Source: Candidatus Methanoperedens sp. (lineage in GTDB: Archaea > Halobacteriota > Methanosarcinia > Methanosarcinales > Methanoperedenaceae). From it: a stretch of DNA of 32,000 nt. Location of the stretch: positions 1 through 32,000 of the forward strand of contig JBGQBI010000005.1 in assembly GCA_041494705.1 (NCBI GenBank). The letters run 5' to 3'. A program made the translations under genes and the position numbers. The notes below the pieces were generated by a model that worked only from the letters and a program-made list of their open reading frames with translations, had not been told where the DNA came from and did no database searches. The number at the start of each line of letters is the position of its first letter. The stretch's first letter is position 1. Positions 1-32,000 of this stretch are shown here, piece after piece.

Positions 1-360
1 TATCAAAAACTGTTGCGGCAGTTTACACCGCATACACGTATGGCTTTGCCATACGTGGGTACTGCGCAAGCCGAAGTTTCGGCTTACAGAGAACTATTAC
101 AACTCTGTGCTCTCTGTGTGCTCTGTGGTCGATTATCCTTATCTGGATTCATTTACCCAGAAAAAATTAAAGATAGAGTTAAGAACCTAATTATTCAAAT
201 ATATTATTGTGAATAGTTTGCGTACTTGGCGCCTCGATGTGCGATTTTATTCACCAGAGAGAGCAAAGGCCGCAAACAAAATAAATTTACTTCGAAAAAA
301 GTTTAGAATATTATAATAACAAAAACACATTAAAATTTGTAAACAAAAAAGGAAAAATGA

Positions 361-1026
361 TTACGCGTTAACCAGAATTACATCATTTTGTTCGCGTAAT
401 GCATCTTTATTGTTATCGTTAAATGCCTCATATATCGATTGTGCCGCTTCTTCATGTGACGAAGCACCTGAAAACAGCATGTATATCGATGCCGGATACT
501 GCAATAATTTGCTTATTTTCTGGGGAGTTTTGTTATTTGCCAGAAATATGGCTATGAGATTGGCATAAAAACTATTGATTTCAGGATCTATTCCTGTAAT
601 TTGAATTGAAATATGGCTGCTTTCATTCCCGATATTTACCGAGATTGGCCAGTTAAGATAGGATATTTCCTCATTGATGACTTTATTCAGGCTGTTTATA
701 TCATAAACATTGATATTATGCGGTGCAAAGAGCTGTACCGCTTCATTAAGCGGTGGAAGATTACATGTCCTGTTTGTTAAAAGCCACCTGAACATTGTAA
801 GCGGGATTGTTACGCCGTAGATTCTGTTACGTGTCTGTTCCATGGCATGGTTCTTTTCTTTAAAAAGGTCCTTTGCAGTTTCAAGGCTTCCCATGTTTTC
901 GGTAACAAAACCTGTGAAATCTATTATGTCTCTCATCGCCGCAGAAAGGTTACCCTGATGTTTTTTAAGCAGCGGGTCAAGCATTTTCAAATGTGCGTCA
1001 CTTATAGATACATTTTTTCTTAGCAT
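361..1026 (-). CDS. Hypothetical protein with N-terminal ribbon-helix-helix (CopG/Arc-like) DNA-binding motif
   Basis: This is the ORF-track frame 361..1035. I prefer the ATG at 1026, which has GGTGG 5 nt upstream on the minus strand, over the GTG at 1035. The N-terminus MLRKNVSISDAHLKMLDPLLKKHQGNLSAAMRDIIDF shows a strand-helix-helix pattern. The remaining ~180 aa are unrecognised. The gene looks AT-richer than the core genes. Confidence 0.5.
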   Translation of the reverse strand: MLRKNVSISDAHLKMLDPLLKKHQGNLSAAMRDIIDFTGFVTENMGSLETAKDLFKEKNHAMEQTRNRIYGVTIPLTMFRWLLTNRTCNLPPLNEAVQLFAPHNINVYDINSLNKVINEEISYLNWPISVNIGNESSHISIQITGIDPEINSFYANLIAIFLANNKTPQKISKLLQYPASIYMLFSGASSHEEAAQSIYEAFNDNNKDALREQNDVILVNA

Positions 1027-1223
1027 ATTTTCCACCTTTTTGAATTTGATATCATGAGGTCGATGAGGTTGTGGAAGTTATTGCTATCTGAAGTCCATTT
1101 CCTCATCACATCATCATGATTATAAGCATCATAATACACTATACTATTTAAAACTTTCTCATTTTTTTGGGAAAAATATATATGTAAGTTTCTACAACCA
1201 ATATACAAATATAAGGTGGAATT

Positions 1224-1382
1224 ATGTGTTGTAGTCAAAAAATGGCAGGTTATGTACTGTACGCAATAGGAATAATTGGCGGTGTGGAAGGCGCAACGGT
1301 AAGGAATGCATACAGTATTCCCATAAGCGTGATAGCCTTAATCGTGATAGTAGCTGGAAGCTATTTGATCGACAAGAAGTAA
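1224..1382 (+). CDS. Small (52 aa) predicted membrane protein, below the ORF-track size cutoff
   Basis: ATG at 1224 is preceded by AAGGTGGA (1213-1220). Translation is MCCSQKMAGYVLYAIGIIGGVEGATVRNAYSIPISVIALIVIVAGSYLIDKK, ending at TAA 1380-1382. It has two hydrophobic segments. It runs divergent to the RHH gene. Confidence 0.4.
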   Translation: MCCSQKMAGYVLYAIGIIGGVEGATVRNAYSIPISVIALIVIVAGSYLIDKK

Positions 1383-1500
1383 TAATTTGAAAAACCGTTT
1401 ATTTTTTTCAAGACAAGTTTGATTTGCGTAATACACAAACTTGTGAATTTTTTCCAATAATTTAATTACTCTCCCCGACCATCAGAATAGGGTGATACTT

Positions 1501-2550
1501 ATGAGCGATTTAAAAGACCTTTTGGAACGATTATCCAATGCCCACGGCGTTTCGGGATATGAAGGAAGCGTCAGGCAGATTATTGAAGATGAAGTGAGAC
1601 CTTACGTGGATGAGATAAAAACCGATAAAATGGGGAATCTCATTACCACAAAGAATGGCGGCTCTCCTGCAGTCATGCTCGCCGCACACATGGACGAGAT
1701 TGGACTTATGGTGAAATATGTTGATGACAAGGGTTTTGCACGATTTACAAAAACAGGCGGATGGTTTGACCAGACGCTCCTTAACCAGAGGATGATACTG
1801 CATACTGAGAACGGAATGATTTACGGCGTGCTCGGTTCAAAGCCTCCTCATGTCATCAAAGAGGAGGAGAAGAACAAAGTGATTAAAGCAGATGATATGT
1901 TCATAGATTTCGGCGCAACGAGCAAAGAAGATGCAGATAGGCTTGGCGTGAAAGCGGGGACACCCGTGACCTCAGACACGGCGTTCAAATCACTCGGAAA
2001 TGATAAAGTAACAGGCAAGGCTTTTGACAACCGGGCAGGATGTGTAATGCTTATTGAAGCCCTGCGGCAGATGAAAGACGTCAAAGCAACAGTACACGCG
2101 GTTTTTACGGTTCAGGAAGAGGTTGGATTAAAGGGAGCGAAAACCTCAGCTTTCGGATTAAACCCTGATGTTGCCCTTGCCACCGATGTTACCATTACGG
2201 GCGACCATCCCGGTATTGAGAAAAAAGATTCAGCCATCGAGATGGGAAAAGGACCTTCTGTTACCGTAAGCGATGCCGATGGGCGTGGAATAATAGTCCC
2301 GGAGCCGGTATTGAAATGGTTAAAAGAAGCCGCCGAGTCAAACGGTATACCCTACCAGCTTGAGGTTGGAAGCGGGGGAACCACTGACGCATCCGCAATA
2401 CACCTGACGCGTGAAGGTATCCCGACAGGGGTTATCAGCATGCCATCACGATACATCCATACGCCTGTATCAGTATTGAGCATGTCTGACCTTGAAAAGA
2501 GCGCAGAATTAATCGCAAGGGCAGTTGAAATTGTGGATAGGTTTTTCTAA
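1501..2550 (+). CDS. M42 family metallo-aminopeptidase (TET/FrvX/'endoglucanase'-like)
   Basis: Family-typical motifs include LSNAHGVSGYEG, AAHMDEIGLMV, FDNRAGC, FTVQEEVGLKGA and SRYIHTP. I chose ATG 1501, with GGTGAT at 1491-1496, over the track GTG at 1492. Confidence 0.85.
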   Translation: MSDLKDLLERLSNAHGVSGYEGSVRQIIEDEVRPYVDEIKTDKMGNLITTKNGGSPAVMLAAHMDEIGLMVKYVDDKGFARFTKTGGWFDQTLLNQRMILHTENGMIYGVLGSKPPHVIKEEEKNKVIKADDMFIDFGATSKEDADRLGVKAGTPVTSDTAFKSLGNDKVTGKAFDNRAGCVMLIEALRQMKDVKATVHAVFTVQEEVGLKGAKTSAFGLNPDVALATDVTITGDHPGIEKKDSAIEMGKGPSVTVSDADGRGIIVPEPVLKWLKEAAESNGIPYQLEVGSGGTTDASAIHLTREGIPTGVISMPSRYIHTPVSVLSMSDLEKSAELIARAVEIVDRFF

Positions 2551-2593
2551 TAGGAAGCGTATTTTAAAAGCTCACACTGAATCCGGTGATACA

Positions 2594-4103
2594 ATGAACA
2601 GAAGGGATTGCTTTATTTAACGATATAAAAATACTGGACACCACTCTCAGGGACGGCGAACAGACACCCGGAGTATCACTCACTACTGAAAACAAGCTTC
2701 TGATAGCAAAGAAGCTTGACGGTCTGGGTGTGGATATTATAGAGGCTGGTTCTGCCATTACCTCAGAGGGTGAGCGGGAAGCTATTAAAAAAATAGCTGG
2801 CGAAGGTTTGAATGCTGAAATATGCAGCTACTGCCGTATCCGCAAGGAAGATATCGACAGCGCCCTTGGCTGCGATGTGGATTCCATCCATCTTGTAGTA
2901 CCTGTATCAGACCTCCATATCCAGCAAAAATTGAAAAAAGACCGCGATACAGTACGCTCGCTTGCTGTTGAAATGACAGAGTATGCAAAATCACACGGGT
3001 TAATCGTGGAGTTAAGCGGTGAAGATGCATCCCGGGCTGACCTTGATTATCTCAAATCGGTATATAACGCCGGAATCGATGCAGGCGCTGACAGGCTGTG
3101 TTTCTGCGATACGGTAGGGATTCTACTTCCTGAAAGAACGTACGAGATTTTTAGCGACCTGTCACAGCTTCGCGCTCCAATCAGTGTCCACTGCCACGAT
3201 GATTTCGGGATGGCTACAGCAAACACGGTTTCAGCGCTCCGGGCAGGCGCGCGTGAAGCACATGTTACCATTAATGGCATCGGGGAACGCGCAGGAAATA
3301 CTTCGCTTGAAGAAGTGGTCATGGTGCTTTATTCATTATATAAGCAAAAAACAAAAATCGATATAAAAGGTTTATACACCACCTCACGGCTGGTGAGCAG
3401 GTTAAGCGGAATCCCGGTAGCTCCAAACAAAGCCATAGTTGGCGGAAACGCTTTCACTCATGAGGCCGGCATCCACGTTCACGGACTACTTGCAAATACA
3501 GCTACTTACGAACCCATCACGCCCGAACTTGTGGGAAGGGAACGGAGGATAGTGCTCGGTAAGCATGCAGGCAGGACCTCGGTTGTGCTTGCGTTAAAGG
3601 AGTTTGGACTTTCTGCAAGTGAAAAACAGATAGATGACATAGTCATAAGGATGAAAGAACTCGGCGACAAAGGAAAACGTGTAACCGATGCAGACCTACA
3701 GACCATTGCAGAGACGGTGCTTGGGATTTACCAGGAAGCCAAGATCAAACTTGAGGAACTCACCGTCGTAGCCGGAAATACTGTGATGCCCACCGCCTCT
3801 ATAAGGCTGAAGGTCAATGGAAACCATGTCGTTGAAGCAGGCGTGGGAACAGGACCTGTTGACGCTGCCATCAATGCGCTGAAAAAGGCCTTATCGGGTG
3901 TAGCCGACATCCAACTTGATGAATATCATGTGGATGCGATTACGGGCGGGACTGACGCCTTGGTCGAGGTCTGGGTAAAGCTCAGTAAGGGCGGCAGGAC
4001 CATCACAGCCCGCGGCGCGCGCACTGATATTATAATGGCGTCCGTCGAAGCTGTGCTTGAGGGCATAAACAGGCTGATGCAGCAGGAACAGAAGAAAAGT
4101 TAG
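2594..4103 (+). CDS. cimA: (R)-citramalate synthase / 2-isopropylmalate synthase family (CimA-like), with a 5' frame discontinuity
   Basis: The protein resembles the M. jannaschii CimA sequence as I remember it along most of its length ([43 protein letters not shown], and a C-terminal LeuA-dimer-like region). The catalytic N-terminal motif [21 protein letters not shown] is encoded at 2622-2684, in frame with 2730..4103. An in-frame TGA lies at 2595-2597. The SD-linked ATG at 2594 is in another frame (MNRRDCFI, then TAA at 2618). See the finding. Confidence 0.8.
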
Positions 4104-4143
4104 GAAATATTTATAAAACATTAATATGTGTTAATGGTGAATC

Positions 4144-5823
4144 ATGACAAAACAAAAAATGCCAGGTGCAAGAGCGGTCATAGAATCACTTTACTGTGAG
4201 GAAGTCGAGGTATTATTCGGCTATCCCGGCGGACAGGTGCTGCCCCTGTACGATGAACTCTATGACGCAGACATAAGGCACATACTTGTAAGGCACGAGC
4301 AGGCAGCTGCGCATGCAGCCGATGGATTCGCAAGAGCCACTGGGAAAGTTGGCGTATGCCTTGCAACTTCCGGGCCGGGCGCGACAAACCTCGTCACAGG
4401 TATCGCCACAGCTTATATGGATTCTGTACCCATAGTTGCAATAACCGGGCAGGTGCCGCGCTCGCTCATTGGTAACGACGCGTTCCAGGAAGCCAATATC
4501 ACGGGTATAACCCTCCCGATTACCAAGCATAATTACCTCGTGCAGGATACCAAAGACATCCCCAGGATATTCAAGGAAGCATTCTATATCGCCCGAACGG
4601 GCAGACCGGGTCCGGTGCTTATAGATATACCCAAAGATACCCAGATTGAGGTAATCGATTTCGAATACCCGGAAAAAATAGAACTGCGGGGATACAAACC
4701 CACTTATGCCGGGAACGAACAGCAGATAAAAAAAGCAGCCTCACTCATCCTAAAAGCTGAAAAGCCTATATTATATGTTGGGGGTGGCATCATATTTTCA
4801 AACGCGACCGAAGAGCTGCGCGCCCTTGCCGAGGGCATAATGGCGCCGGTCACGACCACTCTCATGGGAATGAGCGCGTTCCCGTCAGCCCATCCTCTCT
4901 CGGTAGGAATGCTGGGCATGCATGGAACAAGGTATGCTAACTATGCAGTCCAGGAATCCGATTTGATAATAGCGGTCGGAGTACGCTTTGATGACCGCGT
5001 TACAGGCAAGATTTCAGCGTTTGCCCCCAACGCAAAAATAATCCATATAGATATCGACCCTGCTGAAATAGGGAAGAATGTCCGCGTTGATGTCCCGATA
5101 GTCGGGGATGCGAAGAATGTATTGAAAACCTTGCTTAAATATGTGAAACAGGAACAGGTAAAAACCGATGCATGGAATAAGAAGATAGCGGCATGGAAAA
5201 AAGAATTTCCTCTTACTTACAAGAAGGACAAACTCCTCCGGCCGCAATTCGTAGTTGAACAGATAAGCGAGATATGCCCTGATGCGGTCGTAGTCACCGA
5301 AGTCGGGCAGAACCAGATGTGGGCAGCACAGTTCTTCAATTTCAGGAATCCGCGCACATTCATCTCAAGCGGCGGCCTTGGCACCATGGGATACGGATTC
5401 CCTGCTGCGATGGGAGCAAAAGTAGGAAAACCCGAATCCACAGTCATAGACATTGCAGGAGACGGTTCGTTCCAGATGAATTCACAGGAGCTGGCCACGG
5501 TTGTCCAGAACGATATTCCTGTAATCGTGGCAATACTGAACAACGGATTCCTCGGTATGGTGAGGCAGTGGCAGGAATTGTTCTTTAACAGGCGGTATTC
5601 ACAGACATGTCTTGAGAGCAGCGTTGATTTCGTGAAACTGGCCGAAGCTTACGGTGCGCTGGGACTGCGCGCGACAAAGAAGAACGATGTGAAGGATGTT
5701 ATAGAGGAAGCCGTGAAATCCGGGCGCCCGACGGTAATTGATTTTGTGGTAGAGAAGGAAGAAAACGTCTCCCCGATGGTTCCTGCCGGCGCTGCTATCA
5801 ACGAAATACTGGATCTGGAGTGA
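4144..5823 (+). CDS. ilvB: Acetolactate synthase (acetohydroxyacid synthase) large catalytic subunit, ThDP-dependent
   Basis: 559 aa. It has the GYPGG N-terminus, the SGPGATNL motif, the ThDP motif GDGSFQMN...NNG, and MVRQWQ. GGTGA precedes the ATG. ilvN follows immediately. Confidence 0.95.
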
Positions 5824-5828
5824 ATTAA

Positions 5829-6329
5829 ATGAAACATACACTTGCCGTGCTTGTTGAAAACAAACCGGGCGTACTGACAAGGGTTGCAGGTTTATTCTCA
5901 AGGCGCGGATTTAACATCGAAAGCCTGGCTGTCGGGGTGACCGAGAACGCCGATACCTCGCGCATAACAATCGTTGTCAGCGGCGATGACCATGTCCTTG
6001 AGCAGGTTGAAAAACAGCTTAACAAGCTCATCGATGTAATCAGGGTCAGCGATATCCCGCCGGATGAATCGGTAAGCAGGGAGCTTGCGCTCATAAAAGT
6101 CGGGGTGGATTCCACGACACGCGCAGAAGTGATGCAGATAGTGGACGTGTTCAGGGCAAAGATAGTTGATGTCGGCATAAAATCGCTCGTGATCGAGGTC
6201 ACGGGCGACGAGGGGAAGATAAATGCCATGGAGCAGTTGCTGCGCCATTTCGGGATAAAAGAGATGGTGAGAACGGGCAAGATTGCTATGAACCGCGGCG
6301 CGAAGGTTGTGCAGGTTGAGAAGAGATAG
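5829..6329 (+). CDS. ilvN: Acetolactate synthase small (regulatory, ACT-domain) subunit
   Basis: The N-terminus MKHTLAVLVENKPGVLTRVAGLFSRRGFNIESLAVG is the canonical ACT-domain start of IlvN/IlvH. The gene begins 5 nt after the ilvB stop. Confidence 0.9.
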   Translation: MKHTLAVLVENKPGVLTRVAGLFSRRGFNIESLAVGVTENADTSRITIVVSGDDHVLEQVEKQLNKLIDVIRVSDIPPDESVSRELALIKVGVDSTTRAEVMQIVDVFRAKIVDVGIKSLVIEVTGDEGKINAMEQLLRHFGIKEMVRTGKIAMNRGAKVVQVEKR

Positions 6330-6358
6330 CTTTGTGAAAACGCCAGTTTAAACAGCGC

Positions 6359-6793
6359 TCAAAGTTTTCCGATATCTTCATTCCATAGCAGAGGATGGTT
6401 CCGTATGAACCCCCTCATCAATTGCTTGCATTCATCAATGTTCAAATCCACGACCAGAACGCCATGCGATTCCATAAATTCCCTGGCGCCTGCGAAGGTC
6501 TCGGATTCTCCCACGATAACTTTCTTAATTCCGAACTGGACAATCGCCCCGGCGCAAAGATAGCAGGGCATCAATGTGGAATAAAGAATAGTCCCGCTGT
6601 ATCTGCCGATTCTTCCGGCATTACGGAGGCAATCAATTTCCGCATGCATTATCGGGTCATTATCCTGAACGCGCCTGTTATGCCCTCTCCCTACAATCTT
6701 CCCATCCTTCACAAGGATAGAACCGATTGGAATTCCGCCCTCACGTAATCCCTTTTTGGCTTCTTCAATAGCTGCTTCAATGTAGACATCCAT
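6359..6793 (-). CDS. Cytosine deaminase of the yeast Fcy1 type (CMP/dCMP-deaminase zinc-binding fold)
   Basis: It has the zinc motifs HAE (MHAEIDC) and PCxxC (MPCYLCAGA). Overall it resembles Fcy1 (GGIPIGS...GRGHN...TLY.TL.PC..C.GAI...GI...V.GE), including the C-terminal W.EDIG. Confidence 0.7.
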   Translation of the reverse strand: MDVYIEAAIEEAKKGLREGGIPIGSILVKDGKIVGRGHNRRVQDNDPIMHAEIDCLRNAGRIGRYSGTILYSTLMPCYLCAGAIVQFGIKKVIVGESETFAGAREFMESHGVLVVDLNIDECKQLMRGFIRNHPLLWNEDIGKL

Positions 6794-6821
6794 AACTGCT
6801 TCTCTTCGATATTTGCCAAAG

Positions 6822-7079
6822 TTATCGCTTGAATGCTAATTTATACACCGCAAATGTGAGTATCAGATAGCCAAGCATTCTGATTATGAAAACACTTTCC
6901 AGTGTTCTTCCAAGACCGAGAAGTGTAATAATATACGAGATACCAAATAACAAGAAGGCCATACTAACATACAAAGGCACCTTATCCTGGCTTTTCTTAT
7001 AACTCCAATAACCCACGACTATTATTACGATATTGAACGTCAAACCTAATGCATTGACAGGGTCCCATATAATTGCCAT
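6822..7079 (-). CDS. Small 3-TM membrane protein (paralog A)
   Basis: 85 aa, three hydrophobic helices. AGGGAGGTGATAAGA sits directly upstream on the minus strand. It is clearly paralogous to 7118..7378 (MA[IF]IWDP...GYW.YKKS.D.VPLYV..AF.LFG.S...TL.G......V.II...YLI..FAVYK.AFKR). Confidence 0.7.
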   Translation of the reverse strand: MAIIWDPVNALGLTFNIVIIVVGYWSYKKSQDKVPLYVSMAFLLFGISYIITLLGLGRTLESVFIIRMLGYLILTFAVYKLAFKR

Positions 7080-7117
7080 TTCTTATCACCTCCCTCTGAT
7101 TTATTTATTGTCCCTAT

Positions 7118-7378
7118 CTATCGCTTAAATGCTATTTTATACACAGCAAATATAACTATCAGATAGGCAAGCGTCCTGATTATTATTAACACACTTACTA
7201 AACTTTGCGTAAAGCCGAAAAGTGTTGCAAGATGCGAGACGCCAAAGAGCCCGAAGGCTATACCGACATAAAGAGGCACGTTATCGCTGCTCTTTTTATA
7301 GCCCCAATAGCCCAGGACCAGTATTATGACGCTGAGCACCAGATTTACCGCGGTTATCGGATCCCATATAAATGCCAT
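7118..7378 (-). CDS. Small 3-TM membrane protein (paralog B)
   Basis: 86 aa with AAGGAGGTGATGAG upstream. It is a tandem paralog of 6822..7079. Confidence 0.7.
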   Translation of the reverse strand: MAFIWDPITAVNLVLSVIILVLGYWGYKKSSDNVPLYVGIAFGLFGVSHLATLFGFTQSLVSVLIIIRTLAYLIVIFAVYKIAFKR

Positions 7379-7393
7379 TTCTCATCACCTCCT

Positions 7394-7984
7394 TTAATTC
7401 CAATAATTCCTGACATATAATCCCGATTTTTTAATGTGGGGCGTAATGTATCGCAGCAGCAACGGGGTAATCACAATTGTTACTATTATATTGGGGATAA
7501 GCCAGCCCGCAAATATTCCAGGCGCATTATTCCATGAGATAATCCCGCCAAGGGCAAGCGTACTTGCACCCCAGCCAGCCCCGGCAATATTATTTAACAC
7601 CACGCCAAAAACCAGGAATATTAAAAAGTCCCTTTTTGTTGTAAGACCTGCATCAGCACCTGATATCCTGAAAGCTACCAGTGGTATCAAAACCTGCCAG
7701 AGATCAGCCAATGACCAATAGGCATTGACGCCGGGTTGCAGACCTGTGCTCATCCCGGCTCCTATAAAACATCCAATATATGCTGCAATTGCTCCCCACA
7801 TCCCGAACCATAGCGAAAAGGCAATCATAAATGCAACTGCAAAGTATAATCCGGAAACTCCCGGGGCAATCTGCCAGGTAATTACGGCATAACGTGACAA
7901 AAGTGAGTTTATTATAGTAATTATTATTAAAATTATCAGATAAGTATATAATGACTTTTGTTTCTGATTACCCCCAATATTCAT
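7394..7984 (-). CDS. Polytopic membrane protein, possibly an ECF-transporter S-component-like substrate-capture protein
   Basis: It has 5-6 hydrophobic segments rich in G/A/W (GMWGAIAAYIGCFIGAG, NNIAGAGWGAS). I used ATG 7984 rather than the track GTG 7993. The function call rests only on a loose resemblance to the ECF S / vitamin-uptake fold. Confidence 0.5.
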   Translation of the reverse strand: MNIGGNQKQKSLYTYLIILIIITIINSLLSRYAVITWQIAPGVSGLYFAVAFMIAFSLWFGMWGAIAAYIGCFIGAGMSTGLQPGVNAYWSLADLWQVLIPLVAFRISGADAGLTTKRDFLIFLVFGVVLNNIAGAGWGASTLALGGIISWNNAPGIFAGWLIPNIIVTIVITPLLLRYITPHIKKSGLYVRNYWN

Positions 7985-8207
7985 TCTTACCACTCCACAT
8001 TATATGGGATTCCACATAAAACTCATCCCTTGACATCCCAATTTTAATATTATTGTTTATGGTTAATAAGACTTTGTTTTATGTTTTACTAATATACCCG
8101 ATTGTGCGGGAAAGCGAAGTTGAATTACCTTAATCAGGCCTTTAATGCCTTCTGCTTTACCAGATAAAATCGAAAGAGTTAATTATTCAAAAATTACCTT
8201 GCGCGCC

Positions 8208-8795
8208 ATGAGGAATTTCAAGGTGGATGAGTATGCGGTTTCGCCTGTTGTCGGCGTGATACTGATGGTGGGAATGACTGTGATTATGGTTTCAGCCGTG
8301 GCTGTGTCTGTATTTGCATTCTCGATTCCTGAGAGCGCGCCGCATGCTAAGATTGTGGTGGTGGAGGCGAGGGGAGATATGGATGATGATCTGCATGAGA
8401 ATAAAATAGTGCTAAAACATAAAGGTGGGGATGCCTTAAATGAGAACAATACTAAAATTATCATCACAGGAAAAGGATGTGCATATACAGGGAATATGTC
8501 GTCATGTCTCCTAAAAGATATGCGAGCCACTTATGGAGATTTAACCGGAGAGAATTATTATCATAACGGAACTGATTTCACTTTAAAACAAATAGTAAGT
8601 GGCACTTCATGGGATGCTGGGGAACAAATAGAACTTTATGGACGAGATGGAGTAGATTTAGATTATAGCGATACGCGCAATACTGTCGATAGTAAATGGA
8701 AAATAGATGCAGGCTCTACAGTTTCAGTGACAATAATAGACACCATTACAAATCAAGTAATAGCAACCTCAAGGCTTACTGTAAAACACCCATAA
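8208..8795 (+). CDS. Archaeal type IV pilin-like protein (DUF1628 class-III signal peptide N-terminus)
   Basis: MRNFKVDEYAVSPVVGVILMVGMTVIMVSAVAVSVFAF matches the archaeal prepilin N-terminal pattern (charged leader, AVSPV.GVILMV hydrophobic helix). I prefer ATG 8208 to the track start at 8145. Confidence 0.7.
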   Translation: MRNFKVDEYAVSPVVGVILMVGMTVIMVSAVAVSVFAFSIPESAPHAKIVVVEARGDMDDDLHENKIVLKHKGGDALNENNTKIIITGKGCAYTGNMSSCLLKDMRATYGDLTGENYYHNGTDFTLKQIVSGTSWDAGEQIELYGRDGVDLDYSDTRNTVDSKWKIDAGSTVSVTIIDTITNQVIATSRLTVKHP

Positions 8796-8801
8796 ACCTG
8801 T

Positions 8802-8930
8802 TCAAACCCTCGCCGTATCCTCACTCCCGCACTGAGGGCACGGTATCGGGATGAAGTTCGGGTCTGCTTCGAATTCGAAGCTGCAAACCATGCATCTGAA
8901 GAATACGGCAGACTGGTTTAACTCTTCCAT
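8802..8930 (-). CDS. Zinc-ribbon miniprotein (42 aa, CxxC...CxxC)
   Basis: This ORF is not in the track. Translation is MEELNQSAVFFRCMVCSFEFEADPNFIPIPCPQCGSEDTARV. It starts 7 nt after the upstream aminopeptidase stop on the same strand. Two CxxC knuckles are spaced 14 aa apart. Confidence 0.5.
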   Translation of the reverse strand: MEELNQSAVFFRCMVCSFEFEADPNFIPIPCPQCGSEDTARV

Positions 8931-8936
8931 AATATA

Positions 8937-9872
8937 TTAATCGTTATAACTTAATATAAATCTTTCGTTATCCACAAAAAGTAGAGGCTTGGTGATAATC
9001 CCGTCAAGATGAATCCCGGCTATCACATCCCCGCCAAAAGTGCTGTTATCCCCGAGAGCTATATGCACCGTGCCTCCAACTTTCTCATCCTCAAGGACAT
9101 TCCCGATAAGCCGCGCTTCCGGGTTGATTCCTATACCGAATTCAGCGATGTTGCGCGCTTTCTCTCCCACTTTATCAAGAATAGTTTTCAATTTCTCAGC
9201 GTGTTTGCCCTTGATACCAGTCACATACCTGTTCCTGACAGTGAACTCAAGGGTTGAATCAAGAAGCCCGAATCCACTCATGGAACCGTCAACCACGAAA
9301 ACGCCGTTTGCATCCTTTGGCGCAATATACAACTCTCCTGCTGGAAGATTGGTGCTGCGCCCTTTTTCATGGCAGAGCCCCGTATCCGTCATCCATTTAC
9401 ATCCTTCAAGGTCAAATGTAATATCCGTGCCTGAATCCGTAACAACTCTTACTTTCCGGGTTTTCTCAAGCCGACTGTACAATCCAATAGCGATTTCATT
9501 GACCTTAGTATAATCCGCGGTCATCCCGCCTGAATTCATCATTTTCTCTGTGATTCCAGGCATGGAAGCAATCCGCGCACCTTTTTTGCAGGCATTTATT
9601 TTTGCCTGTGTGTGGGTTAGTGAAAAAGTAGTCGGGGCGACCACAACATCTGCATTCTTCATTGCTTCAGCTATCACAGGAGGAAGCTCTTCCCCGTGGC
9701 GCGTTCTTGGAAGCACGGTCATAATCATTACCTCGCATCCAAGGTTTTTGGCAGCTTCGAATAAACTCCTGCCTATGGATATTGGAGTGGAGGTATCCAC
9801 TACGATAAGAACGCTTTCCCCGCGTTTTACTCCCATGCATTCCATTACCTTGCGTGCGCCTTGAGTTGTCAT
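8937..9872 (-). CDS. M29-family (AmpS / aminopeptidase T-like) aminopeptidase
   Basis: Motifs NLPAGELY, VDGS and EDEKVGGTVHIALGDN match M29 signatures. I use ATG 9872 (MTTQGARKV...), because the track's 50-aa N-terminal extension runs through the 3' end of the upstream leuC/hacA gene. Confidence 0.7.
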   Translation of the reverse strand: MTTQGARKVMECMGVKRGESVLIVVDTSTPISIGRSLFEAAKNLGCEVMIMTVLPRTRHGEELPPVIAEAMKNADVVVAPTTFSLTHTQAKINACKKGARIASMPGITEKMMNSGGMTADYTKVNEIAIGLYSRLEKTRKVRVVTDSGTDITFDLEGCKWMTDTGLCHEKGRSTNLPAGELYIAPKDANGVFVVDGSMSGFGLLDSTLEFTVRNRYVTGIKGKHAEKLKTILDKVGEKARNIAEFGIGINPEARLIGNVLEDEKVGGTVHIALGDNSTFGGDVIAGIHLDGIITKPLLFVDNERFILSYND

Positions 9873-9873
9873 A

Positions 9874-11142
9874 TTAAACTTTTCTCGGGTCTTTAATTTC
9901 GCCGTACAGCGCGCTTGCAGCCGCAGTAGCAGGAGATGACAGGTACACAAAAGCATCCGGGCTTCCCTGCCTTCCTTTGAAATTGCGGTTTGAGGTCGAG
10001 AGCCCGACTTCTCCTTTGCCAAGGAGCCCGAAGGACCCGCCCATACACGGTCCGCAGCATGGCGATTCCACGATTGCCCCGGCTTCCATGAACTGCTCGA
10101 CGTATCCTGCGCGAAGGACTTTCATATATTCTGTATGCGATGCAGGAATTACCAGGAGACGCACACCTTTAGCCACTTTTTCGCCGTTCATTATCTTAGC
10201 TACTATTTCAATATCCTCAAACCGCCCGTTGGTGCATGAGCCCACGAACACCTGGTCTATCTTTGTTCCTTCGACCTCTTCAACGGATTTCACGTTATCC
10301 ACGTTGTGCGGGCACGCTACCTGTGGCGGGAGATCGCTTATATCGTATTGTTTAATCTCGGCGAACTCTGCGTCTTCATCGCTCTTCCACTTAGGGTCAA
10401 GTTTGAAACCGGGTATCCTTTCTTTCAGGTATTTCTCAGTTGTTTTATCAGCCTCTACGATACCTGCTTTCCCGCCCATCTCGATAGCCATGTTGCAGAT
10501 GCTCATCCTTCCTGAAATATCCATGTTTCTGACTGTGGAGCCGCAGAATTCCGCTGTCCTGTATCTTGCTCCTTCCACTCCGACATCGCCTATGAGGTGG
10601 AGGATGACATCCTTGGGATAAACGCATCTTGGCAGCTTTCCTTCAACTTCAAACTTCATGGTTTCCGGCACCCGGAACCACAACTTTCCTGTGGCAAAAA
10701 CGAATGCCATATCAGTGCTGCCTATGCCTGTCGAGAAGGCGCCAAGTGCTCCGTAGGCGCATGTGTGGGAGTCAGAGCCGACAATGAGGTCGCCGGGTCT
10801 TACATGCCCTTTTTCCGGCATCACCTGGTGACACACGCCTTCAAAAACATCGTAATTCAGGATGCCCTGCTCCTTTGCGAACTGGCGCAGGAAAATATGG
10901 TTTGCCGCTGCATTTAACGAGTCGGCTGGCACCTGGTGGTCAAAAAGAATAACAATCTTGCTCGGATCCCAAACCTTCTGCTTTTTCTTGCCTTTTATTA
11001 TTTCCCTAAAACCCTCAACAGCAAGCGGACCCGTGATATCATGGGTCATGGCGCAATCTATATTCGCGAGGACGAAATCTCCCGCTTTTACTTTTTTGCC
11101 GCATGCTTTGCTGAAAATCTTTTCCGAGATAGTTTGTGCCAT
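9874..11142 (-). CDS. Aconitase-family dehydratase large subunit (3-isopropylmalate/citramalate isomerase LeuC or homoaconitase HacA)
   Basis: 422 aa. Motifs include [11 protein letters not shown], [29 protein letters not shown] and [13 protein letters not shown] cannot separate the LeuC and HacA paralogs by eye. No small subunit is adjacent. Confidence 0.9.
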
Positions 11143-11278
11143 GAAGCCTTATTGATAGCGTGGAATTATTTAATCTTTTGGAGATTAGAGCGCTAATAGA
11201 AAAGAGCGCATGTAGAAAAACGGATGATAACATTTTTAAGCAATCTGCCCTATCATTCCAGTTAAATATGGTGGTTCA

Positions 11279-11650
11279 ATGACAGTTGAGATTAAAGCTC
11301 CTGGAAAAATAAAGAAAGGCGGGGTTCTGGAAGGGACTGTAATAATAACTCTTGACAAAGATGTAAAATTCCGTGATGTCATAATTTCATTCGGCAATAC
11401 AATCACTTACCCCAACCCCTGCAAGAAAAATTTTTCAGGCTGGAACCTGGTTTCAGAATCACAACAATACCTGGATAAAGGCGGAAGGCTTCTGAATGCG
11501 ACGATTCCGTTTAAATTCAGTATCCCCGGAGAAGCCCCGCCGTCATACAAAGGAGTACACATCGAAAGCACCTGGCAGGTAAATGTTAAAATCGATATAC
11601 CTTTGTCCTTCGATATTCATGCAGAGAAATGTGTGGAGGTTGAACGGTGA
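11279..11650 (+). CDS. Arrestin / Spo0M-like single beta-sandwich domain protein (first half-gene)
   Basis: The pattern GGVLEGTVIITLDKDVKFRDVIISFGN ... IPGEAPPSYKGVHIESTWQVNVKIDIPLSFD is typical of arrestin-N/Spo0M-type domains. GGTGG precedes the ATG. Confidence 0.5.
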   Translation: MTVEIKAPGKIKKGGVLEGTVIITLDKDVKFRDVIISFGNTITYPNPCKKNFSGWNLVSESQQYLDKGGRLLNATIPFKFSIPGEAPPSYKGVHIESTWQVNVKIDIPLSFDIHAEKCVEVER

Positions 11651-12054
11651 ACATTTTTGAGCCCGGCGGAACCCTTGATATCGGCTTTATGAAAATTTCC
11701 TTTATGCCGGGTGAAACGGTTAAAGGAAGGGTGAAGCTTGTTCTTGACAAACCTGTCAAAGCAAGGCGGCTCCTGATTTCATTGAGAGGAGAAGAATGGG
11801 TTGATGTAAGCTGCGGGAGCGGAAAATCCAGACGGGCGAAGAAAGAAGAAATCAAAATCCATAGTGATGAAATCGAACTATCAGGCGAGAGAGTATATGA
11901 TTTTGTGGAAAAGGATTTTGAATTCAAAATACCGGAAAATGCGCCCCCCACGATAGAAGGAGAAGGAGCCGGATTGCAGTGGTTTGTGCATGCAAAGCTG
12001 GATATACCAATGGGGCGGGATAAAAATGCGAGAGTGGATTTGTTTGTGTATTAG
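11647..12054 (+). CDS. Arrestin / Spo0M-like single beta-sandwich domain protein (second half-gene)
   Basis: PGETVKGRVKLVLDKPVKARRLLISLRGEEW ... IPENAPPTIEGEGAGLQWFVHAKLDIPMGRD repeats the pattern of the upstream gene. The GTG start overlaps the upstream TGA (GTGA). ATG 11689 is an alternative start. Confidence 0.5.
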   Translation: MNIFEPGGTLDIGFMKISFMPGETVKGRVKLVLDKPVKARRLLISLRGEEWVDVSCGSGKSRRAKKEEIKIHSDEIELSGERVYDFVEKDFEFKIPENAPPTIEGEGAGLQWFVHAKLDIPMGRDKNARVDLFVY

Positions 12055-12072
12055 CCTGGTTTGATTACAATC

Positions 12073-12387
12073 TCATGCATACATATAATTGAACTTCGGC
12101 TCCGGTTTTGCAATATCCACGACCTGAAGAGGGACTGTTTTATCCCCTGAAAGGCAGGTCGCCACTATTCCAAGGAAATTTTGTTCAATAAAATTAACTT
12201 CTTCTTTGGTAAGCCCTTTCTTTTCCTGAATTAATTCGCTTTTTTCATCATATACGCACAGCATCCCTTTTTCAGCATCTGTTACAACTTTCCATATCCT
12301 GTCAACAGGTTGAACCCATGCCCAGATTCCCATAGCGAATGCCTCCTGATAGATTTTCGATTTTATGCCGGATTGAGAGCCCCACAT
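12073..12387 (-). CDS. Hypothetical protein (no recognisable domain)
   Basis: The 104-aa ORF does not overlap other genes and lies downstream of a long AT-rich intergenic region. No motif was recognised. Confidence 0.4.
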   Translation of the reverse strand: MWGSQSGIKSKIYQEAFAMGIWAWVQPVDRIWKVVTDAEKGMLCVYDEKSELIQEKKGLTKEEVNFIEQNFLGIVATCLSGDKTVPLQVVDIAKPEPKFNYMYA

Positions 12388-12594
12388 CGTTCCTTTGGAT
12401 TATTTAGTCGCTCTCAAGTTTATCTCTGTTATAGTATCTGTTATTATCTTATTTAAATTTTTCTATTAAAATTTTAATTATCATAATAATTATAAGATAG
12501 ATAATATCGGTGGCAAGCTCTGGATTTCCCCGGTTTTAAAATCCGTCATTTCCCAAATAACCGATCCAGTAAACTACGCTTAAATATCACGCCA

Positions 12595-12638
12595 TGAATA
12601 AAAAAGTACCCGGGAGTCTTTTAACAATCTCTCCCGGG
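12595..12638 (-). terminator. Putative terminator of cdc48 (hairpin plus oligo-T)
   Basis: On the minus strand, just after the cdc48 stop, the stem CCCGGGAG (12638-12631) pairs with CTCCCGGG (12616-12609). TACTTTTTTATT follows it. Confidence 0.35.
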
Positions 12639-12646
12639 GCTGCAGC

Positions 12647-14833
12647 TTACTGGTATATGAAGTTCTCAGATATCTTGGTGTATTTCTCCAGTTCCTTCTT
12701 TGAATACGGTTTTACTTTTACCATGGCGTCCCTGAAATTATGGTAGCCCACTTTCAGTCCCCTGACAGAGTTTTCATCCTCTGTAGGCTTACCCGATGCC
12801 ACATACTCCCTGATGGCAAGTATCGCGGCTTCATTGCACACAGATGCAATGTCCGCCCCTGTGAAACCTTCCGTGTCATCAGCAAGCGTATCAAGGTCAA
12901 CATCGCTGTCAAGCGGGGTTTTGCCGGTGTGGACTTTGAATATCTCAAGCCTTGCGTCCCTGTCAGGCGGCGTGACATAGATAAGCCGGTCAATCCTTCC
13001 GGGTCGGAGAAGCGCAGGGTCTATGATATCTGGCCTGTTCGTTGCTGCAATCACAGTAATGTTGTGCAGCTCTTCAAGCCCGTCGATTTCCGAAAGCAAC
13101 TGGCTGATAACCCTCTCTGTGACATGGGAATCCGAACCCGTCCCGCGTACAGGTGTTATTGAATCAATCTCATCAAAGAAGATGATGCATGGAGATGCCT
13201 GTTTTGCCTTCCTGAAGGTCTCGCGGACCGCTTTTTCGCTTTCGCCAACCCATTTGCTCAGGAATTCCGGGCCTTTTACACTTATGAAATTCGCCTCGCT
13301 CTCGGTAGCGACAGCTTTTGCAAGCATGGTCTTGCCTGTTCCGGGCGGGCCATAAAGCAGGATTCCCTTCGGCGGTTTTGCGCCTGCCTCTTTGAACAAC
13401 ATGGGATATTTCATAGGCCATTCAACCGCTTCTTTTAATTCCTGTTTTGCATCAAGAAGCCCGCCAATGTCGCTCCAGTGGACATTTGGCGTTTCGATGA
13501 ACACCTCGCGAAGCGCCGATGGCGTAATTTCACGCAGGGCATTACCGAAATCCTCCGCAGTCACTGTCATCTTGTTCAGGATATCTGCCGGGATGCTCTG
13601 AACCTCAAGGTCAAGTTCAGGCAGCACACGCCTTATGGAACTCATGGCTGCCTCCCTGGCGAGGGCTGCAATGTCTGCGCCCACGAAGCCGTGAGTGATG
13701 TCGGCAAATTTTTCAAGTTTCACATCATCAGCCAGAGGCATTCCCCTGGTATGGATTTGCAAAATCTCAAAACGCGCTTTCCTGTCCGGGACGCCAATCT
13801 CGATTTCACGGTCAAACCTTCCCGGGCGGCGAAGCGCCGGGTCAATTGCATTTGGCCTGTTCGTGGCGCCTATGACCACGACTTTGCCGCGGGCTTTAAG
13901 ACCGTCCATCACAGCCAGAAGCTGGGCAACCACGCGCCGCTCCACTTCGCCTGTGACTTCCTCTCTTTTCGGGGCGATGCTGTCTATCTCGTCTATCAGT
14001 ATGATGCTGGGCGCATTATCCTCAGCCTGCTGGAATATCTCCCTGAGTTTTTCTTCAGATTCGCCATAGAATTTGCTCATGATTTCAGGCCCGCTGAGGG
14101 TCAGGAAATTCGCGTTAGTTTCTGATGCAAGGGCTTTTGCAAGCATGGTCTTCCCTGTTCCCGGCGGCCCGTGAAGCAGTACACCCTTCGGGGCTTCAAC
14201 CCCGAGGCGTTCAAATAGCTCAGGATGCCGGAGAGGAAGTTCAATCATCTCCCGTACTTTCCTTACTTCATCTCCCAGCCCACCGATATCTTCATACGAG
14301 ACCCTCGGAATTGTGGGCATTTCTTTTGCTGGCTTATCGCTTATCTCTATAGCCGTACCCGAGCCGATTATGACAGAGTCAGCCACGGGTTTTATGGAGA
14401 TGACCACAAGGTCAACGCGGCGTCCCATGATATTCAATTCCACTACATCCCCGCGGGTGATTACCCTTCCTTCAAGGTTATGGGCAAGATATGCCTCACC
14501 GCCCTGGATTTTCAAGGGCTGCGTGGGTGAAAAAAGGATTTTTTCAGCAGGCGCCGTATGTATCTTTCGCACATGCACCTTGTCATCGATGCTAACGCCG
14601 GCATTTCGTCTTACAGTCCCGTCAATGCGTATGAGACCGCTGGTGCTGTCCTCAGGATAACCCGGCCATATTATTGCCGCTGTCCTTTTTGTGCCTTCAA
14701 TACCTATTACATCGCCGGTTTGAAGCCCGAGTTCATAGGCGGCCTCAGGGTCCAATCGCGCAATACCGCGTCCTGCGTCGTATGATTTTGCCTCGATGAC
14801 CTTTAAAGTCACAGCTTTATCTTTTTTATCCAT
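12647..14833 (-). CDS. cdc48: CDC48/VCP/p97-type AAA+ ATPase (N domain plus two AAA modules)
   Basis: 728 aa. It has two Walker A motifs (GPPGTGKT twice) and two Walker B motifs ([16 protein letters not shown]). SRH regions end in PALLRPGR. The N-terminal VAT/CDC48 double-psi barrel start is LKVIEA...GRGIARLD. Confidence 0.95.
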
Positions 14834-14859
14834 AATTATCTATTAAACTCCTGTTATAA

Positions 14860-15384
14860 TTATTCGATTTTGACAGTTTTCCCTTCAGGTTTCCTTCGGC
14901 CTTTGAGTTTGAGAGTAATTTCAAGGACTCCGTTGTTATATTTTGCACCCGCGCTGTCGGGAACGACAGGTGAGGGATTGGTTATTGCCTTAAAGTATTT
15001 CCTGCCATTACTATCCGCTTTAATGACCAGCTGGTTCTCTGTTGCATTGAGTTCGATATCTTCTTTCCGAACTCCAGGCATTTCCACGGTTATGCACAGT
15101 TCTTTATTCTTCTCGTCAATTATGGAACTGGCAAATGGCTCTCTGACATCCTGATCTTTTGGACCGGGAAATCCGCCTATTTGCGGAAGACCATCCTGCC
15201 TTACATTCCCGAAGTGTTCCACGTGCGGGATGCCGTCAGGCCCGACATGCATGCTATATCCGTAAACCAGAGGTTCTTTTCCGGTTTCATGCATCATTTT
15301 CTCCATAAGCTCGTTCATTTCTTCCATTTGCTTCTCGAATTCTTCAAAAATTCCCTTGTCAGTTCTTTTCCATCCTTCGAACAT
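14860..15384 (-). CDS. hsp20: Hsp20 / alpha-crystallin family small heat-shock protein
   Basis: The C-terminal alpha-crystallin domain reads ITVEMPGVRKEDIELNATENQLVIKA ... AKYNNGVLEITLKL. The gene sits between the regulator and cdc48 on the same strand. Confidence 0.9.
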   Translation of the reverse strand: MFEGWKRTDKGIFEEFEKQMEEMNELMEKMMHETGKEPLVYGYSMHVGPDGIPHVEHFGNVRQDGLPQIGGFPGPKDQDVREPFASSIIDEKNKELCITVEMPGVRKEDIELNATENQLVIKADSNGRKYFKAITNPSPVVPDSAGAKYNNGVLEITLKLKGRRKPEGKTVKIE

Positions 15385-15426
15385 ATTTGTACCTCTATTT
15401 TTATTTCTATTTTATTTTTATATACT

Positions 15427-16059
15427 TTAGCCTATACTGTAATTATTTTCATCTTTTTTTATTATATCTTTTCGTTCCATTCTATCCAGGTATTCCTCAA
15501 GCACATATTCAGGAATGCCAAGCTGCATGGATAACACACGCTGGGTCATGGGGCCTTTAAGGAGCGCATAGAGTATTTCAGCCTCAATGTGATCTTCTGC
15601 GACGTCCTCGATGGCGTTCATGCACCGTCCCATAGCCTCGGTGATTCCTGACTGGACTTGCTGGTACTCTTCCATCAGGGAGCGGCGGTGTTCCAGAAGC
15701 CCTTCCACCTCGCTATAAACGGATTTTAACCCTGAGACGGCTTCCTTTGATTCCAGATGGCTACTCGGCGCGTCAATGATGGCGACTGTAGTGGTCTCCA
15801 CTTCAAAGGAGTAAGGCGACACAAATACTTCAAGACGGAGGTTGTCTGTTATATGGAAGTATTTGCGCCGCTGGTCGTCTACGTTGCCTTCAATCAGACC
15901 CGCTTTCTCAAGGAGCAGAAGGTGTCCGAGAACTGCTTTGGCGCCTACGTCCAGCCTTTCTGCAATTTCGCTCATGTAGCAGGGGCGGCTTGCCAGAAGA
16001 TGCAGTATTTTCCTTCGGTTTTCGTTCCCGAGTATGTCCAACAGTTGTGCCGATTCCAT
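15427..16059 (-). CDS. ArsR/TrmB-type winged-helix transcription regulator, HSR1/Phr-like heat-shock regulator candidate
   Basis: The N-terminal wHTH is LDILGNENRRKILHLLASRPCYMSEIAERLDVGAKAVLGHLLLLEKAGLIE. A coiled middle region follows, then a second HTH-like C-terminus. It is the first gene of the regulator-hsp20-cdc48 set. A CTAAC-N5-GTTAG palindrome lies in its promoter. Confidence 0.7.
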   Translation of the reverse strand: MESAQLLDILGNENRRKILHLLASRPCYMSEIAERLDVGAKAVLGHLLLLEKAGLIEGNVDDQRRKYFHITDNLRLEVFVSPYSFEVETTTVAIIDAPSSHLESKEAVSGLKSVYSEVEGLLEHRRSLMEEYQQVQSGITEAMGRCMNAIEDVAEDHIEAEILYALLKGPMTQRVLSMQLGIPEYVLEEYLDRMERKDIIKKDENNYSIG

Positions 16060-16077
16060 ATTTATGTTTCACCCCGA

Positions 16078-16127
16078 GTTAGTGACTTGAGGTTACTAAC
16101 CTTAAGTTAGTGATGATGGTATATATA
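16078..16127 (-). promoter_or_regulatory. Heat-shock operon promoter: TATA-like box plus HSR1-type operator
   Basis: TATATATA lies at 16120-16127, 61-68 nt upstream of ATG 16059. The palindrome TTACTAAC-cttaa-GTTAGTGA spans 16093-16113 and contains CTAAC-N5-GTTAG at 16096-16110. A third half-site GTTAGTGA is at 16078-16085. With usual archaeal TATA-TSS spacing, the palindrome falls where the TSS is expected. Confidence 0.5.
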
Positions 16128-16133
16128 GGTTAC

Positions 16134-16207
16134 TCCATGATTAGCTTTGCACCTAAAGTACCATTTTTAAGCGACTTTAGGTGCAGACAATGGACTTTAG
16201 GTGCAGA
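16134..16207. repeat. Left repeat node: 9-bp flanking duplication, 17-bp TIR and two subterminal 15-mers
   Basis: TCCATGATT is at 16134-16142 and AGCTTTGCACCTAAAGT at 16143-16159. GACTTTAGGTGCAGA occurs at 16173-16187 and 16193-16207, a 20-bp period. TGCACCTAAAGT (16148-16159) and ACTTTAGGTGCA (16174-16185) form a perfect 12-bp inverted repeat. Confidence 0.9.
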
Positions 16208-16278
16208 TGTTTTTGATAGTAGATGGATAGAAGTATCATATTATAGCCTTGTGCAATTAATATGGCGTTGGTGAAAAT

Positions 16279-16830
16279 ATGAAAGATTACACAAAAAGTT
16301 GCGATGGATGCATTCGCTCTCAAGGAAAGGACACGGTTCAGGGAGGAATCGTTGAATTAAAAGGCGATTGGATACTTAATCATATTAGTGGCGAAGGAGG
16401 ATTTCTTGGATGGGTGATATTGCAACCTCGTTATCATCGGATGGGGTTAGCAGACCTTGAATCTGACGAATTGAGCTTCTTGGGTGAAAACATTCAGAAG
16501 ATTGATATAGCCTTGGAAAGCTATTGGAATGAATATTTCGAAAATGATTCACTTGAGCGAGTATATGTGACCTACTTTTTTGAATCTGCTTATGATAAAC
16601 CAAATCCAGAAAAATTTCACTTACATATTCATCTAATTCCTCGCCCTATAAGTTTTGACAAATTACTGAGAGAATGTGTGCCTAATTCGAATAATAAATC
16701 ATATATCAATGCATGGAAAATCTACACACTTCCAAAATACAAGAATTTTCCTCCTGAGTACGTCAAAACTAAAGAGAATGTGACAAATCTCATGGAATAT
16801 CTTAGAGATATTCTGCAATGCGTTGATTAG
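16279..16830 (+). CDS. HIT (histidine triad) superfamily hydrolase-like protein
   Basis: The histidine triad is HLHIHLIPR. An N-terminal CDGC motif and GWVILQPRYH (a nucleotide-binding-loop-like stretch) are also present. The last 29 nt overlap the convergent transposase 3' end. Confidence 0.6.
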   Translation: MKDYTKSCDGCIRSQGKDTVQGGIVELKGDWILNHISGEGGFLGWVILQPRYHRMGLADLESDELSFLGENIQKIDIALESYWNEYFENDSLERVYVTYFFESAYDKPNPEKFHLHIHLIPRPISFDKLLRECVPNSNNKSYINAWKIYTLPKYKNFPPEYVKTKENVTNLMEYLRDILQCVD

Positions 16831-18037
16831 GTTTAAGAATTGAAAGGTTTTGAGTGCAGAAGTCGGGCTTTATGCCCAACTCATGCATCTCATGTATCAG
16901 GACTATGATGTTGTGCGCTATCAGCTTGCAGAGTAACTCATTTTTCTGAGCTATGAAATTCTTGGATTTCAGTTTATCCCCAAGCTTCGCTTTTATCATG
17001 TTAAAGGTACTTTCTACATTGCTTCTCTTGTGGTAGTGATTCCAAAAATCCTCTTGGTTAAGCTGGAAATACAGAAACATCTTCCACCATAGCGCACTGC
17101 CTCTACTCTTGCCTGTTGCATTGCTCTTGAATGGGATATATGCCGTTCCCCCAACCTGTGCAACCGCTTCAAGGTTATCCCTGCTTGAATATGCCTTGTC
17201 GGCGGTCATTTCCTTGATGTTAAAACCGTTCTGTGCCGTTGCCATGACAAGCGGTGCGAACTGCGGGCTGTCTGCACTATCCCCATCTGTTATTTCTGCG
17301 CTGGCTATCACATTGGTTTTTACACCTACGGAGATATGAGCCTTAAGCCATTTATGCTGCCTCTTAAGGTCATATTTCTGATTTGCATACTCATTATAGC
17401 TTGTAGTCCTGAATCCTGAGCTATCAATGGCAAATGAATCTTCAACAACTGCAAGGGGCTGGGCAGAAATACCTACCAGCTTGTGCAACATAGGAGTTAT
17501 GTCCTCTTTATTGAACATCTTACTTACGGTATTGAAATGCGGGGCATGTTTTATCTGTTCCCTCTCAACCGCATTGCCGAATAATGATGCAGCCCTTCGG
17601 CTCGAAAGCTGAGAATAGACTTTCTGGACTGAACAGAATATCGTTTCCCTCATGCTCAAGCGTGGTCTCCCGAAATCCTGCGGAGGTTCTTCTACACTTT
17701 CTACTAAATCCTTTAGCAGTTCATCAAACAACTTTATTTCGCTTGTTTGAGCCTTGTTATAGACTTCCCATGCCTGTTTATAGGTTAAGCGTACTTTTGT
17801 TTCTTCTGTGCCGATGGGTGTTTCTTTTAAAATTTGCAAGTAGTAGCGTAAAGCGTGGGCGTGCTTGCATGTGGTTTTGTGGTATTCCGCATCTGGGCAG
17901 TTGCATGTAAATTTCTCATCTACGAAATACACCTTATCGCTTGATTGCGATGGCACTAACCAGATATGTCTTTTCCCATCATATCTTATTTTCTTAGTCT
18001 GTACGATTTCTTTTCCTTTTATTTCTCTTGTATCCAT
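16802..18037 (-). CDS. DDE transposase (IS4/IS5 superfamily, DDE_Tnp_1 type) with N-terminal SWIM zinc finger
   Basis: The SWIM finger CxCxnCxH is FTCNCPDAEYHKTTCKHAH. DDE candidates are AIDSSGF, TADKAYSS and SNVESTF, with the signature Y-2-R-3-E-6-K (YHKRSNVESTFNMIKAK). I use ATG 18037, preceded by AAGGAGGA, rather than the track start at 18100. Confidence 0.85.
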   Translation of the reverse strand: MDTREIKGKEIVQTKKIRYDGKRHIWLVPSQSSDKVYFVDEKFTCNCPDAEYHKTTCKHAHALRYYLQILKETPIGTEETKVRLTYKQAWEVYNKAQTSEIKLFDELLKDLVESVEEPPQDFGRPRLSMRETIFCSVQKVYSQLSSRRAASLFGNAVEREQIKHAPHFNTVSKMFNKEDITPMLHKLVGISAQPLAVVEDSFAIDSSGFRTTSYNEYANQKYDLKRQHKWLKAHISVGVKTNVIASAEITDGDSADSPQFAPLVMATAQNGFNIKEMTADKAYSSRDNLEAVAQVGGTAYIPFKSNATGKSRGSALWWKMFLYFQLNQEDFWNHYHKRSNVESTFNMIKAKLGDKLKSKNFIAQKNELLCKLIAHNIIVLIHEMHELGIKPDFCTQNLSILKPNQRIAEYL

Positions 18038-18070
18038 GTTTGTTTCCTCCTTAGTGGATGATATTCTAAT

Positions 18071-18190
18071 CTGTCGTACGATAGATTGTTTTAAAAGCAT
18101 ATAAACTTTACTATAAATCGTACGACAGGGTATCTTTATATATTAAATCGTACAATTTAATAATGTAAATGCCCGAAAAAACCGTACGAA
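18071..18190. promoter_or_regulatory. Divergent promoter region with repeated TCGTACGA palindromes
   Basis: CTGTCGTACGAT (18071-18082) and ATCGTACGACAG (18117-18128) form a perfect 12-bp inverted repeat. TAAATCGTAC is repeated at 18114-18123 and 18144-18153. CGTACGA recurs at 18184-18190. TTTATATA (18135-18142) lies ~27 nt upstream of ATG 18169, which implies a near-leaderless mRNA. Confidence 0.4.
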
Positions 18191-18465
18191 AGAAAAAAGA
18201 GAAGCCTGTGCCTTTGGATTATTCCAAACTACCGAATGAATTAGAGGACATAGTTGCCGAGCCACTATCAGATTTAGCGGAAAAAGAAGCGAACATTAAC
18301 TATGACGGTAAACAATACTTGGTTCGGTTTCCGAACGATATAGCCAATGCTATCGGTATTAAGAAAGGAGACAAAATTAAATTCAGAGTTGTACTGCCAT
18401 CTCCCAAAACAAATCAGCAAGAGGAGATAGATATTAAATATGTAAGGAGTGAAAAGCGTGAATAG
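18169..18465 (+). CDS. AbrB/SpoVT (swapped-hairpin)-like small DNA-binding protein
   Basis: The C-terminal YLVRFPNDIANAIGIKKGDKIKFRV matches the AbrB/MazE-type motif (x-IP-x-x-I-x-x-x-x-G-I-K-x-G-D-x-hydrophobic). It is the first gene of the coupled operon. Confidence 0.5.
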   Translation: MPEKTVRKKKEKPVPLDYSKLPNELEDIVAEPLSDLAEKEANINYDGKQYLVRFPNDIANAIGIKKGDKIKFRVVLPSPKTNQQEEIDIKYVRSEKRE

Positions 18466-18661
18466 CAAATTCACATCAAACGAAAAGCGAATAGTCAATC
18501 TCCTATACGTAGCTCGGAGACCTTTGACAACAAAACAGGTTTCAGAAAAATTGGGCATAGCTTGGCAGACCGCAAAAGATAACCTCACGAGCTTACGTAA
18601 AAATGGTTATGTAAACATGGAGGAGAGAGGCAATAGGACTAATTGGTGGCTGAGGATATGA
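18458..18661 (+). CDS. Small winged-helix (MarR/ArsR-like) DNA-binding protein
   Basis: NEKRIVNLLYVARRPLTTKQVSEKLGIAWQTAKDNLTSLRKNGYV is a classic wHTH. GTG 18458 is preceded by AAGGAGTGA (the track start is GTG 18449). The gene overlaps the upstream stop. Confidence 0.6.
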   Translation: MNSKFTSNEKRIVNLLYVARRPLTTKQVSEKLGIAWQTAKDNLTSLRKNGYVNMEERGNRTNWWLRI

Positions 18662-18768
18662 AAATGGAGGACTGTATATTGGGAAAAAGGGAGACGGATA
18701 GGATAATTACTTTCACTCCGCTTTCATTAGTGATTTATAAAGATAAAAATACAGATAAGGAGGGCTAA
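18658..18768 (+). CDS. Possible 36-aa bridging micro-ORF
   Basis: Its ATG overlaps the wHTH stop (ATGA at 18658-18661). Its TAA at 18766-18768 ends 1 nt before the methylase ATG at 18770. Translation is MKMEDCILGKRETDRIITFTPLSLVIYKDKNTDKEG. The only support is this exact fit between neighbours. Confidence 0.25.
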   Translation: MKMEDCILGKRETDRIITFTPLSLVIYKDKNTDKEG

Positions 18769-18769
18769 A

Positions 18770-20575
18770 ATGAATGAGCGAATCACAGAGGATATTGTTC
18801 GTAACCATTTCAAGAGCGATGGGTGTTATGACAGAATACTTCTTGAAGAACAAAAGTCCAGCATCCCCCGTGTGGATAAGTTGTTAAAAAGTGCATCAAA
18901 GTCTGGAATGGGTGGAGGCAAACCTGAGTTTTTAATCACATTCAGAAATGAAATAATGGATTTTATAATCGTTGTAGAATGTAAGGCAAGTAGAACAAAA
19001 CACGAGAGCAAAACACGAGATAATTACGGAGAATATGCCGTGGACGGCGCAGTGTTGTATTCGTCGTTCCTTTCGCAAGAATATGATGTGCTTTCAATTG
19101 CTGTAAGCGGGGAAACAAAAAATAATTTAAAAGTATCACATTTCCTACAACTGAAAGGGGAAACTGAGGCGAAACCCATATTCGGTGACGAGTTGCTGTC
19201 CGTTAAAAACTATCTGAATGGTTACGTCACCAGCGAGCGTAAATGTATTCAACAGTATCAAGAACTTTTGAAATATTCTAAACCTTTAAACGACTATCTC
19301 CACTCCATAAAAGTAAAAGAATCGCAGCGGAGCCTTCTTATTAGCGGTATATTAATTGCGTTAGAAGATGAATCGTTTGAGATAAGTTATAAAAAAATAA
19401 AAGATACCCAGCAATTAGCGAATCGGTTGGTCACTACCATAAAAGAACAACTTGGAAATACCTTAAAGCAGGAAAAAGCTGAGAATCTGGCTGTAGCATA
19501 CAGTTTTATCAAAACACATACAGATATGTCGCAGAAAGAGGGGATATTGAGAGGTTTAATTGATAATGTAAACAATAAAATTAAGCCCTTTATTAAGACC
19601 TATCCTGGTCATGATGTTTTAGGTCAGTTTTACATTGAGTTTTTGAAATATGCTAATAACGATAAGGGTTTGGGAATCGTCCTGACGCCACCCCATATAA
19701 CAGAGCTTTTTTCAGATATAGCCATGGTAAACAAGAACAGTATCTTACTCGATAATTGTGCTGGTACTGCTGGTTTTTTGATAAGCGGAATGAAAAAAAT
19801 GATGGCGGATGCAAAAGGAGATGAGGAAAAAATAAAAGACATAAAGAAAAACCAGCTTATAGGAATCGAGTATCAGGACGATATTTTTGCATTAGCTTGT
19901 TCGAATATGTATATTCATGGGGATGGTAGGAGCAACATCGAGCATGGAAGTTGCTTCGATGAAGATATAATAAAGAGGGTCAAGACCAAGCACCCCAATA
20001 TCGGGTTTTTGAATCCGCCATATAAAACCGAAAAAACCGACCCTTATGAATTATCGTTCATATTAAACAATCTTGCCATGCTTGAAAAAGGCGGTACTTG
20101 TGTGGCTATAGTTCCGATGAGTTGTGTCATGGCACAGTCAGGGGAGGAACTCGATTTAAAGAAACAACTCTTAGAACATCATACATTAGAGGCAGTTTTC
20201 TCAATGCCTGATGAATTATTTATTAATTCAAACGTAGGTACAGTCACTTGTGTTGTGGTCGTAAAAGCGCATCAGCCTCATCCGACCAACTTTGAAACCT
20301 ATTTTGGATACTGCAAAGACGATGGTTTTATTAAACGGAAGCCAATGGGGAGAGGCGATTATCTCAATAAATGGGACGGTATTAAGAAAGAGTGGGTATA
20401 TAATTTTAGAAACCGCAAAGAGATTGCAGGGCATAGCGTCAAAAGATGCGTGACTGCCGAAGATGAGTGGTGTGCTGAGGCTTATATGGAGACCGACTAC
20501 TCAAACATAACCGAGGAGGATTTTGTTAAAACGGTCAAGGAATTTGTGATATTCCAAGAGATGAATTTGAAATGA
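18770..20575 (+). CDS. Fused PD-(D/E)XK endonuclease plus gamma-class N6-adenine DNA methyltransferase (BcgI-A-like type IIB/IIG restriction-modification subunit)
   Basis: The N-terminal nuclease motif is PE(53)F...D(64)FIIVVE(70)CK(72). The AdoMet motif is LLDNCAGTAGFL. The catalytic motif IV is NPPY (GFLNPPYKTE). GQFYIEFL...VLTPPHI resembles the HsdM/N6_Mtase block. There is no helicase or translocase domain. Confidence 0.7.
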   Translation: MNERITEDIVRNHFKSDGCYDRILLEEQKSSIPRVDKLLKSASKSGMGGGKPEFLITFRNEIMDFIIVVECKASRTKHESKTRDNYGEYAVDGAVLYSSFLSQEYDVLSIAVSGETKNNLKVSHFLQLKGETEAKPIFGDELLSVKNYLNGYVTSERKCIQQYQELLKYSKPLNDYLHSIKVKESQRSLLISGILIALEDESFEISYKKIKDTQQLANRLVTTIKEQLGNTLKQEKAENLAVAYSFIKTHTDMSQKEGILRGLIDNVNNKIKPFIKTYPGHDVLGQFYIEFLKYANNDKGLGIVLTPPHITELFSDIAMVNKNSILLDNCAGTAGFLISGMKKMMADAKGDEEKIKDIKKNQLIGIEYQDDIFALACSNMYIHGDGRSNIEHGSCFDEDIIKRVKTKHPNIGFLNPPYKTEKTDPYELSFILNNLAMLEKGGTCVAIVPMSCVMAQSGEELDLKKQLLEHHTLEAVFSMPDELFINSNVGTVTCVVVVKAHQPHPTNFETYFGYCKDDGFIKRKPMGRGDYLNKWDGIKKEWVYNFRNRKEIAGHSVKRCVTAEDEWCAEAYMETDYSNITEEDFVKTVKEFVIFQEMNLK

Positions 20576-21537
20576 CCACTCTAAAAAAAGTCTCCGAGTT
20601 ATTCACTATTAAATATGGTGTGAGTTTAGCATTAAGTGATTTGGAAGAATGCAAAAAATCAGACAAAGACTCTATAAACTTCGTTTCGAGAACTGATAAA
20701 AATAATGGTATTTCTGCTTTTGTAAAAAAAATAAAAGGCATTACTCCCAATGAAGCTAATACGATTTCTGTTGCAGTAAGTGGCTCTGTTCTTGCTTCGT
20801 TTTATCAACCAGAGCCATACTACAGTGGCTTTCATTTGTACGTATTAACTCCAATTCAGAAAATGACATCAGTTGAGATGATTTATTATTCTATATGTAT
20901 AAGAAGTAACCGATACCGTTATAATTTTGGGAGACAAGCCAATAAAACCCTGAAAGATATACTCATTCCATCAGAGATGCCAAAGGAGTTTTCAAACATT
21001 TCAATGGATAAAATTACATCAGTTACAAACAAAAAACTAATTAATAATAAAACTTTTAATTTAAATATTTCTCAATGGAAACCTTTTAGATATGATGAAT
21101 TATTTAAAATCGAAAGGGGACGTGGAGGGAGGAAAAAGGATTTGAAAAAAAATGGAAAAATCCCATTTGTAACATCAATTGATAAAAATAACGGTTGGTT
21201 GGGGATGATAGATTCACTTCCTTACCATAAAGGAAATGTAATTAGTGTAAATCGCAACGGGAGCGTTGGAGAAGCATATTATCAACACATTCCTTTTTGT
21301 TCAACTGAAGATGTTCATATTTTTAACCCAAAATTTGAATTAAATCAATACATTGCAATGTTTCTAATATCACTGATAAAAAAAGAAAAATATCGTTATA
21401 ATTATGGGAGAAAATGGGGAATGGAAAGAATGAATAAAACAATTATAAGATTGCCAGCGGACAAGAATGGAAAACCTGATTGGCAATTCATGGAAAATTA
21501 CATTAAATCATTACCTTATAGTTCTTCCATGACATAA
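20572..21537 (+). CDS. Specificity (HsdS/BcgI-B-like) subunit with two internally duplicated target-recognition halves
   Basis: The ATG overlaps the methylase stop (ATGA). The two halves share blocks: LFTIKYG/LFKIERG, FVSRTDKNNGISAFV/FVTSIDKNNGWLGMI, ISVAVSGSV/ISVNRNGSV and YRYNFGRQANKTL..ILIP/YRYNYGRKWGMERMNKTIIRLP. Confidence 0.65.
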   Translation: MTTLKKVSELFTIKYGVSLALSDLEECKKSDKDSINFVSRTDKNNGISAFVKKIKGITPNEANTISVAVSGSVLASFYQPEPYYSGFHLYVLTPIQKMTSVEMIYYSICIRSNRYRYNFGRQANKTLKDILIPSEMPKEFSNISMDKITSVTNKKLINNKTFNLNISQWKPFRYDELFKIERGRGGRKKDLKKNGKIPFVTSIDKNNGWLGMIDSLPYHKGNVISVNRNGSVGEAYYQHIPFCSTEDVHIFNPKFELNQYIAMFLISLIKKEKYRYNYGRKWGMERMNKTIIRLPADKNGKPDWQFMENYIKSLPYSSSMT

Positions 21538-21550
21538 TTTCCTCAAACTG

Positions 21551-21631
21551 ACTTTAGGTGCAACTTCACTACTTTAGGTGCAAGTGTGACTTTGGGTGCA
21601 AAGCTTCCATGATTAGCTTTGCACCTAAAGT
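21551..21631. repeat. Right repeat node: three phased 13-mers, right TIR, 9-bp duplication and the next left TIR
   Basis: ACTTTAGGTGCAA starts at 21551 and 21571, and ACTTTGGGTGCAA at 21589, giving spacings of 20 and 18 bp. The right TIR is 21589-21605, TCCATGATT is 21606-21614, and AGCTTTGCACCTAAAGT is 21615-21631. Positions 21589-21631 can fold as a 17-bp stem (one G-T pair) with a 9-nt loop. Confidence 0.9.
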
Positions 21632-21730
21632 CGGAAAAGGTGGCATATTCAAACCGAGATAACTTTGGCGCTTGACCGATATACGCTTGCCTGAGCAGGT
21701 TAGGTTTTATTATAAAATTAATGAACTATT

Positions 21731-22198
21731 CTATTCCCCCGAATTAATAAAATCGTAACCGATTAACGAAATGACAAGCACAAAAGTTACGGGTACAAAA
21801 TACATTCCAACAGTAAAACCCGACAAAAATTCTACAATTATCTGAGTAATTAAGAGAGTAATTGCTATAACCCCTGAATGTTTCTTAAATGATAATAATC
21901 CCCCAATGACCAGCCAAAAAATTGAACCATTAGCAAGTAATAGTAGGACTATTTGTTCAAGATGCAGCGGTTCTTCTACTATTATTGCCCCTTGTTCCAT
22001 AAGAGCACGCAGTTCTACATAGTGCTCAATTTGCCCAATAACAAATAATACTCCCAGAATGAGGCTGTATAATCCTATCAACCTAAACAGAAAAACTTTT
22101 GTGTTCATATTCCACCAGATATAATCGTCATTTTCATCTTTGTCGCCATTTCGATACATTAACTGTCCCGATTGGCTGACAAGGAACATATTGTCCAT
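21731..22198 (-). CDS. Hypothetical 4-TM membrane protein
   Basis: The 155-aa ORF has four long hydrophobic segments. The start is uncertain (alternatives at 22159 and 22108), because the track start overlaps the upstream ORF by 65 nt. Confidence 0.5.
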   Translation of the reverse strand: MDNMFLVSQSGQLMYRNGDKDENDDYIWWNMNTKVFLFRLIGLYSLILGVLFVIGQIEHYVELRALMEQGAIIVEEPLHLEQIVLLLLANGSIFWLVIGGLLSFKKHSGVIAITLLITQIIVEFLSGFTVGMYFVPVTFVLVISLIGYDFINSGE

Positions 22199-22577
22199 TT
22201 ACCCCACAAGAATTATCTGTATTGTATGTTACATATCCTATGACTTCGATATGCTGACCTTGATTTGGTGCTCTGGTCAAGCATTCCTCCTGAAGCGCAA
22301 GCGAGCCTTCACAAATCTGTTGACTGCCATCTGGTAATCTTGTACTTATTAGGAGGTGGTAAGTGTTTCCATCTTCTGCATCTAACCAATACTGCGGATT
22401 ACACGTTGTATTAAGAGGGCATGGAATAGTGATGTCTTCAATTGTACCGTTCATATCAAAGTTTGGCTTTTCAGTTAGGCTGCTTTGTTGAGAGTACCAA
22501 TAAAGGGAGAGAATTATCACAATTCCTACAAATACAACTTTTATGCCTTTTTTCATAACTATTCCTGTTCCTCCCAT
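22134..22577 (-). CDS. Hypothetical signal-anchored, cysteine-rich extracytoplasmic protein
   Basis: An N-terminal hydrophobic anchor (KKGIKVVFVGIVIILSLYWY) is followed by a ~110-aa domain with 7 Cys (CPLNTTC, QQICEG, EECL, NSCG, VPC). An alternative start is ATG 22556. Confidence 0.5.
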   Translation of the reverse strand: MGGTGIVMKKGIKVVFVGIVIILSLYWYSQQSSLTEKPNFDMNGTIEDITIPCPLNTTCNPQYWLDAEDGNTYHLLISTRLPDGSQQICEGSLALQEECLTRAPNQGQHIEVIGYVTYNTDNSCGVNGQYVPCQPIGTVNVSKWRQR

Positions 22578-22638
22578 TTTATTTTGATTTTGGGTGGTTC
22601 TTTATTGTTTGATTCACTCATTTCATGCTCCATTAATG

Positions 22639-22699
22639 CGGCTTTGCACCTAAAGTATATCGTCTGCATCGCTCAAAAACGGTACTTTGGGTGCAAAGC
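22639..22699. repeat. 61-bp 'empty' TIR pair (mini-element or hairpin)
   Basis: GGCTTTGCACCTAAAGT (22639-22655) and ACTTTGGGTGCAAAGCT (22683-22699) are separated by a 27-bp spacer. The arms match the left and right TIRs of the 16.1-21.6 kb element. Confidence 0.85.
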
Positions 22700-22732
22700 T
22701 CCCAGAATTTTCTTTGAATGGCAATTCACAGT

Positions 22733-23485
22733 CTATTCAATTATATATGTGACCTGCACAGAAAGCGACACCTGAGATTCTCCCGGCTGGATTGGTGCAG
22801 CTTTCTCAGTAATACCCAGAGCCACAGGTTGCGGAATTCCCCCTTCGCTGATAGAAGTTGAGCTTACGCCTGTTATCTTTACCCCCAGGTTCTCTGCAAG
22901 CTTATCCGCTTTTCCTCTTGCATCCTTTACAGCCCCTGCAAGAAGGTCATCGTGTATTTGTTTCTGTTTTTCTTCGGATACCATGAAGGATATGCCGCCT
23001 ACTTGGTTAGCTCCGGCAGCTACGGACTTGTCCAGGATGTCGCTTAAATTGCCAACCATCCGGGTGGTTACAACTACGTTGTTGGAAGCGGAATAACCCG
23101 TAATTGTCGGCGCGCCCCCGTCCTTGGGATAGCTGTAAACCGGCTGGATGGAGAAAACGGTAGTCCGGATTTCCTTGTCTGTGAGCCCCTGGTTTTTAAG
23201 CGCGCTAATAACGGCATTCATAGAGACAGCGTTCTTATCCGATGTTTCCCTGGCAGAAGACGCCTGCGTTAATACGCCAAGACTTATGGAGACGGTATCC
23301 GGTACAACAAATGCTGATGCCGACCCGGAAACGTAAAGCAGCTTTTGCCCCGGCGTGGTGACATTGAATAATTTTACTCCAGCCGTGCCGGCAACGCTGT
23401 ATAACCCGGCGGCTATTACAACAATAGCTATCGAAAGGATAACTATTATCACGTACAATTTATTATCCGAAGTTTCTTGCGGCAT
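22733..23485 (-). CDS. SIMPL / DUF541 family protein (membrane-anchored)
   Basis: An N-terminal TM anchor is followed by a typical DUF541 layout (GSASAFVVPDTVSISLGV, TTVFSIQPVY, GYSASNNVVVT, AVKDARGKADKLAENLG, ISLSVQVTY). Its GC is core-like, unlike both flanking segments. Confidence 0.8.
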   Translation of the reverse strand: MPQETSDNKLYVIIVILSIAIVVIAAGLYSVAGTAGVKLFNVTTPGQKLLYVSGSASAFVVPDTVSISLGVLTQASSARETSDKNAVSMNAVISALKNQGLTDKEIRTTVFSIQPVYSYPKDGGAPTITGYSASNNVVVTTRMVGNLSDILDKSVAAGANQVGGISFMVSEEKQKQIHDDLLAGAVKDARGKADKLAENLGVKITGVSSTSISEGGIPQPVALGITEKAAPIQPGESQVSLSVQVTYIIE

Positions 23486-23600
23486 AAAACCCCTAGTTTA
23501 TAAAATGACTTTTTCAGGTATATATTTTCTGTATAACGCCTATTGGATTTTCTACAGCCATGCTGGTAAACCGCAGACTTTTCAGAACCTTCAAGCGAGA

Positions 23601-23625
23601 CGTTTCAATTCGTGTTGGTAGTTAT
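23601..23625. repeat. Left arm of the 25-bp inverted repeat bounding the AT-rich nuclease cassette
   Basis: The arm is CGTTTCAATTCGTGTTGGTAGTTAT. Positions 23607-23625 are a perfect reverse complement of 24843-24861 (19 bp). Over 25 bp, 23 positions match. Confidence 0.9.
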
Positions 23626-23712
23626 ATAACATTTATTTTTGATTCATTTCAATTTATCAATACAAATTGAAACTGATTTTATCATCAGTTAAATCACCAC
23701 CTTTACTTTTAT

Positions 23713-24780
23713 TTAATCTTCTGCTAAAAGCTTAGAAATTTGTCTATTGGATGACAACGGATATAACTCGAGTTCGATGCAGAATTCTTCAATAAGATTT
23801 GCTATTTCTTCATGATTATTTTCGTACATTATCATGTTCTCTTCTATATATGTTATTGGCTCCCCATGAATGTATTTTACATCAAGATTTTTCTGTTTAC
23901 ATAATTTTATAAACTTAGCCTCTAATGGTTTCCATTCATCATTACTTACATCATTTGTTAATACTACACAAAGAGGTTTATTGTATTTTTTCCAGAAATC
24001 AAACCAAATACCAAAAAATAATATCCATCGCTCATTTGAGTTCCTTATGTAGAATCCATATTCGTGATGCGAATCCTTATAATAACGTCCAGTTGTATCT
24101 TCTTGTTTTATGTTGTAACCTCTCTCGTATAATTCTTCTTTGACATGATACATAATGTCCATCGGTTTGATAATTATTTCTGCAATTTCTTTGTTAAACA
24201 AATTTTTTATATCATTATAATTGATATTAGTTGTTTCTATAATGCCAAAAAAATTATTAAGGAATTTATAATACTCATTAAACAATGTGCTTGTGTCAAC
24301 TAATTCTTCTTTGTTAAAGGATTCAATCAATTGATTCCAATAAATGGTCGGCGTAAATATATCAATTCCCGAACGTTTTTTAAAACTTGATACTTGACTG
24401 TTGTAATCATTTTCATAGATATAATCCTTAGGTGCCATCAAGACCAAACCCCTAAATGGTTTCTTACTTTCTTTGGCAAGATATTCAAGATATCCAAGTG
24501 GTTGATTGTTAGTTAAGGTGGTATTTTTTATTTTGATTTCAAAGATTATTTCGACTTCATCATTTTTTATAACTAAATCGAAATTCCCATATTCGCCATT
24601 ATTATCATTAATTTTAAGATGTTCATATTTAACTCTTGACTTATGGAATCCACTGGTTTTTAGCAAGTTCAATAACAATTTTCTTAAAATTTTAAATCTT
24701 AAAAAATTATGAAGTAATTTCGTGAATGCTTTTTCATCATCTCCAACCATATCCGAGAAGACGTTATCTGAATTTACCAT
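23713..24780 (-). CDS. PD-(D/E)XK nuclease superfamily protein with an unrecognised C-terminal half
   Basis: The N-terminal half has the layout common in PD-(D/E)XK families. It reads NVFSDMVGDDEKAFTKLLHNFL, then GNFDLVIKNDEVEIIFEIKIK (D...E-x-K), then NQPLGYLEYL. The gene is very AT-rich, clearly the lowest GC in the window by eye. Confidence 0.55.
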   Translation of the reverse strand: MVNSDNVFSDMVGDDEKAFTKLLHNFLRFKILRKLLLNLLKTSGFHKSRVKYEHLKINDNNGEYGNFDLVIKNDEVEIIFEIKIKNTTLTNNQPLGYLEYLAKESKKPFRGLVLMAPKDYIYENDYNSQVSSFKKRSGIDIFTPTIYWNQLIESFNKEELVDTSTLFNEYYKFLNNFFGIIETTNINYNDIKNLFNKEIAEIIIKPMDIMYHVKEELYERGYNIKQEDTTGRYYKDSHHEYGFYIRNSNERWILFFGIWFDFWKKYNKPLCVVLTNDVSNDEWKPLEAKFIKLCKQKNLDVKYIHGEPITYIEENMIMYENNHEEIANLIEEFCIELELYPLSSNRQISKLLAED

Positions 24781-24842
24781 ATAGACGATTGAGTCTGCAT
24801 TGAATATAAATATATTTTACTATTTAGGTGTTGCACATTAAC

Positions 24843-24867
24843 ATAACTACCAACACGAATTATAACG
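24843..24867. repeat. Right arm of the 25-bp inverted repeat bounding the AT-rich nuclease cassette
   Basis: The arm is ATAACTACCAACACGAATTATAACG. See 23601-23625. Confidence 0.9.
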
Positions 24868-24944
24868 GTCTCCTTCAAGCATAATCTTTATATTTGATAA
24901 CGGTTATGTATAATTTTGTCAAAACTTAGAATATGGAGGTTTAC

Positions 24945-25373
24945 ATGACAACAAGCCTGAATTTCTTTAAACAATATCACAGCACAGTGATAAAAGCTCT
25001 GGGTGAGGATGCCAAGAAGGTAAATGCCAAGGTCGGCTCGATTCTGGCCGACAACTGGGCTGACAAAGCCGGGGAAATCAATAGCAATGCCGAGTTCGCC
25101 GAAAGTTTTGAGAATTACCTGAAAAACCAGCTTGAATTTGCAAAGCAGGTGAAAGTCAAATGTGACGACAAGAATTATTCACTTGAAATCAAAGGATGCG
25201 CAATCTGCCACGGCAATGAGATATTGAGGAAAGAAGGGGTGGCAACTGCCTGTCCTATCGTACAGGCTGCAAAGTACGCTGCGGTCAAGAAAATCGGGAG
25301 AAATGTGATAACAAAAGGTGTGGAAAAGCCTGGCGTTGTTGGTGAATGCACCATCAAGTTTGAGCTTGAGTAA
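24945..25373 (+). CDS. Hypothetical Cys-motif protein, possibly V4R (4-vinyl reductase)-like ligand-binding domain
   Basis: The C-terminal LEIKGCAICHGNEILRKEGVATACPIVQAA...GVVGECTIKFEL resembles the V4R pattern C-x2-C...C...G-x-C. I prefer ATG 24945, with GGAGGT 4 nt upstream, to the track ATG at 24933. Confidence 0.45.
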   Translation: MTTSLNFFKQYHSTVIKALGEDAKKVNAKVGSILADNWADKAGEINSNAEFAESFENYLKNQLEFAKQVKVKCDDKNYSLEIKGCAICHGNEILRKEGVATACPIVQAAKYAAVKKIGRNVITKGVEKPGVVGECTIKFELE

Positions 25374-25457
25374 TAAATCACCGCAAAGGCGCAAAGTTCG
25401 CAAAGCACATCAGATAATCTTCGCACTCTCCGCTGTGAGATTCATAGTGAAAAATAA

Positions 25458-26138
25458 TTAAATCCCTATCCGTTCAAGCAGCGGGTCTTTTGACCCAACC
25501 ATTTCAAAAGCGCGCTTGCGCCTGAGGCATGATTCGCACACGCCGCACGGTTTTTCCTTGCCCTCATAACATGACCATGACCATTCAAGAGGGGCATCAA
25601 TTTCCAGCCCACGTCTTACGATATCGGCTTTGTTCATGGAAATAAGCGGCGTATAGACCGATGGGTGCACCAGCGTTCCGAATTTAAGCATTTCATTGAA
25701 ACGCTCCACGAATTCAGGCGTGTTATCAGGGAAAGTTGCAGCTTCTTCAGCGTCAAATCCCGTAACAATAAGGTCATATTTATAGTTCTCAGCAAGAGCT
25801 GCGCCTATTGAAAGAAAAACAACATTGCGAGCGGGCACCCAGACTTCTTCTGCGCTCTTTTGTGTAATCTCTTTATCATCAAGTTCATGCCCCGATATTT
25901 TCGGAAGCGCCCCGCCTCCTGTAAGCGCGCCGCGAAAAGTGCCGTACCACGGAAGAGAAATTATGATATGTCCAACCTTGAATCGCTCGCAGATGGTTTT
26001 CGCAAAAGCAATCTCTTTTTCCCTCGCCCTCTGCCCATAATCAAATGTCACGCAAACCACTTCGTCGCACCTGTTGTAAGCTTCCTTGAATGCAACGGTG
26101 GAATCAAGGCCAGAAGAAAGCAAAACAATGGATTTCAT
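25458..26138 (-). CDS. queC: 7-cyano-7-deazaguanine (preQ0) synthase
   Basis: It has the PP-loop SSGLDS, and the motifs VPARN and FPDNTPEF. The C-terminal zinc cluster is C-x-x-C-x-x-C (SCYEGKEKPCGVCESCLRR). In archaea it serves archaeosine synthesis. Confidence 0.9.
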   Translation of the reverse strand: MKSIVLLSSGLDSTVAFKEAYNRCDEVVCVTFDYGQRAREKEIAFAKTICERFKVGHIIISLPWYGTFRGALTGGGALPKISGHELDDKEITQKSAEEVWVPARNVVFLSIGAALAENYKYDLIVTGFDAEEAATFPDNTPEFVERFNEMLKFGTLVHPSVYTPLISMNKADIVRRGLEIDAPLEWSWSCYEGKEKPCGVCESCLRRKRAFEMVGSKDPLLERIGI

Positions 26139-26195
26139 AATGACTATTGATTTTTAAGCAGTAAATATTTATCGTTTGGTGCTTATTAATCGCCG

Positions 26196-26651
26196 ATGCG
26201 ACCCACAATAGATGAATACTTCATGGAGATAGCGACAATAGTTGCAAAACGCTCCACCTGCCTCAGAAACCAGGTCGGCGCCGTCATCGTGAAAGATAAA
26301 AGGATACTTTCCACGGGCTATAACGGCGCACCGAGGAACCTGGAACACTGCCTTGATATCGGATGCATAAGGCAGCAAAATAATATAGCTTCTGGGACGC
26401 GGCATGAACTCTGCCGCGCAGTTCATGCAGAGCAGAACGCCATTATACAGGCGGCGCTGCATGGCGTGAGCATTGAGGACGCAACAATTTATTGCACGCA
26501 CCAGCCATGTATCCTGTGCGCAAAGATGCTGATAAATGCCAGGATTGAAAAAGTGGTTTTCGGAGTAGTTTACCCGGATAAGGAAGCCCTGAACTTTTTT
26601 AACAAGGCAGGCGTCAAAGTCGAACAATTTGACCTCAGCCGGAGCTCTTGA
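26196..26651 (+). CDS. Deoxycytidylate (dCMP) deaminase, ComEB/Dcd-like
   Basis: EYFMEIA..VAKRSTC, GAVIVKD.RILSTGYNG, the zinc motifs VHAEQNAI and PCILCAKMLINA, and the inserted LEHC..IGC segment are typical of dCMP deaminases. Confidence 0.85.
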   Translation: MRPTIDEYFMEIATIVAKRSTCLRNQVGAVIVKDKRILSTGYNGAPRNLEHCLDIGCIRQQNNIASGTRHELCRAVHAEQNAIIQAALHGVSIEDATIYCTHQPCILCAKMLINARIEKVVFGVVYPDKEALNFFNKAGVKVEQFDLSRSS

Positions 26652-26656
26652 GATAT

Positions 26657-27202
26657 ATGTTTGAGACAATTGCAGTAATAACCGGATATATTCTCAAGGC
26701 GACATGGTTGATGCTTCCGGCTTATATTGCAAATCCCACAGCCGTTGTGTTCGGGGGCGGGACACCCATAGATTTCGGGAAGAACTGGAAGGACGGGAGA
26801 AGAATATTGGGTGACGGGAAGACATTTCGGGGACTTATCGGGGGGACAGTCTGCGGTATTATCATCGGACTCATCCAGATACAGGCGTCTCCTCAATTTT
26901 CACTGCCAGCTTTTACCCTCGGCGCGGTGGTTGCCCTATCGTTTGGCGCATTGCTTGGTGATATCGTAAAAAGTTTTTTTAAACGACGGCTTGGATTAGA
27001 GCGGGGAGCTAAATTCCCGCTTGTGGACCAGCTGGATTTTGTAGCAGGTGCATGGGTCCTAGCGTATATCGCAGACCCGAAGTGGTTTACTGACAACTTT
27101 ACTTTCGGGATAATGATTACAGTCATCATTTTGACACCCATACTCCATCGCCTGACCAATATTATCGGGTATTATATTAAACTAAAAAAGGAGCCATGGT
27201 AA
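26657..27202 (+). CDS. carS: CDP-archaeol synthase (CDP-2,3-bis-O-geranylgeranyl-sn-glycerol synthase)
   Basis: DUF46/CarS signatures are present: LPAYIANP.AV.FGGG.PIDFG, DGRRILGDGKT.RG and SFFKRRLG...G...PL.DQLDF. I use ATG 26657, since the track start is the TTG at 26648. Confidence 0.8.
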   Translation: MFETIAVITGYILKATWLMLPAYIANPTAVVFGGGTPIDFGKNWKDGRRILGDGKTFRGLIGGTVCGIIIGLIQIQASPQFSLPAFTLGAVVALSFGALLGDIVKSFFKRRLGLERGAKFPLVDQLDFVAGAWVLAYIADPKWFTDNFTFGIMITVIILTPILHRLTNIIGYYIKLKKEPW

Positions 27203-27732
27203 TGGAAACGCTTGCAGGAGCTTTGAAGGAGTGCGGGGCGATCAAGTTCGGTGATTTTACTCTTGCTTCAGGGAAGAAAAGCAGGTATTATGTCGATATC
27301 AAAAAAGCAAGCACAAACCCGCGAATATTGAAAATCATAGCTCATGCCATAAAGGAGAAAATAAAATCCCATTCCATATCTGTGGATTATATAGGCTGCG
27401 TGGCTCTCGGAGGAGTGCCAATAGCCGTCGCCGTGTCGCTGGAAACTGGATTGCCCCTGATAATCATAAGGAAAGAAGCGAAAGAATACGGCACGAAAGG
27501 ACAAATCGTGGGCGAATTCAAGCCTGGTGAATCGGTTTTAATGGTCGAGGATGTCGCAACGACAGGCGGTTCTGTCCTGAAAGCCATAGAAATGCTGCGG
27601 GGTGAAGGGGTGGTCGTTCGGTATGTTATCGTGGTGGTTGACCGCGAGGAAGGGGCAGGCAAGGCGCTTGATGATGAGGGTATTGAACTCATACCGCTTG
27701 TGAAGAGAAGTGAATTGCTAAACGAACCCTAA
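27196..27732 (+). CDS. pyrE: Orotate phosphoribosyltransferase
   Basis: The motifs FGDFTLASGKKSRYYVD and the PRPP-binding loop VLMVEDVATTGGS identify it. AAGGAG lies upstream. Start 27202 is also possible. Confidence 0.9.
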   Translation: MVMETLAGALKECGAIKFGDFTLASGKKSRYYVDIKKASTNPRILKIIAHAIKEKIKSHSISVDYIGCVALGGVPIAVAVSLETGLPLIIIRKEAKEYGTKGQIVGEFKPGESVLMVEDVATTGGSVLKAIEMLRGEGVVVRYVIVVVDREEGAGKALDDEGIELIPLVKRSELLNEP

Positions 27733-28286
27733 TACGAATACCTCTCCTCTTTCCACGGGTCAGCGCTGTTGCTGTAGCCGCGCTGCTCCCAGTAACCCAG
27801 CTCCTGCTTTTCAGTGAACACAACCCTCCTCACCCATTTGGCACACTTGTAAGCGTATTTTTTGGGGACAACGAGGCGAAGCGGTCCGCCGTGTAATGGT
27901 TCAAGCGGCTTTCCTTCAAAAGCGTAAGCTAAAAGCACATCAGATTCCATAAGCTCAGTAAGCGGCAGGCTTGTAGTATAGCCGCCGTCAGCCTCAATGG
28001 TCGCAAACCTGGCATTAGTTTTGGGTTTTACAAGCTTTGCAACATCACTGAAACGAACGCCTTCCCATTTATTATCAAACCTGCTCCATCCGGTTACGCA
28101 ATGAAAGTCACTTACATCAACCGTCCTTTCAAGCGCCAGGAATTCATCATACGTCAGCCTGACCGGATTTTCTACAAGACCTTCCACACAGAAATCCCAG
28201 GTTCCTTTATCAAATTCGGGCACTCTTCCGAAATGAAGGACAGGGAAATCCGCAGTTTTACGCTGGTTAGGGGGAAGGCGTTGCAT
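27729..28286 (-). CDS. Sulfite-oxidase-fold molybdopterin oxidoreductase catalytic domain (YedY/MsrP-like)
   Basis: The motifs DFHCVTGWS, W.GVRF.DV and NGGPLRLVVP-like (HGGPLRLVVPKKYAYKCAKWV) match the Oxidored_molyb fold. Confidence 0.75.
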   Translation of the reverse strand: MQRLPPNQRKTADFPVLHFGRVPEFDKGTWDFCVEGLVENPVRLTYDEFLALERTVDVSDFHCVTGWSRFDNKWEGVRFSDVAKLVKPKTNARFATIEADGGYTTSLPLTELMESDVLLAYAFEGKPLEPLHGGPLRLVVPKKYAYKCAKWVRRVVFTEKQELGYWEQRGYSNSADPWKEERYSY

Positions 28287-28431
28287 ACATCTCCTCTATA
28301 TAGACCTCTACAGCTTCTTTTAGATTTTTCAGAGCATCTTCGATTGTATAGCCCTGGCTCACAACATCTATTTCAGGGCATAATGCCACAAATTGCTTTT
28401 CGCCTCTTCTAATGATCGCTGTAAAATCCAT
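28267..28431 (-). CDS. HicB-like / UPF0150 family antitoxin-fold miniprotein (54 aa)
   Basis: This ORF is not in the track. MDFTAIIRRGEKQFVALCPEIDVVSQGYTIEDALKNLKEAVEVYIEEMYATPSP matches the HicB N-domain pattern (..a.i.......y.a.cPel....sqG.T.eEAl.NlkEAi..yle). AGGAG lies upstream. The 3' end overlaps the downstream gene start by 20 nt. Confidence 0.6.
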   Translation of the reverse strand: MDFTAIIRRGEKQFVALCPEIDVVSQGYTIEDALKNLKEAVEVYIEEMYATPSP

Positions 28432-28619
28432 TTAACTCCTGAAAACAATATTTTCTCCAATCCTTTAAATATCTGAGGGTATACCGGCTAGCTTTACCGA
28501 TCCGATATCAACACCATAAAGTTTTAATTGCAATATCACATTACTAAACTTCATTCTTTGATAAACCCGTATAGTAAATTAAGATATCAAAAGGATTTCA
28601 AACTCTGGAGATTATTTTC

Positions 28620-31600
28620 ATGTTAAAAGAAGCAGCGCAATACGATGCAAAAAACTTAGAACAGAATATACGCAAATTCTGGGATGAAATAGACGCTTAT
28701 TCAAAGGTAAGAGAACAACGGAAAAACGGCAAGAAATTCTTTTTTGTTGACGGGCCGCCATATACAACAGGAAGGATACACCTCGGGACAGCGTGGAATA
28801 AGATTATCAAGGATTCGATACTTCGCTACAAATCCATGAACGGCTTCCATATACTTGACCGCGCCGGGTGGGATATGCACGGCCTGCCCATCGAGGTAAA
28901 AGTGGAAGGCGTGCTCGGCTTTAAATCAAAAAAGGACATTGAAAAATACGGCGTTGGCAATTTCGTTGCAAAATGCAAGGAATTCGCTCTCTCCCACCGC
29001 GATGAAATGACGCTCCAGTTCCAGAACCTTGGCGTCTGGCTTAACTGGAAAGACCCGTACATGACATTGCGGGACGAGTACATTGAGGCTGCATGGTGGA
29101 CATTGAAAAAAGCGCATGAAAAGAAACTCCTTGAAAAAGGCCGGCGCGTTGTGAACTGGTGCCCGCGCTGCGAAACCGCCATAGCCGACTCCGAGGTCGA
29201 ATATTCGGATGTTACCGACCCTTCTGTTTATATCAAATTCCCGGTTGCGAACGAGGAGAACACCTATATTGTAATCTGGACAACAACGCCCTGGACTATT
29301 CCTGCAAATATTGCAGTTGCTGTGCATCCTTCTTTTGAGTATGTCAGGGTGAAGGTCGTAAAAGACGGGAAAGAAGAGATTCTCATAATGGCATCCGAAC
29401 TCATGAAAAATGTCATGAAACAGGGAAGGTACAAAGAGTTCGAAGTCCTCGAAACGATTCTCGGAGAGGAACTGAAAATCGAATACAAGGCGCCTCTTGG
29501 TCATAAAGTGCCCAAACAGAATGAATTTCCGCATCATGTTTACATGGCAGATTTCGTCACAGCCGAAAATACCGGGTGCGTTCATATTGCGCCGGGGCAT
29601 GGCATTGACGACTTTGAACTCGGAATGAAGCATAAATTGCCTATATTCTGTCCTGTCGGGCCTGACGGCAAATACACCGAAGAAGCCGGGGAATATAAGG
29701 GGATGCATGTCCGGGAAGCCAATAAGGTTGTTCTCGACGACCTCAAAGAAAACAACCTGCTCCTTTCAAGCGGCACAATCTCGCACCGCTACGGTCATTG
29801 CTGGAGATGCAAGACTCCAATTATCTATCTTGCCACAGAGCAGTGGTTCCTGCGGGTCACCGACCTCAAGGAAAAAATGCTTGAGGAGATTAAGAAAGTA
29901 AAATGGTATCCTGAATGGGCAGGGTCAGCGCGGTTTGCGGATTGGGTCGCTGGCTCGCGCGACTGGTGCATTTCGCGACAGAGATACTGGGGAATTCCAA
30001 TTCCGGTATGGGTGTGCGATTTTTGCGGCAATGTTGAGGTAATGGGAACAATGGACGAACTGAAATCAAGGTCGGGAGTAAAAACGCTTTCAGACCTGCA
30101 CAGGCCCAACGTTGATAATATCCATATCAAATGCAAATGCGACGCAAGAATGAGCCGGGTTCCCGATGTGTTTGATGTGTGGTTCGATTCCGCAGTAGCC
30201 TCATGGGCAACGTTGAATTTCCCGCGCGATGAAAAAGCATATAAAGAATGGTGGCCAGCCGATTTTATAACCGAAGGTCATGACCAGACGCGCGGGTGGT
30301 TCTATTCCCAGATGGGCGCAAGCATGGTTTCATTCGGGAAAGCCCCGTATAAGAGTGTGCTGATGCACGGTTTCACCCTTGACACCGAAGGCAAGAAGAT
30401 GTCAAAGAGTCTTGGGAATGTTGTCTCGCCTGACGATGTTATTTTAAAATACGGGGCGGAATCGCTCCGGTTTTACGTGCTTTCCCAGAATGCACCGTGG
30501 GAAGACCTGAAATTCAGCTGGGATGAGGTGGGCAATATCCACAGGATGGTGAATATCCTCTGGAATGTGTACAGGTTCCCGCTTCCGTACATGATTCTTG
30601 ATAAGTTTAACCCGGCTGACCTTGATAAGAAACTTGCGACTTTGCCGCTTCGCCTTGAAGACAGGTGGATACTTTCAAGGATGCAGTCCCTGATAAAATC
30701 CGTTGACCTGGCAATGTCCGAATACAACCTTCATAAAGCCACGCGTCCCATATCGGAGTTCATACTTGAAGACCTCTCGCGGTGGTATATCCAGCTCATA
30801 AGGCCAAGGACATGGCGCGAGGCAAACGACCCTGATAAACTGGCGGCTTATTATACACTGTATGAAGTCCTTGTCACAATAACAAAACTCATAGCGCCTT
30901 TTATGCCTCATATTTCCGAGGAGATGTACCAGAATCTTGTGCGCAACGTAAATCCTGGTGCGCCTGCAAGCGTTCACATGTGCGAATGGGCAAAACCAAG
31001 GGAAAATTTCATTGATGTCGGGCTTGAGAAAAAAATGGAAATCATAAGGGAGATAGTTGAGGCATCATCCAATGCAAGACAGAAACTGAAGCGTAAACTG
31101 AGATGGCCTGTGAAAAGAATTGTTATCTCGCCGAAGAATGAAATAGTAAATGAGGCTGTTGCAAGCCTTGAATCCGTACTGAAAGAGCAGACAAATGCCA
31201 AGGAAATCGTTTTGCTAAAAGAGGGTGAAACATGGGAAGAGCTTGGCGTGGAAGTGCTGCCCAACCATGCGGCGCTTGGGCCTGCTTTTAAAAAGGATGC
31301 AGGCAAAGTAATAGCCGAATTAAAGAAAGCTGACGGCAGGAAAATAAAAAAGGCGATTCTGGAAACGGGTCAATATGAGCTTAAAGCCGGTATAATAACA
31401 CAGGAAATGGTAAGTTTCAAGGACTTAGTCCCGCCTGCTATTGCCAGCGCCGGATTTTCGCAGGGGGAAGTGTTTGTTGATACTGAACTCACGCGCGATA
31501 TCGAATCCGAGGGCTACGCCCGCGAGGTCATAAGAAGGCTCCAGGACATGAGAAAAGAACTTGACCTTGCTGTTGAAGAAGAGATAAACGCTATTGTGGA

Positions 31601-31772
31601 AATCAAGGACGAGCGTGTTGCGGCGCTAATACTTGATTTAAAGGATTTTATTTCAGGAGAAGTCAGGGCAAGCTCATTGAGTATTGGTCCTGAGATTGAA
31701 GCTGAGGGCGCACTTGTGAAGGATTGGGATGTTGAGGATGTTAAGATGAGGATGGGGATAAGGAGGAAATAA
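28620..31772 (+). CDS. ileS: Isoleucyl-tRNA synthetase (archaeal/eukaryote-like type)
   Basis: 1050 aa. It has a HIGH-type motif ([16 protein letters not shown]), KMSKS (KKMSKSLGN), the CP1 editing region (TTTPWT.PAN) and a zinc-knuckle (CPRC / CWRC). Confidence 0.97.
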
Positions 31773-31868
31773 AGTTTCATCCCTCAATTAAGGGATTAAA
31801 CAGGTTGACGTAAACATTGACGCAAAGGTTGACGCACGGTTCTCTTGCTTTCGTTTTTGCTGTCAAGA

Positions 31869-32000
31869 CTATTGCAAAACATACGTCATCGCATCCTCAA
31901 TAGTCCCGACCTCCCTCACCTCAATCCCGATATCCCCCACATCGGCTTTTTGTCCCAGGGGAACAAGGAACAAGACAGCCCCGGCATCCCTGGCAGCCAG
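31869..32000 (-). CDS. 3' end of a gene running off the window; possibly a Lon/S16-like protease C-terminus
   Basis: The minus-strand frame is open from the window edge to TAG (31869-31871). Translation is LAARDAGAVLFLVPLGQKADVGDIGIEVREVGTIEDAMTYVLQ. The pattern A..AG.....VP..N..DV....I.V..V.TI.EA is Lon-C-terminal-like. Only 43 aa are visible. Confidence 0.3.
   Translation of the reverse strand: MAARDAGAVLFLVPLGQKADVGDIGIEVREVGTIEDAMTYVLQ

Follow-up and report, generated by a model that had tools for sequence, protein, structure and literature searches.

Restriction-modification (R-M) systems are mobile, and the vehicle that carries them is rarely clear, least so in archaea. A locus in Candidatus Methanoperedens sp., a lineage noted for unusual mobile DNA, allows a direct test of whether one simple lineage of DDE transposons spreads defense systems in uncultured methane-oxidizing archaea. 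We analyzed a stretch of 32,000 nt (GCA_041494705.1, contig JBGQBI010000005.1, positions 1-32,000), referred to here as the window. An earlier note on this DNA had placed an IS4-family unit transposon with an R-M operon at 16134-21614. We found that this element, designated A, is very probably an autonomous unit transposon ("transporter IS") in the Methanoperedens chromosome, and that it would represent an archaeal IS903-like branch of IS5.

Empty site and boundaries of the inserted DNA

In the two closest Methanoperedens species (L010 and L011), SIMPL lies directly upstream of an ArsR-like gene with a spacer of 107 bp, and the ArsR-like proteins are 96% (L010) and 95% (L011) identical to that of the window. 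Rejoining the window flanks (16050-16142 and 22701-22755) restores this spacer, about 9 bp of which are single copy in L010 and L011 and are found on both flanks of the window. The single-copy 9-mer (CCCATGATT in L011 and CCCCTGATT in L010) is homologous to TCCATGATT of the window, the flank matches to L010 overlap across L010 9911-9920, and blastn of the whole window against both species is interrupted at 16149 and 22701-22707. Given this empty site, the whole of 16143-22700 (6,558 bp) is inserted DNA. The TATA box of an ArsR-HSP20-CDC48 heat shock operon follows the block after about 6 bp, and the interior of A is AT-richer than that operon, as had been noticed before (GC of about 0.29 to 0.45 versus 0.40 to 0.56). 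Neither of the two nearest species has the genes or the terminal inverted repeats (TIRs), so the case of the same genes without TIRs does not arise.

The inserted block is made of two elements of one family, A (16143-21605) and B (21615-22700). Element A is 5,463 bp long, contains at least seven ORFs, and is flanked by a perfect 9-bp target-site duplication, TCCATGATT, at 16134-16142 and 21606-21614, the right copy being also the left duplication of B. Its terminal 17-mers, AGCTTTGCACCTAAAGT (16143-16159) and ACTTTGGGTGCAAAGCT (21589-21605), form an inverted repeat in which 16 of 17 positions are complementary. The earlier note had read both the duplication and the repeats in this way, and both readings stand.

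Element B is a 1,086-bp non-autonomous relative in the opposite orientation to A. It comprises a terminal 17-mer (21615-21631), a 26-nt relic of a transposase gene (21642-21667) that matches the transposase gene of L005 at 21 of 22 nt, two minus-strand genes for small membrane or secreted proteins (21731-22198 and 22134-22577), and a transposase-proximal type of end (IR-T; 22640-22700) with a 7-bp deletion. Its right duplication, CCCAGAATT (22701-22709), is a degenerate third copy of the target 9-mer and matches TCCATGATT at 6 of 9 positions. A second copy of B in another Methanoperedens genome (L080, 5561-6643) is 89.8% identical from terminus to terminus and is bordered on both sides by GTATTCATT; B is a real element, since this copy carries a different duplication. 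A 630-bp relative (L023, 4743-5372) is flanked by GGTGAAACG, and B is missing from L010 and L011. With family termini, no transposase, and more than one locus with different duplications, B has the properties of a non-autonomous element or cargo MITE. The end at 22640-22700 and the degenerate 9-mer next to it had escaped the first reading. The decay of the outer duplication of B exceeds what an insertion that postdates the split from L010 and L011 should show, which counts against our reading of the locus.

Element A very probably inserted beside the older B, its target being precisely the 9 bp duplicated by B, which would account for a 26-bp direct repeat and an end/9 bp/end junction. The repeat is exact (16134-16159 is identical to 21606-21631), has no match in dinucleotide shuffles, and is longer than 9 bp because of the further terminal 17-mer at 21615-21631. 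Element A had been said to abut a copy of its own left TIR; an extra 17-mer is indeed present, but it is the terminus of the separate element B. The empty site predicted on that basis is therefore an intermediate, B-only state, the ancestral site being without both A and B. This B-only junction was sought in two large collections and found in neither.

The joint absence of A and B from the L010/L011 site would also be expected if 16143-22700 were one composite transposon that arrived once through its outermost ends (the IR-T of A and that of B), and these termini are intact and flanked by the related 9-mers TCCATGATT and CCCAGAATT. We consider a single arrival very unlikely. The 9-mer inside the block (21606-21614) repeats the left flank exactly and comes from the local target sequence, which a transposon brought in from elsewhere would lack. 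Besides, B occurs alone in L080 with its own duplication, A-type elements occur alone (e.g., L075, 5,111 bp), and the outer 9-mers match at only 6 of 9 positions, whereas the pair around A is perfect. Still less credible, to the point of being nearly negligible, is a genomic island acquired by site-specific recombination, in which the 26-bp repeats bracketing an AT-rich 5.46-kb block would be attL and attR. The block contains no integrase or recombinase gene, and the 26 bp are not a fixed repeat: 9 bp belong to the local target and 17 bp to the terminus of another element. Relatives share the ends, but their 9-bp flanks are unrelated and a long direct repeat is absent. Neither an integrase-dependent excision product with a single 26-bp junction nor the same 26-mer at many loci was seen. 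We retain two separate insertions, with A as a unit transposon.

Ends and transposase of element A

The transposase-proximal end of A, IR-T (16143-16205), consists of the terminal 17-mer, a 14-nt T5-containing spacer, and, in the opposite orientation, two 12-mers that lie 20 bp apart. The cargo-side end, IR-C (21551-21605), has three 12-mers in one orientation. Their starts are spaced by 20 and 18 bp, and the last of the three is the terminal 17-mer. Each end has three 12-mers, the terminal one included; phased subterminal 12-mers had been described earlier. With at most two mismatches to ACTTTAGGTGCA, the window holds 9 copies against 2.4 expected, a number reached in 0 of 100 shuffles, and all of them fall into three clusters (16148-16205, 21551-21631, and 22645-22695). 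The same IR-T architecture was found in L004, L005, L006, L052, L075, L079, L080, and L023, the DNA identity of this end to relatives being 88 to 95%, and IR-C is 80 to 91% identical to that of L075, L006, and L005.

The SWIM-DDE transposase is encoded on the minus strand at 16802-18037 (411 aa from the conserved start M22; Pfam DDE_Tnp_1, 4.7e-23); the mechanical ORF extends to 18100, and a conserved leader, CATCCAC..AAGGAGGAAACAAAC-ATG, precedes the start. The SWIM finger, D-D-E residues, and Y-2-R-3-E-6-K signature recognized previously were recovered at family level, as C-x-C-x9-C-x-H (C45/C47/C57/H59), D-D-E (D205/D280/E342), and Y-2-R-3-E-6-K (Y335/R338/E342/K349) are invariant in 24 members; the Pfam SWIM match itself is weak (E = 0.0049, under the cut-off). 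We obtained 6,994 homologues; homologues carry the name "IS5 family transposase" in their sources, and the genomic context was examined for only about 12 of these roughly 7,000.

Among the NCBIfam models, transpos_IS5_2 is by far the best, its 139.1 bits being 0.9 bit under the cut-off of 140. The IS4 family, to which the earlier note had assigned the element, was rejected: transpos_IS4_1 reaches 38.2 bits where its cut-off is 115, and it also falls far short of IS5_2. Furthermore, tblastn retrieves bacterial IS903-type elements. The two that we measured (L073 and L074) are 1,052 to 1,054 bp long, have GGCTTTGTTGC as termini, and duplicate 9 bp of target. The YREK signature and a 9-bp duplication had been taken as marks of IS4, but they do not set A apart from these IS903-type IS5 elements, which duplicate 9 bp likewise. 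Termini of the GGCTTTG type read AGCTTTGCACC in the window and GGCTTTGCACC in L059, L076, and L079. The most probable placement of the transposase is in IS5, with a likeness to the IS903 group and not to IS4.

Element A does not have the form of a plain IS (about 1 kb, one ORF, and a single short IR per end) and is a derived cargo transposon, with one transposase, one TIR pair, one duplication, passengers inside, and an empty site in relatives. A compound transposon was also considered and rejected, as tblastn of the window reveals a single transposase gene and B has just the 26-nt relic. The transposase probably recognizes three 12-bp sites at each of two differently built ends, with the SWIM domain as the likely 12-mer-binding part. 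It would then make a 9-bp staggered target cut and insert all 5,463 bp, presumably by cut-and-paste chemistry, to leave the TCCATGATT duplication.

It is rather unlikely, in our judgment, that A is a once mobile and now fixed relic, with an inactive or domesticated transposase and an R-M system kept as host defense only. Such a relic would fit an element that is single copy in its genome, a site that is filled in every available assembly with the exact transposase or the exact ArsR-like protein (among which no insertion polymorphism, excision, or transposition was observed), and the missing B-only junction. However, the duplication is perfect, the terminal repeats agree at 16 of 17 positions, and the 411-aa ORF is intact with all family-invariant catalytic and zinc-finger residues. 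Relatives of 85 to 94% identity in other samples (L004, L005, and L075) sit on contigs whose breaks fall at the element ends or close to them, as is typical of multi-copy or polymorphic elements. An autonomous transposon remains our preferred reading of A.

Cargo of element A and its relatives

Element A is organized as a conserved core (the two ends and the transposase gene) with two variable cargo slots. Slot 1, divergent from the transposase gene, contains AbrB-type and winged-helix regulators followed by a complete BcgI-like R-M system, and slot 2 contains a HIT-like gene. A divergent control region (18038-18168) separates the transposase gene from the cargo operon and includes CGTACGA repeats and a 19-nt palindrome (18071-18089 / 18110-18128). 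The repeat motif varies with the class of AbrB-type regulator, and the CGTACGA repeats may be operators for AbrB/wHTH regulation.

All genes of the operon are on the plus strand. The first (18169-18465) encodes an AbrB/MazE-type small DNA-binding protein of 98 aa, with a weak Pfam MazE_antitoxin match (E = 0.005, below the cut-off); homologues occupy the same position in L005 and L006 (33 to 39% identity) and in L075, and MazE-like or DUF2080 proteins the equivalent position in L004, L052, and L076. A 70-aa winged-helix regulator follows (18449-18661; DUF7342/HTH_24), with homologues in L005 and L006 (45 to 50% identity) and in L075. The putative micro-ORF of 36 to 41 aa coupled between the wHTH and R-M genes (18643-18768) is a gene call in the source assemblies, has no family match, and is not conserved in L075.

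PADLOC and Pfam typing confirmed the R-M operon recognized in the first reading. The fused restriction endonuclease-methyltransferase (18770-20575, 601 aa) is of the BcgI-like type IIG/IIB: it matches PADLOC REase_MTase_IIG over its full length (residues 6-596, 1.6e-164) and Pfam N6_Mtase (4.4e-27), its PDB matches are HsdM-like, and NPPY and DNCAGTAGF motifs are visible. The gene for the 321-aa specificity subunit (20572-21537), which has two target-recognition halves (Pfam Methylase_S, 1.3e-25; PADLOC Specificity_II, 6e-36), overlaps it by 4 nt. A fused endonuclease-N6-adenine methyltransferase with a separate two-domain specificity subunit is the BcgI-like arrangement. The system may be active in R-M, and it may serve to stabilize the element or to defend the host.

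The slot 2 passenger (16279-16830, plus strand) is a HIT-superfamily-like protein of 183 aa with an N-terminal CxxC; its gene and the transposase gene converge, with an overlap of 29 bp. Pfam with the single sequence gives only E = 0.31. The HIT-like identity proposed earlier is backed by a 36-sequence profile, whose best PDB matches are HIT proteins (3lb5, 3.3e-4), by an invariant H-x-H-x-H (H114/H116/H118), and by the names of the homologues, several of the 67 being called Ap4A HIT hydrolase by JGI. The transposase gene is internal in A, as had been remarked, because this ORF fills the second slot. The arrangement is not general: the transposase gene abuts the end in L004, L052, and L075, which are without the HIT-like gene.

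Family 17-mers and 12-mers lie at the expected ends of transposase homologues at more than 10 independent loci and are thus not generic intergenic hairpins. Among family insertions with both flanks readable, seven more have 9-bp duplications of their own: L006 (CCCCTGGTG / CCCCTGGTA), L060 (CGTGAAACC), L059 (CAGCTAGGG), L076 (CCGTATACC), L079 (GGTAGCTAG on one side, the contig stopping 3 bp, GGT, into the other flank), and the L023 and L080 copies described above. Together with the empty site, these ends and duplications bear out the unit transposon reading. The 12-mer architecture borders transposase homologues of 59 to 94% identity, and the 12-mer sequence changes with the transposase lineage (TGCTCCTAAAGT in L060, TGCACATTAAAT in L076, and TGCACCAAAAGT in L059).

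DNA homology of the relatives to A is found only in IR-C, the transposase gene, and IR-T. Among the sampled elements whose transposase is at least 60% identical, A included, 9 of 9 contain R-M genes, and seven distinct architectures are represented. The relatives carry AlwI and an N6_N4 MTase (L004), an 802-aa IIG enzyme and an S-like protein (L005), a 676-aa IIG enzyme and S (L075), decayed HSDR_N_2 / N6_Mtase genes (L006), an N6_N4 MTase and a 188-aa protein (L052/L053), a 954-aa MmeI-like enzyme (L060), two C5 MTases with a BpuJI-like enzyme and Vsr (L076), and a 725-aa IIG enzyme (L077). The link with R-M becomes weaker at lower identity, where no R-M genes were recognizable in L079 (59%), L082-L084 (55 to 57%, viral contigs), or L059 (41%). 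Since different restriction systems occupy the same slot in close relatives, this transposon family appears to move R-M systems between archaeal genomes.

A bolder proposal, which we find possible and put forward tentatively, is that of an apparently undescribed, widespread archaeal IS903-like lineage specialized in moving R-M systems. Its constant core would be the SWIM-DDE transposase, ends with three 12-mers each in an asymmetric layout, and an AbrB-type regulator encoded by the transposon, and one dedicated slot would almost always be filled by a different, complete R-M system, acting both as host defense and as the addiction module of the transposon. Methanoperedens, Methanothrix, Micrarchaeota, and relatives would then exchange R-M systems to a large extent through this lineage, as one main route, and adjacent insertions, such as A beside B, would be its way of enclosing new cargo. 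The locus is a clean case, with exact boundaries, an empty site, and an intact transposase, and its relatives display their varied R-M architectures on one transposition core. Whether the R-M system in turn stabilizes the transposon, and how cargo is exchanged at fixed junctions, likewise become testable, and the three-site asymmetric ends with the SWIM domain offer a new layout for studies of IS5/IS903-type transposase assembly.

Comparison with known systems

The transporter IS (tIS), a concept of the ISfinder authors, is an IS-like element with passenger genes inside its TIRs. Like tIS and unit transposons, A has a single transposase, one TIR pair, one duplication, and passengers unrelated to transposition. 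It differs in that the passenger is a whole regulated R-M operon and that a small AbrB-type gene accompanies the transposase; in its family, different R-M systems occupy one slot while the core is otherwise constant.

The IS903 group of IS5 (IS903-type elements of Klebsiella plasmids and ISVa2 of Vibrio) shares with A a DDE_Tnp_1 transposase with Y-2-R-3-E-6-K, a 9-bp target duplication, and termini that start with (G/A)GCTTTG, as measured on L073 and L074. However, protein identity to the archaeal transposase, which has an extra N-terminal SWIM zinc finger, is only about 25 to 27%. Besides, IS903-type elements are 1.05 kb long, with a single gene and a simple 18-bp IR, whereas A is 5.5 kb long, with cargo and three 12-bp sites per end in an asymmetric arrangement.

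Benler et al. (2021, PMC8649781) present Tn7-like transposons as a lineage with defense-dominated cargo, including R-M systems, and in this they resemble the family of A. In general, Tn7-like elements are bacterial and much larger, with multi-protein TnsABC(D/E) machinery and site-specific targeting, whereas A relies on one transposase, probably of the IS5 type, and has no strict target sequence.

Transposon-like R-M units of bacteria, for example a type IIG enzyme with S in N. gonorrhoeae between 26-bp IRs and with an 8-bp duplication (Furuta et al. 2010, PMC2853133), come close to A in that a BcgI-like IIG enzyme and an S homologue lie between imperfect inverted repeats with a short duplication, and in that a related genome has the empty site. 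Those units are isolated bacterial cases with no transposase or a degenerate one and an 8-bp duplication, whereas A has an intact transposase and an archaeal host, and it belongs to an entire family in which R-M cargo is interchangeable.

Structure and gene content of element A

Element A (16143-21605) is a 5,463-bp unit bounded by terminal inverted repeats (TIRs) and a target duplication; it encodes an intact DDE transposase, probably of the IS5 type, and carries a complete restriction-modification (R-M) operon. The left terminal 17-mer AGCTTTGCACCTAAAGT (16143-16159) is complementary to the right one, ACTTTGGGTGCAAAGCT (21589-21605), at 16 of 17 positions, and the 9-mer TCCATGATT lies directly outside both termini (16134-16142 and 21606-21614). 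The TIRs and duplication reported in the earlier note are thus as described, and its finding of a cargo transposon was real and its interpretation right in outline. The exact direct repeat around A is 26 bp long (16134-16159 and 21606-21631; none expected from shuffled sequences), because another terminal 17-mer comes after the right-hand 9-mer. The 12-mer ACTTTAGGTGCA, allowing up to two mismatches, occurs nine times in the window against 2.4 expected, and all nine copies are confined to three clusters (16148-16205, 21551-21631, and 22645-22695), the third of which lies beyond the span first described and is key to the locus. Within A, no degenerate inner ends were found, and 12-mers at up to three mismatches were at chance level (4 versus 4.7 expected).

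The transposase gene (16802-18100, minus strand) encodes a DDE_Tnp_1 protein (Pfam, 4.7e-23). The SWIM motif C-x-C-x9-C-x-H, the D-D-E triad, and the Y-2-R-3-E-6-K signature, all noticed earlier from the sequence, were invariant among 24 aligned transposases of the family; in Pfam, the SWIM match was below threshold. The assignment to IS4 was not upheld, as IS4_1 reached 38 bits (cut-off, 115), and the best NCBIfam model was IS5_2 (139.1 bits; cut-off, 140). The conserved leader CATCCAC..AAGGAGGAAACAAAC-ATGGAT indicates that the real start is M22 (position 18037); an exact-protein look-up gave no record of the 432-aa open reading frame (ORF), and the called gene begins at M22.

On the plus strand, Pfam matches identified a MazE/AbrB-like protein (18169-18465; weak match), a winged-helix protein (18449-18661), a 601-aa N6_Mtase protein (18770-20575), and a 321-aa Methylase_S protein (20572-21537). 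The 601-aa protein matched a type IIG nuclease-methylase of PADLOC over its full length (1.6e-164) and the 321-aa protein matched type II specificity subunits, which bears out the R-M operon proposed previously; the two are predicted to form a BcgI-like two-gene R-M system. A 183-aa ORF (16279-16830) is called HIT-like from homologue names and a profile. A single-sequence Pfam search with it gave nothing significant, and phmmer against PDB gave no meaningful match; its 67 homologues, many of them named Ap4A HIT hydrolase by JGI, share an invariant H-x-H-x-H, and HIT proteins were the top PDB matches of the family profile.

The insertion site and element B

The locus lies on a chromosome of Candidatus Methanoperedens, represented by MAG GCA_041489935.1 and by a JGI contig of 2.07 Mb. 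Querying a genome collection with the neighbouring ArsR-like protein gave 42 orthologous ArsR-HSP20-CDC48 loci, of which L010 and L011 are those of the two closest species (96% and 95% identity of the ArsR-like protein, respectively). In both, the SIMPL gene is immediately upstream of the ArsR-like gene, and neither a transposase nor R-M genes nor small ORFs occur in the 107-bp spacer. When the window sequences on either side (16050-16142 and 22701-22755) are rejoined, they correspond to this spacer, with about 9 bp (CCCATGATT in L011 and CCCCTGATT in L010) found on both flanks, and whole-window blastn gave the same breakpoints. Thus, the whole of 16143-22700 (6,558 bp) is an insertion, comprising A and an older non-autonomous relative beside it, in a site empty in sister species. 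About 6 bp separate the block from the TATA box of the ArsR-HSP20-CDC48 operon, which lies downstream. Exact-protein look-ups, one of the transposase and one of its ArsR-like neighbour, found nothing but this filled locus, in three copies probably from one dataset. The empty junction predicted in the earlier note, TTACTCCATGATTAGCTTTGCACCTAAAGTCGG, had no exact match in the metagenome and genome collections; a junction GGTTAC-TCCATGATT-AGCTTTGCACCTAAAGTCGG would correspond to a state with element B (below) but no A.

Element B (21615-22700, 1,086 bp) has family termini at both boundaries; aligned from one terminus to the other, it matches a copy in another Methanoperedens genome (L080, 5561-6643) at 89.8% identity, the L080 copy lying between unrelated host genes with a perfect GTATTCATT duplication on either side. 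Its cargo is two small membrane/secreted-protein genes. Since the second copy has its own duplication and the transposase gene survives only as a 26-nt relic (matching the L005 gene at 21 of 22 nt, and kept in both copies), B is a non-autonomous derivative. A 630-bp relative with the duplication GGTGAAACG occurs in L023 (4743-5372). The abutting copy of the left TIR noticed earlier is therefore a genuine second terminal 17-mer, but it belongs to this separate element.

The target 9-mer is present three times, as TCCATGATT at 16134 and 21606 and as CCCAGAATT at 22701. In the most parsimonious history of these copies, the insertion of B at CCCATGATT came first, followed by drift of its two duplications and then by entry of A into the left duplication. 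This order requires three substitutions, versus four including a reversal for the opposite one. Insertion of A exactly into that duplication would produce the perfect 9-mer pair and the 26-bp repeat. Strict sequence specificity does not explain the reuse of B's target, as no clear consensus was found among nine collected duplications. Two of these, from independent insertions in unrelated flanks in L023 (GGTGAAACG) and L060 (6696-11743; CGTGAAACC), have GTGAAAC in common, which hints at some target preference; the seven others showed no consensus.

We dropped 22640-22700 as a candidate 61-bp MITE, because the L080 copy shows it to be the transposase-proximal end (IR-T) of B with a 7-bp deletion. 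The innermost IR-T 12-mer is preceded by (A/G)GCTT in several lineages (window 22640-22700; L080, 5561-5628; L079, 10144-10211), so that IR-T alone resembles a mini-element of 61 to 68 bp with two termini; such a unit lies just inside the cargo-side end of L005 (1-80). Besides, another Methanoperedens genome (L081, 797-1239) has a homologue of the 147-aa gene of B, 86% identical at the DNA level over 443 bp and with no family termini nearby; it may be the chromosomal source of the cargo or a decayed copy.

Several features of the surroundings were also observed. At least 13 Methanoperedens species have, ahead of the ArsR-HSP20-CDC48 operon, a conserved TATATATAC box together with a conserved palindrome, CACTAACTTAAGGTTAGTAAC (window 16060-16133; L010-L022), which is a probable operator for the heat-shock regulator encoded there. 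Directly beside SIMPL, the stretch 23600-24850 contains a very AT-rich gene (GC, 0.28 to 0.29) for a 355-aa protein (23713-24780, minus strand) with a PD-ExK-like motif and no family match; the same slot holds unrelated DNA in L010 (2.3 kb) and L011 (1.3 kb), and by this comparison it is a second variable region. The CDC48 orthologue is broken near residues 367 to 373 by about 475 to 500 bp in L035 (12327-12802) and L042 (8191-8690), an interruption that looks intein-like; in L040 (12604-12692), the break is elsewhere and the two matches overlap.

Ends and cargo among relatives

The end architecture of A flanks transposase homologues at 59 to 94% identity (L004, L005, L006, L052, L075, and L079). 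In IR-T, the terminal 17-mer is followed by a 14-nt spacer that includes a T5 tract and then by two oppositely oriented 12-mers; at the cargo-side end (IR-C), three 12-mers share a single orientation and are spaced about two helical turns apart. In more distant lineages, the 12-mers co-vary (TGCTCCTAAAGT in L060, TGCACATTAAAT in L076, and TGCACCAAAAGT in L059). The ends and A's transposase belong with each other. Further copies with different 9-bp duplications, which the earlier note proposed to look for, were found in L006, L023, L059, L060, L076, and L080; in L079, the second flank is readable for 3 bp and only GGT is comparable. The L006 member (2264-11223) is 8,960 bp long, with the duplication CCCCTGGTG/CCCCTGGTA. 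Three alternative readings, namely, a fixed 26-bp repeat, generic hairpins, and the same genes without TIRs, were tested and none was borne out.

Relatives were picked by rank and contig size, with content not considered. All nine sampled elements at 60% or higher transposase identity, A included, carry R-M cargo, in seven distinct architectures. In the eight other than A, the cargo beside the transposase is an AlwI-type REase with an N6_N4 MTase (L004, 94%), an 802-aa IIG enzyme with an S-like protein (L005, 88%), a 676-aa IIG enzyme with S (L075, 85%), decayed HSDR_N_2/N6_Mtase genes with nested IS genes (L006, 77%), an N6_N4 MTase with a 188-aa protein (L052/L053, 77%), two C5 MTases with a BpuJI-like REase and Vsr (L076, 65%), a 954-aa MmeI-like enzyme (L060, 63%), and a 725-aa IIG enzyme (L077, 61%). 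The nested genes of L006 are of other IS types (HTH_23/HTH_32 and rve domains). At the DNA level, A resembles its relatives only in IR-C (ca. 56 bp), the transposase gene and leader (16839-18069), and IR-T (ca. 64 bp), with sharp breakpoints.

A small AbrB/MazE/DUF2080-type gene leads the divergent operon in seven of the nine (window, L004, L005, L006, L052/L053, L075, and L076), and DUF2080 is, in the words of Pfam, a "putative transposon-encoded protein." In profile-profile comparison, the two AbrB-type classes align in the core motif alone (hhalign probability, 22%, weak). Below about 60% identity, the R-M association is weaker: L055 has a large MTase only, and no recognisable R-M genes were found in L079, L082-L084, and L059, L079 having, at the same operon position, a small ORF that contains the AbrB-type core motif. 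The L082-L084 relatives (55 to 57%) are on IMG/VR contigs classed as viral, with a terminase gene near one transposase and an integrase near another.

Proposed mechanism and comparison with known elements

We infer that the SWIM region binds the 12-mers and that the unlike layouts of the two ends lead to an asymmetric synaptic complex, and that the element inserts after a staggered cut of 9 bp. The CGTACGA repeats and the palindrome (18071-18128) may be where the AbrB-type and winged-helix proteins control both divergent promoters, and the R-M system might provide both host defence and a penalty on element loss. Recombination within the conserved modules could exchange cargo, as could insertions side by side whose outer ends enclose new DNA; A with B, and the inner end-like remnant of L005 (1-80), are possible examples of the latter.

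IS elements carrying passenger genes are already a known kind. Isolated transposon-like R-M units have been documented in bacteria (Furuta 2010, PMC2853133), and Tn7-like elements are reported to carry defence cargo (PMC8649781). The literature searched contained no account of an IS5/IS903-like lineage from archaea whose R-M cargo is interchangeable, which is absence of evidence only. A tblastn search against plasmids returned bacterial IS903-type elements and ISVa2 at about 25 to 27% identity, and the two IS903-type elements measured are 1,052 and 1,054 bp long, with GGCTTTGTTGC termini and 9-bp duplications. Like IS903-type elements, the archaeal element has a duplication of 9 bp and a terminus reading (A/G)GCTTTG; it is set apart from them by its SWIM domain, its asymmetric ends with several sites each, and its cargo.

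Follow-up and report, generated by a model that had tools for sequence, protein, structure and literature searches.

An AT-rich nuclease-like gene between inverted repeats in Candidatus Methanoperedens: a probable transposase-less cargo transposon

The cassette between the SIMPL and p146 genes

In the window (the whole 32-kb stretch of Candidatus Methanoperedens DNA that we analysed), an element of 1276 bp at 23597-24872, with 28% GC against about 46% in the host, lies between a SIMPL gene and a gene for a 146-aa protein, p146. A very AT-rich gene between GC-normal neighbours had been described in the initial annotation, and the base composition agreed with this description, with 28% GC for the gene, 49% for SIMPL, 45% for p146 and 46% for the window outside its islands. 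The identity of the SIMPL neighbour was confirmed (Pfam E = 8e-50), while the description of the other neighbour as V4R-like was not reproduced; the Pfam scan of the 146-aa protein was empty, and the entry given for it in a precomputed annotation is PF27323 RdxA_C. The p146 promoter region to the right of the element is common to at least 30 Methanoperedens loci. The element and its borders comprise the following features:

23589-23596, no strand: left target-site duplication copy CTTCAAGC, abutting the left terminal repeat (9 bp with the preceding C)
23597-23632, plus strand: left terminal inverted repeat (GAGA-CGTTTCAATTCGTGTTGGTAGTTAT...), matched by nhmmer to arm-profile positions 5-40 (E = 2.8e-9)
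23650-23672, minus strand: degenerate copy of the arm in sub-terminal position (TTTCAATTTGTATTGATAAATTG), running opposite to the left arm and containing the hairpin 23647-23672
23713-24780, minus strand: cargo gene, an open reading frame for 355 aa in two domains
24781-24824, minus strand: AT-rich leader in which a TATA-like stretch, TTTATATT, precedes the ATG by about 25-30 nt, read from the sequence
24825-24872, minus strand: full-length right terminal inverted repeat (GAGACCGTTATAATTCGTGTTGGTAGTTAT plus an inner palindrome, GTTAATGTGCAACAC), matched by nhmmer to positions 3-51 (E = 6.5e-14)
24873-24880, no strand: right target-site duplication copy CTTCAAGC, with the conserved promoter region of p146 next to it

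The two arms, at 23601-23625 and 24843-24867, are 25 nt each and 92% complementary, with a perfect 19-nt core (23607-23625 versus 24843-24861), as originally described. No further arm copy was found in the window when up to three mismatches were allowed, and 100 shuffles gave an expectation of 0 matches, in line with the earlier claim that such a repeat is very unlikely by chance. The inverted repeat grows outward with one indel to GAGAC(C)GTT..., giving terminal repeats of about 30 nt. An 8-bp direct duplication, which has no third copy in the window, directly abuts both ends, and the initial statement that there was no flanking direct duplication was therefore wrong. Counted as a 9-mer, the duplication reads CCTTCAAGC; a 9-mer common to both 30-nt flanks occurred in 13 of 20000 shuffles and in 60 of 20000 random window pairs.

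The ends of the element are asymmetric. The right end is a full arm of about 50 nt, while the left end consists of the outer 36 nt or so and the degenerate, inverted sub-terminal copy. The left terminal repeat is the outer arm portion, and it is the terminal arm of the end that bears the sub-terminal copy. The hairpin reported at 23647-23672 is real (z = -3.15), with a stem of 11 pairs and not 9; when the left arm pairs with the sub-terminal copy, a long hairpin results (z = -3.43). Judged from its sequence, the leader at 24781-24824 presumably serves as an archaeal promoter for the cargo gene from within the element.

The cargo protein

Two AF2 models of the cargo protein were obtained with pLDDT values of 91.4 and 90.7, and the protein was divided into two domains:

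residues about 1-160: nuclease domain, PD-(D/E)XK, RecB/Cas4-like, E16...D68...E81xK83...Q93xxxY97 (motif, weak profile and fold matches)
residues about 185-355: C-terminal alpha/beta domain without a known structural relative (AF2 model)

The residues E16, D68, E81, K83, Q93 and Y97 were invariant in 70 relatives, indicating that the D...ExK and NQP..YL motifs noticed at first are real, and predicted strands E55-60, E66-72 and E76-82, helix H95-103 and strand E109-116 bear the signature residues. When the family profile was compared with the PDB, the best match was Cas4 (4r5q), over D..ExK..QxxxY, with E = 0.07. Some family members weakly matched PDDEXK_4 (7 of 70) or VRR_NUC (5 of 70) in Pfam, none at the gathering score, and the weak fold matches of the model were enriched in PD-(D/E)XK nucleases. 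The motif and these weak profile and fold matches support the N-terminal assignment of the initial annotation, and the cargo can be placed, with weak scores, among PD-(D/E)XK nucleases of the RecB/Cas4-like motif type. This superfamily is recognised by a catalytic D...(D/E)xK core within an alpha-beta-beta-beta-alpha-beta fold, and its RecB-like branch by an additional QxxxY motif. Most likely the protein cleaves DNA.

The signature E...D...ExK...QxxxY is shared with nucleases of the RecB/Cas4/AddB type. Cas4 has an Fe-S cluster held by four cysteines and is associated with the cas1/cas2 adaptation genes. In contrast, the cargo has no such cluster, since no conserved cysteine stood among the invariant columns of the 70 relatives, and cas genes were lacking from the window and from the homologue neighbourhoods. 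In contrast to the RecB/Cas4/AddB type in general, its nuclease domain stands at the N-terminus, joined to an alpha/beta domain of about 170 aa, and there are no helicase partners. The structure search proposed at the outset for the C-terminal half returned no structural neighbour: neither the full model nor this domain had a PDB neighbour at E < 1e-3, and BFVD contributed two matches (E = 8e-5 and 4e-4), both of low TM-score and both to proteins without a name.

The gene had been called an orphan, which holds for curated families, as the protein had no significant match in Pfam, NCBIfam, PHROGs or PADLOC, and the PADLOC-DB 2.0 defence models gave no match at E <= 1. It does not hold more widely, as an exhaustive search recovered 340 cluster representatives, mostly in bacterial-looking contexts. 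Neighbours of these relatives included type I R-M genes, a WYL regulator, a STAND NTPase and an integrase, and one of the 70 relatives weakly matched SduA_C (E = 0.0017). The cargo gene is foreign and probably of bacterial type; plausibly it was acquired from bacteria and acts on its own as a defence module or a selfish nuclease. A defence role is suggested only by the contexts of the bacterial relatives. About 340 clusters make up the family that the cargo defines, an as yet uncharacterised one of two-domain PD-(D/E)XK proteins, and its frequent occurrence in defence-island contexts makes it a candidate for defence-system screens.

Arms and cargo in other genomes

The initial annotation had proposed comparing orthologous SIMPL/p146 regions, and this comparison revealed both occupied and empty-looking sites. 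The orthologous loci also identify the host as Candidatus Methanoperedens. Three close relatives (L023, L024 and L025) hold ends of the same type around wholly different cargo. The L024 and L025 elements have the same ends and keep CTTCAAGC on both sides, with a TPR gene and a 189-aa gene in L024 and genes for 132 and 193 aa in L025; in L023 the ends are eroded and the cargo genes encode 190 and 322 aa. In L026 and L029, a single 8-mer is present where the flanks meet, resembling an empty site, with the putative junction sequence ...CAGAACCTTCAAGCATAATC.... The right flanks of L026 and L029 were identical at 20 of 20 positions. On the left, the anchored match was 16 of 22 for L029 (the null maximum was 15 in 20000 trials) and 13 of 22 for L026; unanchored local alignment of this left flank was not significant, the homology is short (about 20-40 nt), and the left-hand gene differs in both genomes. 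Most Methanoperedens species have no arm at the SIMPL/p146 position.

The interior of the window element is oriented opposite to those of L024 and L025. Its left end aligned with the reverse complement of the right end of L024 over about 90 nt, its right arm aligned with the left ends of L024 and L025, as well as with ends in L005 and L008, and the sub-terminal copy variant was also found in L024 (2407-2429) and L025 (9786-9808), there beside the opposite arm. The outermost 11 nt or so of each arm appear to stay with their side of the chromosome, as read from few diagnostic bases in four genomes. Both interior orientations occur across related genomes, which gives comparative support to the earlier proposal of an invertible cassette. 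Invertase-driven switches combine inverted repeats with an invertase of their own and show both orientations within one population; no invertase was found in the window or beside the arms at other loci, and two other samples, both 100% identical to the window, contained the window orientation and no inversion or excision variants.

The search for further copies of the 19-mer, another of the checks first proposed, returned 16 metagenome contigs. All but about one of these matches are real, giving some 15 contigs with a conserved arm of about 50 nt beside varied AT-rich genes; in L014 the remaining arm is missing, and this match probably arose by chance. Complete two-ended elements with duplications were found at two sites only, namely the SIMPL/p146 site and L008, where an element at 7353-8401 with cargo genes for 84 and 198 aa is touched at both ends by the 8-bp duplication GAAGAATC. 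Most arm matches are single arms on short contigs, and the copy number is low, with about one extra arm in roughly 560 kb of Methanoperedens DNA. The arms stand where housekeeping DNA of normal GC content gives way to AT-rich cargo, the interiors of all elements having 28-36% GC versus 43-46% in the flanks. L005 carries two direct arm copies 75 nt apart, and extra direct copies are also present at an end of L024. A promoter-like stretch stands beside the full arm in L005, L015, L018 and partly L008, and a conserved inward promoter at the full-arm end was rejected as a family feature, being seen in this subset only.

Arm-linked cargo elsewhere included TPR, membrane and metallophosphatase genes. 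Weak nuclease matches were obtained for cargo in L008 (Hjc/AHJR-like) and L011 (GIY-YIG), and a 337-aa cargo protein in L016 has an ExK..QxxxY motif. A distant relationship between the latter and the window protein was not established, with an hhalign probability of 11% over the nuclease core only. We also rejected the arm, which starts GTTTCAAT, as a CRISPR repeat or solitary repeat unit, as there was no array at any locus, and the Rfam search at E <= 1 gave no CRISPR-DR or other relevant RNA family. There was no terminator-type match either. IMG/VR had 0 matches with the 19-mer or a degenerate 24-mer, giving no sign of a viral origin of the arm, and with regard to a plasmid origin PLSDB gave a chance match only.

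The single open reading frame of the cassette matched no transposase or recombinase in Pfam, NCBIfam or PHROGs, in agreement with the earlier reading that the cassette has no recombinase, and the other arm-bounded elements likewise had none. Neither was a transposase bounded by the same arms, that is, an autonomous partner, found among about 660 kb of loci. The sole transposase of the window, a DDE_Tnp_1 protein (16802-18100), was rejected, since its surroundings are unlike the arms and show no clear terminal repeats. A DUF1670 protein beside the arm of L015 was rejected as well: its relatives form a separate, armless, IS-like unit of about 1.9 kb and two genes with its own sharp end, and in L015 this unit is inserted within an arm-bounded element.

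Nature of the element

Mobile insertion cassettes (MICs) consist of inverted repeats around one or more passenger genes without a transposase gene; they are 0.7-3 kb long, produce a target-site duplication and are modular, with a shared (sub)terminal sequence and varied passengers, examples being Bacillus cereus MIC231 and the mics with qnrS2 or qnrD (PMC3913671; PMC6199540). The window element has the same organisation, with bracketing inverted repeats, no transposase, a target duplication, a size within the range and unrelated passengers in its family, and as for the qnr mics no matching transposase has been identified. A MIC would also be expected to share its ends with an autonomous IS that supplies the transposase in trans; both the DDE_Tnp_1 element of the window and the DUF1670 unit have ends unrelated to the arms. 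The window element differs from described MICs in being archaeal, in repeats unrelated to IS231, in its asymmetric ends with a hairpin-forming sub-terminal copy, in its 8-bp duplication, and in the replacement and inversion of cargo between the same ends at one chromosomal site. We conclude that 23597-24872 is probably a non-autonomous, transposase-less cargo transposon of the MIC type in the Candidatus Methanoperedens chromosome. Of the explanations offered in the initial annotation, the non-autonomous transposon carrying a nuclease is best supported, by the repeats, the duplication, the empty-site-like relatives, the lack of a transposase and the arm family. As such, the element is a fresh example of the MIC type and not a novel type of element; in the open-access literature we found no archaeal MIC and no account of the arms or of DUF1670.

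We infer both the mobilising enzyme and the role of the nuclease. In an ancestor of the sub-clade, a transposase encoded elsewhere would have bound to the arms and brought the cassette to its place between SIMPL and p146; this transposase would probably be of the DDE type because of the 8-bp staggered-cut signature. The finding that the same ends and duplication enclose different cargo at one site is not predicted by simple transposition, and extra recombination steps or a strong target specificity are therefore needed. Later, family members could have recombined through their conserved ends and so swapped cargo modules, a crossover within the 19-nt identical core could have flipped the interior, and the cargo would be expressed from its own promoter.

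Methanoperedens are anaerobic methane-oxidising archaea known for large extrachromosomal elements, and to our knowledge their small mobile elements have barely been described. The cassette family illustrates how single foreign genes, in many cases nucleases that probably stem from bacteria, come into Methanoperedens chromosomes and are exchanged there, with SIMPL/p146 marking at least one hotspot of gene turnover, and the arm profile of about 50 nt provides a probe for further cargo genes and for the missing transposase.

Cargo exchange and inversion at a single site could also indicate that the arms are recombination sites of an integron- or shufflon-like system for cassette exchange or inversion, whose recombinase is encoded elsewhere and for which SIMPL/p146 is the docking site. 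This alternative, which we regard as unlikely, would account for four unrelated cargo sets between the same ends and junctions, for the apparent location of the crossover inside the 19-nt core, for the somewhat attC-like hairpin-forming inverted pair at one end, and for the extra direct arm copies in L005 and L024. However, duplications that abut the ends at two independent sites point to staggered-cut transposition, no integrase or invertase was encoded in the 32-kb window or beside the arms at other loci, no cassette arrays were seen, and orientation was not polymorphic within the samples examined. Integrons have been reported in Archaea, and their cassettes, which lie in arrays, are bounded by attC sites that the IntI tyrosine recombinase recombines at attI. 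The window element resembles them in that single, promoter-proximal genes of foreign composition replace one another at a fixed site and one end can fold as an imperfect hairpin, whereas it has no integrase, attI or array, has its own presumed promoter, and has ends that are inverted copies of each other with a target duplication; moreover, the arms occur at many unrelated sites. There is a small chance that the arms are recognition sites of an undescribed archaeal exchange system, with a fixed docking site at which foreign genes with their own promoters, many of them nucleases, would repeatedly be taken up, exchanged and inverted. The driver could be a recombinase or a transposase, and such a system, if real, would be a functional analogue of the integron or shufflon in Methanoperedens.

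It is more doubtful still that the arms are a resident host repeat (REP-like element, regulatory palindrome or terminator) and that the variable genes between SIMPL and p146 were swapped, after DNA uptake, through homologous recombination within conserved genes on either side, a situation comparable to hotspots of the 'minimal mobile element' type. Such a repeat would fit a site whose arms are ancestral in several genomes but whose cargo varies, the solitary state of most arm matches, and the further insertion hotspots nearby, namely a 6.6-kb island and p146-QueC insertions in L025 and L028. It would not fit duplications that touch the ends at two unrelated sites, the single 8-mer at the empty-site junctions, the low copy number of the arm, its position at boundaries between GC-normal and AT-rich DNA, or the lack of Rfam and terminator-type matches. 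The last of the initial proposals, a homing-type remnant in which the PD-(D/E)XK nuclease cut its target and drove its own insertion, gains something from the nucleases or nuclease-like proteins among the arm-linked cargo (those of the window, L016 and, weakly, L008 and L011), but it is very improbable given that the closest homologue (L020, 61% identity) has no arms, that same-ended elements carry TPR, membrane and metallophosphatase genes, that bacterial relatives lie in R-M and defence neighbourhoods and not within host genes or introns, and that the insertion is intergenic with a duplication, unlike homing.

The cargo-transposon reading also invites comparison with MITEs, which are non-autonomous elements with terminal inverted repeats and duplications that are mobilised in trans, and of which solo or degenerate ends are common. 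MITEs proper are shorter than about 300-500 bp and non-coding, and TIMEs and integron mobilisation units are composite or cargo elements derived from them. The window element is likewise non-autonomous, with inverted repeats at its ends and a duplicated target site, but it carries a complete gene with a presumed promoter. The left arm and its sub-terminal copy could be read as MITE-composite-like; unlike such a composite, the element does not consist of two full MITE copies, and its duplication flanks the whole unit.

Structure of the inverted-repeat segment and its family

The initial annotation described an inverted repeat bracketing a single AT-rich gene, and we found 23601-23625 and 24843-24867 to be 92% complementary over 25 nt, with a 19-nt core, AATTCGTGTTGGTAGTTAT (23607-23625), matching the reverse complement of 24843-24861 exactly. 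Allowing up to 3 mismatches revealed no further copy of this 19-mer in the window, and 0 of 100 dinucleotide-preserving shuffles gave any match to it. One ORF lies between the arms, and the segment has a GC content of 28%, against 49% for the gene to its left (SIMPL), 45% for the 146-aa-protein gene to its right (p146) and 46% for the window outside low-GC islands. The hairpin proposed at 23647-23672 is real, with an 11-pair stem (z = -3.15). The annotation was mistaken, however, in reporting no flanking direct duplication: CTTCAAGC is found immediately beyond the arms, at 23589-23596 and 24873-24880. It occurs only these two times in the window (as a 9-mer, CCTTCAAGC), and when both 30-nt flanks were checked for a common 9-mer in controls, 13 of 20000 shuffles and 60 of 20000 random window pairs had one. 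The 25-nt arms were placed correctly but their extent was underestimated, as the inverted repeat reaches GAGAC(C)GTT outward when one indel is allowed. The duplication and this outward extension together define the element as follows.

The element and its gene in the window
23597-24872: element, 1276 bp; terminal inverted repeats of ~30 nt; target-site-like duplication of 8 bp
23713-24780, minus strand: cargo gene, 355 aa

An exact scan of JGI metagenome contigs with the 19-mer returned 16 contigs with one exact copy apiece. In 15 of them the common unit is an arm of ~50 nt, extending well beyond the 19-mer, with the consensus (G/T)AGACCGTTTCAATTCGTGTTGGTAGTTAT followed by sCyAATGTGCAACACAT, an inner palindrome with CAA or TTG at its centre; the sixteenth (L014) was set aside, since the rest of the arm is missing and the match is probably due to chance. 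Outward of the arms lie ordinary housekeeping genes, and inward varied, mostly orphan genes. A second complete element was identified on one of these contigs, L008 (7353-8401), carrying genes for 84 aa and 198 aa, the latter weakly Hjc/AHJR-like, and an 8-bp duplication of its own, GAAGAATC, lies immediately outside each end. The strongest argument for transposition is that 8-bp duplications flank two independent elements. Such a duplication would imply staggered cuts of the kind made by DDE transposases. The arm was absent from IMG/VR and from plasmids. On another metagenome contig (L019, 1-6950), one arm lies at the contig edge and its outer side encodes proteins of 1000, 562 and 349 aa, the 562-aa protein starting as a DnaQ-like exonuclease (MGIIYFDTETTGLD...); L019 may be an extrachromosomal element or provirus, and the arm family may therefore also reside on such elements.

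Mobile insertion cassettes (MICs) consist of two inverted repeats without a transposase, usually with a target duplication, carry one or more passenger genes within 0.7-3 kb, share conserved end-proximal sequence among different passengers, and are mobilised in trans by the transposase of a cognate IS (PMC3913671; PMC6199540). The 23597-24872 element shows every one of these structural features, and for the qnrS2 and qnrD mics, as here, no cognate transposase has been found. The inverted-repeat segment is a mobile-element insertion and adds a new, archaeal element to the MIC / non-autonomous cargo-transposon kind. The searchable literature yielded no description of these arms and no account of DUF1670 biology or archaeal MICs.

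Different cargo and both orientations at one chromosomal site

The window lies within a 2.065-Mb JGI contig. Searching GTDB species representatives with p146 gave 38 loci, nearly all labelled Candidatus Methanoperedens, and the SIMPL-p146 arrangement is kept in three of them.

Elements between SIMPL and p146 in relatives
L024: two full arms 1.45 kb apart, junctions exactly as in the window; cargo a TPR protein and a 189-aa protein
L025: one full arm and one truncated arm; cargo 132-aa and 193-aa proteins
L023: eroded arms; cargo 190-aa and 322-aa proteins

The 355-aa gene is absent from all three, the CTTCAAGC repeats are kept on both sides, and the interiors of all elements are 28-36% GC compared with 43-46% for the flanks. 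Most other Methanoperedens loci carry no arm upstream of p146. In L026 and L029, a single CTTCAAGC or CTCCAAGC is followed by the same p146 promoter sequence (20/20 identical in L026). Before the 8-mer, the anchored sequence matches the left flank of the window element at 16/22 positions in L029 (null maximum 15 in 20000 random 22-mers) and at 13/22 in L026 (null 6.8 +/- 1.8); when this short flank was aligned locally without anchoring, the result was not significant, and the gene further left differs from that in the window. The case for these two loci as putative empty sites is good but not conclusive. A degenerate arm, GTTTCAATTTGTGTTGTTGAATAA, was also seen at L041 164-187, in almost the same place upstream of a p146 copy that is more divergent (86% identity) and belongs to the same MAG as L024. 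Its presence implies either an older insertion or a site used repeatedly.

Profile and mismatch scans revealed that the two ends of the element are unlike. One carries the ~50-nt arm with the inner palindrome, and the other carries the terminal arm plus an inverted, degenerate sub-terminal copy, TTTCAATTYGTATTGATAAATTG, 25-95 nt further inward. In the window, the sub-terminal copy (23650-23672) is beside the arm on the SIMPL side and the full arm is on the p146 side. The short contig L005, which shares the p146 flank of the window, has this arrangement too, and L024 and L025 have it reversed. The left end of the window element resembles the reverse complement of the L024 right end over ~90 aligned nt, its right end aligns with the L024 left end, and the top inter-genome match of its left inner 70 nt is the L024 right inner segment (54/61). 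The outermost ~11 nt of each arm track the chromosome side rather than the end type: arms next to SIMPL read GAGAGCGTTTC (GAGA-CGTTTC in the window), and arms next to p146 read GA(T)GACCGTTAY. These observations are explained most economically by a single shared ancestral insertion, the interior of which would later have flipped through a crossover inside the identical core. Alternatively, the element could have inserted again independently, in the opposite orientation, and few diagnostic bases tell this apart from inversion. The flipped interior relative to L024 and L025 lends comparative support to the earlier proposal of an invertible cassette. Contigs from two other sequencing runs match the window at 100% identity and in the same orientation, so no ongoing switching was seen.

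One chromosomal site with the same ends, four different cargo sets and both orientations exceeds a textbook MIC, and this variety makes a cassette-exchange mechanism at the SIMPL/p146 site conceivable, although we regard it as improbable. An integron cassette and a homing insertion each fail on at least one defining feature; an invertase switch is less favoured, no invertase having been found in the window or beside the arms in other loci.

A predicted PD-(D/E)XK nuclease as cargo

The 355-aa protein had no match in curated libraries (Pfam, NCBIfam, PHROGs, PADLOC). A word-indexed search yielded only six relatives; HMMER, run exhaustively against 1.84 billion representatives, recovered 340 at E <= 1e-3 and 184 at E <= 1e-10, with typical lengths of 320-335 aa. 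Across 70 diverse members, E16, D68, E81, K83, Q93, Y97, W148 and G257 are invariant; the D...ExK core noted initially is thereby borne out, and the residues form the E...D...ExK...QxxxY pattern of RecB/Cas4-type PD-(D/E)XK nucleases. The top PDB match of the family profile, Cas4 4r5q (E = 0.07), aligned over exactly this block. Single members weakly matched PDDEXK_4 (7/70, best E = 3e-6) and VRR_NUC (5/70), and one member each SduA_C, NucS_C and AHJR-like. AlphaFold2 with the family alignment gave a confident two-domain model (pLDDT 91.4, pTM 0.75). Foldseek found no close neighbour of the full model; its weak top PDB matches were enriched in PD-(D/E)XK-fold nucleases (R2 endonuclease domain, Can2, XPF-like, Lassa L endonuclease), and viral matches included Vsr-like and restriction-enzyme-like proteins. 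A separate model of the C-terminal ~170 residues (pLDDT 90.7) had no significant fold match, the top being a type III secretion chaperone fold (E = 0.065), and their sequence had no match in the PDB. The conservation of the motif supports well the prediction that the cargo protein is a nuclease.

Relatives of the protein sit in bacterial-looking neighbourhoods.

Gene contexts of cargo-protein relatives
P0003 (Bacteroidales): adjoins DUF6161-hsdM-hsdS
P0005: on an integrase/VapE element, overlapping an HsdR N-terminal fragment
P0006: between housekeeping genes
P0007 (L064 2658-4639), a distant homologue: 4-nt overlap with a WYL-domain regulator gene at its 3' end; LRR and NB-ARC/TPR (STAND-like) genes close by

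The last arrangement may represent a defence-type operon conserved in part of the nuclease family, and these contexts suggest a possible defence or selfish role for the cargo, which is probably bacterial-derived. The closest homologue (61% identity) is an AT-rich gene in a GC-richer contig, L020; no arms lie beside it, indicating that gene and arms are not co-inherited.

Candidate mobilisers and other insertions nearby

The cassette encodes nothing transposase- or recombinase-like. The remainder of the window encodes housekeeping proteins and one DDE_Tnp_1 transposase, which was rejected as the mobiliser because its surroundings show no similarity to the arms. An arm-adjacent gene on metagenome contig L015 (96-857) strongly matched DUF1670 (PF07900, E = 2e-81). 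Its relatives are almost all on 1.7-2.1-kb contigs; the genes form an overlapping pair (~275 aa and 253 aa) with a sharply defined 3' end (...GTCAAATGTCGTCATTT), both on stand-alone contigs of ~1.9 kb and in unrelated contexts (L066-L073). The arms do not flank this pair, so it was also rejected as the mobiliser; in L015 the DUF1670 unit is inserted inside an arm-bounded element, and the pair behaves like an IS-like mobile unit of Methanosarcinales and Methanoperedens.

A separate low-GC insertion of ~6.6 kb (16060-22730) lies between an ArsR-like gene and SIMPL, which are adjacent in L023 and L025, where it is missing.

Genes of the 6.6-kb island
16802-18100: DDE_Tnp_1 transposase
18770-20575: Type IIG-like N6 methyltransferase (PADLOC REase_MTase_IIG, E = 1.6e-164)
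20572-21537: S subunit

The island also carries small HTH ORFs and two small membrane ORFs. A second palindromic repeat family, AGCTTTGCACCTAAAGT...ACTTTAGGTGCAAAGC, unrelated to the arms, marks its edges and one internal point (16134-16205, 21590-21631, 22641-22700). Its copies include a direct repeat that is perfect over 26 nt (16134-16159 / 21606-21631) as well as a 79% inverted pair (16143-16205 / 22645-22700), and none of the other loci retrieved contained this family. The gap between p146 and QueC is ~85 nt in the window, and some relatives hold ~2.7-3 kb of extra DNA there. L025 has extra DNA also between the dCMP deaminase and CarS genes, and these stretches (L025 10430-13200 and 14400-17390; L028 10430-13390) suggest further insertion hotspots in the neighbourhood.
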